From: Catajapyx aquilonaris
Taxonomy: Eukaryota
DNA length: 62,830 bases
Direction: 5' to 3'
NCBI GenBank assembly: GCA_000934665.2
Contig: KZ538547.1
Location: 1 to 62,830, forward strand
Shown: piece by piece, positions 1 to 62,830 of the stretch
How the letters are laid out: each line of letters opens with the position of its first letter
Numbering within the stretch: the stretch's first letter is position 1
Translations under genes and position numbers: made by a program
Notes under the pieces: generated by a model
Database searches by the model: none
What the model saw: the letters and a program-made list of their open reading frames with translations, nothing else
What the model was told of the DNA's origin: nothing

Positions 1-3000
1 AATGAGTTATCGATTCCTAGCTGATTGATGGTGTCGATTGGCTTTTTGGATGCACTCAAGAGTCGGAAGGCAAAAGGGTGCAGTGCATGGGGGTATGACG
101 TGATGCATTTCCTGCGTTGCCATGTCAGATGTAATTGAGAAAAATTGTGATTCATTCGTGCCACGCCAACTGGATAACCCCGTTTATATTGACTAAATAA
201 TTCAGCAAGTGTCCTTTCCAAATGACAGAACCGATTTGTCCTACTTTTAGACATCAACATTTGTGTAAATAGGGGGGGGGGGGGNTGGAGGCTATGGGAA
301 AGCGGTCATTGATTCCAGCCACATGCCATTAATTTTGACGAATGATAGTAATTCCGACGGAAAAGCGAACAAACAATCCGGGGACTGGCCCTTCCACCCC
401 CTCTAATGCCGGACCACACATATCTATAGTGCTCTAACTTGGCTATAACTTTCTAACTTTGGTGTATCGGATCAACCGGTTTTTTTGCTATTACTTCAAA
501 ATGACTTGCAGTGTTTTGACAGCCCTGGTCTAAAATTTAGGCCATTAGGACATCGATGAGAAAAACAATTTGAATATTCAAAAATACTATCTGCGCACTA
601 CAAAATACTGTAATTGCCTTAGAAAATTTACTGCAGCACCCAATTTCATCCCATTTTAGGGATCTGAACACGTAATGTCTGAACTGACAGGTCTTAAACT
701 TTTACAGTGTTCAGTTGGAGCGTAAATCCCTTAGGCGTCTAGCTGAATTTAAAAATCTAACCATGTTTTCTTACTTATGTGTTAGTTCTATCTCAAGATT
801 AATTTGATATTCACAAATGCCTTGGGGAATGATGCCAGTAAGCACTGTAACCCATAAACTGTGGAGAGAAAATATTATAATGTTAAATATACATTTTTGT
901 GAAGTGTGCACAACAAATATGTGCAAATGCAGAAAAATGCCGATTCCAAAATAGAGTCCAGCAAAACACTGCAGCCATCACATTTTTACAGGCAATATTT
1001 TATTCCTGCGATACTGTCGAGAGACGACATTTATGGCGAATGTTTAGAGTGTATTCCACAGTTCTTCACAGATGGCGCGGTACGTGAAGCTTTTTGCCAA
1101 TAAGTCAAACCATGTGCACTTTAATTTACTGCAAGCCGTGCCCTCACACTGTTGTGTGTCTGGCATTTTCCCTCCACCACAATGGCCTGCTCGCATTCTA
1201 TGCCCTACACGATGCAGTAATCGTGACTTTTAGGATATTACAATCCCATGTAATCTCTCTCAGTATTACAAAAGGGAGTAGCCTATGGTGTAATGACAAA
1301 AATGTTAAAGGGGAACTACTAAGTCGTTAAGCGCACAATATTAAACCTGCTTAATTTTTCATGTAACTGTAAGTTTGCAGCATTTGCTCAACCATATGCC
1401 ATACCCAGAATGAAATGGATTTCCAGTTCTGCGAATTCTCCAAAATCTGCATATTCGTTCCAGGTCGGGTGTTGAATAAACGCTCCATCCAGAGAATAAT
1501 TATCTGCAGAATAGACGTAAGTCAGTCTACATGGTGTAGACAAGAGTGGGAATCTGGCCCTTGAGAGTGGACCTACTCTTAGTTGGTCCTACCCTGTCAG
1601 CAGCCCCAACAACCGAGCTCATTCGCCAGACAGAGAAGGTACCATGGGGGGTCTTCCACTCCATCCACCCCCCTCCATGAATAAACATGGCCGCATCCCG
1701 CCTATTCTATTAGCCCGCCGACACTCGCCGCCTACAGAGTGGACACTGTCCACCCCCTTCTACCAACGGTCGTTTTCCCTACCTCCCACCTCTTTCTCGC
1801 TGGATGTCGGCATCTGCCAAGAGGACTCTTCTGGACAAAGAACGTCTCCCTAGTGGACGTCACCAAATGTCCTCATCCTGGACGTGCGCATGCATTTTCA
1901 GGAATTGGTCAAAAAGAGGATGAGAGCGGTCAATAATCAATTTGCAGTCCACTTATGTACAATGATGATTGTTTTAACATCCAAATTCAATCAACAGATC
2001 TTGCCATATACCTTCATAAAAAGGGGCTTGTTCAGTAGGCCTAATCAATTTTTAAATCGGATTTGATGCATTTAATGCATATGCAAGTGACACGAGTAAT
2101 TACAGTGTATAGACACGTAGTTATTGCATGGCAAAATGGTCATTAACATTTAAATACGGTGATTGGTACACCAATCTGTTGCGATACATTTTTAATGGAG
2201 CAGTCGTTTCAGCGTGTTTTGCAAATATATTTTGTTTCCCATACAAAGTGACCATTAAAGTTAGAATCTGGCAAAAAATGGACTCCCAATTGATTTTCCT
2301 GTCGCAAAAAAAATTGCAAATACCAGGTGTTCTAAAGTTTTAAAACATTTATAAACACCTATCAGTTGTGTTCCACTTTTGCAACATGAAGTTACGCCTG
2401 ATGCAAAATCCCGCACTAAAAAATAACAACCAAATCGATATCACGCACGTGTTAATTAAAATGTCAATTTAATACTTCTGCATGAGCAGGGCAGCTCATG
2501 CTTATAATATGTGTACATTCATTGGAAATCGTTACTCATACAGCAGGTCGTCCCATCAATTTTTTCCCCCACTGTTGTGCTTCATTGTGTATAAAAGCAG
2601 ACGAATCCGTGGCCTCCAGCATATAAACCCGGTATTAGTAGACCTATCCTTATAATATAGTGTACCATACTGATCGCCATGGGAGGTTAAGCTGAAAAGG
2701 GCAAGCTTTTTTCAGAGCCCATACCAACGCTTCTCCTGAACATGGAAAAGCCCTTTTCTATTAAACGACTGCCATGCAAACATGAATACACTTCGGAGCA
2801 CATATTTATGCAACGTGACCGACTCGCAGCCTTTGATACCGTGTACCTATAATTCCCTGTCAGATGAACTGTGCCGGAGAGTGAGTACCAGCCAGCCTTT
2901 GTGCCAATTATTCCACTGTTGTTCCCGGTTCTACAAATACCAGACCCCCCCGATTATTTCCTAATATTGTGCATGGCATGGTCGCACTTTTCGTCGATGT

Positions 3001-6000
3001 TTACAAGCCATTTATTGCAACAAGCTTTACGACTTATGCGGTTAAGCGTAAACAAACCGAGTGTCGCGCATTGTACGTACAATATTTCACCCACCGACAC
3101 ATAATCGTGGTGTGGACACCCATTGCTCAATGACGCGGCTTTTCACAACAGCGGCATTAGGAAACAATGGGCTGGAGTCGACACCACCCACTGCACCTAT
3201 GACCCCCCCTACCCTACACCCGGTTCTGGCAGCAACCAGAGAAAGGCTTAATTACCGCGAAAAGCCCCACACTGGGTTAAGCAGACGGTCGATTCCACGC
3301 GCTCGGGTGATTTTCAAGCAAGCCTTCCCACTGCTAATGCTACGTCTATCCACTCAATCCAACCCAGCGGGGAACTCCCGCAAAAATCGGAAGCACTTTT
3401 GTCCCATTGGACACCTGCACTGTCACGGACTCAGCACGACGACGCACCCATGATGAGAGTATGCTGATTGGAATCAAAAAAAGAGGGAAAAACTATGGGA
3501 GAGGCTAGCCAATGTGGTTGAACATGCTGCAAACATTGGCTTCATCGGAAAATGCTAATTATGCAGGAAGAGCTTGGTTGCCAACTTGTTTAGAAGGTTA
3601 TCCGCAAAGTCCGGTACTTTGAATATCAACAGGGCACTATACACCCAACATTGGTAGCAGTGAACCTTAGAAAAAAATGTGTTTTGTGGGCTAAAACCAC
3701 GTGCATTGTCTGAATCCTGAGAAAGGTCACCAACGTCAAATCATTAGTGTGAGCATCAAAAATGCAGATAGGATCGCTCGGAATTCGTTTCGTTTATTAA
3801 TGTCAAATTGTATTAATAGCACGATCAATATCAGGTCCATGGTTGAATTTCAAGCTATTCCTAAAGGAGCCTAAGGCGCCTTTATACTTCGAAGTATACT
3901 TATACCTTATACCTTATACTTCGAAGTGTCCACATTCCAAGAATAATAATCAACCGAACCCAAAACCAGTAGTATCACACATGATAATCTTTCAAAGAAC
4001 GTCCATCCTCTTTGAGTATTACATCGTCCAGTGCCATGTCCATCAATACAAAACGTAAAGCTGATATTGGACAAGTTCAACGTACTACTAAAGATCCTGG
4101 TATTGCCAAAGTAAGTTAGCCCCCCCACCCTGAAGAAGATGAAAAAGCTGGAAGAAAAACCCCCCCCTGAAAAGAAGAGGATGGTGAACAAAATTTTTTC
4201 CCCTTCATCTTTACCGTTTCAAGGCAAGGTACTGTAGGATTGGGCAGCCCTAGGATTTGAGGGAGCTGCAAAGAAAGGAAAAGGAAGGCCCCTGCCTGCC
4301 TTTGCCAGTATTCCGAGGCCATAATAAATCGAGTTGGGCCGTTCGGTGATCGATTCCCGAGCGGAAATGGAGTGGCCAGTGTTGCAGTGAGGCTGCAGGA
4401 AGGAGGAGGAAAAGGGGTAGAGCTCTACACCCCCCTTCCTCCTTCCTGAGGAGGAGGTGCAGAACCATGATCAAAGGAATGGTCTGACTACCTCATGTAA
4501 TGGGGCTGTTATGTTGCTAGCCTTGCAGCAGCACAAAGGATCCGGACTATGTAAATGTATCCAGAGAGAGGAGGCTATTTACCTAATGTGTAAGCCATGT
4601 GCGTTCTATCTCCAAGTTGGGTTTCCACTTCAGTTGGAATTCTGTTGGTCCTGCTGAGGAACGGATGACATGATCGTCTGCAAAGTACATTTTCGAGTGT
4701 TTACTTCATAGGGTTGGAATTTCATATTTCAAGTATGTTCCATTGGCTCCACTTCGAGTTACATTATTCAGTTTGTAAACAACTTCCCAAATCAATGTTA
4801 AAATATTGAAAACAGCCTATTTCCAACAATAGCAAAAAAATTAATCGCATGAAATGTGATCAACAATTGTCTATTATTTTCGGTATGAACAGTGTACCTT
4901 TAATGTAAAATCAGGGCACGATAAAATAATGGTACCGTGGAGGTCCTGGTGTGATAAACCCATTTCGACAAAAATAGATTTAGGGGCGTTTGGAAATAAG
5001 CCATTCATATGTACAGCCAATATCGGATCATTGTACAATTTGACAAATTAAGTGCACACGGGTGAGATGAACCATTGTGCATGTGAATTAGCAACTAATA
5101 ACTCATATGTATTGGTCAGTTTGATAAATAATAAAGCGATTAATAATATTGGTTAGCATTACCATACCGCACCAAGTTATTGATAGAATCACAATTATGA
5201 AACATAATCAATAGCAACAATTATTTTGATAATGACGGAGCAATAACAATTAATTTTAAGCCGGCCTATCTAGCACAGTATTGCGGCTATGAGGGCAAAC
5301 TGAGAGAATATGCCAAAAATGAGGGGTGTGTACATGTGATAGTGTTTCAAGAATGACAAACACTGTATTATTGATATTCCATTATAATTATACACTAAGC
5401 CTAATTTTGCATGTCCCTGCAGCAAACAAACACACAGAGCTCGATTATCACATATCTATGACATTCTCGCTAGTGTATGCGCAGCAGATTACTCGAGCAG
5501 GTACACAAGGCCTCATCAGTATATACTAGAGGCTACAACAGGAGCCAAGAAGCACACCAGGCGAACATCATATTAATATACTAACTAGGAAATCACTGAC
5601 ATGCCTACAAGCTTACTTACAGTCAGACCAAGAACAATGCAAATCATCGCAACTTCAAGGGCTGTTGAATAATAATTGAAAGTAACTTAAAAAGCAAGTT
5701 GCTCTCAATTATTTGCCAAGCAATAGAATATACCGACGTTTGTAAAGTTTTCATGTGCAATATAAATTTCTATTGCTTCACTTTCAAAAATTAATAACAG
5801 TAAAATACTGGCAGTTTTAAGTTGACAGAGGTTGATGCAAACTGACATTAATGTTTCATATTTCTCTCTGTTGTATTTACGTTGTATATGAACTTCAAAC
5901 GACACTGGCTTATTCATAGCCTATATAAGTTATTTAAACGCTGAAAATTCCCAAGATAGTTCTGTACAATATACTGTTGGCTATACGTAACCAGGAGGTA

Positions 6001-9000
6001 ACGCTGCGCTTCAATTTACTCTAACGCCCATATGAAGGTTTAGTTGAGGTATGTTATTAATGTTATTAATAATATGCAGATCTGAGACTGGAATATCTAA
6101 TGAACTGCAATGCTGGAATTCAGATCAGTGCTGCTTGCTGGAACACTCTGTAGTAAGTAACTTTGATGATCTGAAGATGGCATTAAAACGGCCATTAATG
6201 CACTGTAATTTGTCCAATGTGCAAGATAACTTATGAGGTTGAGTACACAAACGGCTGTGCGTTAAAATCTAACTAGCTTCTTACACCTTGTACGATGTGA
6301 CCTAAGCCTACATGTCACATGCGCAGAGTGCACTTAGACCTTCACCAACTTGTCAGTATTCACTGCACAAACTTACAGCACTTTGAAAGCGCTTAGAAGC
6401 ATGAGTAATTATGCAACAAACTTGCTCTATGATACCACTTGAGCAGGTGGGATAACTAAATTAATACCCCAGGCTTAACAATCAGGAGGCTAGACAAGGG
6501 TCTCAGTGCGAACAATGCCTCCAACTATATAGCTCTGGCCAACTTTCGTTCGGGACTGACCCTCAACATGGATTGCGGCTTATCTTTTCCCCCCACTGGC
6601 ACAGAATGAATTAGGAAGAGAGAGCCATATATACACAGAGAATGTAAACCCAACTTCTCTCAGATTTGGGAACTATTGTTTACTTTTGTCGGTTTGTGCA
6701 GTGTACGGTCATATGTAAACTATTCATAACTCGAATATTTGGTTGAAATTATCAAGCTTAAATTTTCCACTCCTTGTTTAAAATGCAGCAAATAATTCAT
6801 GATTACTTTATCAGGTAGATCTAATCTATGACGTATAGACAGCCATGAACCTGTATAAATCGCCACTAGGGTAATGCTCAATATTTAAAAAGGTGTACTG
6901 TACATGAAACGCCACTGTTCACATAACGTTGGAAGGGTGGCCATACAGAGTGGAACAATGCTATGAGGCCTATAGAGCAAGGAATATGGATCGCAGTAGA
7001 GTCACGGGTATGTACAGCAAAGGTGCATCCTGGCTACCTGGGTGGTTGGTGTGCACACCGAGTGTTTCCAAAGTAGGCTCATATCCACATCAGCAATAGA
7101 CTCATTAGTGTAGCAGTGGGTAATATCGTTGGAAATCTCGTTTATCGGTCTGTCCGGTGTTTGATTAGGACTATAGTAAAGGAAGATACCAAAAAACTAT
7201 GGTGCATATCTTTGCTGGTAGAAGAATTTTCTGTAGGTCGATACCCTACTTACGAAAGCGACGTTTCTGGAGTGACATGTATGGCGGAAAACTAAATCTC
7301 CTCAAATATTATGCCCAGGGTGCATATAGAACGCCAGCCATAGCCCAGGCGCATATTGCTTACACACTGACAAAAATTCAGACAAAAAATAATTCTCAAC
7401 TCTCATTCCACAGAATTTCTAACTTGCTCTTTCGCAAAAAAAAATTAACAAGTGTTTAAGCCAGTTAATGATTCCCTTATTTCTCATTATGTAATTATTT
7501 AGGCGCTACGTACAATATTGCGACTCCTGCCCTTTATCTCATAATGAAAACTAACATGATTATAATTAATTGTCCACCGAAGGCCGAAGCGCGATATCAT
7601 CAGGTCCCCAGATTAGTTTCTCCACCAGTAATACGGGGCCAGAGACCAGCTCATTACAGGTGCTAAGCTGTTGACCCCCTTTCCACAACATGAGCAATTA
7701 CCATCATCATAAAAATACATACAGAGCCAATTGAATTTGTCGTGTCCTTACTAATATGAAAACACTAAACTTGTGTTTACAATGATTTAATTGTTATTAT
7801 TAATGAAACACACAGTATCTGGTGTAGCGTCTCTAGGCGTACGTAGTTGTCACACTCCTACCCACAGGTGTTCGCTCCAGTTAATCTTGCAAGTGACAGT
7901 CGCAGCACAATATGGAGGTTGTCATGTGCAGAGTATAATGCAAGGCTTGCGCTTAACTAGTCCTCTAGCTAAATTACATTACGCTTTTACCTTTGTAGGA
8001 CTTATCTAATGGTAGTCCCTCTGTTCGCTACATTACTGCACAAGCTGTAAACTTAATGTAATTAAAAGTTTTTTCTCAGTAATCCACACTGTGGAATTCT
8101 GCTCATCTAAGTACACTATGTTACATATGGGATACGGCCCAAATATGACAAGTGTCAATGTGTCATACCTATAATATGCTGGGAACGCTATTTATTTCCC
8201 TGATCTCTACATTTTTTTTTCATTTAATAAAATTATGTATAATGTTAATATTTCATAATCCGGATTCAGAAGTAGGGCACGTCGACCCCCACACTGTACC
8301 TCAAAATGTAAATCCCCACCTCCAGCAGCAATGTTCCCCCAAAACTCATATGGTCACCCCGGTTAAGCCGGACGACTCGAGTTGTCCCATAAAAATGTCC
8401 CGGGAATATAATTTGGCCTTGGGAGTCAGCCCACTCCGCCAGGCCTGCTGGTCCAGAGGATGTATATCAGCCGGAATGGCTTTCGGCCAAACCACCAACT
8501 ACACTCCAAGATGGTACAAACCTTCCAAAAAAAAATTAGGACAGCAGTGTCTACTCTTCCTAAAAGATGGCGGATCCAGCACTCCTCTCAAAAAAATACT
8601 GATCTCGCCCCCNCCCCCCCGAAAAAGTATCGGTAAAAATGAAGTGAGGATGGAATATCGCTAGTTCCTGGCACGTGGCCCTGAGTTTTTTTTTCAGAGG
8701 TCCTACTTTCCAGCTCATTACGAGCACGGATTCAAACCGATATTAATTTGGTCACGGGCCAAAAACCAGAGGCTCTGGCAATTACTCATGCCCAGCCTTC
8801 GGCACGTTGAGTTTCCCCCTCCTGATGTGGCCGATTACAATCACAAATTAGCAATCCGAACCATTCATCTAGGACATTTTCAAAACAGGCCTGCAGTCTT
8901 CAGCACTATCGTAAAAACAATTTTTTTTTTTCGGAAAAAAAAAATGCATGGGGAGGTATTGTCACGTAGCCATATTAGCTAGATTTACAAGCTAGTGTTG

Positions 9001-10754
9001 GATGGATTGCCAGCTGCCAGATGAAACAAGGACTAGGCAAAATGGTATTGACATAGACGCCTTTTGAGCTTGGCCGCTCGATGAAGAGGCCTCACAATTT
9101 TTTATTGGTGTCGATACCACCACAGGGGTAGCCATTGAATTATTCTGCTGACCGTAAAATGGGTCACCTCGCACCAGTGGTTTAATCATGTGGGTCGTAC
9201 GCTATATCCGATTTTTGTCAAAGTGCAATTATCCCTTGCATTGTGCTGGCTCTTTGGTACAGGGGTTTGTTCTTTGTAGGCTACATTTTAAAATTAACTA
9301 TTAAAAATGGTTACCTTAAAAGCAGCTAACATTCTTGATCACATGATGTCAATGTCCGGTGGTGTGCAGTGCCCTGCAGGTTTCATTCCTGTATAGAATA
9401 GTGAGACGGCAATTAACAATGGTGTAGTTACAAAGCGTGAAAAGATAAACTATAGATTATTATTGTGTTATCCGCCAGTGGCGGTGCGCAAACCTGTATA
9501 AATGATTGCATATTAGGCGTACAATAATGGGCGCAAATGAGAACAGGGAATTGAACGTAATGATTTCAAACTGTAATTATCAATTAGGGCTTACATGGTG
9601 AGAGCCAGGACTGGAATTTTTAACAGTTTGTAGACGAAATGACTATCGGCGGTTCATTGTACGCCATCAAGACTACTGGGCACAAAATTGGGACGTGACT
9701 GCATCCAAATGCATGGAGGCAGCTAGTGGCATCATTCTTCGGCGATGTAGATGATGCAGCAGACCTCAGATGTGGAAGACCACTAATCACTGTCACCTAG
9801 ACAGGAAGAGTGTTGTGTCCTGTGATGACAAGTTTGCTGATTCAAGTTTTGCTATTTATCAAGCAAGACATCGCGACATTAATTTTACTCGATCAATGGA
9901 ATATAACTTTCATTTTAAAAATTATGTGTCCAGAATCATAAGGCGTACACTGTAAGGTTGACAGAGAATAAATAATAAACACTACCAAAATTGGAGTGAT
10001 GTCATATAAAAATTCTCTATCCGTATGTTTTTTACCTGCAATATGAGTTCATTATTACGAGTATTATTCGCACACTGATAATATTAACACTTATAATAAT
10101 TGAAATCTAAATAGTAATTTCAGCTTTCCCCTTCAAGCAACCATATTAGAATAATAGGGTTATTTATTCATTTATGCAAACAATGCACTCTAAGATCCAA
10201 CAAGTTTTGGACACTTGTGCATTCTAAAACACCTCGTTTTTGACTCTGATGCGAGTAAACAAATTTCCCCGGGGATCAAGGAAAATAAATATGGGGAAGT
10301 TACACCATCCTTTTATGCAACTATGAGTACGTATAAGAAAAAATGAAGTTCATAAACATATTGAACGTACCTTAATGCATGTGATGGTACGCATTAAAGC
10401 TTATAGTGTTTTTAAAAAATCTTTGACATGAAATTCACTTGGTTTGACACTCCTTTTGTAACCTGCTGAAGGGCCCAATAATGAGGAGATAATACTAGAC
10501 TAGCCTAGAAATGGTTCAATGCATACACACCCATTGTTGTCAACATGCTAACACAGATACCTGTGCCTGTAACTCTGTAAGTATTAAATCCCATTATACT
10601 CGAATATGACCCTAATATTCTGAAAGATAGAAAATGGGGCCCATATATCACCCACCTCACAGTATTAAAAATTAATCCTGCTTAATCCATGGTAATAAGT
10701 AGAACGGATCCGGATAGATAAACTTGGATGAACGGACACCGATTCCTCCTGTAT

Positions 10755-10760
10755 TTTATT
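10755..10760 (-). promoter_or_regulatory. Candidate polyadenylation signal (AATAAA) of K2P paralog 1
   Basis: tttatt on + strand, ~250 nt past the second in-frame stop at 11011, where the sequence becomes AT-rich. Confidence 0.4.
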
Positions 10761-11511
10761 GATGCCTACTGTAGGCCTACAGCATGGGAAGAAAAAAAAT
10801 CCGACTTATTGCTGGTCCCCCCGAGTTTTCTTTAGTTGTTGGGAACACTCGTCGTCGTCGGGGAAGGCTGAATAGTAGGAAGTCAGAGAGTTGAAGTGGG
10901 GGAAGTGGAAACAAAACACATTCACACACCCACACCCACGCGTGGCACACACTGCCTGCTTCTGCTGCACCTGTGACAAGGTCAAGTTCACCGGCAGTCA
11001 ACTCACATGGTCACATGAACACGTCTTCCACCGCGGCCTTTCGGGTCATGGCGGCGGAGGTGTCGTCTTCAAAGGTCACCATCTTGGACCGGGACACTCC
11101 GCCACTAGAGGCAGTCGCGGCGTCTGAGTCCTGCCTCCTGAGGACGCCCCGGGTGGTGGCGACTGGAACCGTGTCGCTGACCCCGGACAGGTGGAAGTCG
11201 CTGACGCTGCGGGGGACAAAGTACTCGACGGGTTCCATTGGACGGCGTCTAGACGGCGACTGGACGCGCCCACCCGGTGTCGGAGCGGCTGCGACGCTTA
11301 TGCCGACGATGCTGCCACCGACGGCGTTGGCCCGCTGCCTCCTGGGGAGGGTGTGGTGAGCGGTGGCTGACGTCGCGTTAGGAGGGGCGCACGCCGCTGA
11401 TGCTGATGGTGTGGCTGCTGGGATGGCCTGTGATGCTGCTGGGTAAGGAGGGTGCTGATGCTGGTGGTGGTGATGGTGGTGTTGGTGTTGGTGACCCCGC
11501 TGTGCCTGGCG

Positions 11512-14500
11512 TCAGGACCCACCAGAGTGGCCCGACAACGAGTCCATGTCGTCGTCATAGTCGTCGTCGTCGTCGCCGTCTCCGTCGCCCGTGCGGAACA
11601 TGCCCACGGAGCGACCCAGTCGGCGGGCTACAACTACGATCTCGTCCTGGATCAGGTTGAAGCACATGGCGATCAGGGCCATCCCGACCAGAATGTAGGC
11701 TGCCGACGCCAGGAGGGACGCCTGGGCGGCTGCTGGAGATGACGACGCCAGAGATGGAGGACCGGCTGTCGTCGGATCCCTGTAGCTTGCTCCACGAACA
11801 GTCACTCCTCCTACGTATCAGAAATAAAGACACGTCAAAAGGGATGTCACTTAACTAACGGGATACCGTGCGACAGCTAACACAAATCAGCACTCGAGGA
11901 TATTTTGCAATCCTATTCGCAAGACAAGGAATTACGTAGATACATTGAAACATTGTGATAAGAGAATAACTGTCGGGTACCTCAAACAGTCCAGAAAATG
12001 ATAAATACAAATGTGGGAAAATGTTCATTATTATTTCTGTTTTTACAACAGTGCACTAACTGACTCCATGAAATGCTGTGACAGGAGGGTGTTACATAAT
12101 TCATTTTGAAACCCGCGATGAATAAACCGAAAGAAGCAAAGGTGAAATAAAAAAACAAAAGTGTTTGTTGAGCATTTGCCAAATTTCGCATTTTTGTAAA
12201 TGTAAATTATTCCACGCCGATACTGACACACTAACGAGGTTTCGAATATAAATACCACAATGTTACATTTACGAATACGTATATTAAAATGCAATTGAAA
12301 TTCACACACGTGTCCTCATATCCGAAATTAATATCCACAAAAATTGTCTCACCCTCCTAGGGCCTTATAATATTGTTATTAATTCCTTGAATCTGCACAT
12401 ACAGCAACAATATCGCGACTGATAAATACGATGGTTTGACTGGCCGCCCGATTTACATGCCTATAAAGCCTCCAAATGGATTGCAATAATCAACTGAGCC
12501 TATACTGTCGCGACTCAGTGACGTCACAACCATGTGGAATGGCCTGCCATATAAAAGCAATGCGAATTTTATGCCTCTCAGCGCTCAAAAATGTCGGTCC
12601 GATGACTGGAGATATTTTTAAAGCGCATGCTATTTTTGTTAATTTCAATTAACGGCCATATAAGAGCATAAACGACCTGTAATTGGTGGAATATCCATCC
12701 GCAATTTTCGTTCCCCAATAAATTTCTTATATGCATGTGTCGGGTAGAGTTGAACCTGTCAGTCCATCATGTTACCTGGAACTAGATCTCCGAATCCGAT
12801 GGTTCCGAGGGCCGAAAAGCAGAAAAAGGCCCCCTCCAGCAAGCTCCATCCCTCCAGACGTGCGAATAGACAGGCGCCGCCCAGGATGTACCCAACTATC
12901 AGCAACAGGCACAACCAGATTGGCACCCGGGCCCCAGGGCTGGGACCTATACTTCCTGCGAGAGTCAGCCATGATAGAAACAGTAGTTGAGTCCCGCTGT
13001 CCCGACACGATTGTGAAGGGATTCGGAATGATGGCCCCCGAACGTCCTACTCACCTGGATAGGCTGCTGCTGCAGCTGCTGCTGCAGCCCGGGCAACGTG
13101 CGGGGGCTTGACAGGTCCATCTGGCAGACTGTCGATGGGCCTCTGGGGGACCTTCCCTCGGGCGACATTTCCTCCGCCACCGCTACCGACTCCAGCACGG
13201 CTGCGACAACGGCACAGCCGACCGTAGAAGCGACGGAAGGTGCGGGCCAGGAAGTCCCCGACGGACGAGAGGTACAGGAGCATCAAGGGGATGCCCACCA
13301 GCGCGTACAGGACGGTCACCAGCTTGCCCCAAGTGCTGCGAGGGGTCACACTGCCGTAACCTGCCGGGAAGGGGTAACAGTGATAAGAAGAACTCTGCTG
13401 ATTCCATTAAACCGCACTGCGGGTCCGCGTTCCACACGTTGGGCGCCATTGTAACGTGCCTTACATCAAACACATCCTGTGCCACCCTGTACGAGCAGGT
13501 GGACCTGCCCTAAACTGCTTCACCTTGTACATCAAGAGTGGTAAACTTGTATCGCGACAAGGTTTTCGCCTAATGAGGTCCAGTAAGTCACCGGAACCTC
13601 GCAGTTTGAGGATGTAATCAGCTGCTTTAGTAGGACGGGCGGGTCGGGGAGAGGCCCAGGAAGAGAAGACTCCTCTTTACTATGCGACGCCTGGCTTCCA
13701 TGGAACAACCACACTTCCAGGAAACTGCTCTAATATGCCCTTGTGCAGAGACAAATCCACTTTCACGGAGTTACGAATCCGTTCAGGTCAATTGCCGTGA
13801 GTTAAACTGCTTCCCCTTTTGCCCTGGCACCTTACGGCTTTGCCAACTCGCGGGTTTTCGTAATATCTGACTGCCCAATGCGAAATTGCTTTCCAGTTTC
13901 GCCCGGCTCGTAGAATGGCACTGTAAAGAGGTTAATCTCAGCCAGGGCGGCATTTTCAGAATGTGTGATATTGGCTCGCTGCTTACAGTTCCGTTTACAC
14001 TGCCGTTTCAGGCACGGTCTTCATCAAATTAAGTAAGGTTATGAACTTTGGAGAAAGGGTACGAACAGTACAAGTTATGCAGTCTGGCAGCGATAAATGA
14101 TGCACGAAGGCATCCGTCATTCCGTGCAGTCTTGAGCCGCGCCATTGGCCGAATTCTTTCAACTGCAGTGCCTCTTAAGGGGAGGAAGGGCGGAAGAGAG
14201 GGAAGGGTGGGTGGGTGGGTGGCCACCATGGCAACGACCCTTCCCATCTTTTCCTGCTTCCTCGTCGTCACCATTGGCAACGGATGCTGCCTGTCACCGA
14301 GATGCCAAGTCCGTACTGGCGATGCACGGCCTCCCCCTTTTGACCGATCGTATATAGGACGCCTCTAGGTATACCCATGCATTCGTAACTAGGACGGAGG
14401 CGACTCGGCTGGGTCAAACGTGTGACATCTCCAGGAGCAGCGCCTGTCACCGGGTCGTTATAGTAGCGATGACCGGTTTTCATGTCCGGCGCATGTAAAC

Positions 14501-16447
14501 AGCCTGGGTAGTGCTGGATAGAGAAACGTATCTATCTACTACGCTGTGCCTGCCAGCCAAGGAAATGAGATTAACTCTTACGTGGCTTTAAACAGGAGAT
14601 TAGGTTGGCTTCGCGACACGAAGGAGCCAACGGCCCGTCTCTCTCTCTCAACTCTGGTCGCCATGACGACCCACCACAGGCGCCATTTTGCAAGGGAGGA
14701 GGGGAGGGATGAGCGACCCTTTGGCTCAGTGTCATGGGATAAGTTGCCATTTGTGCGGCTGAAAACTTCGAGTCCTAAATTGCCAGCGGAATGCAAAGTG
14801 AGGTAGGACTTGGCACCTGAGGGGTATAAGGAGATGTGCTCAGTGCTCTCCTGTTCGTGACCCTGTATATGGGGTCACGCCCAACACACAAGCATCGAGC
14901 AGTTGCAAGTGTTCAAATATCCCCCTACTCTAGAAAATCTGGAGCCAAGTTTTCGCCTAGTTTTAACCACCCAACCGGCGATTAATTACGAACTTTTGCT
15001 ATACAGTGCATTGCCTGGAACCCGAGGAAATAAATTCTCGAGCGAAACTTTCCGCCGTGTCTTTGAAAGAACGTCTGACGAAAACAAGAGAAGAGCAATT
15101 GGTTCTCCGGAACCATCTTTATTTCGGGCAGTCGGTCCCACCTGGCAAAACTCGGATGGACGAAAAAAAAAGTCTGAGCGAACTTTGATTGAGTCGCTGG
15201 GTTTGTGTGATGAGGTTGCTGCAGAATTAGAAGAACTTGAGAGATTCGATTCTGGAATCAATCTGTAGCAGGCAAGGGCCTTTCACCCTTATTTGACCTT
15301 GTTAGCGAGGTGGAAAGAATAAGGATGGGGTTGTGCCTTTCGCAGCCAAACGGATCAAATTGATTCACTACTATATGATCATCCTGGTCCAAATTTTGCA
15401 CTGTTTTGCTATCCAATTGCGACCCATCATATTCGTAATCGTGTATCACAATCGTATGCAATTTTTTGCCACACATTTCGTGGCAACAAATGAAATGCGT
15501 GGTTACAACCCCGCAAAGTTGGATTACTCACCGCAGCGATTGGAAATCCATTTATCTGGGGTCACTGAGAGATTTTCGATACAAATAATTTAGCTCTCCA
15601 GGGACAAGTGGTCTGCAACATCGACTCAAACAGGAATAACAAGCAAGTGCATTTGGGTATGGTCTACTATTACATCCAATCGAATAGTGTGGGCGAAGAC
15701 TCACCTATGGTGGTGATGAGCGTAAGAGAGTAGAGTAGGGAAGATGCAAAAGTCCAGTGATGCGACGGTTGAGGGCTGGTGCCCCCAACTCCTTGGATCC
15801 CAGTCCTCATGGCCCTGACGACGGACTCCTGGAAGCGCACCACCTCCTGCGTGGCCAGACGCGTCCAGTTTCGCTCGTACAGGATGTTCAGCCCCTCTGT
15901 GATGCTCCAGAGGCGCTCCACGGTGCGGTTCCTCAGCTGCGTCACATGCTCGGCAAAGGTACCGGTCGCCGCACCGTTGGACGTGGTCGCAGCAACGGCT
16001 GCTCCAGTGCCACGACCCCCAGAACCACTAGATTTTCCTTCGGAAGAGGAGGTGCTGCTGCCACCCGCGCCCACCACGCTCCCTACGACCACCTTCTCCA
16101 GCGACCCGCCGCTGTTAGACTCTTCTCCGCCGCCACCGATGCCACCGACGCTGCCCCCGCCGCCTTCCAACGCCAGGAACGCCAGTCCACCCAGCACCGT
16201 ATAAGCCACCACCTGAAATCATGTGTGTTGTCCTCATTCGCACCGGTGTCGCCCATACCATACTAACCAGGGCGCAAACACCGAGGTTTCCAAAGGCGGC
16301 GGAGGCGCACCGACGGCAGCAGCTGTGACAACGTCGTTCGCCAGGCGACGATGTTGAGCCCGACGACGACGGTGGTGGCTGTCGACCTCCCCTGCAGGTG
16401 GCAGCGTAGTCGGGGAAGGCCAGCGACGGCGGGCGCCGCGGGTCCAT
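11512..16447 (-). CDS. Two-pore-domain potassium channel (K2P, TWiK-like) paralog 1, ~490 aa; possible readthrough to 11011
   Basis: Exons 16447-16268, 16212-15705, 13360-13055, 12955-12776, 11810-11512; all GT-AG and frame-consistent. P1 'LYSLTLITTIG|YGSVTP', TM2 'GKLVTVLYALVGIPLMLLYL', P2 'FCFSALGTIGFGDLVPG', TM4 'YILVGMALIAMCFNLIQ'. Confidence 0.93.
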
Positions 16448-19400
16448 CTCCTGACGTCACGGGGTCCTGCGTCTCGTCTCCATACCTGCAATGGTCACAA
16501 AATTCATGAGAGGAAAACTGACAGTAATATTTGTCACCGTGTAATCCTGTCTCGCTGCTCTACTTTAATAAACAGCCTGAATGAATTCCATGATAAATCT
16601 CGTGTAAGCCTAGCAGTCCGGGCGTTGAATTTTCACGTTTACAGGATTAACTGTTGATTAATATCCGCTTTGATGTATCGAAGCACGGAGGACGGTTGCG
16701 AATAAATGACAAGGAATGTTTTTGCCTGAGAGAACCTAAAGCAAGGGAGAAGTCCGTCACACTCAATTACTTTTTTCACGACCGTAAGTCTCCAGTCCAA
16801 AACTTATCATACGTAACATCATTACTTGTAAATTAGGAAATAACGACACTGGAGGGCCCGTGCTTTCATTTTTGAGTAATTTCACAGGCGAGCGCTTTGA
16901 ATGCAGCTGTTTTCAATGTTCGCTGGAGGATATGCACTACTCTATAAATAGAGCAGTTTTTTTCTCAGTCTAATGAAAAATTCAAAGGAATAGTTTTTGC
17001 CGCTAATTGGACCGAGACAAACGCAACAACGTGGAAATAATAACTGTAAATGATTAAAATAGATGGTGAGGCAACATTAGTCATTATTGATTTGATATTA
17101 ATAGCAACTCGGTGAAAGCAAAAGTTTGAACATGACCGAAACCCAAACCCGCTTATTATTGAAACTACAGTTGCTCTTGAAAATGAATAATCAAAGTTTT
17201 CATACGCCTAAAGCAATCCTTAACAAAAACTGGGAGATAACAACAGATAAATTATACCTACTGTCTTAATTACCCCCAAGCACTTCCCAGCTTAGTCGTT
17301 GAAGGTCTAGGTTACAGTATACGCTAAAAGGTTCCGCTTACTTGCATATTTATCACCCCAGCTTGAAACTGAGCTTAATCCCACCAAGTTTTACTGTGCC
17401 CAGATTTAAAAAGGAAATTTAACTAGAACCCTCCAATAAAACCAGACACTCTCTGCAGCTGCGTGCAATCCCCCGGTCACTGCCCGGTATTCCCCTCCCA
17501 GCATGGACAGCGACATTTTAAATCCCAAGATCATGAAATGTTTCACCCATCACTTTTTCCCCTGAAATCCCATGTCCAGGATGTCCAGAGAGAACTCATT
17601 TCCCCGGACTGTCGGCGTCTCGTTAATCCGACGTGGTTGGAATAAGCTGGATGGTTAATCCGACTCATTTCTCGCAGCCGCCGCTTCGTCAATCAAAATA
17701 ATTGCCTCCGGGACAACAGAGCCAGCGTGTCATCCGTCAAACCCATCTGCGCCAACGTCGACTCAGCACCCCCAGATATGTACACTTTAACCTACAAACG
17801 TGCCTCTTTCCACTGGGGTTAATTGATGCTCTTTTCATTCACCATCCAAGCAGGATTGTCAAACATGTAGGATTCAACCCCCACCCAAAAAAAAATGAGG
17901 GGGTTGACAATCATGTCTGACAGTGTGTGACGTCCTGTTGACACACTGACGCCGGAAAGAGAGTTTAGGTTTCGCTTCCCAAACGCAATCAGCCCCAAGG
18001 TATATGCAGTGTACGGCTCAACTCACTTACAAAGCGAAACATTGGTCTGGATACTGGACACACTCGCATCATGAAATACCAGGGAAATTACGGTTCGATT
18101 GGAGTTTGAACAGATTATGGGAAAGGGTCTGGCAAATAACAAAACAAGTGCTGCAAATGCAGGTGACAATAATATGCACTATTATGCAAGCAAACAACTG
18201 GCGCGGGAACTATATACAAGGCCCAAATTGCCCAGTTCACTACCTGATGGGACTGGATCGCTCTGAATTAACCATCGGTAGCATTCCGGGAGGTGCACTA
18301 CACTACAGGGTGGCCCTTATACAGGGTGCCCTCAAAATTCTCGAGAGGCATTGCCGCAACCACATCACGGGTACTACCGTGGTAGGGGTAGATTATTCAC
18401 AGGTGACATGGCTATGTTTCACTAGAGACGCCAAGTCGAGGGTCTCTGATTGGCCGGCCTTTGTTGGGCGGAGAAAATGGCGCCCTCGCAGCTGGAATGG
18501 GTGGCTGGGGAGCCGTCCGCTTCAAGAAGACCTTCCAAGACGACACTTAATTGTTTTATGTTCCCGAACCGGATTGCTGAACTTGCGGAGGGAGGTCGGA
18601 ACGGGGGATGGAAACCCTTGCATCAATATGACTTGCTCATACATAATTTACGGACCTATCTTTAGAATCTGTATCGCCATTTCTGGATGGGTTGGGAAAA
18701 CCATGGGCCATATTGCAGCAGCCTTGATTCTAAACATGTTAACAACTTTTGATTAAACGTGGGGTGTGCAGAATTAACCAACGATTCGTATGCAGGGTGT
18801 GTCTTTCATAGGCACGGTCTGTCAATAGCTTATATCTATGCCTAATCATTGAGGCAGATGCTTCCAGGCTATAGGTTGCGCTCTATTCCTTCAACTTCTA
18901 TGTAAGGAGACAACTAAAACACCCACATAATGACAACATAAGCTTACAAACATAAGCTACACTCAAAATTAATTGTGGAGAGTAAAAGTAGCAGCCCCAT
19001 TAGGCCATGATTACATATATAGGTAGTCACGTTTTGTTCAAAAATGCTGAATGTGTACTGCCGCCTAAGCTTTCATAAAGTAGATTACGTCCCATGCCCC
19101 CGAGTAATTAATCTCGTAATTTTTGCACAAACTGCACTGGCATAAAAAGCAGTGTTTTTTGCAAGGTGTTCCTTTCTCTCTCACAGGCCTACTTTTTTTT
19201 CAAACGGTTTTGTGCCAGGCCGGAAAGTGCGTTTGGTATTTCTTTGATCCAAGCTTCACGGGTGAACCGGGTCACTTGGGACATATCCCAACAGCTCCAT
19301 TGCTCAAGCGTGATAACGTCACATTTTCTCCTAGACAGTGACATCATCACGCTTGAACAAACAGAACGGGCTGTTGGATTGCCTCAGTCGCCTGTGAGTC

Positions 19401-22400
19401 TTGGACGAGTAAAACAAACGCAACTTCAACTGACGGCCATTTTTGATTTAAAAAACGGATGGTTCAAAGTCCTTATGTGAACAGTACCAAATATTTTAAA
19501 CAAGCTAGGAACAGGAAGTACAAAGCCAACCACATATAAGAACATCTAGTTGTACATTGTAATAGTCATAGCCCGCAGCTAGATCGAGCTGGTCAGAGCA
19601 TTGCATACTGCATAACTATATGGAAGATGTAAAGGGTCTATACTCTCATTTTGCATAAAGAACATGTCAAAAAAAACGTACAAAGGGAGTCATTAGTACT
19701 GTACAGTACAACCTACTGTACAGTGCTTTCATCCTGGGTTGTACGCAACCGCACCCTTGTCTTACGTGCAGTCTAACAGACAGGATTAACAGTTCGTTGT
19801 AAAGGAGTTCTTATCAAGGAGTTCTGCCAGTAAAATGTACAGTACCGTTCATAAAGAATCATACAAAAAAAATCGGCCTTTGGCACTTTATTTCTGAAAT
19901 TTCGTTACCCATTTTAGAACAAAGTTAGCAGTAAGTTCGCTATGTATCCTGCCCCCCAAGTTTTTCAAAAGGCGAGTTTAAAACACTGGCAAGCCCTTCA
20001 GGAATAGAACATAGCAACTAAACTAATCTATCCCGCAGCGGCGGATCTGTTTGTGCAATGTACACACAAAACTCTTCAATTACTTCTGCGCCAGGCCCTT
20101 ATTCAACCCAATTTAACTTGGGAGTTGGAAAGTTTCCTGCACATATCCGAAACCCCATACAGCAGCCACGAGAGTGCTGGAATGGTCATGGCAGAAGTAA
20201 AAAAAGAAAGAAAAAAGAAAAAAAACTATAGGAAGACTCCAAATGCTGCTTTACTCCTCTGGTTTGAGACCCCCTTTTTCCCTTCCCAATCCTCCTCTAG
20301 CAGACCGCCTGTTTGCCAAAAGTCGTAGATCCACTTAACTTTGTTTGCTTCTGGCGAGGCGAGTCGGAAGCGCCTCTTCGCTTTCTCCTTTTACCTCCTA
20401 GTACACTCACTACAAAAATTTCAAAAAAGGGGGTTGACCCAACCCCAATTTTTTTTGGGTCCCAAAAAATCCGCATTGAATTTTAGTCCCAAACACCATC
20501 GGAAGCGACTTTTTCATTCGGCTGCTCCTCGATGGGTTTTCAGCCATCCAATTGGACCGTGCTCGACCGTGTGTGTATGTGTGTGTCAAAGAGCCAGCCG
20601 CGTTCACACTTTGCTTGCCGGTCATTAACGTGTCCTGTGCCCTGGGTCCCCAGTCCCATTTCCGACTCCAGGATGGTCCCAGAGGACTGTCCTGGGACCA
20701 GGAGAGGCCAACACAGGCTGAGAGACAGGGGGGGTGTTGCCAAGGCGACCGGAACACGGTTAGGAATGAAATCATAATGACGTAATAAGGGGCCACTGTG
20801 GGTTGGTAGTCATGGCGACCCCCGCGGATTTACGACTGGTGTGGTGGCCAGGAGGCGCTGATGTTTGTCTAATTATTTCGAGGTTTCTGCCAGAATCGGA
20901 CAGAATTATGGCTTGTTTGGGGGTTCCATGTTGATTTTAAAAGGAACCATAATTTGTAATTGGCAGGAATATTTTGAGCAAAAATTCTTCTGCGTCCACA
21001 ACTGTCGCGTACATCCCCCTCGAGTCCTCCTGGCGATTGATTAATGCTGTATTATTGCTGCCCTTGTTAGTTCAAAATCCCCAACTGGAAGACTTGTGCG
21101 CATACACTCAGGAAGAGAGGGGAGAGCTGAGGACCTAATCGATGGGGATATAATCATCTCCCACTAAACTCCACCATACGAACTGTAGCGCTTCCTTGCC
21201 CAAGAACCCCACCCCAAAAGATCAAAAGGAACCAAAATTGGCCCAGAGGCGCAATTTATTTACTTATTAACTACGATTAACAAGATCGCATCCAATCAAA
21301 AATTCAGTATCAAAATAATTGCTTATGGCATACTTCAATTTATGTGGGGTAACAATACGGATTTTAACAATGTAAATATTTATCGGCCGGTGTACAGTAC
21401 AACCACAGTGTACGGGTGCGCTCACTCTAAAAACCACTCGAATAGTATTGCGAACAAGGTGATTGCCCTCCGCCATGTTGGAGCTGAGACGTTGCTGTTT
21501 TGCGCATGCAACAATCAGTGTTTCGATTACTCTGTTGAAGGTATCGCACCCGAAACAATTTTAGTTGCTATTGATAACCACCATCATTTTAAGAGCATAA
21601 AAGATATGACATACCTCCAGTTGTGGGTTCAAAATCCCACCCCACAGCTTCCCATTGGGTCCATGTTGCCACTTTTCTGGTTCCGGTGTGTTGTCCCGCA
21701 GGTGTTTCCACAGTCCTTTTATCCCTTTCAGAGTGTTGGTTGGTAACCTCGTTCCTCCTCATCCTCCATCGTCATCCTCGTATTTTTCAAGGATTGGGTG
21801 TGTGCCTTGGGGACAAACTTTCCGGGGGAGGTCCCTAGTTGTCTTCCTCCGGCTCTTGGCTCTCGGAGGCGCCCACTGCGGCAGCCCGGAGAGCCCCTTT
21901 CTCCCGGAACCAATCGATCCGGAGGACTCCAGCCCGCCAGAGTCACCTAGCGAGAGACATGCTCACACCCACACTATTATACATACATACGAGTACACCT
22001 TTTTTTTCATATACAGAGAGAGAGATGAGGGGGAGATCAGTTGTATGGTACATGTGTCATATTACTTATGGGCGATTGCATTATGGGAGGTGGTTTCAGT
22101 GGTAGAAAGGTGTTGCTGCTTCAATGCTTTCAACTGGCCATTAGCGATCATTTGCCCTAATGCTGGGTTTGCACATACTGAAATTCAGGGTGGAAAATGA
22201 GAGTTGGCAAATAGGGAAGTGAGAACAGCCAAGTCCATTAATCGCAGATTGCATGAGAAGGCAAAATAGTTTGTTGAAAGCATCTTTTTTGTTGATCCGT
22301 ATACTGACATCGTGACTGGACAGCTTGGTGATGTGTTTGTAGGGTTAGAATTTTAAAAATTGGGTAGTTTTTCTTTAGTTGGTGTAAATGCCAGTACAAC

Positions 22401-24602
22401 ACGTTTCATTGTCACAATGCTTCTAAAAGCAGACGTTGCTGCGGTATGTTTGCATTTAATTTTAAACAGTTACTGCATATTATAACGAGAATTCGCCACT
22501 GTACACACCCCGAATATTTACCTTTGGTCATCTTGTTGCTCTTGAATTAGCTCGGTAAATATAACGTTCTCACATTATTAGCAACTGCGTAGGTACGAGC
22601 AAAATGACATATTTTTAAATATTGTGTTCCGGGTGCACCAAGTAGCACATTTTCATTAATATCCAGCACCAATCTCGTGCATTTGTACCCTTTTGCTACA
22701 ACTAATTCATATTCAGACACATTACCTTTATATGGCGCTCCTTTAATGAATGGCAAAGAAGCCCTCAGTATGAATCAGATATAACTAGACCCCCCCCCCC
22801 CCTCCATCTCATCCCCTTTCCTTCCACCGGCCCACAGAACTCCTTCAAGTTTGACCCAATTTGGAGACCAATAATGCACATATCAAATGACGACGTCGAC
22901 GAATTTAGGTGTAGCATCTTCCAGCAAAAGTTTCGAGACCCGACGATCCGCAGTGCTGCTCTTATCGTACGACTATAGGTTGAAACTCCAGAAAAAACAC
23001 TAGACGTAAGCCTATATAGCTACGTGCTTGTGCAACAACTCTCAAAAAGTCCTTCAAACGCACCGTAGGTATCGTTGGACAGTGCAGTACATCTCGAGAG
23101 GACGGGCTCAGTGATTACTAAGTACGGGGATGTGGTTTAGTTGCTCGGCAACGGGTAGTGAAGTCTTGCTGTGGTTATAGCCTGAAGTTTTATAGACATA
23201 CCAAGGGAAAAGATGTCCCTATAGGCAACAGACATTGAGCTCGCACAAATTGATGGTAATTAAAATTTTGTGACTGGAATGTTGATTACCTCCTAGAAAG
23301 GTTCAACCACTTATCTGCTATAGCGTCAGTACTTTCTGGAAGCAAAAACGTTGTTTTGCCACATGACACAAGAATGTCTTACTGCATATCGGCGTCCTTT
23401 AGCCAATTATTGTTTTAGCATTCCTTTTTTCTCAATTGCACATGTAACGTCAAGCCCTCTTTCCTGAGGAACATTATGTTCATGTACATGTGAACCTTTC
23501 ATCAAGTTTGATATTATCACAATAACTTTCATCTATGCAGTACTGTATACACATTCCATAGCGAATGTGCTCAAATTGCTCCCATTTTCTTTCATAATAC
23601 AGTATGTGGTTGACCATTGTTGCAACACCATGTCTGCTCCAGGGTAGTTCCAATAGCCATTAAAATTCTAATGAAAATTTAATGCCGCTCCCAAAATTCA
23701 AATAAAACTTCTTTCCGCTCCTTTCATATACTACAGTGTAAACAATTACACACGCTATACTGTAACTTCTCCATATATAAAAGAGCAAGGAATAAGTTAT
23801 ACCCAGCGACTTTTCAACCGGATTGCGTTCTCCCGGCACCGTTTCGCATTAATACCTGTCGTGGTCTAGGTCCCGGAAGTGGGCCATAAATTAAAACGTG
23901 AACTTCAGCACCTAGTCAGAGTTCATTTTTCCCCCGCCACCCCCTCAATCTGGCGACCAAGTTCCCAAGCAAGCATTTTCATTTGCGCTGATGAATTCTT
24001 CCCGAGTTAGTCTGGGCCCCTGTATAAAAAAAAAGAAGCCATTCATCCTTAGTAAAAAGGCCTCAACACAGAGAGAGGACGAGCGCCTGTCAACAACGCC
24101 TCCCCCGCTCCCATACCCATATCCCCCCCCCTTTAAAAAAAAAGGTTACCATAGCGACCCCAGGAACAGTGTTCCCAGATGGCGCGAACCTTTCCTTGGG
24201 CCGCTCGCGAAAACCTCCAGCCCCCACCTTCCTAACCATAGTCTCAAGATCGATCTTGTGCTAAAAAGGCCTTTCCTAGCTATTCTGTTAGTATAGCACT
24301 TGATGTCGCTGCTCTTTCCGATGCATCTGAAAAACTTGGGAGATTGCTGCTGGGAATGGGGCCTCTCTCTAGGGGTGTGTGGGGACCATTAAAATATTTG
24401 GGTATCAATTTTGTAGCTGCTGGACCGTACGAAAACGCTTAATTTGACGCCAGCTCCTAATGCAAGGAAAATTTGTATAAATAATTATCTAACACTGGGG
24501 GTGTAACAAGTGCTCAAACAGTGTATTGTATAATACACACCCTCGAACAATTTTACAGTAAAAACATGTCTGACAAAAAAGTTTTTCAAATGCTAATACG
24601 GG

Positions 24603-27234
24603 TCACGATTCTTCCTCGGCTTTTCCGCCACATCCGCACCTCCGTCCGCAAGCCCGCACCTTGCTAACCACCTGTTCTTGCATCAGGTTAAAGCACATGG
24701 CTATCAGTGCCATGCCCAGCATAAGGTATATGGAGCAGAAGACAAAACTTATCTCGATCGAATCCTTGGAGTGGAAGTTGGATCCAGGCACCAGGTCACC
24801 GAACCCTATGGTGCTAAGGCTGATGAAACAAAAGTATGATCCGTCCAGGACGTCCCAGCTGGTCTCCCAAAGTCTGAACATTTCGGCACCGCCGTACACA
24901 AACGAAGCCATCAATCCTAGACACAAGGAAATGGGTACTGTCACATTCTGAGTGTCGTCCTCTTCCTCCTCTTCTCCGCCACCTCCTTCACCTTCTTCTA
25001 CAGTACCTTCTTCCCAAGCTTCCCATACCTGCAACGTACCATTAAAGCACTTTATTTACTGTACTTTCAGCTTATGCAAGCGGAAAGTCCAGCACTCAAG
25101 ACGGCTCCTACTTTCTTTTGTGAAAAGTCTGACTTGTTTGGGAGCTAGTAAATAGGGTGCAACGTTTTCTGGTGCAGTGCAGCAAAATAATGCCCAGAAA
25201 GTTACCTCTCCTGTAGTTGCCTTGTCGCCAACTTCTTTGGCATCAGGCGGTGGCCCCGTTGGGGGAGGCAGACGACGTCGACGCCACCGACATTGACAGC
25301 AACGAGCGTACATCCATTTAAAGGAGGTCGCCAAAACGTCACCGACGTTGGACATGTACAGCAAAAAGAGAGGCATCCCAGCGATGCCGTACAGAATCGT
25401 CACCACCTTTCCCCAAGCAGTTCTTGGAGTAATGTTGCCATAACCTGCAATGTTTAAATACACGACCATCATCTTTGTCGTCTGTTACTCTACCATAAGC
25501 CTTAGCCTGCTCAAAGAAGCTTGTCTTCCTATTGATATATTTTTCCGCTGCTCTGGAGGATTAAGGTTTCGGGAAAAGAAACGGCTGTGGCCTATTTTGT
25601 GAGGAAATGTCATACGCCTTGACTTTCCAGGGAAAGAAACATATATTTTAGCCCAGTTACATACCGCTGATTATAATATGCAAATATTTAGCCATGGCCT
25701 GTAGTGTTGGGCACAAATTGTGAACTCAAACTCATTAGATTTTTAAGCAACTTCCAGCCGCTAGTAAACAGTTACTCCTGCGTGAAATCAATCCTAACAA
25801 GTAACAACCTAGTAAATCTCGTTCCCCCACTACCCGGAAGACCTAATCCGGGCTAATTATTTACTATTGTCAACACTAATCCCAGCTAATTATTTTTCCC
25901 CTCTGGCCCGGATGACGTAAGCTGATGATCGAGCCCTCGTTCAGAGACTAAGTATAATTAATTACTTTATAAACCAGTGCAAATCCTCTTAACCTCTCAG
26001 GATCGCTAATGCAATCTTATCTCTCTTTTGAGAGAGACTCTAGGAAAAAATAGTTTCTCCCCACAAGCTGTATAGCAGAGACCCTCGCCACAAAGTATGG
26101 ATTTGCCCCTAGACGAGAGATCTCCCTTTAATGAGGTTCCAGCACTGGATTTCCCAGCCAGGTCCCTCCCCCTAGAGACTATTTATCCACATATCACCAT
26201 TTCGCGCCAGGTTTACCCAGGGCTAGACTTTGCTATCGAGGACAATCCCTCATATTGTAACTAAGGCTCGTTGCAGCTGGGAAGTGCCAAATTGTACACA
26301 AAAAAGCAGCATCTGGGCCATAAAAAGGCTTGGCTCCTATGAGACTCTGGGGAGGAGCTGATAACAAAAAATGTAGTTAACGCCAGAGCAGGGGCAATGC
26401 AGTTGCACGCGCCTGTTTCGTCAGGCCTGGTTTTTAAGGTGTGCTTCATATTCAATGTGTTTTAGAATAATGGAGCTGTCGTTGACATTGTGGTCTGTAG
26501 GGTGCGGCAGCTGCAGCTTGACGCCCTGATTGTGACAAAGGAGGGGCCAAGTTCAGCTCAGTCGAGGGAAAGCACTCTCAAAATCAGGCGACGGCTATTT
26601 TACATTTTTAAAATGAAAAAAAAAACTTTTTTCATTTTAAAAATGTAAAATAATCCAGGGGCAACAAAACAGCTAAGTAAAAGTGAGCGGATAACAAAAA
26701 TAACAAAATAACAAGAAAGAGGATATTAAATTTACCAATGGTGGTAATGACAGTGAGCGAGTAGAGAAATGCAGCGCTGATTGGCCACGTCCCGTTGGAC
26801 TCCATGTCACCTTCAATGATGTGATCTTGGGCCTCTTTGACCACAGTGTAGCTATAATTTTTGACCTCCTCCTCAGCCGTTTCAGTCCAATTTTGTTTTT
26901 CGAACACATTAACGTCCATTGTTAACTGCCACAGGATGTCGATGACTTGCTGTCTGCGGAGATCCACCCTCCCTTTTGCCAGTCGAGCCTCGTCAGCAGC
27001 CTCCCTGGATGCCACGTCTTCTATGGCTTGGAACATGAATGCACCTGCGATGGTGTAGCCGACCACTAGCACACACACGCCCACGTGGCTAAACAGGAAG
27101 GCGGTCAGTGCACGGGCACAGTCCTTCAAACGACGCCAGCACAAACGCTCCTCTTCCTCGTCGTCTGAGTACTCTTCTTCCCAGGTCTCCTCTTCTACGT
27201 AGTAGGGGTCTCTTCTGTGGGAAGACCGGTCCAT
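24603..27234 (-). CDS. Two-pore-domain potassium channel (K2P, TWiK-like) paralog 2, ~387 aa
   Basis: Exons 27234-26736, 25444-25206, 25028-24603 (GT-AG, in frame). TM1 'FLFSHVGVCVLVVGY', P1 'YSLTVITTIG|YGNITP', P2 'FISLSTIGFGDLVPG', TM4 'YLMLGMALIAMCFNLMQE'. Confidence 0.93.
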
Positions 27235-29829
27235 CTTCTGTCAACATTAGGTGCAGAGCTTGGTTCAGCTTGGTGGTCTTTTCAGGCCTGAAAGGAAGTT
27301 CATGGTGTTGTATAGAGCACAAGTAAGGATGAGTCACTCTAACTCAGTCAATGACCTATCAGAAATATATCCGGCTCAGCGACTCTGTAGAAGGTGCATC
27401 TAGCGTTCCAAAACTACAGGAGAAAATCCTTTCACCAATGGAACCGGAACGAAGTACTTCATGTGGAATCCCCGCTTTCAGGAAAATCTCAAACCAACTA
27501 CTCGTTAGCGACGATGAAGAAATATCCCTAAAGCATGAGAATGTAAGCAATCTACGCATTCCGCAGCCCTCCTTCATTCGGTCATACGATGGAAACCCTC
27601 TTACAGTCAAGTCATGACAGAACGAACAAGATGAAAGCATTGTTGCATATTCACATAACAGCAATGCATCTTGAAACAGTCGGTAGGCAGATTGTATCCA
27701 AACTTCCAGAATATCTGATTTTGAAACGATTCGGGTGACAACCTGGGGATAGTTTTGCGAACTCTTGTACTGAGGCATATTAAATTCGTATCCAGAATTA
27801 TTTACGGAAGTAAGATAAAATAATTCTACCAAACTGCCGCTGTATACTGTACAGCTGCACAACAGTCTTTGTGAATATCATGAATACACATGAACTGCAC
27901 GATGCCGTTCGTTCCGCGCTATTCTTTAAAAATCAGCAAAATATCGTATATCCATCACAGCAGTCAAAAATGAAGACAAACTCAGGTATACACGACAGCT
28001 TAAGAAAAATTGCTTGCTCTAGCACTGTCACCACTTTGAGATGCCACTGCACTTGTAATATTGGTTGATTTATTGCTATTCTACCCCACTTGGAAGGGGC
28101 GGCCGCAATATAACACAATCCCCAACCTTCTTCGCTTCTTTGCACAATACTCTACAGTATCACTAGACAGCCCATAATAACACAGTGTCACAATAAAATA
28201 CTGTAATCGCAAGACAACCGCCTTTTCTCCTTAAAAAAATCCAACACCCAGGCAACTAGGCCACATTTGGCCCGCCTCTCAAGTCCCCAGCCCAATTATT
28301 CCCCACCCCTCAACTTCTCAAACGCATCTATTGCAAAATGCAGCAAGAGAGACGTCAAGGGTGCTGGGTCGTGCATGTGGGAAGAGGCAACTCTATGGAT
28401 GTGGCCCTGTAAAAGCCCATTTGCGGGCGCATTAGAGAGGAAAAGCCTTGGCGGCCATATCTTTTTTTGCACCCCCTTTTTCTCCCCCTTTTTCTCCCCC
28501 TTTTTCACCCCCTTTTGCCAGCATCTCTCCCTTTTGCAGTGTGATAGGTCGAGGAAGGAGGCAGCGCAATCCTTCTCAATTCCTCCGGACTTACCCGGAA
28601 AATCCTTGCAGCTGTGGTTGAGGCCTGGAAGAAAACATAACCGTTCTGGCAGCGAGTGTATATAGTGTGTGCTGCGTAGGAGGGATAGGCCCAAGTTGGA
28701 AAGTCTTTGGCAAGCGATGGTGGGAATGGGGCCTCCCCATGTAAGAGGCGGAAATTGAAGCGGACCCCTCGGCCATCACATCTGGCTCTATGTTCTCGCT
28801 TGGGTTCAATGGTCCAGATCAACCCAACTGCTTCTCTCCAGCCTCTATTCACGTCCAAAACTTTGTCCAGATGGAAAATAGTGTACCTCGTTACCGTTTC
28901 GACCCCCTCCAAAATGGGGATCTTTACCGCCCTGAAATTTCTCTTTTGTCACCTCAACTCGGCATTTTACAATGTCGTCGGTATGGCCATAGCACGGCGG
29001 GGGTTTATATGGGTCCCCAAAATTTTCATCAAAACGCGTTCAGGAGATTCCCTGGAATATTCCAGCATTTAATTTGTATACGCTTCTTTCTGCTGTACGC
29101 CATTAAAATGACCAACGACCAAATGCTTAATATCTCCAAAGGCTTACTCGTGACCTACTGCTTCCAACACTGAGCGAACCTGCAACGCCAAAACACATCT
29201 AAAAGCACGTCCTCAGGCCCAGTTTACACGGAAAATTTTGACCGTGTAATTCCACTTAGAGCCACTGCCAGTCCTACAAAAAAAAAATCCCGAATTTTCC
29301 CTGAAATTAACGAGCGATTAAAGAGCACGTGAGAGTACTCATATCCGGAGCGTCACACGTTTGAACGAATTTCCTATTGCCCGGCATAGCGGAGCATGCT
29401 TTATCGGCGCAGAGGTCCCAAGTGGCTTTTAAGAGGGTGAAAATGAAGAGTTAATCGTATGAATCAAGTAGGGTGTGTGTGAGTGTATTTGCGAGTTTCT
29501 AGACCAGCAGCGTGCAGAGAGGCGCAGAAGGCCTGGAGCCTGATTAATAATGGAAGTCTTCGGATCGATGCCCGTCTCCTGTCGACCAAAGACTCCGCTC
29601 CAGAACAGAAGGCTCGCAAGTGCCCAAGAAAAAGGCCAGCTAGCCACTAGGAAATTGCATTTTTTGGGGAAAAAAAGGTTCTCTCTACTACTGCCACGGT
29701 TTTCATTTCGTTCCTGCACCACTCGGTTGCGCAAAACTCATGGAGAACAAAGAACAGTCACGTCATATGCGTGCAGGTAAATTCTGTACAAGTAACTTAT
29801 ATGCTCTTGACCGTGTATATTTATAATAA

Positions 29830-29862
29830 GGGTCCAATCGGAAGCTTCTTCCGATTGGACCC
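29830..29862. repeat. Perfect 15-bp inverted repeat with 3-nt loop
   Basis: gggtccaatcggaag-ctt-cttccgattggaccc. Confidence 0.85.
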
Positions 29863-32800
29863 CAAGCGCCTGCGCAATGAGGAGAAGTAGCGCCTCTGGT
29901 GGATGGGAGGAGGAACTAGTTTGTTCACAGTAACAAGTACAGTCTCCCTCCATCGTTTTCATACGAGTAAACAAGAAAACACTACCTGCATCATATTTGC
30001 TATCCCAAAAAATTTCGCTCCACGTGCCAGGACTCAACAAGGGCTGTCACTCTTTTCCCTGGAAGCAGACTTCATAAATATTTTGTGCTTGTTACGTTGG
30101 TGGCATACCCTTCCAAGGCTTGCCCCATCTCAGATGATAACAAGAGGCGAACTTAAACCTGTCACCTTAACTTATCGTTTTACGAGGGCGATTCCATCCC
30201 TCCATTGTTGGCCATTGTTTCCATAATAACCAGAGCCCTCTTTCCGAAGAGAAGGGGGGGAAAAATGGCTTCGGGGTGCAGGCCTTCTTATCGCTTATTA
30301 TTCATCACCACTCGCGCCTCTTATCGCTTTCCTTTATGTTCCCGGAACGGCTCCGGAGGAGCCAAGGAGGAAGGAAGCGCTCTGATTGGTTCCGTGTGGT
30401 TGGTAGCTGGTAGCCATGGAAGAAAAAAAAAAATTGGCCGAAAAAACTCCCTGCTCTTTGGCACTTATTTCTAATTAACCTGCCAGAGTGATGTGGGCTT
30501 AACCTTTTTTCCACCCCCGCTATTTCGCTCACGGGTACTGCTATTTAAATTCGCGTTTAGCACAATCACTTGGCTGATTAGTTCATTTGAATCCTGGATG
30601 CATGCATGTGACACCGCACATATGGGGACTCATGAATGCATGCAGAGTGTCGCGCCAACTCTCAAACACGTTGTTGATATTAATGGGCTTTTTTTTCTGT
30701 CTTTTCAATGTTTAGGACGGATATACACGGCTCGTGACATCTCAAACTCACTTTGTGCCCAATGACCGTTTTTTTTTGTTTTTTTTTGAAAAGTCGGTTT
30801 AGCACCGAAGCCAGGAGAAACTCAGAAAACAAAGTGCGAGTTTTAGGAACAAATGAAAATCGGTTCGTGTTTTAGAACATGCATTGTTCCGAAATTGGTA
30901 TTAGCGGCGAGTGTGCTGGGGGACCCTGGTGATGACCTTTCTACGTGACCTTTTCGTCCGTCCCGGCGGACCTGCCGCATGAAAGAGACAATAAATTCCT
31001 GTGCTTTTCCGCTTGCTTTGACTGCTAATCTAGTTGAAGATGGGCATATAGTATGGCATATACCGGCTGGTCCTCGCTAATATCGCCTTGTAAAGATAAT
31101 TGTGAATCTATAGGCTATAGCACTCTAGGTTAACTCTAGCTCTGACAAAAGCATTTCAGCTTCTCTCTTGGCTGAAATGTTGCCGCCCAACAAGAGAGAA
31201 TACTCCCAACAATATTTGCACATATGCAGCACAGAGGCATGAATAATGCAGTGAAGTGTATATAGGTATACATTTTACGCAGTCTCTTTGGAGAAAAGTG
31301 GCATTATGAAATTTTATTACTGCCCTTCTATGCACACGAGATGAGATGTCCTCTCAATTACTGCATGAATACGTATGTTGGTTTATTACCAGAGAAATTC
31401 ATTTGGAGCAAAATAATGTGTTTCAACTTCAGTAATTGCACTACTGCACTAGGAAATGCATTCTCGCAAAGTGCAGGCAATTTCAGTATAAGTGATGAGC
31501 CTACTTTTGGGGTGTGAAAACAGACGCAACATCGCACAGATGAACTATTCACGGACTAGCAACTTATGCATGTACATAAGAGAATCGGAGTATAAATAGC
31601 AGCTTATCAATGGCCTCTCATCTAGTGACACTTTTCACACACTTGGCAATTCATATAGCCCCTGTGTCTTTAAAAATAACTTTTTGTGTACGCCATCCGG
31701 CAACACAGACAGCCCATCACACATTCTTCCCATGGCTTACTACCTTGCAAGCAATTACACCCTGGTAATTAATTACGCGCGAGGGTCATCCCAAAAACCT
31801 GGCCGAACTCCAGCACACACCTATACACATATGTATGCATAGCCAAAGCATTGCAAATGGAGTGCTTTCGCCAAGGGAGGATTTAGTACACGCGCTGTTG
31901 CCATTTCCAATAGACATCCCCTCCTTTCTCCCAGCTTCCTCCTCCAATAAGGCGATAAAGGATATAATATCCAACACGAGCTCGTCGCGCAGAAAATGAA
32001 GCAAGAGAAGGGGTACCAACGTTACACCCTCAGCACCACCTTCCTCGTTGTCATGACGACATTAATTAAGCCTCTCTCTTTACGCCTTTTCGCCATCCAC
32101 CCTCAGGTTGCTCAGCAACGCAGCGGTTCCTTACACCCCCCTCCCCCTCCAAATGAAATCCTATCGCATAGTTATAGCCAGATTTGGCACAACATGTCTT
32201 TTAATGGGGATACTTATAGCCCGTGCATCTGACAAACGCAAACCAGTCAGAAATATTAGCCATTCGGAAATAAATGTTGACTGGCAAGCTAATCATGAAT
32301 TAATAATAAATCACGCCACATTTATTGTGCGGCTTCCAATGGCAGCCCCCGGCTGCTATCGTCGACATCATTCACCGAGCGGCTATCGGCCACTGCTGTC
32401 ACTGCACCGGTTTGATTGTGCTGCCAAAAGTCCTTGCACAATAATCCGCACTGTGAATACACACACCCCCGACTTCCTATACCCTGACATTGATTAACTG
32501 ACAGAGGATGCAAAGCCATACGTCACTGGACACCCTCTGTGGATTTTTCCAGTGCCGACCAGTAATTCAACACTTTAGATCAAGGGCTCGTAGGAACTTT
32601 TTCGAGATCGTTCTATACTGGAAAAAAAAATAGATAGGACAATAGATATGAACGCGGCCTGACTTTTCCACATGATGAGACTGGTTAATTAGTGGCGAAA
32701 TCAACCGGTTAGAACTAACTAAGCACTGAAATGGTACCAGGACCAATCGATATTGGCCCCACAGTATATTTAACATTTTTCAGGAGGATCCAGCCTTGTG

Positions 32801-35272
32801 CAATATTTAGGAGCGACCTCAAGCCCTTCGGTTGCAAACGTTCAGCCAAGCCGACGTGAGATGTGTAATTATTGCATCTGGAAGCCTCCCCAGCATTAAA
32901 AGAGATTGGGAATTCCAGCCAATCGTTTTTTTTTCTTTAGAAACAAGACTCTGCCAATGGGTAAATCGAATCTGGAGCCATTTGAGCCACCCCCTACTCT
33001 TCCTTGAACAGCCTTGCCATCCAATGTTCCCTCGACCTTCCAGTCCCCCTCACAACTTGCAAGACTCCTCCAGGCCCAGGGGCCAATTTCCGCTTCCGGA
33101 CCTTCACCTCTCCACTTCCGCCACTAAATCGAAAAATTACTATAAAAAAAAGAAAAAAAAGAAGGAAGGGGGAAGGCAAATCCAAAACAAGCAATTTCCT
33201 TTGGCGACGGTCCCCAAGGAGATTAGGACACTCTGCGGGAGTCAAATGGCTCCATCCGCCACACCCTTTGCCTGGCGCTCTCCAGCATTATTCAAATTCA
33301 AAAATGTGTTAGCCAAGATCACCTCTTTCTTGACATCGTTCCTGGTCTGGGGTACAACAACAGAACAGGCGGTGCTCACCTACGCGTCCATATTGCCTGA
33401 ACAAGTTTGTTCTCTCCATTAGAACCATCTGGTTCAAACACAGCCAGAAGCAACTCAATTGCTCGTAAGCGAAACAGCACTTTTTCGAAAAAGAAACAGT
33501 ACTGTATATGCCGGTACATAATTTTTAAAATGCTAATAGTCTTCAGGCGAATACATTTTCTAAACTACCAACCCAGAGGTTCTTCACGATGTTATAGCCG
33601 CGCATGAAAGGTTGCGTGCAATGCAGGATAACTCGCAAGCAGTAAAAATTGGACTCCGACACTTGTGCAGAATGGGTCTTTGGAGGTGAGGAAAGTCGCC
33701 CAGGGGTGCCATTGGGTCCAAGAGGAGGTTGAGGAAGAAAGAGATTTACGTCCAGAGTCTTCCTCGCCCGCCCCCTATCTCCTTCCTGTGGTTGGGATTA
33801 GCGGGCCAAGAGTTACGGCGCCATATTTCAGCCCTCAGGGTTAGCGGCACAAGTGGGTTGGGGGCCTCTAGATAAGACCGAACCGACTTGCTACTCTCTA
33901 CCACGACCTATCCGACTCGCACTCCACCGCCATTTTCTTTCAGTCTACACGCCCCTTTGATTTCTTCCGAATGATAAACGACCATCGGCAGAGAGTGAGT
34001 TATCCAAGCCATCGACAGTGACCTTTCGCAACAATTGCTCTAGTATGAGCCAGTTGATATTTAATCGAGCGGACAGATGGCGCTATCAGACTTTAGTGTG
34101 AGGATGACCAGGTGCGCTCAGTTTGTTTTGTACACAGATGCGAGTCACTATCTTGATCTTGTCCTTCACCTCCGATGCATTTTGTCGACTGCTGAACCTC
34201 GTCTGCATTCCGATACCTAAGAGAGCCGGCACGTATGAATGGCCGTGCACGTGGGCCAAGGTTGCCAGATGGGCACAACCATAACCTCCATTCTCGCACC
34301 CGATAACACCCGTAACTGATATCCCCTCTTTGCTCACATTTAAAAATAAATAAAAAGTTCCTGAGCACTCACCCCCAGTTGGTCCTTGCCTGGAGAAGCT
34401 CTGACGTCAGAGGTATGGCTGCTCCACCTTCATAGGCCCTTTCTCGAGTAAGAATCCATCTCGTATGTGTATGGGACGGGGGTTGACCGACTGTCTGCAC
34501 ACCCCCATTCTCTCCCCTGTTCCCTCCCACACACAACACCACACACACAAACACACACGCTTCCTAGGGAATACCAAAATAAAGCCCTCCCGGTCCTCAG
34601 CGTCTAATTTTGGACAGCCAGCGGTAGTTAAGAGTTGTAAGAGTAAGTTGAGGAACAGGAGGAATTGGGTTAAAGTGGATTGTCTTCCACTATTTTTTTT
34701 CTGCTTTGGCCTGAAGAGAAGGAATTGACCGCCCACCTCTCTCCACTTGAGACTTTTAGAGAGGAGTTCGGGAGATGGGGAAGGAATAAAGTGAGGCTTC
34801 TTCCGGCCTGCTGGATAATCAATCCTCTCCTCTTTCTCTGCCCCTTTTCCACTTGGCAACGTTCCTTCGAATTTTTTCCATTTCGAGTGTGGCAACAAGG
34901 GGCAATTTCTGGCCGGCGGCCTGGCCTGGAAATACGGAGACGTTTAGGGGAGGACGACGACCGGCCTACTGGCTTGTTTCCAATCCACAATGTCACCAAA
35001 ATGTCTCGCGCCAGTCGGCTTGTCAATCACACGTGTATGGTGCACGTCACTTGTCCTTTAACACTGTGCCGGCCGTGGGAGTTTACGCAGATTTAGGGCA
35101 CCAAAATGGCGTTTGAACGACGTCGTCAAGTCATTCAAAAGCCATTTGAATAAGTGGTACCCAAACATACCGCTGGCGCCGCCACTGGTGGTCACTCGTC
35201 CGCATGCGGCGCCAGTGGTGCATCGGTCCTTCTTACTAAATGCTTATCGGCATGTCCAGGTCCATGGAGGGT

Positions 35273-38200
35273 TCAGTCCTCTTCGTCGTCGCCTCCTCCT
35301 CCCTCGCTTTTGATGATGCCCAGCCTGCGAGCAATTCCTTTCACACTGCTGATCACCTCTTCTTGGACCAAGTTGAAACTCATGGCCAAAAGAGCGATGC
35401 CAAAGAGCAGGTAGAGGGAGCAAAACGCGATGCTCATCTCTTCGGTGTCTGCTCCCTTCCTCGCTGGGACCAAATCTCCGAATCTGAGGAGTAAAAGCAA
35501 TACGTGTACCCTTGACAGTGTGAGTGACGTTTCCAGAAATACTTGCCCAATGGTTGTCAGCGTGATGAAACAAAAATATGCGGAATCCAAATAGTCCCAT
35601 TTCTCCCAAGTGACGAATAACCAGGCGCCACCCAGGATGTAAGCCAGCACCAGAAACACGCATAACCAGATGGGCACAGGCCGATTTCTAGAAAGAATAT
35701 TTAGCTATAATATAAGGTTCTTCAACGTTGGTCATGTCTTATTCCCACTGCTGAACAATTGACAGTTTATACTACTGGAGCTGACAATTTACGCCTTACT
35801 TCTCATGCTCGCCCTCCTCATCATCTTCATCTTCAACGTCGTCGATCACCTCTGGATACTCCGGGTACTCGTCACCCGCATCCCCTTCCCTATCCAGAAG
35901 CTCCTTGTCCCGGTAGTTGAACCTTCCCCTGGCAGAGATCGGAGTTTGCGGTGCCGACACAGACACACTGTCGGAACCCCCACGTGGTCCGCCCCCGACA
36001 CTCTCTGGGTCCCTCCCTCCAGGTCCTTGCCCTCGCTTACGGTGAGGGTACGAGTGTCGATGAGCAATGGGCTGGACTTGCCCAGCACTACTGCTTTGTT
36101 GTCGCGTCAATGTCCCGGCGCTACCACCCCCTCCCGGAGGTTGCAAGGGGAGTCGAAGCTCATCCGGATTCACGACGTACTTGTTAGAAATCACCGGAAC
36201 CTGCGGAACGACATTTGTGAGGGTACACCCAGGATTCGTCGCGGGTAATATGAGATGTGTGACGTAGTACCTTGGCAGCATCAGAGGAACTCCGCATGGG
36301 TGCAGCGTCTGGGGTCTTGGACCTCTGCGACGACCGCTTCGAATTACCCAACCCGGACGTGCCACTCCAGTCTGCTTCTTCAATGTACCTGCTAAATAAA
36401 CCCGACATACATACGATAACAAAACAGCGGCAGTATGGTTGGTGATGTGAAATCTACTTATTGTCTGGATCCGACGACGATCTGGAAATGGCCGAATCAG
36501 AAACGGCCGAGTCCGCCGATCGCTGGGAATGTCGCTGCGATCGCCGAAAGGAAGCCGTTCTTGCCCGGCCGGAAGCGCTCGGGTACCGGTTACTGCAAGT
36601 GGTCAACTTATTATGGCTTAGGTGTTTTTCATCCAAGATAATCTCCGTTTCAGACAATAACATTTCATGTGTGAAATCAGGTCTTTGTAAAATAATATGG
36701 GCGTGCAGTACCTTGATCGAGTCCTGGATCGCCTAGAGCGCCGTCGAGGCTTGCGGGTACAAAAGTAGCAACATATCTTCCAGTAGAAAAATCGAAATGA
36801 ATGCGCCATAGCATCTCCAATGTTGGACAAGCAGAGAAGCATCAGCGGGATGCCCAGAATGGCATAGATTATAGTCACGATCTTGCCCCATGGAGTTTTT
36901 GGAGCAATGTGGCCGTAGCCTACGAGAAAAATAGAAAAATGAATAGTTATTACATCATGAAAAAAAGGATCGTTGCAGTATAATTACTAATCCATCTATC
37001 AGAACATTAATGTGCTCAATTAATTCATATTATTCATAAAAATATTACCGTAAAACCAAGAGCTACTGGTAAAACTTATAAAACTCATGCACTGAAGTCA
37101 CTCTGCCTATTCCCAAGGTTTATAGTCAGTGGAGTCGTGGAGCTCATAACTTTTCACTACCGGTATGCTCATTCCTATCCGTATCATACAAGCTTCAGCA
37201 TCCACGTAAATATCTGCATATAGCTTGTCAATAATTCGTTGGAAAGAAATGCGTCACGTACAGTTCCACGTGATTTGGGCGAATAATATCCACTTGTACA
37301 TTTTCCAACAATCACCATCAAACGATTAGCCTACCGTACTTGATAGCATATAAGACGCACCCCCCATTTCAACAGATCATATTTAGTTTAAAAAAGTTCT
37401 TATAGTATTTTCGCATAAAAGACGCAGGGGGATTTTTTGAGCCATTTTGGAGGGGAAAAGTGCTTCTTATATAATATGCCGTCACATATGGTATTTGCAG
37501 AATATCCTTATTCATGAGCAGGCAGTTCTTATGATAAGCTTTTTTTTTTCATTTCACTCATTCAATACCATCTGCAATTGACAAAGGATCATGAATATAG
37601 AGAAGTTGTTATGCCTCTTTAGAAGCTATATTGCGCAATGCATCTGCATCGACTATGGCTATATTATGAGAACGCATATTGCGAAAATATGTCTCAGAAG
37701 AATAGTATACGTATGCTTGTGTACAGTACTTGAGACTTCATCGGGGACTGCTGCAAGCACTCGGTACACTCATATCTGAGTGGATCATGAAGTACATCGT
37801 GTTATTCTTCCTGGGGCTGGCCGTGCTGGCCCAGGGGCAGACCCCGCAGTTATCCCCGTCTGTGAACTGTTTCATTCATCGGATATTGAAGTTATTGGTG
37901 AGGAGATTTTGTATGTGTATGACAGATGTCGACCTAACACAAGATTCCTTCATTGCCCCGTACAGGGTCTACGCCAAGACGAGTGGATGACTGCAAAGGC
38001 TGTCCTAGTGGCCGGGAGTGACCCCAATGTGAACGGAACTACAACTATCACCCTGCGACAACGGTGCACCGGAGGACCCGTGCTGGTGGAAGGCCGCATT
38101 ACTGGACTAACTCCTGGAGACCACGGTTTCCATATCCACGAGAAGGGTGCCACTAGCAACGGATGCCTGGACGCCGGACCACACTTCAATCCCTATAATG

Positions 38201-41200
38201 TATATCTCCACATCAACAACAAGTATTCAATCACAGGGTGCTAACACTCTCCAAAACGCCCTTTTCAGCGCACTCACGGTTCTCCAACAGACCAGAATCG
38301 ACATGCTGGAGACTTGGGCAACATCGCAGCCGATAACAATGGAGTGGCCAATTTCAGGCGCTGGGATTATCAAATCACTCTGATTCCAGACCAAATCAAC
38401 ACCGTCCGTGAGCGCACCTGCGTGGTACATGAAAAGCCCGATGACCTGGGTAGCGGGGGCAACGAAGAGAGTCTCAAAACAGGAAATGCCGGGAAACGAT
38501 GGGCCTGCGGAATCATCCACGTAACCCACGAATGTTGTAATTAGCATCTTGCTTTCAAAGTCACATGATTCTAATACATTGCTTTATGTCGTGAGATTGC
38601 ATTATGAAGTACACTGTATATGCATTTTGAAAAATAAAGGCACACTTTCTTCATTTTTCTCTCGTTTCTCTCTCCGTTTGTCACGCCTTTGGCGTCTTCT
38701 AATAACAAGATAGCCATATAGTTGCTTTGGCTACTTCCTAATAAACCAAACCAAACCAGAAAATACATATGCGCCAGCTTGTTCGAGTTGCGGTGTATGA
38801 GGAAAAATTATTTCCCAAGTAAAAAGCGTAATGTAGCCTGTGGCAGTAATTCATATGTAACATGACCGAAAACTTATCGTTGCAGTATAAACCTTATTAT
38901 TAACCCATCAAGCAGAAATGCGCGCAATTAGTTCATGTGACTTAACTTATACCAATCTGACCGTGAAGCTAATAAAAGCTCATGCACTGAAGTCACTCGA
39001 CCAATTCTCAAGGTTTATAGTCACGCACTCGTGGCGCTCATAACTTTTCACTATACCGGTAGACTCATTCTTATCCGCGCAGATTCATCCACGTGAATGT
39101 CTGCATAGCTTGTCAATAATTCGTTGGAAAGAAACGTACAGTTCCACATAAAAAGGGCGAATAATCTAGATATACTCCAACAATCACCATCAAACAAATA
39201 CTACGGTAGTATATTTGGAAAATAATCTCATGCAAAAGAGGACTATTTTGCCTGAGGGTGTTCCAAATAATATTATATAGGTCGCTTTAGATATAAGTTA
39301 CTTGTAGGAAATTTCACTCGAGGTAGTTATTTTTTGTGTAGCTTGTTGCTCCCCAATCAAAGTGCCCTATAACTCTATAAGAAAAAATAGAAACTGATGC
39401 ATTCCACCAAGTGGGAATAATTGGGTACTTGGATGGGGCCGCCCTGAACAAACTTAGACAAAAATAATTCCTCGAGCTATATTATCGGATAACTAATCAT
39501 GACCCTATGGAACACCCTGTATATATGCAGACAGGACTTATGTTTAGAATATTATTTGTTGTCACTCCCTCAACGCCGTCTGCAACTGCTAACGGATCAT
39601 TAAAGTAAGAGCATTGAAGTTGAAATAGCCTTCAGTCCTTTACAAACTGTACTGCGCAATGCATCTGCATCGACGTATATCTATGACGCAGTAAATACAT
39701 GTAAATAATAAATAAATATATTGCAGTAGACTGTTACACTTATGTTTGGATTATCGTAGTACAATACAAAAGTGGATGTTTCCTGCGCATCACAGGAGGC
39801 CCTTCAAAATACCGGTAGTTACACAACGTACTGTACATTTCAGGCTTTTGAATATGATACAGTACGAACCATAACAATGTTGACATATGTCACAATTATA
39901 TCACTTTTATTACACAACATAGGTTTCAAAAATACGCCCAATTTAAAACTTCGTGCATGCGTGCACCTGATCACGCCACATGAAATGGATATTTACCAAA
40001 ACTACTGTCATGGTCGAGAGAGAAGGTCAGTAGTTAGCGAAGGTCGAGCCCCAATCTACTCTCGCACTGCAGCTTTTTCCTGCACTAAAAATACTAAAAA
40101 TAACAACAACACTCTGCAATAACCCCATTTTTCGCCATAGTGCAATCGGAATTCACGACGCGACTGGCCCCCTATCTCCACGTCCCGAAATTGTTGTCAT
40201 TGTTCTGCTCGCTTGTTTTCGACCTAATGGTGTGCAACATGTAGTAATCGGGACCATCAGCAGTTCTGTGACGCCAGCCAAGAATGCAAACAACTTTCTA
40301 GCAAGAAAAGCGCGGTTGCCATCATCGGAAGAGAATCGCTATCAGTGGATGAGGACAGTGTCTGTTGCATAATGAACTATGGCAACCTAGTGAGTGAAAG
40401 GTGTGACTAATCACTTGATGCTTCCTCGGGGCCGGTTGTAGGTACTCGGTACAGTCGCAAAGGAGTGGATCATGAAGTGCATCGTATTGTTTTTCCTGGG
40501 GCTGGCAGTGCTGGCCCAGGGGCAGATCCCTCAGCGCCCACACTATGTGTATAGTGGCCCTCAGCAGGTATTTTACTTTCTGGTGAGGGGATTTCTTATT
40601 TGCATGCTCGGGTGTTGTAGTCTTATGTCCTTATAGACTTTGTGGAGGTTGGAGTTGACGTCATGAGTGTAGCCGCACCTACAAGGGTCACCTCTGGGCG
40701 ACATAATTATTGCATTGTGTCAGCACCTTAGAGCTTGCATCTGGTGAATATGGTCAAGCAATGGCTGCTAAACCAGTTGACTTGGTGCATAGCAATTTGC
40801 GACGTAAATTACGAGCATGCATTTTCTAATGCGTTTCTACCTCTGTGTCGTCGAATCCTTCATCAAATCGGTCTCATTACAGGGTCCACGCCAAGACGAG
40901 TGGGTGACCGCAGAGACCGTCCTGGTGGCCGGGAGTGACCCCAATGTGCAAGGAAGAATCACCCTGCGTCAGTTGCGAGCAGGAGGACCCGTGTACCTGT
41001 CAGCCCACATTACCGGACTAAGTCCAGGCCAGCACGGTTTCCATGTCCACGAGAAGGGAGACACCGGTGACGGCTGTGTAGCCGCCGGACCACATTTCAA
41101 TCCTCATAAGGTTAATCCCCACCTCGACAACAATTATTCAGCCACAGGTTGCTAATACTCTCCAAAACTCTCTTTTCAGCGAAACCACGGTGCCCCAACA

Positions 41201-43996
41201 GACCAGCACCGCCATGCTGGAGACTTGGGCAACATCCAGGCCGATTACAAGGGAGAAGCCTCTTTCAGGCTGCAGGATGTTTACATCAGTCTCCTCGAAG
41301 GCGAAACCAACGTCGTTGGGCGCGCCTTCGTGGTGCATGAAAAGCCTGATGACCTGGGTCGCGGGGGCAACGACGAGAGTCTCAAAACAGGAAACGCCGG
41401 GAAACGATTGGCCTGCGGGATCATTTCCCTAACCCGATAATGGCCTTCACTTTGTCGTAATCAGCCTCTTGCTTTACAATTCAGATGATGCTATGAATTG
41501 TTATCCAATTGACTGGAGATGCTTTTCTACCAAAATGAAAACATGACGTCGAAAATTGGGAAATGATGTCCCAACAAAATAATAGTCATGTGCTTTATGT
41601 CGTGCAGGTATTATGACGTGCACTGTATGCATTTTGAAAAATAAATTTGGCACTCTACAGCTTTAGCGCCTCCTTTCCCTTGATGAATCTTCCTTGGAGC
41701 CAAGTACGTTGTCAGATGTTATGACATCGTTAATGATAGTTTATGATCTTGTCCTTCCATGGTTATTTATGTGTTATGTAGGTCACTGTGCACGCAGTTG
41801 GAGCCGGTAGAAGGACTGTCAAATCATCCTGTAATTCTCGGATCCACCTGACCCGTGCCACACATGTCACAACAATGACCCTGATTTTTATAAAACAACA
41901 AAGATTCTTAAAAAGCGGGAGGAAGCGTAGTATAGTGACATGCCATGGTTTCCACTTCCACATGAATTCATCGTGTGTGAAATGAGCAGAACAATTATTT
42001 TAAAAATAATTAAATAACAGACACCTCTACGCACTTGGCCACAATTGCTATGCCATTCATGTCCTAATGACTGTCCAAAATCCTATCACTCCAGTTCATT
42101 AAAAAACTGGACAATTATATAACAGCAATAAACTTTTTATATAACTCTAGAACAATCTGGTTCGGTCAAGAAGCTGCTCACGTACCCTACCAGTCAGATT
42201 CGGAGAAAGGGGAAGGTCAAGGCCGTTGGTAGGAGGCAGTCACCTCAACCTTGTCCTCAATTGATCTTGCTACCTACAAATGGGCAAGAATTAAGGGAAA
42301 TCCCTGAAGGGTGATGGACATGGGGAAGGAGACTCCCAGTTGTTGACCTTCAAGCCCTCTGCAATTTCCACCTAACCGAAAACACTTTTGCGTAATAGGA
42401 GGTGAAGAAGTGCATAGCCCAAAAAACCTTGATCGCCTTGTTCCGGTGGCAATGGCCCTAACATCAGGTTAGCTTCATATAACAAACCCCTTTCCCCGCC
42501 TCCATCTAAGCATCCCAAGGTTTCCCACCTTCCTCTTCTTGGGATGACCCAATTCTAGCTGCGAGGTCACCTTCTGTCGAGGACCTTTTTAATTCGATGC
42601 CTTCGGAGGTGATAAAAAGCCTGCGAAGAAAATTGGTCGCCCAGTGCACCTTGATCCTCCAGGTAAGACAATTCAGCCCTTTTGTGCAAGAACGTGGTGA
42701 CTATTGTTTGGACATTTCAGAACCATGGAGATCCTTGTGATCATCCTCGTGGCGTCATTGGCATCGGTGTCATTGCCAATGCCTGAGGAGCGCGGCAAGT
42801 GGTCGTGGGGTCCGTCACACGGATCATCATACCCGTCACATGGGTCATCATATCCGTCACATGGGTCCTCATACCCGTCGTACCCGTCGTATCCGTCCTA
42901 CTGTCGCACTCATCACAAGCCCAGTGGCGGTGGCGGCGGCGGATGTATGCCCACATTTTGTCGCTCAGGTGACGAAGACAGCAGTGTCCGGGGTGAAGAC
43001 GACCGCTTCCATCATCACAAGCCGTCGCCATGTGCCCCTGGCTACTGTCGCACTTTCCACAAGCCCCAGAGCTGTCAACCGACCTTCTACCCGCGGCCAC
43101 CACGACCACCGCCTCAACACTACCCGCAATACCCCGAGTACCCGCACTATCCTCCTCCTCCACCTCCGCCACCCCACCGGCCAACAGGACACGAGAGGTG
43201 CAAGTGTGTCTCCCACTATGATTGTCGTCCGCCAGCATATGAAACCGTAAGTACAACCAGAGTGTCCATCTAACAATACGTGCGTGACACCGATGTCCCT
43301 TTCAGGAGCGGTGCTACCGTGGGATAGTTTGCTGCTCTAGAGGTGGAGGTGGAGGAGGATTCTTCGGTTCTTTCCCGTGGTGGAAAAGCGGGGAACAACC
43401 CAGGTCAACTGACTCTGACTGATTGCACCACTCTCACTGTGATCTCTGTTTGTCTTATTATTTGCTATAATAAAATCACTCTCTGTTGTCTGTTTATACG
43501 TCCGGTATTTCCTTACACTCACCTATGGTGGTGATGACCACGATGGAGTAGAATAGTGCCCCGTGGAATGTCCACTGCACGTTGTCCACATTCTCATCGC
43601 CGTCCCACCCTTTCTTGCGCATTGCATCGATGAGTTCGAGCTCGAATTTCGCCAGCTTTTCAGTCGCATTGCCTGACCACTCTTCGCGGTGCAACACCTC
43701 CGACTCCTGCATCAGATGCCAAAGCTCCTGGGTCACTTTGTGTCGCACCTTGGCCATGTTGCGCTTCACCTTCAACAAAACAGTGACGTCAAGCATGGTT
43801 TTTCCCCATTCCAACACTAATTCCTCACCTCTTTCTCGTGTTCCACTTCCAACTTCTCGAACGCAATACCTCCGATGAGACAATACCCGACGACCAACGA
43901 CACCAGTCCCACGTGCGAGAACAGGAAGGTGAGGAACTTGCTTCCCAAGTGCAAGCATCGCCTGCACTTGGTGTCATCCTCTCCAATCGGCCTCAT
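35273..43996 (-). CDS. Two-pore-domain potassium channel (K2P, TWiK-like) paralog 3, ~542 aa, long TM2-TM3 cytoplasmic loop
   Basis: Exons 43996-43829, 43769-43523, 36919-36712, 36592-36458, 36388-36271, 36200-35800, 35687-35547, 35483-35273. P1 '[16 protein letters not shown]', P2 '[14 protein letters not shown]' (GC-AG intron). The start Met is tentative: an acceptor at 44008-44009 implies upstream exon(s). Confidence 0.9.
37332..37493. mobile_element. Short non-autonomous DNA transposon (MITE-like, Tc1/mariner-pogo-type ends), degenerate
   Basis: Ends ta-ccgta...tatgg-ta with internal inverted motifs 'tataagacgcac' and 'gtgcttcttata'. It interrupts the alignment with SOD duplication unit 2. 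Confidence 0.45.
37787..38544 (+). CDS. Secreted Cu/Zn superoxide dismutase (extracellular type), copy A, ~206 aa, nested in K2P-3 intron
   Basis: Exons 37787-37897, 37966-38199, 38269-38544. Signal peptide [17 protein letters not shown]. Metal ligand and catalytic motifs intact: [44 protein letters not shown]. Exon 1 donor inferred from equal length (111 nt) in both copies. Confidence 0.93.
39254..39519. mobile_element. MITE with Tc1/mariner-type terminal inverted repeats
   Basis: 11-bp perfect inverted repeat agggtgttcca (39255-39265) / tggaacaccct (39508-39518), followed by g-ta. Absent from the matching position of duplication unit 1. Confidence 0.55.
40472..41440 (+). CDS. Secreted Cu/Zn superoxide dismutase (extracellular type), copy B, ~199 aa, nested in K2P-3 intron
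   Basis: Exons 40472-40582 (alternative donor after 40567), 40883-41110, 41180-41440. Signal peptide [17 protein letters not shown]. Motifs [45 protein letters not shown]. Confidence 0.93.
42725..43422 (+). CDS. Secreted Pro/His/Tyr/Ser-rich protein with a C-terminal six-cysteine module, ~212 aa, nested in K2P-3 intron
   Basis: Non-coding exon donor at 42663 (gtaag), acceptor at 42720, Kozak-like accATGg. Coding exons 42725-43246 and 43306-43422. Hydrophobic N-terminus, PSHGSSY x3 repeats, poly-Pro, [10 protein letters not shown]9-[14 protein letters not shown] at 43469. Confidence 0.8.
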
Positions 43997-46540
43997 CCCA
44001 TTCACACCTGTGCTCCAGCAAATCTTCTCAAACGCGTACTCACTCTTACAGCACACACACACACTAGGGTGCATACACACACACACGTACCCAGAACAGC
44101 CTCGAAATAGAGCAGCGGAAAGGGTGAAGGCCCTCCCACCTTCTTTCCCTGCCCACACACAACCCTTTACTCATTTACAATCCTAGCCTACTACTTTGCT
44201 TTGCCAACTTTCATTCACTCTTTATGGCTTCATTATGGCCAACCCAAACCGGGTCTAGGCCCCAAAATATGGGGTTTTTGGAGCTTTTAAAGTGTAAGAA
44301 CTTCAGTAACCAGTGGGACAATTTGCAGCTTTTAAAGTTGTGTGGACCTTAACATATCCACAAAAGTTCTGGTCTTGTTTGGCAGATAGAATAACAATAT
44401 GTGCGCCAATTTGAGGTATTCTATAAATACCGTATGCTAAAATCTCCAGACTTACCACAAACATACAGCTTCATATGATTTATACAAGCAGATTAATTCT
44501 TAGTAGCATTGTCTCTACCTCACTGACTATAACCGATACCAAAAACCGGCCGTTTTCGCAGATAAGCTCATATCACTAATCATCCCATAGGAGATTAATG
44601 CTCCTATCCCGGGATGGGGGGCATGCAAGATTCGCTAGAACGAGACTTGGTTTTATGGCTGCCAAGAGAGCAGTAATAGAAATGGAGGGATGCAGTTTTT
44701 TGCGCCATGTGAAGACAATTTCACTGCCATAACACTACATGGCAGCATCAAGGTCGCTCTTCGCCAGCATCCATCTCCAGATTTTTTTGGGGAAGCGAGC
44801 TGCCTACTGATTGGCCCCCTATGACTCTGCTTTGAGCTAAAGATAAACCTGGGACCAGTCTCAAAGAGCCTACCCCCCCCGGATTCGCATCGTTTCTTGT
44901 AAGTAATTACAAGCGAAATATCCGCATTATCCCAGCAACCAGACTGTATCTCGCTCTCAGATACGCCCCATTTTGCCAACACAGAGACCGCTTTAAAAAA
45001 ACCTACTGTTAGACTTGAATAGTCAATATTCCACCCTACTGTTTGTGTTTTGAGGCCAGATACCTAGTGTTGAGTTACCGCAATATGTTCTCTAGTCTTG
45101 GCACACCCTGACTTGAGTATATACATATCCCACGTGATTCTGGCCTTGTGCCACATTTTACGGATACCACACATCAGTCTCAACAAGTAATTCCTTCTGG
45201 CTTCAAATATTGCAAATTGAAACAATTTGAGCACAATGGTCCACAATGGAGCTTCTGCATGTCTGAAAAGCGTTGGGTAAGCTCACCATGATGTGGGTAT
45301 ATGCGGGTACTTCGATCGAGGGAGGGGTAAATAACTCATCGATTACCGGGTGGAAAATGAAGCTACTGTTTAGGGTGAGGAAGAGCCTCCAGGGGATGGG
45401 GATTACACACCCACACACACACAGAAGGGCTTCTCACATATCCCGGCATTTCACGTGTTAAGGATCGGGAGAGGAGCCTGATTGAATGGACCTAACGGCG
45501 TGCAGACTACCAATTTGTGTCGAGCGAATGTCGTTCTAACTCCTCCAATTCAGATGGTTAGCGTGAATAATGAACGATGGGTTGGCCGTTACGGTGTTTG
45601 GCCATAGCTTAAGATGTTAGGGTGGGGGAACTCCATGTTTAGCCTTGCTGCTGCAGACAGGCCAATCAGCACTGGATACCGAAGCGCGACAAATATGTCA
45701 GTGTGTGTCGACAAGAGACACAATGTGCCTCTATCGATCATCGTCAGCAGTTGTGGTTGTTTTCAAAAGCGACAAGCCTGTTGCACATAGACTTTACTAA
45801 TATTGACAAACTACTTTTTTTTTGTTCTTTTGTGGCACAACGGAACATACGTTGAGCAATTACATATGAGTGGGCTTTTTATATAATATTCAGCATAACA
45901 ATGAATGTTTCGATTCAAACAGTACCCTCATTATCCAAAACAATCCACGCATTTGCAAGCTACTACCGTATTGTATAGCAGGGTTTCTATAATGTACCGG
46001 TACCTTCTACAGGACAATGAAGGCCGGTGGGCATATCCTGAGCCACAGAAAAATAGAAAATCATCCCATTGAAACTCCAATAAAGTGTTTATTCTCCAGA
46101 CCTAAGCCACCTATTTACAACAAGTTTTTCACCGTCTGGCCCGGTTTTACATTGCGCAAACACACAAAACCGTCCACTGTCTATCTCCAGAAAGGTCTGA
46201 GCCCACCGCGGTTTTTATGTACTCCGCAGTAGTAGCCTCGGAATCGTCAAAGAGCCATCCCGCCGCACCCTTATGTTCGGCAAATGACCGGGGTGTCCTG
46301 CCTTCCGCGATCATCCTCTAAAAATTAGCCTCTTAATGGCGCAGTTAATAAGAAAATGGCAGGGGGTGTCGGAACTCCATCATGGGCCAGAAGGAGGAAG
46401 CTCCGAGCCTTCTGAATATATCAAAGTTAACGAATAAGGAAATGTCCATTACTTTGTTTATGCTCCACTTTATTATTTTTAAACGACGCCATTTGTTATT
46501 TGACGTCGCCAGGCTCCGCTACAGGGAATTCATGGGGGGG

Positions 46541-46552
46541 NNNNNNNNNNNN
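46541..46552. other. Assembly gap or ambiguous bases within a poly-G run
   Basis: 12 N bases flanked by G runs. Confidence 0.95.
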
Positions 46553-48249
46553 GGGGGGTGCCTCCCCACCGCAGAGTTATTGCCCTCCGCCCAGTTATGA
46601 ACGCCCCAAAGACTTGGGGGCTTGCATTCCTTCCTTTCCGACTAAATTCCATTTGCTTCTTAAATCCAGCCCATCTGCAGACTCGATGCCAAACACTGTC
46701 GCACTAATGGCGTCTGGTGCGTTCGGAGGCGTTCGGGTGCGTTCGGGCATGTTCGGGAGTAACGGCCACCTGTTTGAGGCGCCATCTGCTTATTGAACCG
46801 CCAATTACTCCCACGTTGGGCTATCCTGCTGCATCGGTATTCTGCTCGGAAGAATGGCCTGGCTCAATCCCCACTCGAAAAATATCAGGCCTGTCGAAGG
46901 GGCTGTGCTCCTTTTGAATACGCGAATCTCACGCCCTTTTGCGCCTGCTGAATGCCCATTTTCTGGCGTGCGGCGAATAGAGAAGGGCGTGGAAAAAGAG
47001 GCGGCATTGGCAAGGAGAGGGTTCACAGGGGGTGATATTAAAAACGGCGACAAGCTATTTTCACCGATATGGAGCCCGGCAGGCAATGTTATTTTATTTC
47101 GCTTCACTGACGATGGATATATGCTGGCCAGACTCAAAAATAGACGCGAGCAAGGCCTAGGAGGTGGTGAAATAGAACGTAATAAATATTTACCCGGTAA
47201 GATAATAGTGGAAGAAAAACATGGTGAATGACTAATGAGCAGACTAATATGTTACGCCACATTATGCCTTCTGGTCTGGCCACCTTGGGTGTTACTTATC
47301 CATGACAAAGTATATTAAATGTTAGCTAAGTAACAAGCAACTAGTTATCCAAATGGGTAAGCTACCCAGGGTGACCACACTATGTGCTAAGTGGTTATTA
47401 CTTATTATTAGCAACAATATTGTTGAAATCATAATCAGGATTTGAACAGGACATGTACAGGGTGAGATTGTCCCGAATGGAAACCCAAACATTCCTCAAT
47501 AACTTTTTAACTATGGTATACTATGGTTCCCGATGAAAATTGACTTGTACTTACCTTGTATCGTGCCAAACAAGGTCCGACTAAATAATATACCAAAAGT
47601 GATCCCCTCCAGCATCCAAGAATTTTTAAATGCGAGTCTGCATCGTGGTCTGCATATTGCCGAAGACTCCTGCAGATGTGGCGGCGGGGATGTGCACCAT
47701 ACGGCCTTCCCATTCTTGACCTGGGCACTTGGGCAGCGTACTAGCACCCTGCTGTAAAGAAGTCATGTGCATGGGCAGTTGCTCTTCATTCAAATTCTGT
47801 GAATTTTTATGAGCAGTTTTTGAAAATCTCTCAAAATGAGTAGTTGAAATATACTACTTTTTGAGTGGTACTTGAGGTTTCACAGTGTATAGCCTTTTTT
47901 TCGAAACATCCTTATGAAGAGACTCTTGCAGTATTCATCCATCATGCGGCATCCCGAAGCACCAGTGCGAGTATGCAAGTGCAGATTCAAGCAGTCTTTT
48001 CATCACTCTAGTACTAATCCTGGGGTCCTCGAAGGGCTGAAGTGGCCTGCAGCAGTTATAACGCAATACATCAGGGTTAATGCCCCGCCGTCATTCCATA
48101 CGCAATCAGGCGCTGATAGCCTTACATTGCTTCCCTGGCAAGCCCTCGAGCCATCTCTTGGCTCCTTGCACTTGTCATGTGTACAGTACACTACGCTGCA
48201 TGCGTCCCACTGTGCATGTGCAGCCAGGCCCGGCTTTACATGATGTTAC

Positions 48250-48717
48250 CTTGGCGCCGTCCCAATCATCAGATCACGGATCTGATCCACGGGCCATTTA
48301 GGTCGCTTCTGCTTCCGGCCAATGTTTCAACGGCCGTGCCCAATCATGCGGTACATGCTGTCGAGGGCGGTCACGGTACCGCACGTTCCGAAGCCGGTTC
48401 CTTCCGAGGAATCGTACGGAGAGCGACAACCAGTGTAGTTCCAGTCTCACTGGGAAGATGTCGCCACCTGCCGACCCCCTCACAAATTGCCAGACCATTT
48501 GGAGAAACTTAATTTAGTTTAAAGCAAATGTAGTGCAGAATCTTTTGTGCGCATTTTACCGAGTGGGTGTTAGCCCATGTCCAGTTATCCGTGGTCCAAT
48601 GCGTACCTGAGTTGGCGCTGCCGGAGAGCAGTGGCGCCGCATGTGCTTGTCGGTGGAGTCGGTTGTTGTCGCCGTGTGTTTCTAGGCCTAGCCGTGCTCA
48701 GCCCAGTTTTATTCCGG
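48250..48717. promoter_or_regulatory. Putative bidirectional promoter with flanking non-coding first exons (K2P-3 on -, eIF3c on +)
   Basis: GC-rich island. Minus-strand donor AAG|gtaaca at 48250/48249; plus-strand donor CGG|gtatgt at 48717/48718; matching acceptor at 49060-49061 just before the eIF3c ATG. Assignment is inference. Confidence 0.4.
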
Positions 48718-49090
48718 GTATGTTCATAAGGGCCATTTCCGTGGCCTAAACTGGCCGAGTTGTGAAATTGCTGGAAGTGGTGCACACAGGCTGGGAGGTT
48801 TGAGCCCTGCGCACGTTGCTACTTCCTTAATTTGCATGTCAGTGTGGGACATATGGTGTGCAAGACACATAGTGTTGGTCTGCCCTTGTGCAGCCTCCCG
48901 GCCATGGAAATTATTCATGTCTAATAAATAACGTGCTGGTACATTACTTAGTCAGAGTTAGTCGCACCTGACAGCATATTCACACACACACAAAAAGTGG
49001 CCGTGGTCATGTCATGAAGTATTGAAATTAATAACAGTGTTACTCCCTTTAATTCAAGCAGTTTGCTGAAGTCACCTAGACAGCTTCAGC

Positions 49091-52000
49091 ATGAGTCGCT
49101 TCTTTGGAACCGGCTCCGATTCGGAGACTGAGAGCTCGGAGGAAGAGGAGATTAGTAATGTGCCGAGGCAGCAGGCTACTGCTGTTGGTTACGCTGTGAG
49201 TAGAGAGCAGTAGAATATAGTAGTTGCAGGGTTGGCTGACACAATGTTGCGTGATTATAGTTCAGCGATGAAGAGGAGGAGGCGAAGCGGGTGGTGCGCT
49301 CTGCCCGTGAAAAGCGCTACGAGGAGCTGAAGAACACGATCAGGCAGATACGGAATCACAAGAAAAACCGGGACATGAACAGCATGCTGTCGAGCTTTGA
49401 GGTGTTGGTAGCAGCCTACCAGAAGGCCTTGCCAGTTATCCAGAAGGAAGAGAATGGCATCACGCCTCGTTTCTTCGTGCGATGCTTGGTGGAGATGGAG
49501 GAGTGTGTTGCAGAGGTGTGGGAGGATCGTGATGGAAGGTATGGATCCAAACGCATTCATACATGCATGTAATGAGGTACCAACAGAGATTAATGTGCAA
49601 TTCTCCTTACAGGAAAAACATGTCAAAGCAGAACTCCAAGAGTCTGGCCACACTGCGCCAGAAGCTGCGACGTCACAACAAGGAAAACTTTGAAGAGGAC
49701 ATTGCCAAGTTCAAGGAAAATCCTGATTTACCGGATGAGGAAGAGGAAGAGAAGGAAGAAGATTCAGACAGTTCAGCGTCTGAGGCAGATGAGCCATCAG
49801 CTTACTTTCGTAAGAAGGGAGATTCTGAAGCTAAGCCAACTGATGCAAAAGCGAAGTTTCTCAAGGTGTGTGACAGCAGTGGTTTATTATCTCCGAGATG
49901 AAATGTGGTAGAAGGTGTTCATGAGTTGAAATTGCAGGGTGCCGCTGATGAAGATGATGAGGAAGGGAGCGATGATTCCATTGACTGGGGGCGAGACTCG
50001 GAGGATGAGAGTAGCTCTGATGACGATGAGGGCAACTACACCAGCCTTCGGGAGAAATTTTTGAAACGGTGAGTATACAGTGGTTGTCACGGTCCATAAA
50101 CAAGTGTTAAATTGTGTTGTCACATTTGCAGTACTACAGACAAGGAGGAAGAGGAAAAGAAAAAGAAGGACAAGAAGGATAAGAAGGAGAAATCCCGCAA
50201 AGTGCGAAAGGATGAGGAAGAGAAGGAGGGGGAATGGGAGACAGTGAAGGGGGCACCAACCAGTGCTGTAAGTGTCAAGATGTGTCCACATTGTGTTTGC
50301 TATCATGGAAGTGTTTATGGGCCAAATCTAACTCATATTTTGTCTTCAGCGGCCGAAGCTGTTCCCAAAAGATGCAGAAATCACGCTTGATGCAGTGATA
50401 AAGAAGCTCTCAGAGATCCTGTCTGGACGTGGGAAGAAGGGTACAGATCGACGAGAGCAGATTGAACTGCTTACAGAGCTACAGTCCCTCTCAGACATAC
50501 ACGGACTGGGTGTGGGCATGGGGATAAAGATCCGATTTGCTATTGTGGCCTCGATCTACGACTACAACCCCAAGATAACAGATGCCATGAAGCCAGCCAT
50601 GTGGGAGAGGCTGATGCAGCGCCTGAATGATCTAATTGATGTGCTGCTGACCACCCCTGACCTGACAATTGGAGAGCATGTGATTGAAGAGAGTGAGGTG
50701 CTGGACAAGGCACCTTACAGGATCCGCGGATGTGTGCTGACCTTGATAGAACGCATGGATGAAGAGTTTGTCAAAATCCTGAAGGACTGCGATGCCCATT
50801 CAAATGAGTATGTGGAGCGCCTCAAGGATGAGAAGCGTGTGTGTGAGCTGATTGACCGTGTCATGAACTATGTGGAGCGACAGGCCATGCCTTCTGAGGT
50901 GTGCCGCATCTATCTTCGCAAGGTGGAACATCTGTACTACAAATTCGACTCGAGGGTCATTGAGCTCAGAGCGGCAAGTTAACCCAAAATATTTTTTCCT
51001 GAGCAACACATTTTCTAGCTGCCAAATCTCATTGCACACTTTCCTTGCAGAAAAATGACAAGCTGGAGAAGGGCGACGACAAGGAGGCCAAAGTAAAGGC
51101 AGAAACTGTAGAAGAAAAGGAGAAGGTGGACGCTGAGAAAGCTGAAAAGGAGGAGAGTGAGAAGAAGGATGGGGATGCAAGCGCAGAGAAGACTGTCCAG
51201 AAGGACGGGGAAACAAGTCTGGAGGTGATGTCTCGATTATGCCACTTCATCTACACCAAGGACTTGACAGACCGACTACGAACAAGAGCCATTCTGTGCC
51301 ACATCTACCACCACGCCCTCCATGACAACTGGTATGAGGCCAGGGACCTCATGCTTATGTCTCATCTGCAGGACTCAATTCAGCACTCCGATCCGCCTAC
51401 ACAGGTACCATACCTAATATGACGGGGAGGGTGATGTCTAAGCCCCTGAGTTACTGGATTTCATTCTTAACTCGGATGTCTTGCATTACAGATTCTGTAC
51501 AACCGGACGATGGTACAGCTTGGTCTGTGTGCCTTCCGACATGGGAATATAAAGGATGCTCACAACTGCTTGGCCGACATCATGATGACTGGGAAAGTAA
51601 AGGAGCTGCTGGCACAAGGCCTACTGCCACAGATACGAGTAAGAAGAAATGGCTCATAGCAGTTGTCATCATTGTTTAATATCTTGTCTTTCTGCAGCAC
51701 AAGAATGAACGGAGCATCGAACAGGAAAAGATCGAACGCCAGCGGCAGATCCCATTCCACATGCACATTAACTTGGAACTGCTGGAATGTGTGTATCTGG
51801 TATCGGCAATGCTGATTGAGATCCCATACATGGCTGCTCATGAATTTGATGCTCGTCGCCGTCTCATCTCCAAGACCTTCTACCAGCAGCTTAGATCAAG
51901 CGAGAGGCAGCCCCTAGTAGGTCCCCCTGAATCAATGCGTGAGCACATAGTTGCTGCCTCCAGAGCAATGCGCAATGGCAACTGGAGGGCCTGTGTTAAT

Positions 52001-52559
52001 TACGTGATCAATGAGAAGATGAATGGGAAGGTGTGGGGCTTGTTCTATCAACCAGACAAGGTCAAGGAGATGCTCAAGAGTAAGATTCAAGAGGAGGCTC
52101 TTAGAACATACCTGTTCACCTACTCACATGTCTACGACTGCATCTCAATGATAACCATGTCAGAGATGTTCGAGCTGGAAAAGGCTGTGGTTCATTCCAT
52201 TATCAGTAAGATGATTATCAATGAGGAGCTCATGGTAAGTACCGCCTTCATTTTGGTTTCATAATCAGGTCAACCTGCTGACACCAGATTTAATGTTTAC
52301 TATTCAGGCATCCCTGGACGAGCCCTCACAGACGGTGGTGATGCACAGAACAGAACCTACTCGCCTTCAGTCCCTAGCCCTGCAGCTATCTGACAAGGTG
52401 GGAACACTGGTTGAATCCAACGACCGTATTCTTGAGCTGAAACAGGGAGCGTTCTTTGGGCGTGGGATGTCTTCTGCCTTCCGAGACAGGCAGCCATTCA
52501 ACCGACAGGGACAAGACTGGGGGCGTAACAGGCGAGATAACCGTGGTGGAAACTACTAA
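49091..52559 (+). CDS. eIF3c: Eukaryotic translation initiation factor 3 subunit C
   Basis: Exons 49091-49195, 49261-49538, 49613-49865, 49938-50068, 50132-50267, 50350-50973, 51051-51404, 51492-51638, 51698-52234, 52308-52559. Motifs [52 protein letters not shown] and PCI region. One GC-AG intron. Confidence 0.97.
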
Positions 52560-52642
52560 TCGGAAAAATTACGTAATTTGTACGCATCTCCAGCAAGTAT
52601 TCAATAAAGGACATCCCAATTGATTAGATAACATGTTATATT

Positions 52643-54644
52643 TCAACTGGAACAGCTGACACGTATTTTATGGGCCCAATGTGGTGGTGGCTGGGCATAA
52701 CCATGCTTTTCAGCTTCTTCATGCGTGACGAATGGGTTTTGAAGAATCTTCAGGAGCAGCTGGACTTCATCATAGTTGCCCTGATCTGCCTTCTCAATAG
52801 CAGACTGGGCCATCCAGTTTCGCAAGACATACCGTGGGTTGGTCTGCACCATTCTTTTCTGAACTTCCTCAATCTTGCCTTCCTTTGCTGCCCTTGCCAC
52901 ATACCAATCTACAAATTTGTTCCACTGCTTGTGATGGGTCAGAGGTGCCAGGGCCCATTCAGTCTTTGGGCATGGCTTTTTCCACATCTCAGGGGTGACT
53001 TCAGAAAGTTGTCGAAATGTCATGGTGAAGTCCGTCTTGACCAGTGCCATCATTTCCAGCAGTTCTTCAATCTTCACTAAGTCTCCATCCAAAACTGACT
53101 TGAACCCAAGTTTGGCTGCAAATACCTGTGCCCTCTCCCTCTTGTAATGACCATCATACTCCTTTGTCCGGTCGGACAGCTTCTCTTGATTTTCACGGGA
53201 TATCAGTGGTGCCAGAGCTGCAGCCAAACGCAAAAGGTTAAAGTTGCCAATATCTGGCTGCTGGGAGTAAGCATAACGTCCCCAGTCATCAGAGTGGTTT
53301 GGGATAAAATCAGGTTCGTATGTGTCCAAAAATCCGTAAGGCCCGTAATCAATTGATATCGATAAAATTGACATGTTGTCAGTATTCATTACTCCGTGGG
53401 CAAACCCAACAGCCTGCCATCGTGCTATCATGGCTGCCGTCTGTCTTATTACTGTTGATAGGAAGTCCAGGTACTTATCATCACCAGATGATTTTATTTC
53501 CCTGGAACAAGTTTAAAATACAGTAAAGGCTGGAAAGGAGACTTTTAATGAACATATTAAGTCTTACGGAAAGTGTTCCTTGATGATAAAGTCAGCCAGA
53601 GTTTTGAGGGAACCATGCTCGCCGTGCTTTGCCAGAATTTCAAACGATCCAAAACGAAACCAAGATGGGGCCAGCCGAAGCACTACCGTCGCCTTCTCAA
53701 CAGTGGGATGTCCATCATAAAACTGGTCCCTTCTCACTGGGTCATTGGATGTCACCAGAGTTCCAGCTCTGGAAGTTGGTACCCCTGGCCATGCAAGAGA
53801 AAATACGCATTAATCTTTTTGATCCACTTGAACCACGCCAGCAACCCACCTAAATGAAACATTGCCTCTGAGGCTAGGAATTCCCTAACGGACGACCTCA
53901 GCACAGCCCTCCCATCTGCGTCCCTGGAATATGGGGTCATCCCAGACCCCTTCAGTTGCAACTCCCACCTCTCCCCATTCTGGTTAATATACTCTCCTAG
54001 GAGATGGGCTCTCCCATCCCCCAGCTGGTCGGCCCACATGCCAAACTGATGTCCTCCATACCGATGGGCAAGTGGGGTTGACCCTTCCACGAGACGGTTC
54101 CCAACCATCAGCTCAGCAAGAAATTGGGCTTCAGATTCATCAGCAGCCACTCGATCAGGGTCAATGTCAAGTATTTTGGACAGGACATCCGGTGTTACGG
54201 CCACCAAGTGAAGCTTTGTTTGTAAAGGGGTAGGGCTCACCTGATGCAAAAAAGTTATGATCAAGTAATGCCCGTAAGTTCAACAACATAACAGATTATC
54301 TTTTTATCACCTGTGTGATAACTGTTCAGCCATTTTACCTTTGAAAATATGGCTTGCTTCACATATCGCCTGACAAAATTCTTCTCCTCCGGATCCATGG
54401 GCAACTGCTGCAATTTGAAGGAGTTGAACCTGAAATCCTTCACAGAGAGCAACTTGTGTCCTCCACCACCTTTGCCCCCAGATGACGTCCCCGCCTCTGC
54501 CCCGCTCATGCTGCAGCGGGCGAGAAATATGCTCCTAGTCGTAGGGCGTGGGCAGGACTGTCCCGCGGCGACCTCTGACCCGAGTGTCGTGCCCACTAGG
54601 ACGGCAAAAACCCTGAACAAGTGTCCCACTAATCTGTTTCCCAT
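52643..54644 (-). CDS. SelO: SelO/YdiU-family protein adenylyltransferase (AMPylase), Cys-containing form, ~590 aa
   Basis: Exons 54644-54339 (alternative ATG at 54674), 54240-53850, 53784-53568, 53501-52643. Motifs [60 protein letters not shown]-terminus VSCSS. Confidence 0.95.
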
Positions 54645-54925
54645 CTCACGACCGCCGCCATCTTCAAACCGCATCCGAATAGCCCATGCCCATTGCACAA
54701 TTGCAGTAAATGTACAATATTTTACAAATATATTTGCATTTGTACGTTTTATAAATACACATAGCACGATCTAGCTGCAGATAGGTCACAGGTTATGACC
54801 TTTGTCAAGCACACACGCTGATTACGTCACATGCAATTCGGACACGGGCTGTGCTGTACACGTTCGATGCCATCAAGTCACTTTTGACCCGTCGGCCTGA
54901 CCTGCCCGTTAGGTCTATTCCTATG

Positions 54926-57603
54926 ATGGCTTACACCACCGAATATATTAAGGACAAGCTTCTGAAGGAACTGGAGGCCTCCCACGTTGTGAGTCGCACC
55001 CTACTTTTGTGTATATTTCTTAACATGAGTTACGTGCCGCCAAGAGTAAATGGTGCCGCTTAATGCTGAGATGCGGCCTTGTGATTGTTGCAAAATGACC
55101 ATTTTTTGTGCCCCTAAGGCTACCTCCTCTTTTTTGCATCACTTCTCTGGGTCATGACGTGGGTGCTTACCTTGTGGAGGTGGGGGATCCACCAGTGCAG
55201 TTTTCCTGCTTGGTGGGATCGCAGTGTATAGACGCATAGGGTGTACTTTTAAGAAAATGGCCCATTTCGAGCTTGTTTCTTGCATTATGGCATAGTTGAT
55301 TAATGTCGTATGATGAGCTTGTAGTGTGGTTACACTAGGATTAGAATTGGTACTAAGTGCACTTGTTTAGCCAGACTGTGACTAGCCCCTGTTCCATCTC
55401 AGATCCACTAAGTAAGCGCAAACCAAAATCCTCTGAACCATGTTGGTGTGGATCCTTGCATCGTGCGCCTGGGGGCTGCTTCTCCGATGGTCTACAGGCC
55501 TCTCGTCCTATTCTGGTCAGGGAAGGCCACCTATGTACGGTGACTATGAGGCCCAGCGCCACTGGATGGAGGTCACCATCAACCTGCCTGTTGAAGACTG
55601 GTATCGCCAGACGCCAGAGAATGACCTGCAGTACTGGGGATTGGACTACCCCCCCTTGACTGCCTACCACAGTTATGCATGTGGTCTGGTTGCTAAACAT
55701 ATCAATCCTGAGTTCGTGGCATTGAATAAGTCACGTGGATTTGAATCTAAAGAGCACAAGTTTTTCATGCGAGCAAGCGTTTTAGTTGGCGATATATTGC
55801 TCTTCTTCCCGCTTCTGGTGTGGTTCTTTAAGATGGCGATGGATCAAAAGAAGAGCCGGTTTTATCTAGGAGAATTAACAGTTAATGATGCTGCCACTGC
55901 AATTGGTGTGGCAGCGACCTATCCCGGTTTGATTCTAATAGATTACGGGCATTTCCAGTACAATTCGGTGTCATTAGGGTTAGCGCTAGGTGGTGTAGCA
56001 GCATTAGGAAAGGGCATGGAGTCACTGGGATCTTTGCTGTTTGTGATGGCGCTGAACCATAAGCAAATGGAGCTGTATCATGCACTGCCTTTCTTTTGGT
56101 ATCTGTTTGGGTTGTGCTGCTTTAGGCGCGGAGGATTTAAGAGGCTTGTTAAGGTTGGGGCTACTGTTGTAGTTGCATTTTGGGTCATATGGTTGCCATT
56201 TTTGGTGCAGAGCCATGGGGCACTAGATGTGCTGCACCGCCTCTTTCCATTGTACCGAGGCGTGTTCGAGGACAAAGTGGCCAACTTTTGGTGCACATTG
56301 AACAATTTCGTGAAGATTCGCAACCTATACAGCCAAAGTGAGATCACACTCATGTGCTTGTTGACCACTGCCCTTCTTTCGCTCCCGTCTTCCTTACACT
56401 TGTTCCGAAGACCCACCCTCTCCAACTTCCTCTATTCCCTTCTCAACGTTTCCCTCATCTTCTTCCTTTTTTCATACCAAGTGCATGAAAAGAGCGTCCT
56501 TCTCGTTGCACTTCCTGCCTTGCTCCTCTTCCCAAAACATCCAAGGTCTATTTACTGGTTTTTGGCTGTAACTACATTCAGTATGACTCCTTTGCTCTTG
56601 AAGGATGGACTGCTGGTCCCAATCATTGCCTTGTCCATCATATTTCATGTGGTTGCCACGGAAGTGATGCAGGACACTGGTAAAGGGAAAGCCAAGGACA
56701 AAACAAGCCCATTCATGAAATCAGTAATGAAATATTCACTCAGAGGATGTGTGGCACTGTTTGCTCTCTCCGTCTTCGGCACTCCTCCTGATAAATATCC
56801 GGACTTGTACCCTGTCCTTGTGTCGGCCTATTCCTGTGCTCACCTTGTCCCATTTTCAATTTTTTTCCACTGGAAACAGTTTCAAGCTAAATGAGTGCAC
56901 TGTACCAATTATTGCAGATTAAAAATTAGTTTCATGACGTACAATGTCTTTAATTTGCCTCCTAAAGTTTCTGTAGTGTAGAGTAATGTACGAGTATGTA
57001 TATGCATGTGTTAAGTATTAGCAACAGCATGTGCAGTAAATACATTAACATAATTCATATAATCTGTACTTTCTTGTCAATTTCTTTTGAAATCAAAAAA
57101 GTCAAACCTCTTACACTCCTGCACAAGTTCAGAACCGTAATGCTTAAACTGTTCCGTTAATCTGTATGCAATCAGGTGACAATTATTTACATTGGTAAGG
57201 TGGTGTTTCATAACAAGCTCAAGGACATATGGAGTCTAATGCAATTGTAAATTTTCATCTTAAGAGATATTGCTTGACAACAGCACCTTATGCAAGCTAA
57301 GTACTTGAATCTTGAATTACTTGAATCATTACTATTAGTCACCATGTTGGATGTTACACTTGATGGGATTCAGTCAGTAAGTATCCACATGTCTCTTCCT
57401 GATCAATACAGGAAGTGGAGGACCTCTCAGACGGATGTGGCTCCAAGTTTAGTGTACTGGTGGTCTCGTCCAAGTTTGAGGGAAAGCCCCTGCTGCAGCG
57501 ACATCGACTGGTGAACTCATCCTTGGCAGTGGAATTGGGCAGCATACACGCTCTGAGCCAGAAAACTCTGACGCCAGAGCAGTGGGCAAACCAGAAGCCA
57601 TGA
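54926..57603 (+). CDS. BolA2: BolA-like protein 2 (Fe-S cluster/glutaredoxin partner), ~84 aa
   Basis: Exons 54926-54988 (extra in-frame ATG at 54923; donor gtgagt) and 57412-57603 join in phase 0: MAYTTEYIKDKLLKELEASHV|EVEDLSDGCGSKFSVLVVSSKFEGKPLLQRHRLVN...IHALSQKTLTPEQW. Confidence 0.92.
55440..56894 (+). CDS. ALG6: Dolichyl-PP-Man9GlcNAc2 alpha-1,3-glucosyltransferase, 484 aa, intronless, inside the BolA2 intron
   Basis: Single ORF with PPMYGDYEAQRHWMEVT, YWGLDYPPLTAYHSY, LIDYGHFQYN, KQMELYHALPFF, RGVFEDKVANFWC, FSYQVHEKS. ATTAAA at ~56918. Confidence 0.96.
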   Translation: MLVWILASCAWGLLLRWSTGLSSYSGQGRPPMYGDYEAQRHWMEVTINLPVEDWYRQTPENDLQYWGLDYPPLTAYHSYACGLVAKHINPEFVALNKSRGFESKEHKFFMRASVLVGDILLFFPLLVWFFKMAMDQKKSRFYLGELTVNDAATAIGVAATYPGLILIDYGHFQYNSVSLGLALGGVAALGKGMESLGSLLFVMALNHKQMELYHALPFFWYLFGLCCFRRGGFKRLVKVGATVVVAFWVIWLPFLVQSHGALDVLHRLFPLYRGVFEDKVANFWCTLNNFVKIRNLYSQSEITLMCLLTTALLSLPSSLHLFRRPTLSNFLYSLLNVSLIFFLFSYQVHEKSVLLVALPALLLFPKHPRSIYWFLAVTTFSMTPLLLKDGLLVPIIALSIIFHVVATEVMQDTGKGKAKDKTSPFMKSVMKYSLRGCVALFALSVFGTPPDKYPDLYPVLVSAYSCAHLVPFSIFFHWKQFQAK

Positions 57604-58813
57604 GTTTCCAGCCATTTGCCATCTCCTCCCCATCTAAGGTCATCCTCCATGGGGAGCACTCTGTTGTGTATGGCAAAACAGCTGTTGCTGTGTCGGTTGG
57701 GTTGCGCTTGCGTGTCACTGTCAGGCGCCACCCAACCGGTGGAGTGACCCTTGACCTGCCTGCCATGTCATTCAAGCGGCACTGGACCAATCTTGGAATC
57801 ACTTCCCTGCTGAAAGCCAGATCTAACTTGAACTGGTCTGAACCCCAGCCGGCCGATGACTTAATCCAAGCCATACGTGAATTTGTACACAGCGATGAAT
57901 TGACAGCTCAGCAAGAAATGGCCTTGGTGTCATTCCTGTACTTATATTCGGCCATACTTGGAGAGGCCATACCTATGTGTGTCCGAATAGACTCATGTGT
58001 TCCATTTGGAGCTGGCATGGGGAGCTCGGCTGCTTACGCTGTGGCCTTATCGGCAGCCATGCTACACGTGGGCGGACACTGTCAGGGCGATAACCTTCCA
58101 CGTGACCTCATCTCACGCTGGGCCTTCTGCAGTGAAGGAATAGTCCATGGCACCCCTTCAGGGATAGACAACTCCACTTGCACCATGGGAGGTGCAGTCA
58201 GCTTCCGGGCAGGAAAGGCAGAGCCACTTGGAAGCAAGATCCCTGCACTGAAGGTGTTGCTTGTGGATACTGGGGTCAGCAGGAGCACCAAACGACTAGT
58301 TGAGCTTGTCCGGGAGAAGCGGGGGAGGCACCCACAGGTTGTGGATGCAGTACTGGATGCAATGGATGCTGTGGCTAAATCAGCACTGGAGGAACTACGC
58401 AGCCTGAAGATGGGTGATGCGAACCAGTTTCACTTCTTGGAGGTAACTTTTTTAAGTATTACACAATACATCATCAATGCATTTCCAGCAGATTTGGGCA
58501 GATCATGTGACCAATGTGATGCAAAAAATTCCAGGAGCTCGTTGACTTGAACCAGTCTCTGTTGGCAACTCTGGGTGTATCTCATCCGAGCTTGGACCGC
58601 ATCGTGTCTGTAGCTGCCTCCCATGGTTTTCATGCCAAATTGACTGGTGCTGGTGGAGGGGGACTGGCCTTTGTTCTGCTGGCTCCAGGAGCAGAGCCGG
58701 CCACTGCGAAGCTCCTGAAGGACGAGCTGGAATCTGAAGGATTTCGTACTTGGCAGACGGAGCTGGGAGTGGATGGGGTGCGGGTTGAGGATCTGGACAT
58801 GGGAAGAGCTTGA
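57600..58813 (+). CDS. MVK: Mevalonate kinase, ~373 aa
   Basis: Exons 57600-58442, 58535-58813. Motifs SSPSKVILHGEHSVVYGK, GHMP loop PFGAGMGSSAA, HGTPSGIDN, KLTGAGGGG. The ATG overlaps the BolA2 stop. Confidence 0.95.
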
Positions 58814-59417
58814 AGAAATATGAAATTTTGTAGAAAGATAAAATATGTTATTCAACATTGGCCAGTACTGGCACCATTTTATATACACCAGGGATGAGGG
58901 GAAAATAATTTAGTACAATTTGTATGGTACTTAAAAATAATATCTTGTAGATGTGGAACATTGTAGCTCTGCACAAACAGTGATACCTTATTATTTCAAT
59001 CCTTATCTTCTAGCTATGGTATAAACTATAAAGGATGATGATAAAATACTGTTACTGTACATGTAGATTTGCTGGACCACTCAAAATTGTGTTTTGTGTA
59101 AAAAATATACTTGTGATTGGGCTAACTTGATTTGGCAACGTGATCGTCTAGTTCTATACAGTCTGCTTACAACTTTGAAGGAACTTGACCGACACATCTC
59201 ATTGTGATGTTAGCTTTGTCACTTTGCCGCCTTGATAAACCACTGTCCAAGCTACATTCATGTATTCATGCAACTTGCTGTGTGCCCTGGAATGTGAGCA
59301 ACTGCAGGTGGCCTGTCTAGGTGGCTCATGATGCGTCACAAGCAGAACCTGTCACTACAATGTGGACTTGTGCATTAAGGTATGTGGCTAAACCTTCTCT
59401 TATACTGAGACAGAATG

Positions 59418-62353
59418 TTACACATCTGCAATGTGGTTGGCATTGCTTACAGGTGACAGGCTACTCTGCTCTTCCTCCTCCTCCTCGGCCTTTCTCAGCC
59501 ATTCAGAAATCTCTTTCTGGTACATTCGCTGCAACAACACGTCTTTGGTGCGAGATCGCCTTCCTTGATAAGCGACCATGCCCTCCTGTTGCAAATCCAG
59601 TGCAAATTGCTGCAGTAAATGAACATCGCTTGTGTTGTGATAGCACACATTCAGTTCTTCTTGAGTCAGTTGAACCTCCACACACAGCATCTTTCGCTCT
59701 GAAATTTATGGTGCACATAAGATTACAATGTAGCTAACATAAGGCATAACCTTACCTTCTGCTTTCCCCATGGTCCTCTTATATTGTATGCGAAACACAA
59801 ATGTCTCCAGCACAAAGGCAACGATGATGGTCAGAACCACCATGGTAACAAGGTAAAACAGCATGAAATATAAGCGACTCCACTGAGACGTCACTGCTGC
59901 ATATGCATCCATAATGATAAACCAGTTGTTTACCACAGTCAGTTCAAAGAGAGTTATAAAGCTGGTGGTTAGGTCACTGAAGGTATTCAAGTAGTAGTAG
60001 CCCTGGTATATTGAGGCATTGTCCACCTTGTAAAACTGTTCCACAGTTGTGTTCCTGAAATAAGGCTTATTATGAATGGAACATGACAAAGAAAATGGAA
60101 GTCCCTTACACGCAACAGTTTTTCATCTCGTATCCAGAAAACAGCTCCATGCCAACAATGGCAAAGGAGTAATACAAAATCAGCAGCACGACAGCTGCAG
60201 CTCCCATCCTCGGCAGTAAAATGAACAGAGTTCCAAAAACATCCCGGTACCGCTTCTTCAGCTTGAAGAAACGCAGCAGTCGAATTGGCCTCAGCAGGGC
60301 CATAGTGGCAGAAGAAAAGTTGAGGTATTCCAGAAGTGAGCCGATGGCTGCCCCAATTGTGACCCCAAGATCAAAGACATTCCATCCAGATGCAAAATAC
60401 TGCACTGGTCCAAGGCCACCCAATTTTAAGGCAGCCTCCACAGCGTACACTGTCAAGTACATGATTATATTGTCAATGAAAAGAAGATTTGAAACAACCA
60501 GATGTACCTACATGAAAGGAATACAATCGCATCCCAAGATGTCTGGTGACCTATTTTCAGGCCACTAACATCAAACGTCCTCAGCAAAAGAGCAATAGCA
60601 TTTGCCAATATAATAGCATCTGGAAAGTTATTATTATTCAATTAAAATTGTATTACATCTTGATCAACACTTCGCATTGTTATTCAATACTTACAGACTG
60701 CCCAGTCAAAATACTTCCATGTAACAAGTTTGTATAGGTACCGAGATATCCTGGACCAATGAGGAGGAAGCATCTCATACCAGGGAGTTTCCTGAATGCG
60801 TTTTGGACGCCACAGGACAACCAACAAATTGTACACATTTTGAAATTCTGCCAATGTCAACCTCCCTGTCCTGGACACATTTAGAGCTTTGAAGGACAGA
60901 TACACATCTCTTCTGGCTGTAAAGCAACGATGGATAAGAACCATCCATTCACATGTGTACATGTACTTGAACATACACATTTTCGGTCTGTAGTGCCTTA
61001 GTAGGCCTGCATAATGGTGGAAGACAATGTGATCTGGCCTCTGTCGAGATACCAACAACCGGAAAGCATGTTGGCATGCCTTTCGCTTGTGAAGCAGCAG
61101 ACGGTGGAACTTCTCCTTCTCAAATGTTGTGAAAGTTTCATACACCACAGCCAACAGCTAAAAAAATAACATCAAATTATTTCAAAACACACACATCAAT
61201 TACGACTTAAACTTACGAGATTCATCAGGAAATACAGAGTGACGCAGAGGTACACAACAAAAAACAATGCAGACCATCTGCTATTGGCATATGCTGGCAT
61301 CATCACATCTGGGTAACTGAGCGAGATAGATAATTCATAAATACATATCAGATTTGCATTTTACGCACACCTTACTTTGCTGTGGTGAGTAGCACAAAAA
61401 GGCTGACAAATGCCTCAGGAAGTGAAGAGAAATATGGGTTCCTGGGGTCTGTCCCAAACATGTATAGTCCCAGAAGGCTAAAAAGAAGGACAAATACTAG
61501 GAGCAGGACCAGCATGTCGAGGATGGGCGGAAGGCTCTGCAGAACTTGTCTCAGGAATCGCCTCATCCCACCACAGTAGCGGTTGTCCACAAGAAATAGG
61601 GGTCGGAGGGCACGGGTAACACGGAAGTGAGATGATTGCCGCACCAGCACCACGATGGATTCCACTACCATTATCAGAAGAGTACCTGCCTGAATAAGGA
61701 CCACAATATCAGGTAATGTACTCGTTCAATCCACAATTTAATGCATATTTACCTTCAGCATTGTCCGCTTATGAAAGAGGAAAGGTCTCCATCCAAGCCA
61801 CCGCAGCTTCATTGCCAGTTCTATTCCCATGATGACTAACAGGCACAGTTCAATTGACCCATGAATTCCCACTGGCAACTGCAATGAAAATGGACATCTT
61901 TACATTTTTATGTCCTGTTACGACATTTATTACATTCATTACCAGACTGGCATAAATAGGACAAAGGGGAATGTCCGACGCAACTTTGGCAATGCCAGTG
62001 TTGTATTACCTGGAAGACAGTAGAAGCAGGCTGTTCCACGAGGGCAAGTGCCAGTAGTGCCAGTGACGCAATCAGGTCCAACCAGTAGAACCAGCGGTTG
62101 TGCACCACCAGGTAAGCCGGAAGGGCTTCCCTGTTCCTGGGATGGGAGGTGAACTTGTCATTGTTGGCACCTTCCTCCAGAAAGATTGCTGCTTCCTGGT
62201 AGTTCATCTCCCAGTGCCACAGGACCTTGGACGGACTCATGTCTTCTTCAACTGGGGAACTCATCTCCGTGTTGGGGAGGATGGGCATCGATGTTTCGAA
62301 GTTGCGGCCTATCATCTCCTGCGGGCCATCCGAATCCTGACTTGTGTTTGTCC
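59418..62353 (-). CDS. TPC1: Two-pore endolysosomal cation channel, TPC1-like (5' end uncertain)
   Basis: Exons 62353-62010, 61878-61753, 61689-61376, 61316-61217, 61157-60977, 60916-60695, 60619-60512, 60449-60110, 60054-59756, 59698-59418. Motifs WEMNYQEAAIFLEEG, RVTRALRPLFL, pore I LLTTANYPDVMMP, pore II FELTVVNNW. The start is either an in-exon Met or in an upstream exon not resolved. Confidence 0.93.
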
Positions 62354-62358
62354 CTTTG

Positions 62359-62401
<43 letters not shown>
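62359..62401. repeat. Compound microsatellite (CA)7(GA)14
   Basis: Read directly. On the minus strand it is the (TC)n pyrimidine tract ahead of the TPC acceptor at 62354-62355. Confidence 0.9.
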
Positions 62402-62403
<2 letters not shown>

Positions 62404-62830
62404 GTTAATTTTTGTGATGTCACACTTGTGGCAAAAATGCATTACAGTGGACTACTATTGTAATGCCCATGCTTTTTCATACAAATAATGCATTGATTCC
62501 CATTATAGCCAATCACCACCTACCATATCCACCAAAATGACTTGGAAGAAGTGGCAAACATTCCATTTTGCTTCCCCATCTGCTAATATCCCTTGCAATC
62601 CCTACAAATCCATACACTACAACTGCTTCACTGGTGTCACAAGGTTTTCACTAGCCACAGTGAAGAAGAACATAGCCTACACTATCTATTTTGAATCATG
62701 TGACCATATGTTTTGATCTATTGCTCAAATTTGTTTACAACAACAACAACAACATCACGACATTTCCCTATGAGGGGTAGTCAGCGATGAAGGGAGACGC
62801 AAGCTAACCCAATATATGAACTAATAAAAC

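Follow-up and report, generated by a model that had tools for sequence, protein, structure and literature searches.

The readthrough genes of Pancrustacea described by Jungreis et al. (2011, 2016) are the closest known counterparts of the locus considered here: they combine a UGA-C stop with an in-frame second open reading frame that carries a coding signature, their extensions are disordered and their products are neuronal or membrane proteins. In the available sections of these two papers, TGA and a 3' C are reported to be commoner among ancient candidates and the 8-mer CAGCAGCA to be enriched, and in the 2016 paper 'ancient' denotes a candidate shared by fly and mosquito. The entry that concerns us most is Drosophila melanogaster CG42340 (FBgn0259242, transcript FBtr0299863). 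File 2 of the 2016 supplement lists CG42340-RC with a 236-codon extension, a TGA-C stop and TGA as the second stop, and one column of the row also gives the transcript of the 2011 study; the entry is classed as 'Comparison' rather than 'Ancient' and has no mosquito partner named. In supplement file 1 of a 2026 ribosome-profiling preprint the same gene has a 708-nt extension, a score of 13 and tier 1, the score being stated in the preprint's text to combine Ribo-Seq classifiers with conservation features, and the residues printed around the stop are ELALVTVAVTPKPS before it and QRPSADP after it. These flanks match K2P models of D. kikkawai and D. serrata (P0070 and P0072), whose tails, counted from there, have 236 and 237 residues. 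Task6, Task7, CG42594, CG43155, CG34396, CG1688, CG9194, CG10864 and Ork1 are absent from the files of the 2016 supplement other than file 1. The fly K2P table of PMC8020223 omits CG42340, and the passages of other papers that mention CG42340 are silent on its product. Our literature search on readthrough and potassium channel found no paper, and one on readthrough and 'two-pore domain' found none that was on topic, judged by title.

We have analysed a stretch of 62,830 nucleotides of Catajapyx aquilonaris contig KZ538547.1 (the window), and find that the mRNA of a potassium channel gene on its minus strand is very probably subject to programmed stop-codon readthrough. The gene is of a known kind among readthrough genes, sharing with those of Pancrustacea the UGA-C stop, the in-frame second frame with its coding signature, a disordered extension and a membrane protein product; it reveals no new mechanism. 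Pfam Ion_trans_2 matches two of its exons at 42.9 and 32.5 bits (cut-off 22.5), with a weaker match in the first pore exon; the pore signatures TIG and GFG are present in the window's open reading frames, and the orthologous protein P0010 matches K2P chains in the PDB at E of about 2e-22. By these signatures the gene is a K2P (two-pore-domain potassium) channel gene, with two pore domains per subunit, and the source of its insect orthologs labels them 'potassium channel subfamily K member 18-like'.

The last exon ends in MDSLSGHSGGS, followed by TGA at 11514-11512 and C at 11511, and the same frame stays open past this first stop for 166 codons, until the TGA at 11013-11011. Translation confirms the end SGGS-TGA-C and the 166-codon open frame given for this channel in the preliminary description, and the peptide is identical to the one quoted there. 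The features are as follows.

12776..16218, minus strand: upstream exons of the same K2P gene (from a spliced contig, donors and Pfam)
Within 12776..16218, minus strand: K2P exon ending at 15703, with the first pore region
13055-13358, minus strand: K2P exon
12776-12955, minus strand: K2P exon with the second pore region
11515..11810, minus strand: last coding exon to the first stop (from translation), with an acceptor-like TTTATTTCTGATACGTAG just upstream
11511..11514, minus strand: first stop, TGA 11514-11512 plus C 11511, with the Ser codon TCC directly before it
11353..11510, minus strand: low-complexity, poorly conserved linker of the extension, about 53 codons, with a His/Gln run at 11452-11493
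11014..11352, minus strand: conserved C-terminal module, 113 codons (from HMMER and alignments)
11332-11352, minus strand: module motif TLPRRQR
11182-11226, minus strand: module motif EYFVPRSVSDFHLSG
11125-11148, minus strand: module motif GVLRRQDS
11062-11085, minus strand: module motif KMVTFEDD
11014-11028, minus strand: module motif EDVFM, C-terminal
11011..11013, minus strand: second stop TGA, with C next at 11010; G+C and codon-position bias fall beyond it
10746..11010, minus strand: 3' untranslated region, at least to this extent (transcript contig X5 record 16, no gap or difference)

The exon at 11515..11810 holds the last part of the M3-M4 linker and the fourth membrane helix (with YILVGMALIAMCFNLIQDE), together with an acidic run and the Ser/Gly-rich end; residues 254-285 of P0010 match 11697-11602, and the residues leading up to the stop are homologous to the ends AMAVVSSxxxS seen at other loci. 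Coding-like, GC-rich composition had been remarked on from the start as continuing across the stop, and it does. G+C is 0.63-0.70 over 11800 to 11000 and 0.39-0.50 below about 10900, and by codon position it is 0.66/0.53/0.71 in the exon before the stop, 0.68/0.58/0.72 in the tail and 0.58/0.50/0.42 past the second stop, so that the third-position value drops only beyond the extension.

The case for readthrough is carried by conservation; the open frame by itself is only mildly unusual and is weak evidence. When the 498 bases were shuffled as mononucleotides, the frame was fully open in 640 of 20000 shuffles (3.2%); its first 63 codons were open in 8261 of 20000, and a second frame is open there too. 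The openness of the 53 linker codons right past the stop is what chance would give, and the reverse strand and another frame also bear long open reading frames in this region. To read the extension as a chance open frame in a G+C-rich 3'UTR, without function, is nevertheless scarcely tenable, since it is contradicted by homology of the tail to the C-termini of insect K2P channels that reaches E values of 3e-34 and 4e-9. This homology emerged when the 166-residue tail was searched with HMMER against 1.84 billion representatives (E<=1e-3); there were 12 matches, 11 of them covering the second half of the tail and 10 aligned to their own last residue. The named matches are insect K2P proteins, and P0001, encoded by a close relative, is 88-89% identical to the window's tail over 82-83 residues. 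The last 113 codons correspond to a C-terminal module of the insect orthologs with SLPRRK, EYFVPRSVSEFNL, KMVTFEDD and an EDVFM end. Across the alignments the invariant columns are E-Y-F-x-P-R-S-x-S-x-F-x-L, V-T-F-x-D and D-x-F-M, and the window tail keeps all 16 invariant and 5 nearly invariant columns. The linker at 11353..11510 has no sequence match to other species in the alignments, yet the frame is kept through it. By tblastn the module is found at one place only within the window, the K2P paralog under study, and near the three other K2P paralogs of the window the tail finds nothing better than E 1.3. No Pfam family matches the tail. AlphaFold predicts it with a mean pLDDT of 56 and no secondary structure, low confidence being as expected for a tail that is probably disordered.

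The stop itself is conserved as well. Out of 163 pattern matches in a metagenome scan we confirmed 9 loci, which represent 7 distinct sequences in 4 deep lineages. Reading the tail frame upstream in these arthropod DNA loci, we meet exactly one stop before the channel body or acidic end in 9 of 9; that stop is TGA-C in every one, the residue before it is always Ser, and the next codon is CAT in 6, CAG in 2 and CGT in 1. The context TCC-TGA-C is common to the window, the termite loci, L007 and L008, L009 and D. melanogaster CG42340, and L006 has TCA-TGA-C. Between the stop and EYFVPRS these loci have 44, 82 or 101 codons and the window 95; the distances differ yet are in frame, and insertions and deletions have therefore kept the frame. 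In uninterrupted ORF calls that contain both M4 and the tail, S-W stands at the place of the stop (24 of 24), followed by H in 13, Q in 6, L in 4 and P in 1. As 21 of the 24 continue beyond the FM end with another W, the caller evidently read TGA as Trp, and the DNA of near relatives (L006, L007) has TGA at the S-W place. Judged from sequence, the same stop is traceable through Diptera-like, Hymenoptera-like, termite, louse-like and bug-like sequences and the arthropod of the window. The early proposal of readthrough into a functional tail is thus supported by a TGA-C kept at the same place and frame in all nine DNA loci as well as in D. melanogaster, and orthologs were found to retain both this stop and the downstream frame, the tail being a conserved module of insect channels.

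We note that the termite loci also allowed selection after the stop to be gauged, by Nei-Gojobori dN/dS, in a comparison that lies outside the window's own lineage. Upstream of the stop the ratio lies at 0.06-0.14. Downstream, frame 0 gives 0.14-0.46, with 0.05-0.19 over the initial 45 codons in 5 of 6 pairs, and the two alternative frames give 0.88-5.9; one termite pair has a linker value of 0.91 that derives from 1 synonymous and 3 non-synonymous changes. Past the second stop, ungapped identity among the termite loci drops to 0.35-0.66. By this measure the post-stop DNA of the termite loci shows the mark of purifying selection, in that frame only, the protein-coding signature that the readthrough reading calls for downstream of the stop.

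The shared and otherwise unique C-terminal module, together with the same place of the stop, leads us to assign the window gene as the probable ortholog of D. melanogaster CG42340, and the readthrough proposed for it at the outset therefore has a counterpart already catalogued as a candidate in the fly. Like the window gene, CG42340 has the TCC-TGA-C context and TGA as second stop, and the Drosophila models share the tail motifs, with EYFVPRSISEFNLSG, KMVTFEDE and an IFM end. The two differ in the extension, which has 236 codons in CG42340 and 166 in the window, where the linker is His/Gln-rich and unrelated in sequence. They also differ in the kind of evidence, which for the fly includes ribosome profiling, according to the preprint's text, and for the window consists of sequence and a transcript contig. 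The 'ancient' class in the available parts of Jungreis et al. (2016) does not hold CG42340, whereas the stop of the window gene can be followed across several insect lineages. One CAGCAGCA 8-mer lies within the linker, at 11434-11441, its single occurrence in the extension.

Reads and contigs bear on whether the stop is real and whether it is retained in the mRNA. The TGA is present without differences in three DNA runs of one sample, possibly the source of the assembly, and also in a contig of run X5, which comes from another sample and another study. The type of X5 is unlabelled, and we take it to be transcript-derived on the strength of a contig that bridges an intron: record 17 has the spliced joint 13358 to 15703, and its pieces also skip about 99 bases (12956-13054). 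Record 16, a contig of 982 bases, spans 10746-11727 and shows 0 differences and 0 gaps; it therefore keeps the TGA and has lost no piece to splicing. The X5 contigs leave 11728-11810 and parts of the upstream exons uncovered, so that the last exon and the rest lie in separate contigs, and such contigs drop rare isoforms and variants. Depth is 6.7 for the unspliced contig and 5.9 for the spliced exon contig, and 0 for introns. Of the outcomes that the preliminary description had named as speaking against readthrough, a sense codon at the stop is seen in neither the DNA nor the transcript contigs, and splicing that removes the TGA is not seen in the one transcript contig.

Alternative splicing could in principle give the same two products, the long isoform from removal of an in-frame, TGA-bearing piece (an intron inside the last exon) and the short one from unspliced mRNA, with no ribosome passing the stop. 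The window does offer a donor-like CTG/GTGGGT at 11522 (the slash marks the exon end) and several in-frame AG acceptors downstream, for example at 11367, 5 codons before TLPRR; the real donors of the gene read TAG/GTGAGT, CAG/GTGAGT and CAG/GTAACA, however, and in 7 of 7 other loci the 60 codons ahead of the stop contain no donor of consensus-like form (GTRAG or GTRRGT), which deprives the GTGGGT pointed out earlier near 11522 of any counterpart there. All 20 named gene models with M4 and the tail skip the place of the stop and join body and tail by introns, and Cryptotermes has a pair of models, P0028 ending at the stop and P0015 carrying the tail. The introns of most named models look like devices to avoid the stop, but for Schistocerca (P0041) and Neodiprion (P0040) the models could have genuine spliced RNA behind them. 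A rare spliced form would be compatible with the contig data, but the only transcript contig is unspliced from 11727 to 10746, at the depth of spliced exons. Splicing, moreover, needs no shared frame, yet the frame and a single TGA are kept in all nine loci with their varied linkers and the frame in all 24 ORF calls, and the termite codons directly past the stop evolve synonymously. We consider splicing an improbable source of the long form. Recoding of the UGA by other means, whether selenocysteine insertion or A-to-I editing of UGA to UGG, would yield the long protein without near-cognate readthrough, and we regard it as very unlikely. The stop is always TGA and never TAA or TAG in 10 of 10 DNA sequences (the 9 loci and the window), a strictness that Sec codons show too. 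Searches for SECIS elements gave no match, either between 8000 and 12000 of the window (E<=10) or in 6 loci (E<=1), and Cys, the usual replacement of Sec, stands at the place of the stop in no ORF call. The TGA is also kept in the Hymenoptera-like L007 and L008, which are closest to the Ampulex model P0064, and to our knowledge Hymenoptera are without Sec machinery. As for editing, the transcript contig has A, not G, at 11512, though contigs drop rare variants.

That the TGA is instead a nonsense mutation, a polymorphism or an assembly error that cuts an ancestral C-terminus, leaving the tail as decaying 3'UTR, is extremely unlikely. Gene models of Ranatra and Spodoptera show body and tail as one protein, and the window linker is degenerate and of low complexity, two points in favour of such decay. 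Yet the same TGA-C is found in all other lineages examined and is therefore ancestral rather than a new lesion; it was seen in two samples, third-position G+C is coding-like up to the second stop, and the window has lost none of the 16 invariant and 5 nearly invariant tail columns. Programmed readthrough is the reading that we retain.

How might readthrough operate at this stop? Most ribosomes would terminate at the UGA at 11514-11512, giving a subunit that ends in an acidic, Ser-rich stub, and a fraction would decode the UGA with a near-cognate tRNA and continue for 166 codons to the next UGA. The leak-prone UGA-C context would favour decoding, possibly aided by the P-site codon, the conserved TCC (Ser). 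RNA past the stop folds no better than shuffles (z 0.28), and around the stop z is -1.84. Rfam scans gave sub-threshold miRNA-like hairpins only; one of these, a mir-598-like hit on the opposite strand at 11454-11577, scores 29 bits against a gathering score of 69 and was taken as a chance match. The extension would be a disordered tail composed of a variable linker and a module of short motifs (SLPRRK-like, EYFVPRSVSxF, KMVTFEDD and the C-terminal EDVFM) that most likely dock regulators or scaffolds. Within KMVTF the V, T and F are invariant or nearly so in three alignments, and the terminal D-V-F-M is nearly invariant; K-M-V-T-F fits the RVxF pattern, and the preliminary description put it forward as a putative PP1-docking site and the terminal VFM as a possible PDZ ligand. 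One mRNA would thus give rise to short and long subunits that are differently regulated, and because K2P channels are dimers, channels of mixed short and long subunits would also be expected. Vertebrate TASK and TRESK belong to the K2P family, as does the window gene, and K2P channels are regulated through docking motifs for phosphatases and 14-3-3; we know of no vertebrate K2P that gains a regulatory tail by readthrough. That readthrough actually takes place in this species, its rate and the partners of the motifs are what we infer from these comparisons.

Lastly, we put forward, tentatively, a wider proposal that may well prove too strong. The UGA may count among the most ancient sites of programmed readthrough in animals. 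Its fixation would predate the divergence of the insect orders and possibly the split of hexapods and crustaceans, and the site may have been kept since because a translational leak, not splicing, sets the ratio of bare to tail-bearing subunits in a TRESK-like leak channel. The tail would then be a putative strip at which a phosphatase (KMVTF), kinases or 14-3-3 (SLPRRK, PRSVSxF) and a scaffold (the C-terminal DVFM) dock, and neuronal excitability would be tunable by whatever modulates the efficiency of termination. If this were true, public gene models of the channel would be systematically wrong, the named ones skipping the stop place in 20 of 20 cases. Apart from this proposal, annotation pipelines probably hide such cases through invented tiny introns around the stop. 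The same TCC-TGA-C and tail motifs recur in sequences resembling those of fly, midge, ant, termite, louse and bug as well as in the window, and they place a potassium leak channel among the readthrough genes of deepest traceable conservation, with the functional hypothesis that its short and long subunits differ by a motif-rich regulatory tail.

The window carries four K2P channel genes in tandem, the first being K2P paralog 1. The last exon of paralog 1 takes in the fourth membrane helix, then an acidic run and ..MDSLSGHSGGS before the first TGA, and the SGGS-TGA-C end with its long open frame, as read in the preliminary description, is confirmed on the window sequence.

~11011-16456, 24603-27240, 35273-37000 and 43494-44170, minus strand: the four tandem K2P genes
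minus strand, beginning behind acceptor-like TTTATTTCTGATACGTAG: last exon of K2P paralog 1
11514-11512, minus strand: first stop, TGA, with next base C at 11511
onward to 11013-11011, minus strand: open frame of 166 codons (the tail), closed by the second-stop TGA

Two exons upstream matched an ion-channel domain of Pfam, and the tail matched no family. G+C stays at 0.63-0.70 across the first stop and declines only below ~10900, and third-position G+C is 0.71 before the stop, 0.72 in the tail and 0.42 past the second stop. We note an apparent frame change in the first coding exon (16100-16260, minus strand), where ..GNLGVCALV.. and ..VAYTVLGGLAFLALEGG.. lie in different frames; a short intron, an indel or a slip in assembly close to the first membrane helix could account for it. 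K2P paralogs 2 and 3 carry short tails soon after the last helix (..GGKAEEES, ..GGGGDDEED); tblastn found no conserved tail module behind either, and among the K2P genes of the window the module is confined to paralog 1. Between paralogs 3 and 4 lie two Cu/Zn superoxide-dismutase-like exons (37780-38244 and 40808-41155, plus strand; ..HGFH(I/V)HEKG..GPHFNP..), and a selenoprotein-O-like gene at 52643-53512, minus strand, ends in ..RVSCSS, with Cys at the position that selenocysteine takes in vertebrate SELENOO.

The open frame by itself is no more than chance: shuffling the 498 bases 20000 times gave 640 fully open frames, and the first 63 codons, where a second frame is likewise open, were open in 8261/20000. 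The tail is nevertheless homologous to real protein. Against 1.84 billion representatives, HMMER returned 12 matches at E<=1e-3 (top two 3.4e-34 and 3.7e-9), 11 of them to the latter half of the tail and 10 aligned up to their own last residue; the named ones are insect proteins (Ranatra, Spodoptera, Cacopsylla). Further searches added K2P gene models from termites, stick insects, lice, thrips, sawflies, wasps, moths, beetles, midges, a sandfly and Drosophila. Four conserved motifs emerge from the alignments (SLPRRK-like, EYFVPRSVSEFNL, KMVTFEDD and C-terminal EDVFM), together with 16 invariant columns, each of which the window retains.

Scanning metagenomes with the alignment of the tail gave 163 matching stretches, nine of which were confirmed as loci: five termite-like (two the same in translation), one midge-like, two belonging to a single wasp/ant-like species and one further locus. 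In all nine, followed upstream in contiguous DNA, the tail frame runs into just one stop ahead of the channel body or an acidic ..AMAVVSSxxxS-type end (in L007 and L008 the membrane helix sits on a separate exon). That stop is TGA then C in 9/9, preceded by Ser (TCC in eight, as in the window, and TCA in one). EYFVPRS lies 44, 82 or 101 codons from this stop (95 in the window), so many indels have occurred, every one frame-preserving. In locus L009 the final tail motifs lie ~640 bases farther, presumably across an intron. All 24 uninterrupted ORF calls having both the fourth helix and the tail read Ser-Trp at the stop place, followed by H, Q, L or P, and 21 continue beyond the tail end via a second Trp, which indicates that the caller translated TGA as Trp; the DNA of near relatives L006 and L007 has TGA there. 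The stop place is contained in none of 20 named gene models, which leave out a short piece around it, and in Cryptotermes one model terminates at the stop and another has the tail. On this comparison the first stop is ancestral.

Ten named models (P0010, P0017, P0019, P0040, P0054, P0063, P0064, P0070, P0072, P0075) omit ~10-30 residues around the conserved stop, probably as artificial mini-introns by which prediction pipelines evade the in-frame TGA. Diptera-like ORF calls (P0042, P0045, P0048-P0053, P0055, P0057-P0062, P0065-P0068) have 20-45 residues more beyond the tail stop, itself read as W; these are kept between species and end ..G(D/N)(V/I)IKV, often then another W, and may reflect a further readthrough event, nested behind the first, of flies and midges. 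The motif is absent from the third ORF of the window (77 codons, 10777-11010), and termite loci have TAA 6 codons past the second stop. Palindromic hairpins in L001 (3410-3508), L002 (3862-3971) and L005 (1302-1388 and 4113-4252) give matches to several miRNA families, on either strand and always under the gathering score, and have the look of small inverted-repeat elements within termite introns or UTRs.

Among four distinct termite sequences, dN/dS was 0.06-0.14 before the stop and 0.14-0.46 past it in frame 0, with 0.88-5.9 in the two other frames. Over the first 45 post-stop codons, five of six pairs gave 0.05-0.19 and the sixth 0.91, from 1 synonymous and 3 non-synonymous changes. Ungapped identity drops to 0.35-0.66 beyond the second stop. 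The post-stop DNA of termite loci thus evolves as protein, and the proposed ortholog pattern, TGA-C with a synonymous-biased downstream ORF, is borne out in these loci.

Recent truncation of the channel is ruled out by the conserved stop. Splicing could take out a piece with the TGA, given a donor-like CTG|GTGGGT at 11522 and in-frame AGs downstream, but genuine donors of this gene are (C/T)AG|GTGAGT and CAG|GTAACA, no consensus-like donor occurs in the 60 codons before the stop in any of 7 other loci, and splicing leaves the conserved frame unexplained. Five sequencing runs contain the stretch: a single sample, possibly the source of the assembly, supplied DNA for four of them, and X5 derives from a different sample and study. 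An X5 contig splices 13358 to 15703 over a GT..AG intron, and the run has no depth over introns, marking X5 as transcript-derived. Its 982-base contig spans 10746-11727 with no differences or gaps, so the TGA is genuine in a second sample and kept in mature RNA, which reaches at least 265 bases beyond the second stop. The suggested removal of the TGA from the gtgggt donor is thus not seen in the contig, although contigs could hide rare spliced or edited forms; nor did a sense codon appear there. Selenocysteine insertion or editing at the UGA finds little favour: a search for a SECIS over 8000-12000 of the window (E<=10) and in six loci (E<=1) found none, no Cys variant occurs at the stop place among the 24 ORF calls, and the third stop position reads A in X5. 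Nothing stands out in RNA structure after the stop.

In supplement file 2 of Jungreis 2016, D. melanogaster CG42340-RC has a 236-codon extension behind TGA-C with second stop TGA, compared with 166 codons in the window, in class 'Comparison' and with no mosquito partner named. Supplement file 1 of a 2026 ribosome-profiling preprint prints its stop flanks and lists a 708-nt extension in tier 1, scoring 13 of a maximum 15 built from three Ribo-Seq classifiers plus conservation and sequence features. In D. kikkawai and D. serrata, K2P models agree with the flanks to either side of their skipped piece and have tails of 236 and 237 residues, which makes CG42340 the fly ortholog.

Readthrough, the reading first proposed, is supported as the explanation in Catajapyx aquilonaris K2P paralog 1 by the stop and frame kept in 9/9 loci, the termite dN/dS, the unspliced X5 contig and CG42340. 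The extension most likely arises by near-cognate decoding, in which a fraction of ribosomes would decode UGA by near-cognate pairing in the conserved TCC-UGA-C context and extend the channel by a disordered tail (mean pLDDT of 56 for the tail model). Conservation of the stop and tail is unusually deep. The short conserved tail motifs probably dock regulators: KMVTF, which conforms to the PP1 RVxF pattern, may be a candidate PP1-docking site, and a scaffold might dock at the hydrophobic C-terminus.

What the first reader, a model, noticed from the sequence alone, without database searches (positions are those of the whole stretch)
54989..57411. Intronless ALG6 nested on the same strand in the BolA2 intron, linking two dolichol-pathway enzymes in one unit
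Seen: a 1455-nt single-exon ALG6 lies between BolA2 exons 1 and 2, although every other gene here has introns. A good acceptor (ttccatctcag, ending 55402) precedes its ATG and an ATTAAA follows its stop. Splicing BolA2 exon 1 to that acceptor gives ATC CAC TAA, turning exon 1 into a short uORF ahead of ALG6. Established: MVK feeds isoprenoid and dolichol synthesis, and ALG6 acts on dolichol-linked glycans. Inference: a retrogene that captured the host promoter, so a splice/polyA choice selects ALG6 versus BolA2+MVK mRNA, an operon-like three-protein locus.
Basis: partly seen in the sequence, partly recalled or inferred. Interest (0 to 1): 0.75.

Follow-up and report, generated by a model that had tools for sequence, protein, structure and literature searches.

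The report
ALG6 gene sharing BolA2's first exon
A complete, intron-free gene for the glycosylation enzyme ALG6 sits inside the only intron of the small BolA2 gene and is spliced onto BolA2's first exon, and this layout, with mevalonate kinase just behind, is shared by many insects and crustaceans.

Summary
Observation confirmed. The 484-codon ORF 55440-56894 is a full-length ALG6 (Pfam PF03155 E 1.5e-138; yeast ALG6 structure 6SNH E 3.6e-86). It lies in the BolA2 intron (54989-57411). The BolA2 stop overlaps the mevalonate kinase start (ATGA, 57600-57603).

The predicted junction exists. One contig of run X1 joins 54861-54988 to 55403-56941 with GT..AG ends. ALG6 mRNA therefore starts with BolA2 exon 1 and ends 18 nt after ATTAAA. 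On that mRNA exon 1 becomes a 24-codon uORF, 28 nt before the ALG6 ATG.

It is not a young retrogene. Merged gene models in 17 species of insects, a lobster and an ostracod show ALG6 before BolA exon 2 and/or MVK. Six metagenome contigs show the full order at DNA level, with ALG6 uninterrupted in five.

The BolA/Mvk dicistron is known in Drosophila (PMC2276209). I found no paper on the nested ALG6.

Still open:
- The 54988-to-57412 junction was not seen.
- How ALG6 is translated, and the dolichol co-regulation idea, are inference.

The scan noted three other shared-first-exon pairs elsewhere in this genome. Verdict: new member of a known kind; interest 0.55.

The parts
54861..54988 (+). Shared first exon. 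The 5' leader reaches at least back to 54861. BolA2 start codons are at 54923 and 54926. The donor GT is at 54989.
   Evidence: Contig record 3 of run X1 covers 54861-54988 and joins it to 55403. The sequence was read.
54923..54988 (+). BolA2 coding exon 1, 22 codons. On the ALG6 mRNA it forms the body of a 24-codon uORF.
   Evidence: It matches the N-terminal 21-22 residues of BolA2 proteins directly before the exon 2 peptide (for example P0177 81%, P0134 67%). tblastn finds it upstream of ALG6 in 6 metagenome loci.
54989..55402 (+). 414-nt intron removed from the ALG6 mRNA. It holds all 11 ATGs that lie between exon 1 and the ALG6 start.
   Evidence: Joint 54988 to 55403, GT..AG, side 128 nt. 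ATG positions.
55403..56941 (+). ALG6 terminal exon: uORF tail ATC CAC TAA (55403-55411), a 28-nt ATG-free spacer, the CDS 55440-56894, and a 3' UTR to about 56941.
   Evidence: Contig record 3 covers 55403-56941 without gaps or differences. ORF.
55440..56894 (+). ALG6 coding sequence, 484 aa, a single exon.
   Evidence: PF03155 E 1.5e-138. Yeast ALG6 structure 6snh E 3.6e-86. Every name shown by a source among the 120 listed hits that states a function is ALG6-type (Man9GlcNAc2 alpha-1,3-glucosyltransferase, plain alpha-1,3-glucosyltransferase, 'glucosyltransferase-like protein', or ALG6/garnysstan); many rows are unnamed or 'hypothetical protein'; none reads ALG8.
56918..56923 (+). ATTAAA poly(A) signal of the ALG6 mRNA.
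   Evidence: Sequence. The RNA contig ends 18 nt further on, at 56941. A contig end is only a weak indicator of an RNA end.
54989..57411 (+). BolA2 intron, 2423 nt, GT..AG, which holds the whole ALG6 exon.
   Evidence: Exon borders come from homology to BolA2 proteins. An in-frame stop lies 4 codons upstream of 57412. This junction was not seen in RNA.
57412..57603 (+). BolA2 exon 2, 63 codons plus TGA.
   Evidence: PF01722 E 3.1e-17. 77-79% identity to the best insect BolA2 matches.
57600..58813 (+). Mevalonate kinase CDS, 373 aa. Exon 1 is 57600-58442, the intron 58443-58534, exon 2 58535-58813. Its ATG overlaps the BolA2 stop as ATGA.
   Evidence: PF00288 E 1.1e-11. Joint 58440 to 58533 with 'cut +2'. 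Frames.

Best explanation
One transcription unit gives three proteins. Transcription starts upstream of BolA2 exon 1, at a head-to-head promoter shared with a SelO-like gene on the other strand.

The donor at 54988/54989 has two possible partners:
1. The near, strong acceptor at 55402. This gives an mRNA that ends at the ATTAAA site after ALG6.
2. The far acceptor at 57411. This gives BolA2 mRNA, which runs on into mevalonate kinase, whose ATG overlaps the BolA2 stop.

On the ALG6 mRNA the BolA2 start codons open a 24-codon uORF that stops 28 nt before the ALG6 ATG. ALG6 must therefore be translated by reinitiation or by leaky scanning.

The layout dates back at least to the common ancestor of insects, decapods and ostracods.

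Shown here: the ALG6 identity, the exon 1-ALG6 junction, and the conserved order.

Inferred: the shared promoter, the BolA2 junction in this species, the bicistronic BolA2-MVK mRNA, and how ALG6 is translated.
For: RNA evidence
- Junction 54988 to 55403, GT..AG, sits inside a 1667-nt contig that runs through the whole ALG6 CDS to 56941.
- The run's kind is not on record. I take it as RNA because it shows five GT..AG or CT..AC joints in four neighbouring genes.

Protein identities.

Conservation in merged gene models
- 15 of the 78 BolA-exon-2 hits longer than 111 aa also carry the ALG6 domain, as does P0063.
- In all 16 the ALG6 segment comes before the BolA exon 2 segment.
- 4 of the 16 begin with the BolA exon 1 peptide, and 4 of the 16 run on into MVK.
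- Two further beetle and wasp models join ALG6 to MVK.
- Together these are 17 species in Thysanoptera, Orthoptera, Hymenoptera, Diptera, Coleoptera, Psocodea, Decapoda and Ostracoda.

Conservation at DNA level
- 6 of 80 metagenome loci carry BolA exon 1, ALG6, BolA exon 2 and MVK on one strand. L011 and L010 are cut short.
- ALG6 is one uninterrupted match in 5 of the 6.
- BolA exon 1 is followed by GTAAGT or GTATGT in all 6.
- L008, L010 and L013 are close relatives of each other, so these are about four lineages.

Leader design
- In 5 of the 6 loci the 53-128 nt between exon 1 and the ALG6 ATG hold no ATG. Chance of zero ATG in base shuffles: 0.09, 0.30 and 0.04 for the three independent lineages.
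- In the window all 11 intervening ATGs lie inside the spliced-out intron.

Precedent: the Drosophila CG33672 (BolA-like, 86 aa) / CG33671 (Mvk) dicistronic transcript (PMC2276209, passages read).
Against: - The 54988-to-57412 junction is not among the joints of the only run. A 288-nt contig (57264-57551) reads unspliced through that acceptor. Contigs drop rare forms, so this proves nothing. It does leave open that much MVK mRNA starts inside the intron.
- Only one run, of unrecorded kind, carries the RNA evidence, and it may come from the same animal as the assembly.
- The merged gene models are annotation errors. They show order and strand, not transcripts.
- L012 has 3 ATGs in its spacer.
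- 74 of the 80 metagenome loci, 37 of them 4 kb or longer, show no BolA or MVK next to ALG6. Their organisms are unknown. L032 and L041 best match crustacean-like ALG6 proteins over only about 200 residues and may be crustaceans without the layout.
- A 28-nt spacer is short for efficient reinitiation. That judgement rests on my recall of work on reinitiation distance, not on a test here.
Confidence: 0.75

Rival explanations
1. ALG6 is an independent nested gene with its own promoter in the intron. On this view the exon 1 junction is a minor, opportunistic isoform.
For: Nested genes with their own promoters are common. Contigs cannot show transcription starts.
Against: The only contig that reaches the ALG6 5' end carries the junction and does not branch there. 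In six other loci the ALG6 ATG lies only 53-173 nt after BolA exon 1, which leaves little room for a separate promoter.
Confidence: 0.1
2. A recent retrocopy of ALG6 landed in the BolA2 intron of this lineage. A parental, intron-bearing ALG6 sits elsewhere in the genome.
For: The gene has no introns, lies in sense orientation inside an intron, and depends on the host's first exon.
Against: The same nested order is found in 17 species of 8 orders and in 6 metagenome loci. No flanking direct repeat of 14 nt or more was found, and no A-run follows the 3' UTR. The ORF is full length and keeps every column that is invariant in 18 other ALG6 proteins.
Confidence: 0.03
3. The three-gene linkage is kept by structure, not by function. 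Once ALG6 depends on BolA2's first exon, and MVK on BolA2's transcript, no rearrangement can separate them without killing a gene. The dolichol connection would then be coincidence.
For: BolA2 is an iron-sulfur cluster factor, by established knowledge of the family and by PMC13240139 (passages read), and has no link to dolichol. A comparable fusion of functionally unrelated genes, Su(var)3-9 with eIF2-gamma, has lasted about 400 million years in insects (PMC1435931, abstract read). The BolA stop to MVK start spacing varies from -4 to about 288 nt between lineages, so the tight coupling itself is not conserved.
Against: There is no direct evidence against it. MVK does feed dolichol synthesis and ALG6 does use dolichol-linked substrates (established pathway knowledge), so co-regulation is plausible. 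This rival concerns why the layout persists, not what it is, and it is compatible with the best explanation.
Confidence: 0.5
4. MVK is mostly made from a separate mRNA that starts in the intron downstream of ALG6 (between 56942 and 57264). BolA2 exon 2 would then be only its leader, so the locus yields ALG6 and MVK messages while BolA2 is a rare splice form.
For: A 288-nt contig (57264-57551) runs unspliced through the exon 2 acceptor, and the exon 1 contig does not branch towards 57412.
Against: Such a leader would carry several upstream ATGs, including a 74-codon ORF starting at 57290, which is a poor design for MVK. BolA2 exon 2 is well conserved (77-79% identity to the best insect matches) and cannot be translated without exon 1. 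The contig may simply be unspliced precursor RNA. Drosophila has a true dicistronic mRNA.
Confidence: 0.2

Closest known systems
Cholinergic gene locus (VAChT inside the first intron of ChAT)
   Same: A complete gene lies in an intron of a host gene on the same strand and is expressed with the host's 5' exon and promoter. The layout is conserved from invertebrates to mammals (abstract of bioRxiv 10.1101/2021.03.29.437568, seen in the listing). That VAChT has no introns is my recall.
   Different: As I recall, the shared exon there is non-coding and the two products act in one pathway. Here the shared exon encodes the host's N-terminus and becomes a uORF for the nested gene. Host and guest are functionally unrelated, and the host message also carries a third cistron.
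Drosophila CG33672 (BolA-like) / CG33671 (mevalonate kinase) dicistronic gene
   Same: The same two proteins lie in the same order on one strand: an 86-aa BolA-like ORF upstream of Mvk. The pair is conserved to the honey bee by EST (PMC2276209, passages read).
   Different: The passages I read do not mention ALG6 (gny, CG5091). I could not check whether gny lies in the CG33672 intron. The window has an ATGA stop-start overlap, while other lineages have 12 to about 288 nt between the two ORFs.
Su(var)3-9 / eIF2-gamma fused locus of insects
   Same: A single exon for an unrelated protein sits in a conserved intron of a housekeeping gene and uses that gene's first exons. The arrangement is about 400 million years old and is found in eight insect orders (PMC1435931, abstract read).
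   Different: There the shared exons are read in frame and give both proteins a common N-terminus. Here the frame closes after two codons and no fusion protein is made.
Other shared-first-exon pairs noted by this scan in the same genome (ITFG1/GTF3C4, COP1/LAP3, YIPF5-like/PLEKHM2-like)
   Same: Each is an intronless gene nested on the same strand in an early intron and spliced onto the host's first exon or exons (notes listed, not re-tested here).
   Different: At least two of those (ITFG1, YIPF5-like) are reported as in-frame fusions to the host's first codons. This one is out of frame and gives a uORF, and it adds a downstream dicistron.

Membership tests
ALG6 (dolichyl-P-Glc:Man9GlcNAc2-PP-dolichol alpha-1,3-glucosyltransferase, Pfam PF03155) | Full-length match to the ALG6/ALG8 family profile | tested here: met
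   PF03155 E 1.5e-138, residues 15-472 against profile positions 4-479 of 482.
ALG6 (dolichyl-P-Glc:Man9GlcNAc2-PP-dolichol alpha-1,3-glucosyltransferase, Pfam PF03155) | ALG6 rather than its paralogue ALG8 | tested here: met
   The only solved-structure hit is yeast ALG6 (6snh/6sni), E 3.6e-86 over residues 7-394. Among the 120 listed hits, every source name that states a function is ALG6-type or a plain alpha-1,3-glucosyltransferase, many rows are unnamed or 'hypothetical protein', and none reads ALG8. No ALG8 sequence was scored side by side.
ALG6 (dolichyl-P-Glc:Man9GlcNAc2-PP-dolichol alpha-1,3-glucosyltransferase, Pfam PF03155) | Conserved core residues kept, so an intact enzyme rather than a decaying copy | tested here: met
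   In alignment A1 (19 sequences) about 100 columns are invariant with the window included, among them the GDYE.QRHW, LDYPPLT and HEKS stretches. Which residue is the catalytic base is my recall and was not tested.
ALG6 (dolichyl-P-Glc:Man9GlcNAc2-PP-dolichol alpha-1,3-glucosyltransferase, Pfam PF03155) | Glucosyltransferase activity on the lipid-linked glycan | not testable with these tools
   Needs an enzyme assay or complementation of an alg6 mutant.
Nested gene sharing the host's 5' exon (cholinergic-locus type) | A complete ORF in one exon inside a host intron, on the same strand | tested here: met
   ORF 55440-56894 lies inside the intron 54989-57411.
Nested gene sharing the host's 5' exon (cholinergic-locus type) | The nested gene's mRNA begins with the host's first exon | tested here: met
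   Joint 54988 to 55403 inside contig record 3.
Nested gene sharing the host's 5' exon (cholinergic-locus type) | The host mRNA is made by splicing across the nested gene | tested here: inconclusive
   Required by BolA2 homology, but the 54988-to-57412 joint is not in the one run's contigs.
Processed retrogene | No introns where the ancestral gene had them | tested here: inconclusive
   ALG6 is intronless here and in 5 of 6 related loci. The intron content of ALG6 outside Pancrustacea was not examined. That human ALG6 has many exons is my recall.
Processed retrogene | Poly(A) remnant and target-site duplication | tested here: not met
   No direct repeat of 14 nt or more flanks the exon, and there is no A-run after the 3' UTR. 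For an insertion this old such marks would be expected to have decayed.
Processed retrogene | A parental copy elsewhere in the genome | not testable with these tools
   No whole genome is held for this window.
Dicistronic BolA-like/Mvk gene (Drosophila CG33672/CG33671 type) | A BolA2 ORF directly upstream of the MVK ORF on one strand | tested here: met
   The stop TGA at 57601-57603 overlaps the ATG at 57600-57602.
Dicistronic BolA-like/Mvk gene (Drosophila CG33672/CG33671 type) | One mRNA carries both ORFs | tested here: inconclusive
   Contig record 5 starts at 57529, inside BolA2 exon 2 and 71 nt before the MVK ATG. Record 4 (57264-57551) overlaps it by 23 nt. No single record spans all of exon 2 and MVK.

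The most novel reading that the evidence does not exclude
Pancrustacea carry a roughly 500-million-year-old nuclear 'operon' in which one promoter serves three proteins. A regulated choice at one splice donor, near acceptor plus intronic poly(A) site against far acceptor, sets the ratio of ALG6 (glucosylation of the dolichol-linked glycan) to BolA2+MVK (iron-sulfur handling and isoprenoid/dolichol supply). The conserved BolA2 N-terminal exon doubles as a translated uORF that throttles ALG6 through reinitiation.
Probability: 0.2. Interest if true: 0.75.

Novelty: new member of a known kind. Interest (0 to 1): 0.55.

Why it matters
The locus is a clean, RNA-supported case of three unrelated proteins coming from one animal promoter. 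It uses two devices at once: a shared first exon with alternative terminal exons, and a stop-start dicistron.

Its age, spanning insects, a decapod and an ostracod, makes it a useful marker of pancrustacean genome architecture.

It is also a recurrent source of annotation error. At least 18 public gene models wrongly fuse ALG6, BolA2 and MVK.

It offers a natural system for two questions:
- How a splice and polyadenylation choice apportions a promoter's output.
- How a host gene's coding exon behaves as a uORF for its guest.

Because the same scan found three other shared-first-exon pairs in this genome, the mechanism may be a general route by which arthropod genes become intronless and nested.

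Tried and rejected
Searches that gave nothing
- Own genome: none is held. I could not look for a parental ALG6 copy or a second BolA2 first exon.
- Sequencing runs: no RNA holder listed. The single holder, X1, has no recorded kind. I treat it as RNA only because of its spliced joints.
- Earlier scan notes near this place, by ALG6 sequence, and by the words ALG6/BolA/mevalonate: nothing.
- Rfam on 54300-59300 at E up to 0.1: no match.
- Repeats: only four chance-level pairs of 14-17 nt, none flanking the ALG6 exon.
- Literature: six searches found no paper that links ALG6 or gny with the BolA/Mvk locus, and none giving gny's map position. One search, on nested genes with shared first exons in insects, gave nothing specific.

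RNA cover that supports no inference
- 56942-57263 has no cover in X1 and no contig joins across it.
- The 54988-to-57412 junction is absent from the joint table. This cannot be read as true absence.

Ideas considered and dropped
- Spliced-leader operon. A cis-splice to exon 1 is seen instead. The tight polycistrons in L004 and L006 belong to other, unknown organisms.
- In-frame BolA-ALG6 fusion protein. The frame hits TAA after two codons.
- A BolA2 start inside the intron. An in-frame stop lies 4 codons before exon 2.
- An unspliced ALG6 leader in this species. It would carry 11 extra ATGs.

Coordinate slips
- Searches failed because I gave frames that contained stop codons. I corrected the coordinates and the search ran.
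Full report
**What is in the sequence**

The + strand between 54861 and 58813 holds three protein-coding genes.

- BolA2 has two coding exons. Exon 1 is 54923-54988: 22 codons, two adjacent ATGs, and GTGAGT following at 54989. Exon 2 is 57412-57603, after an AG at 57410-57411. Exon 2 matches Pfam BolA, E 3.1e-17, profile positions 25-76 of 76.
- Exon 1 aligns to the N-terminal 21-22 residues of BolA2 proteins, directly in front of the exon 2 peptide.
- Exon 2 cannot be translated alone. An in-frame stop lies four codons before it.
- The BolA2 stop overlaps the start of mevalonate kinase as ATGA (57600-57603). MVK is 373 aa with one 92-nt intron.
- Inside the 2423-nt BolA2 intron lies the ORF 55440-56894, 484 aa. 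It matches the ALG6/ALG8 family from end to end, E 1.5e-138.
- Its only solved-structure relative is yeast ALG6, E 3.6e-86.
- The source names that state a function among its 120 best listed database hits are ALG6-type. Many hits are unnamed. The best identity is only 53%.
- It keeps every column that is invariant in 18 other ALG6 proteins.

**The predicted splice is real**

The one public run that holds this DNA is X1. It is kept as contigs and its kind is not recorded.

- All five contigs that were laid are at least 99% alike to the window.
- They show five GT..AG or CT..AC joints in four neighbouring genes. I therefore take the run as RNA-derived.
- Contig record 3 (1667 nt, depth 17.2) covers 54861-54988, skips 414 nt with GT..AG ends, and continues from 55403 through the whole ALG6 ORF to 56941. 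That end is 18 nt past the ATTAAA at 56918-56923.
- The acceptor has the best pyrimidine tract (0.87) of the nine candidate AGs with a tract of 0.6 or more that the script listed in the interval.
- After the splice the BolA2 frame reads ATC CAC TAA. Exon 1 thus becomes a 24-codon uORF that ends 28 nt before the ALG6 ATG.
- All 11 ATGs between exon 1 and that ATG lie within the removed intron.

**What the RNA does not show**

- The junction 54988 to 57412, which BolA2 needs, is not among the joints.
- A 288-nt contig (57264-57551) reads unspliced through that acceptor.
- A 2791-nt contig starts at 57529, inside BolA2 exon 2 and 71 nt before the MVK ATG. It runs through MVK into the 3' end of the convergent minus-strand gene.
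- Contigs drop rare forms, so the missing junction is not evidence of absence.
- The 'choice' between ALG6 and BolA2+MVK messages, and the single BolA2-MVK mRNA, therefore remain inferred for this species.

**The layout is old**

Protein evidence:
- A search with BolA exon 2 for longer proteins gave 78 hits. Of these, 15 also carry the ALG6 domain and 3 carry only MVK domains.
- One ALG6 hit from a thrips carries a BolA domain.
- I mapped the window's four parts on these proteins. In all 16 ALG6-plus-BolA models the ALG6 segment comes before BolA exon 2.
- Four models start with the BolA exon 1 peptide: three Anopheles species and Vespula vulgaris.
- Four models run on into MVK: Anopheles dirus, Molorchus, Polyplax and the ostracod Darwinula.
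- A search with MVK exon 1 added Aromia (ALG6, BolA exon 2, MVK) and Trichomalopsis (ALG6, MVK).
- In total these are 17 species of six insect orders plus the lobster Homarus americanus and an ostracod.
- These proteins are gene models that wrongly merge neighbours. They show order and strand, not real fusion proteins.

DNA evidence:
- A scan of metagenome contigs with an ALG6 alignment kept 80 loci.
- tblastn with the window's parts found BolA exon 1, ALG6, BolA exon 2 and MVK, all on one strand, in six of them.
- L008, L010 and L013 are close relatives of each other.
- L017 is closest to a chironomid ALG6, at 66%.
- L011 and L012 are unassigned but best match unnamed, thrips and other arthropod-like ALG6.
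- ALG6 is one unbroken match in five of the six.
- BolA exon 1 is followed by GTAAGT or GTATGT in all six.
- The other 74 loci, 37 of them 4 kb or longer, show no BolA or MVK. Their organisms are unknown and most look non-arthropod. L032 and L041 may be crustaceans without the layout.

**A shared leader design**

- In the six loci the ALG6 ATG lies only 53-173 nt after BolA exon 1, against 451 nt in the window.
- Read without splicing, the BolA frame stops after 25-29 codons (43 in L012), 35-104 nt before the ALG6 ATG.
- Five of the six spacers hold no ATG.
- Chance of zero ATG in base shuffles is 0.09, 0.30 and 0.04 for the three independent lineages. L012 is an exception with three ATGs.
- The window reaches the same end state by removing a 414-nt intron.
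- This fits ALG6 translation by reinitiation or leaky scanning after a short uORF. The general mechanism was read in PMC10275272 (passages). Nothing here tests it.

**Comparison with what is known**

- The BolA-like/Mvk dicistron is established in Drosophila: CG33672/CG33671 at 49B10, an 86-aa upstream ORF, conserved to the honey bee (PMC2276209, passages).
- The spacing between the two ORFs is not conserved: -4 nt here, 12 nt in L017, about 288 nt in the termite-like trio.
- The nesting of ALG6 resembles the cholinergic locus (abstract in the listing). It also resembles the insect Su(var)3-9/eIF2-gamma locus (PMC1435931, abstract).
- Earlier notes of this scan list three more shared-first-exon pairs in this same genome. 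I did not re-test them.
- The differences here: the shared exon is coding for the host but only a uORF for the guest, and a third cistron follows.
- Six literature searches found no description of ALG6 at this locus.
- I could not check Drosophila's own gene map.

**Origin and meaning**

- An ancient retroposition of ALG6 into the BolA2 intron is a reasonable origin, but no scar remains and no outgroup was examined.
- The dolichol link between MVK and ALG6 is real biochemistry.
- However, genes that share an exon stay linked whether or not co-regulation is selected, and BolA2 has no part in that pathway.
- I rate structural lock-in as at least as likely as pathway coupling.

**Verdict**

The locus is an ancient pancrustacean three-protein unit: a new member of a known kind, of moderate interest.

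Noticed in passing
window 57600-57603: The BolA2 stop and the MVK start overlap as ATGA. In related loci the spacing is 12 nt (L017) or about 288 nt (L008, L013), so the overlap is lineage-specific.
   Followed up: partly
window 57264-57551: An RNA contig reads unspliced from the intron through the BolA2 exon 2 acceptor. It could be intron retention, precursor RNA, or an internal start for MVK mRNA.
   Followed up: no
window 52643-54640, minus strand: A SelO-like gene, judged by eye from the translations and not scanned against Pfam, lies head to head with BolA2 exon 1. Its first-exon contig ends at 54640, and the BolA2/ALG6 contig starts at 54861. This suggests a bidirectional promoter of a few hundred bases.
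   Followed up: no
window 58814-59756: One RNA contig runs from MVK through its 3' UTR into the 3' exons of the convergent minus-strand gene, with a CT..AC joint from 59698 to 59756. The two 3' ends therefore abut or overlap.
   Followed up: no
L006 34-3791 and L004 541-2524: Two metatranscriptome-like contigs of an unknown organism carry ALG6 in tight same-strand arrays with unrelated ORFs, with spacers of 46-56 nt. In L004 a 144-aa ORF precedes it. In L006 a 504-aa ORF and a 208-aa ORF follow it. I did not scan these ORFs against any family library. They look like operon transcripts of a trans-splicing organism and not like the arthropod layout.
   Followed up: partly
public proteins P0063, P0121-P0146, P0178, P0189, P0198, P0206, P0210: At least 18 deposited gene models in 17 arthropod species merge ALG6 with BolA2 and/or MVK into one chimeric protein. 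This is a systematic annotation error caused by this locus.
   Followed up: yes
window about 8600 and about 46540: Runs of N, read as X in the translations, mark assembly gaps.
   Followed up: no
window 15670-16218, 24603-27240, 35273-36983, 43494-43973, minus strand: Several ORFs carry potassium-channel pore-like motifs (TIGFGD and TIGYG types). They look like tandem two-pore-domain K+ channel paralogues. This was seen only in the ORF list.
   Followed up: no

What the first reader, a model, noticed from the sequence alone, without database searches (positions are those of the whole stretch)
57412..58813. BolA2 and mevalonate kinase overlap at ATGA: probable dicistronic mRNA with stop-start coupling
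Seen: ...CAG AAG CCA TGA. The BolA2 stop (57601-57603) overlaps the MVK ATG (57600-57602) in the -1 frame within one exon, leaving no room for a polyA site or promoter. The MVK N-terminal motif (SSPSKVILHGEH) begins eight residues later, so this ATG is the natural start. BolA2 has no internal Met and only one out-of-frame ATG (57435, 5-codon ORF), which suits leaky scanning or reinitiation. Established: AUGA overlaps mediate translational coupling in bacteria and some viruses and are rare in animal nuclear genes. From memory, unverified: Drosophila Mvk and a BolA gene are annotated as dicistronic, which would make the arrangement ancient. Inference: termination-reinitiation or leaky scanning couples an Fe-S factor to isoprenoid synthesis.
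Basis: partly seen in the sequence, partly recalled or inferred. Interest (0 to 1): 0.88.

Follow-up and report, generated by a model that had tools for sequence, protein, structure and literature searches.

The report
BolA2-ALG6-MVK shared transcription unit
The stop codon of a small iron-sulfur helper gene (BolA2) does overlap the start codon of mevalonate kinase, but this gene pair is already known to share a messenger RNA in fruit flies; the new point is that a third gene, ALG6, sits inside BolA2's intron and borrows its first exon.

Summary
The BolA2 stop (TGA, 57601-57603) and the MVK start (ATG, 57600-57602) share ATGA. An RNA-derived contig matches the genome across this junction with no indel.

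The pairing is not new. Drosophila CG33672 (BolA2) and CG33671 (Mvk) have been annotated as dicistronic since 2002. There the spacer is 397 nt and Mvk also has an alternative promoter.

RNA contigs splice BolA2 exon 1 (ending 54988) onto the ALG6 exon (starting 55403).

RefSeq isoform and accession numbering in crayfish, lobster, mantis shrimp and prawn point to a three-gene locus conserved in Pancrustacea. So do a thrips ALG6+BolA2 fused gene model and a butterfly MVK model that begins with the BolA2 exon-1 peptide.

Stop-start translational coupling is untested and not favoured:
- There is no TGGGA (TURBS motif 1) upstream.
- ATG scarcity in BolA2 is not significant (P=0.33).
- The BolA2 AUG at 54926 has a strong context.
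- Depth data imply RNA that starts in the intron just upstream of BolA2 exon 2.

Verdict: a new, maximally compact member of a known arthropod dicistron, with an apparently undescribed shared-exon ALG6 partner. Interest is moderate.

The parts
54861..54988 (+). Shared first exon. It holds a 6-codon uORF (ATG 54867) and the BolA2 start codons (54923, weak context; 54926, A-3/G+4), followed by 21 BolA2 codons. The 5' splice site GTGAGT begins at 54989.
   Evidence: Record 2 carries 128 nt on the left of the joint 54988->55403, and the depth bins fit a start at 54861. Sequence. ATG contexts.
54989..55402 (+). Intron removed when exon 1 is joined to the ALG6 exon (GT..AG, 414 nt).
   Evidence: Joint 54988->55403, depth 17.2, one contig. 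The bins show no cover of the intron interior.
55403..56941 (+). ALG6 exon. After the splice the BolA2 frame runs two more codons and stops at TAA 55409-55411. A 28-nt spacer follows. The ALG6 CDS is 55440-56894 (484 aa). ATTAAA lies at 56918 and the RNA contig ends at 56941.
   Evidence: Pfam Alg6_Alg8 1.5e-138 covering profile positions 4-479 of 482.
54989..57411 (+). BolA2 intron (phase 0, GT..AG), inferred. It contains the whole ALG6 exon.
   Evidence: The splice is inferred from end-to-end alignment of the exon 1 + exon 2 product with 11 of 11 BolA2 orthologues. The joint was not seen in the RNA contigs.
57250..57411 (+). Transcribed stretch directly upstream of BolA2 exon 2, probably the leader of a transcript that starts inside the intron. 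The start coordinate is approximate (57252-57295). It carries up to four uATGs (57290, 57344, 57351/57363, 57389).
   Evidence: Inference from the depth bins. Bin 57158-57431 has depth 4.26, which the shown records do not explain, and 56942-57157 has no cover. The cross-check is the 0.76 share of words. uATGs.
57412..57603 (+). BolA2 exon 2 (63 codons plus TGA).
   Evidence: Pfam BolA 3.1e-17. 77-79% identical to cricket and Daphnia BolA2.
57600..57603 (+). ATGA: the MVK start codon overlaps the BolA2 stop codon.
   Evidence: The RNA contig is identical to the genome here.
57600..58442 (+). MVK coding exon A (281 codons).
   Evidence: GHMP_kinases_N. Best hits are malacostracan MVK at 44-48% identity.
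58443..58534 (+). MVK intron (92 nt, GT..AG).
   Evidence: Joint 58440->58533 (cut +2).
58535..58813 (+). MVK coding exon B (92 codons plus TGA 58811-58813).
   Evidence: (GHMP_kinases_C 3e-8).

Best explanation
This is the arthropod BolA2-MVK two-gene transcription unit in its most compact form, set inside a three-gene locus.

One promoter (about 54.7-54.86 kb, back to back with SelO) drives a first exon that holds the BolA2 start codon. That exon has two fates:
(a) It is spliced to the ALG6 exon at 55403. The truncated BolA2 frame then becomes a 23-24-codon upstream ORF, and the mRNA ends at about 56941.
(b) It is spliced past ALG6 to BolA2 exon 2 at 57412. This gives full-length BolA2 on an mRNA that must run on into MVK, because the BolA2 stop lies inside the MVK start codon.

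BolA2 is therefore made from a dicistronic BolA2-MVK mRNA, as in Drosophila.

MVK protein probably comes largely from a second, shorter transcript. It starts in the intron a little upstream of BolA2 exon 2 and carries that exon only as an untranslated leader, like the alternative Mvk promoter of Drosophila. Reinitiation or leaky scanning on the dicistronic mRNA would be a minor or conditional route.

Shown: the ORFs, the overlap, the exon 1 to ALG6 splice, RNA continuity from 57529 through MVK, and the linkage in other pancrustaceans.
Inferred: the exon 1 to exon 2 splice, the internal start, and which mRNA feeds MVK translation.
For: - ORFs and overlap.
- RNA contigs: joint 54988->55403 (GT..AG, depth 17.2). 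The ALG6 contig ends 23 nt after ATTAAA 56918. The MVK contig starts at 57529, inside BolA2 exon 2, and is identical to the genome through 58440, so there is no separate MVK start within 71 nt of its ATG.
- No AATAAA or ATTAAA lies between 57412 and 58813.
- The exon 1 + exon 2 product aligns across the junction with 11 of 11 orthologues.
- Internal start: three hidden single-piece records are needed to explain the depth table. One must cover part of 57158-57431 and part of 57432-57528 contiguously, while 56942-57157 and 54989-55402 have no cover. The run's 0.76 share of words fits this model (my estimate 0.755-0.765) better than a model without that record (0.70).
- Precedent: CG33672 is 'di/polycistronic only'. 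[quoted passage not shown]
- Conservation:
  - Procambarus clarkii XP_045616974.1, XP_045616975.1 and XP_045616976.1 are ALG6-like isoform X1, MVK-like isoform X2 and bolA-like 2 isoform X3.
  - Oratosquilla XP_076069370-373 are ALG6 X1, BolA2 X2 and MVK, all on one chromosome.
  - Homarus MVK X2 and BolA2 X4 lie on one scaffold.
  - Palaemon ALG6 and MVK are three accession numbers apart.
  - Two Petrolisthes species have adjacent locus tags.
  - A Frankliniella fusca gene model is ALG6 followed by BolA2 exon 2.
  - A Maniola MVK model begins with the BolA2 exon-1 peptide.
Against: - No contig showed the 54988->57412 joint. The BolA2-encoding dicistronic mRNA is therefore not directly seen. 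Contigs drop rare forms, so this is not proof of absence.
- The internal-start record was not displayed. Its extent is my arithmetic on depth bins. A very short, deep contig beginning at 57412 cannot be strictly excluded.
- A leader starting near 57.25-57.30 kb would carry several uATGs, which is not an obviously good MVK mRNA.
- The MVK contig begins exactly after an AG (57528-57529), which is unexplained and could mark another processing event.
- The absence of canonical poly(A) signals is weak evidence, because MVK's own 3' region (58814-59700) has none either.
- The run's library type is not on record. I call it RNA only because its contigs carry eight GT..AG or CT..AC joints and skip introns.
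- 'One gene' in the RefSeq species is inferred from consecutive accessions and isoform labels, not from gene records I could read.
Confidence: 0.6

Rival explanations
1. MVK is translated mainly from the dicistronic BolA2-MVK mRNA by termination-reinitiation at the shared AUGA (or by leaky scanning), which couples MVK output to BolA2 translation.
For: - The four-base overlap places the terminating ribosome on the MVK AUG.
- Only one short out-of-frame ORF intervenes.
- The MVK AUG has a purine at -3 (GCCATGA).
- Other notes of this scan report further tightly packed dicistrons in the same genome, including another ATGA overlap (unchecked AI notes, leads only).
- AUGA and UAAUG overlaps do drive reinitiation in caliciviruses and influenza B (PMC10275272, passages read).
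Against: - Reinitiation after a long ORF in the studied cases needs a TURBS element. TGGGA does not occur in 57412-57600.
- BolA2 is 84-85 codons long with a strong AUG at 54926, so both reinitiation and leaky scanning should be inefficient (established scanning rules; my inference).
- ATG scarcity is not significant (P=0.33).
- The overlap is not conserved. The spacer is 397 nt in D. melanogaster. In P. clarkii I infer more than about 40 nt, because the 18-codon upstream extension of P0382 shows no trace of the BolA2 C-terminus in another frame.
- Decapod BolA2 has an internal in-frame Met.
- There is evidence for an intron-internal transcript start.
Confidence: 0.2
2. MVK mRNAs are generated by a processing event at the AG at 57528-57529 inside BolA2 exon 2. 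This would be an alternative 3' splice site fed by some upstream exon, or trans-splicing of a leader. MVK would then be monocistronic with a 70-nt leader, as in an operon resolved by splicing.
For: The MVK contig begins at 57529, immediately after ...TTGGCAG. A de Bruijn contig end needs a branch or a gap. A butterfly RefSeq MVK model (P0121) joins the BolA2 exon-1 peptide to MVK through a short out-of-frame stretch, as if an acceptor inside BolA2 exon 2 were used there.
Against: - No joint to 57529/57530 and no loose end were reported (tables 5 and 7).
- Splicing exon 1 to 57530 would stop after 8 codons and is not in the MVK frame (my reading).
- Nothing on a spliced leader turned up in two look-ups of this scan's notes on this genome (unchecked notes).
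- A heterozygous SNP or a coverage gap would break the contig equally well.
Confidence: 0.1
3. BolA2 at this locus is a decaying remnant. Exon 1 now serves only as the ALG6 leader and exon 2 only as the MVK leader, and BolA2 protein is made elsewhere or not at all.
For: The exon 1 to exon 2 joint was not seen, while exon 1 to ALG6 was.
Against: Both exons keep an intact frame. Identity to orthologues is 69-77% across the whole length. The conserved CG, RHRLVN and IHA motifs are present. No second BolA2 copy lies in the window. The same split arrangement is kept in distant taxa.
Confidence: 0.05

Closest known systems
Drosophila melanogaster CG33672 (BolA2-like) / CG33671 (Mvk) dicistronic locus, 2R:12634166..12636141. 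Sources: Misra et al. 2002 as cited in Hayden & Bosco 2008 (PMC2276209), and Crosby et al. 2015 (PMC4528330) File S1.
   Same: The same two orthologous genes lie in the same order on one strand. BolA2 is the upstream cistron with no transcript of its own. Mvk also has a shorter transcript from an alternative promoter, which is documented in the fly and inferred here. Hayden & Bosco list the pair as conserved to Apis.
   Different: The spacer is 397 nt in the fly against a 4-base overlap here. The fly locus spans 2 kb, and no row for gny (ALG6) was found in the 12 of 13 supplementary files searched. Here ALG6 lies in the BolA2 intron and uses BolA2 exon 1.
[quoted passage not shown] 2015, section read). 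Cholinergic-locus-type nested genes (ChAT/VAChT) are a related case, recalled and not read here.
   Same: One first exon is spliced alternatively to two unrelated gene bodies, and the nested gene lies in the host's first intron on the same strand.
   Different: Here the shared exon is coding for one partner (it holds the BolA2 start and 21 codons) and so becomes a strong-context uORF for the other (ALG6). The host gene is itself the upstream cistron of a dicistron.
Viral termination-reinitiation at overlapping stop/start codons (caliciviruses, influenza B; review PMC10275272, passages read).
   Same: AUGA-type overlap of an upstream long ORF's stop with the downstream ORF's start, out of frame.
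   Different: The TURBS motif complementary to 18S rRNA is required there. No TGGGA was found here. Dependence of MVK on BolA2 translation is untested.
Leaky-scanning bicistrons: MOCS2 (mentioned in PMC2276209) and green-algal bicistronic loci (PMC11892635, listing and abstract only).
   Same: Two unrelated or related proteins from one capped mRNA with few intervening AUGs.
   Different: Those rely on a weak upstream AUG. Here the second BolA2 AUG has an optimal context, and the AUG depletion is not significant.

Membership tests
Arthropod BolA2-Mvk dicistronic locus (CG33672/CG33671 type) | Orthologues of BolA2 and mevalonate kinase, in this order on one strand | tested here: met
   Pfam BolA 3e-17, GHMP_kinases_N 1e-11 and GHMP_kinases_C 3e-8. 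Best hits are named bolA-like protein 2 and mevalonate kinase.
Arthropod BolA2-Mvk dicistronic locus (CG33672/CG33671 type) | No terminator or poly(A) site and no obligatory promoter between the cistrons | tested here: met
   The ORFs overlap by 4 bases. No AATAAA or ATTAAA lies in 57412-58813. The RNA contig is continuous from 57529 through MVK.
Arthropod BolA2-Mvk dicistronic locus (CG33672/CG33671 type) | A processed mRNA that contains both complete ORFs | tested here: inconclusive
   The contigs cover only the last 75 nt of BolA2 together with MVK. The 54988->57412 joint is not among the 8 joints listed. Contigs cannot show absence.
Arthropod BolA2-Mvk dicistronic locus (CG33672/CG33671 type) | Alternative monocistronic transcript for the downstream gene (fly: alternative promoter) | tested here: inconclusive
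   Inferred from depth bins and share of words. The record itself was not displayed, and there are no 5'-end data.
TURBS-dependent termination-reinitiation | Stop and restart codons within a few nucleotides | tested here: met
   ATGA at 57600-57603.
TURBS-dependent termination-reinitiation | Upstream motif complementary to 18S rRNA (UGGGA core; motif recalled, requirement cited) | tested here: not met
   0 occurrences of TGGGA in 57412-57600. Only TGGG at 57536 and 57583.
TURBS-dependent termination-reinitiation | Downstream ORF translation depends on upstream ORF translation and termination | not testable with these tools
   Needs reporters or ribosome profiling.
Genes sharing a promoter and first exon (nested, same strand) | One 5' exon joined alternatively to two gene bodies | tested here: inconclusive
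   Exon 1 to ALG6 is seen in RNA (joint 54988->55403). Exon 1 to BolA2 exon 2 is supported only by homology across the junction.
Genes sharing a promoter and first exon (nested, same strand) | Complete nested gene with its own 3' end inside the host intron | tested here: met
   ALG6 ORF of 484 aa covers Pfam profile positions 4-479 of 482. ATTAAA at 56918 and contig end at 56941.
Leaky-scanning bicistron | Weak context at the upstream AUG and depletion of intervening AUGs | tested here: not met
   AUG 54926 has A-3/G+4. There is 1 internal ATG against a shuffle mean of 2.0, P(<=1)=0.33 over 20000 synonymous shuffles.
SL trans-spliced operon | Spliced leader joined to the downstream cistron | tested here: inconclusive
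   No loose ends or foreign letters at 57529 (tables 5c and 7). Contigs would break at a shared leader, so this cannot be excluded.

The most novel reading that the evidence does not exclude
This is an ancient pancrustacean three-gene unit in which one promoter and one coding leader exon feed BolA2, ALG6 and MVK. A splice choice at exon 1 decides which enzyme mRNA is made. The BolA2 reading frame doubles as the translational gate for both: truncated, it is a 23-24-codon strong-context uORF before ALG6; full-length, it is the upstream cistron abutting MVK at AUGA. MVK supplies the isoprenoid precursors of dolichol, and ALG6 glucosylates the dolichol-linked glycan (pathway knowledge, not tested here). 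The unit could therefore co-regulate the supply of dolichol and its use in N-glycosylation.
Probability: 0.2. Interest if true: 0.6.

Novelty: new member of a known kind. Interest (0 to 1): 0.38.

Why it matters
The BolA2-Mvk pair is one of the original Drosophila dicistronic genes. This window shows the same pair in a distant arthropod, squeezed to a 4-base overlap. Protein-database metadata show the linkage in decapods, a stomatopod, a thrips and a butterfly. The arrangement is therefore old and the spacer is free to vary from 397 nt to -4, which argues against a fixed coupling mechanism.

The less expected result is that ALG6 belongs to the same unit through a shared first exon that is coding for BolA2. 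I found no paper describing this in two full-text searches. It gives a compact natural system for asking how arthropod ribosomes reach downstream ORFs after strong upstream AUGs. It also allows a test of whether dolichol-pathway genes are co-regulated. It does not change any general concept.

Tried and rejected
- RNA runs: no RNA holder is listed. The single run found (X1) has no library type on record, and I treated it as RNA-derived only because its contigs are spliced.
- No whole genome is held for this window, so other BolA2 copies and spliced-leader genes could not be sought.
- Metagenome scan with an MVK alignment: 80 loci kept, at 25-38% identity and mostly with large-contig, prokaryote-like context. 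tblastn with BolA2 exon 2 found 0 of 80 with a hit better than E=0.13. The collection holds no useful arthropod relatives.
- MVK homologue search: 0 of 120 listed hits carry a BolA Pfam domain, so there are no annotated BolA-MVK fusions in that length range.
- Pairing BolA2 and MVK Logan transcript contigs by equal longest-contig length gave 1847, 1863 and 2314. I estimate about 3 chance coincidences among roughly 64 x 73 pairs. This counts only where the taxon also matches (caridean-like pair; P. clarkii).
- ATG-depletion test: not significant.
- TURBS core motif: absent.
- Rfam over 54000-59800: 0 matches at gathering score.
- Duplicates of exon 1, exon 2 or the intron in the window: none.
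- Literature search for the map position of Drosophila gny/ALG6: unproductive, because 'gny' matches unrelated words. Whether fly ALG6 lies near CG33672 was not established.
- Earlier notes of this scan: nothing at this place, by these words or by this sequence.
- Structure prediction, complex prediction and the atlas were not used, because both protein families are clear from Pfam.


Full report
1. OBSERVATION

The sequence reads ...CAG AAG CCA TGA GTT TCC... at 57589-57609.
- In one frame, 57412-57603 translates to 63 residues of a BolA domain followed by TGA (Pfam BolA 3.1e-17).
- In the frame one base back, ATG 57600 opens 281 codons of mevalonate kinase (GHMP_kinases_N 1.1e-11).
- After a 92-nt GT..AG intron (58443-58534), 92 more codons follow (GHMP_kinases_C 3e-8), ending at TGA 58811-58813.
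- The MVK frame is open from 57480 but has no earlier ATG. The conserved SSPSKVILHGEH motif begins at residue 9. So 57600 is the start, and the four bases ATGA are shared.
- BolA2 needs an upstream exon. ATG 54923/54926 to 54988, followed by GTGAGT, supplies 21-22 codons.
- The conceptual exon 1 + exon 2 product aligns end to end with 11 of 11 BolA2 orthologues tested, at 69-77% identity over 81-83 residues. Of the 21 exon-1 residues, 9-16 are identical.

2. WHAT THE FINDING LEAVES OUT

The 2.4-kb interval between the two BolA2 exons is not empty.
- It holds, on the same strand, an uninterrupted 484-codon ORF (55440-56894). This is a full-length ALG6 glucosyltransferase (Pfam Alg6_Alg8 1.5e-138, profile positions 4-479 of 482). 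It is about 50% identical to mollusc and crustacean ALG6 over 94-100% of its length.
- The neighbours are eIF3c (+, 50.3-52.3 kb), SelO (-, 52.6-54.3 kb, with a 5' exon reaching about 54.69 kb) and an ion-transport channel gene (-, 59.7 kb to beyond 60.6 kb).

3. RNA EVIDENCE

One public run holds 76% of the sampled words of 54800-58950.
- Its library type is not on record. Its contigs carry eight canonical joints (GT..AG on +, CT..AC on -) and skip introns, so I treat it as RNA-derived.

What the contigs show:
(a) One contig (depth 17.2) joins 54988 to 55403 and runs to 56941, with 128 nt to the left of the joint.
   - BolA2 exon 1 is therefore spliced to the ALG6 exon.
   - After the splice the BolA2 frame continues for two codons and stops at TAA 55409-55411, 28 nt before the ALG6 ATG.
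   - ALG6 mRNA thus carries a 23-24-codon uORF that starts at the BolA2 AUGs. The second AUG has A at -3 and G at +4.
   - The contig ends 23 nt after the only ATTAAA in the region (56918).
(b) Another contig starts at 57529, inside BolA2 exon 2. It is identical to the genome through the ATGA and MVK, confirms the MVK intron, and then merges with the convergent channel gene.
   - So there is no indel at the overlap, and no MVK-specific start within 71 nt of its ATG.
(c) No listed joint links 54988 to 57412.

4. INFERENCE FROM THE DEPTH TABLE (my arithmetic, not a displayed result)

- Six records were laid and three were shown.
- The three shown records reproduce 25 of the 30 depth bins almost exactly.
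- The remaining signal falls in three places: the left end, about 54.35-54.69 kb (the SelO 5' exon), and a stretch spanning bins 57158-57431 (depth 4.26) and 57432-57705 (about 827 depth-nt beyond the MVK contig).
- The piece count leaves exactly one single-piece record for each place.
- The third record therefore runs contiguously across the exon-2 acceptor (57411/57412). If it abuts the MVK contig, it starts at about 57252-57295.
- By contrast, 56942-57157 and 54989-55402 have no cover at all.
- Independent check: with this record the covered 31-mers would be 0.755-0.765 of the stretch, and without it about 0.70. The run's measured share is 0.76 on 432 words.
- The simplest reading is a transcript that starts in the intron downstream of the ALG6 poly(A) site and carries BolA2 exon 2, without its start codon, as leader to MVK.
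- Its leader would contain uATGs (57290, 57344 and 57389 share one frame ending at 57514; also 57435).
- One Inr-like TCAGTC lies at 57370.
- The start of the MVK contig right after the AG at 57528-57529 is unexplained.

5. WHAT IS KNOWN

D. melanogaster CG33672 (BolA-like, 86 aa) and CG33671 (mevalonate kinase) are among the dicistronic genes of Misra et al. 2002. Hayden & Bosco 2008 list the pair as a conserved uORF/mORF pair with an Apis EST as the most distant match (PMC2276209, passages and tables read).
- FlyBase's table (Crosby et al. 2015, PMC4528330, File S1 rows read) says CG33672 is 'di/polycistronic only'. [quoted passage not shown]
- Crosby et al. also describe 130 fly genes that share a promoter and 5' exons with a neighbour (section read).
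- Reinitiation after long ORFs at AUGA/UAAUG overlaps is documented for caliciviruses and influenza B, and there it needs a TURBS element (PMC10275272, passages read).

6. CONSERVATION (from protein-database metadata, since no arthropod genome DNA was available)

The window's MVK is closest to malacostracan MVKs at only 44-48% identity. The organism is an arthropod without a close relative in the collection, and I did not determine the species.

Same-species linkage:
- Procambarus clarkii: XP_045616974.1 is ALG6-like isoform X1, XP_045616975.1 is MVK-like isoform X2 and XP_045616976.1 is bolA-like 2 isoform X3.
- Oratosquilla oratoria: XP_076069370/371 are ALG6 isoform X1, XP_076069372 is BolA2 isoform X2 and XP_076069373 is MVK-like. 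All lie on the 52.87-Mb chromosome.
- Homarus americanus: MVK isoform X2 and BolA2 isoform X4, two accession numbers apart, on one scaffold.
- Palaemon carinicauda: ALG6 isoform X1 and MVK, three accession numbers apart, on one chromosome.
- Petrolisthes manimaculis and P. cinctipes: MVK and BolA2 carry adjacent locus tags.
- Consecutive accessions with running isoform labels imply one gene model. That is my inference.
- Frankliniella fusca (thrips): a GenBank model (595 aa, Pfam BolA + ALG6; the only such case, 1 of 120 listed ALG6 hits) is ALG6 followed by the BolA2 exon-2 peptide. ALG6 therefore lies upstream of BolA2 exon 2 there too.
- Maniola hyperantus (butterfly): the RefSeq 'mevalonate kinase' begins with the BolA2 exon-1 peptide (15 of 24 identical).

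Against universality:
- In the barnacle Pollicipes, BolA2 and ALG6 are on different chromosomes.
- In 8 non-arthropod species with two of the genes in my lists, the pair sits on different contigs in 8 of 8. The species are Lingula, Capitella, Gigantopelta, Mercenaria, Mactra, Babylonia, Bradybaena and Nucella. Some are only scaffold-level assemblies.

The overlap itself is not conserved:
- The spacer is 397 nt in the fly.
- In crayfish, the 18 codons upstream of the MVK start in a transcript-derived ORF (P0382) show no frame-shifted trace of the BolA2 C-terminus. The gap there is more than about 40 nt (inference).

7. MECHANISM

Shown: the overlap, the exon 1 to ALG6 splice, and RNA continuity from BolA2's last 75 nt through MVK.

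Inferred with good support: BolA2 protein requires the exon 1 to exon 2 splice. Its mRNA must then extend into MVK, because its stop lies in the MVK start and there is no AATAAA or ATTAAA before the MVK stop. That last point is weak, because MVK's own 3' region has none either. BolA2 should therefore be 'dicistronic only', as in the fly.

How MVK is translated is open. Four points argue against efficient coupling or leaky scanning:
- The upstream ORF is 84-85 codons with an optimal AUG.
- There is no TGGGA in exon 2.
- The ATG count is not below expectation (P=0.33).
- The spacing is not conserved.
Together with the inferred internal start and the fly's alternative promoter, I think MVK comes mainly from a shorter transcript. 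I give about 0.6 to this overall picture, 0.2 to coupling as the main route, 0.1 to a processing event at 57529 and 0.05 to BolA2 being a remnant.

8. NOVELTY AND VERDICT

- The BolA2-MVK dicistron is a known, annotated arrangement. This is a new and extreme member of it.
- The shared-exon ALG6 partner and its conservation across Malacostraca and into insects did not appear in two full-text searches. A third search on Drosophila ALG6 was uninformative. The supplements of Hayden & Bosco were not examined, and one Crosby supplementary file could not be searched.
- A possible rationale is that MVK feeds dolichol synthesis and ALG6 acts on the dolichol-linked glycan. That is pathway knowledge and speculation.
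- Interest is moderate (0.38). This is a tidy example for the study of downstream-ORF translation in arthropods, not a new principle.

Noticed in passing
window 55403-56941: A complete single-exon ALG6 gene lies inside the BolA2 intron on the same strand. Its mRNA uses BolA2 exon 1, so the BolA2 start codons open a 23-24-codon uORF that ends 28 nt before the ALG6 ATG.
   Followed up: yes
window 57529: The RNA contig that covers MVK begins exactly after the AG at 57528-57529, inside BolA2 exon 2. A contig end needs a graph branch or a gap. The cause (alternative acceptor, SNP or leader trans-splicing) is unknown.
   Followed up: partly
window 54690-54861: The SelO gene (- strand) and the BolA2/ALG6 first exon (+ strand) appear to start about 170 nt apart, a likely bidirectional promoter. 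Both ends are estimated from contig ends and depth bins.
   Followed up: partly
window 58814-59700: One contig runs from MVK into the convergent ion-channel gene, so the two 3' ends abut or overlap. Neither strand has a canonical AATAAA/ATTAAA signal in this stretch.
   Followed up: partly
protein P0121 (RefSeq mevalonate kinase, Maniola hyperantus): This 463-aa model starts with the BolA2 exon-1 peptide. It continues through a GC-rich, repeat-like stretch of about 58 residues into MVK. It could be a real BolA2-exon-1/MVK isoform or a gene-model artefact of the same locus type.
   Followed up: partly
protein P0307 (GenBank KAK3927387.1, Frankliniella fusca): This gene model fuses ALG6 to the BolA2 exon-2 peptide. 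It is most likely a mis-joined model, and it reveals the same ALG6-in-BolA2-intron layout in a thrips.
   Followed up: yes
window 57195-57200 and 57377-57382: Two consensus-like 5' splice sites (G|GTAAGG and A|GTAAGT) lie in the interval between ALG6 and BolA2 exon 2. No joint uses them in the contigs laid.
   Followed up: no
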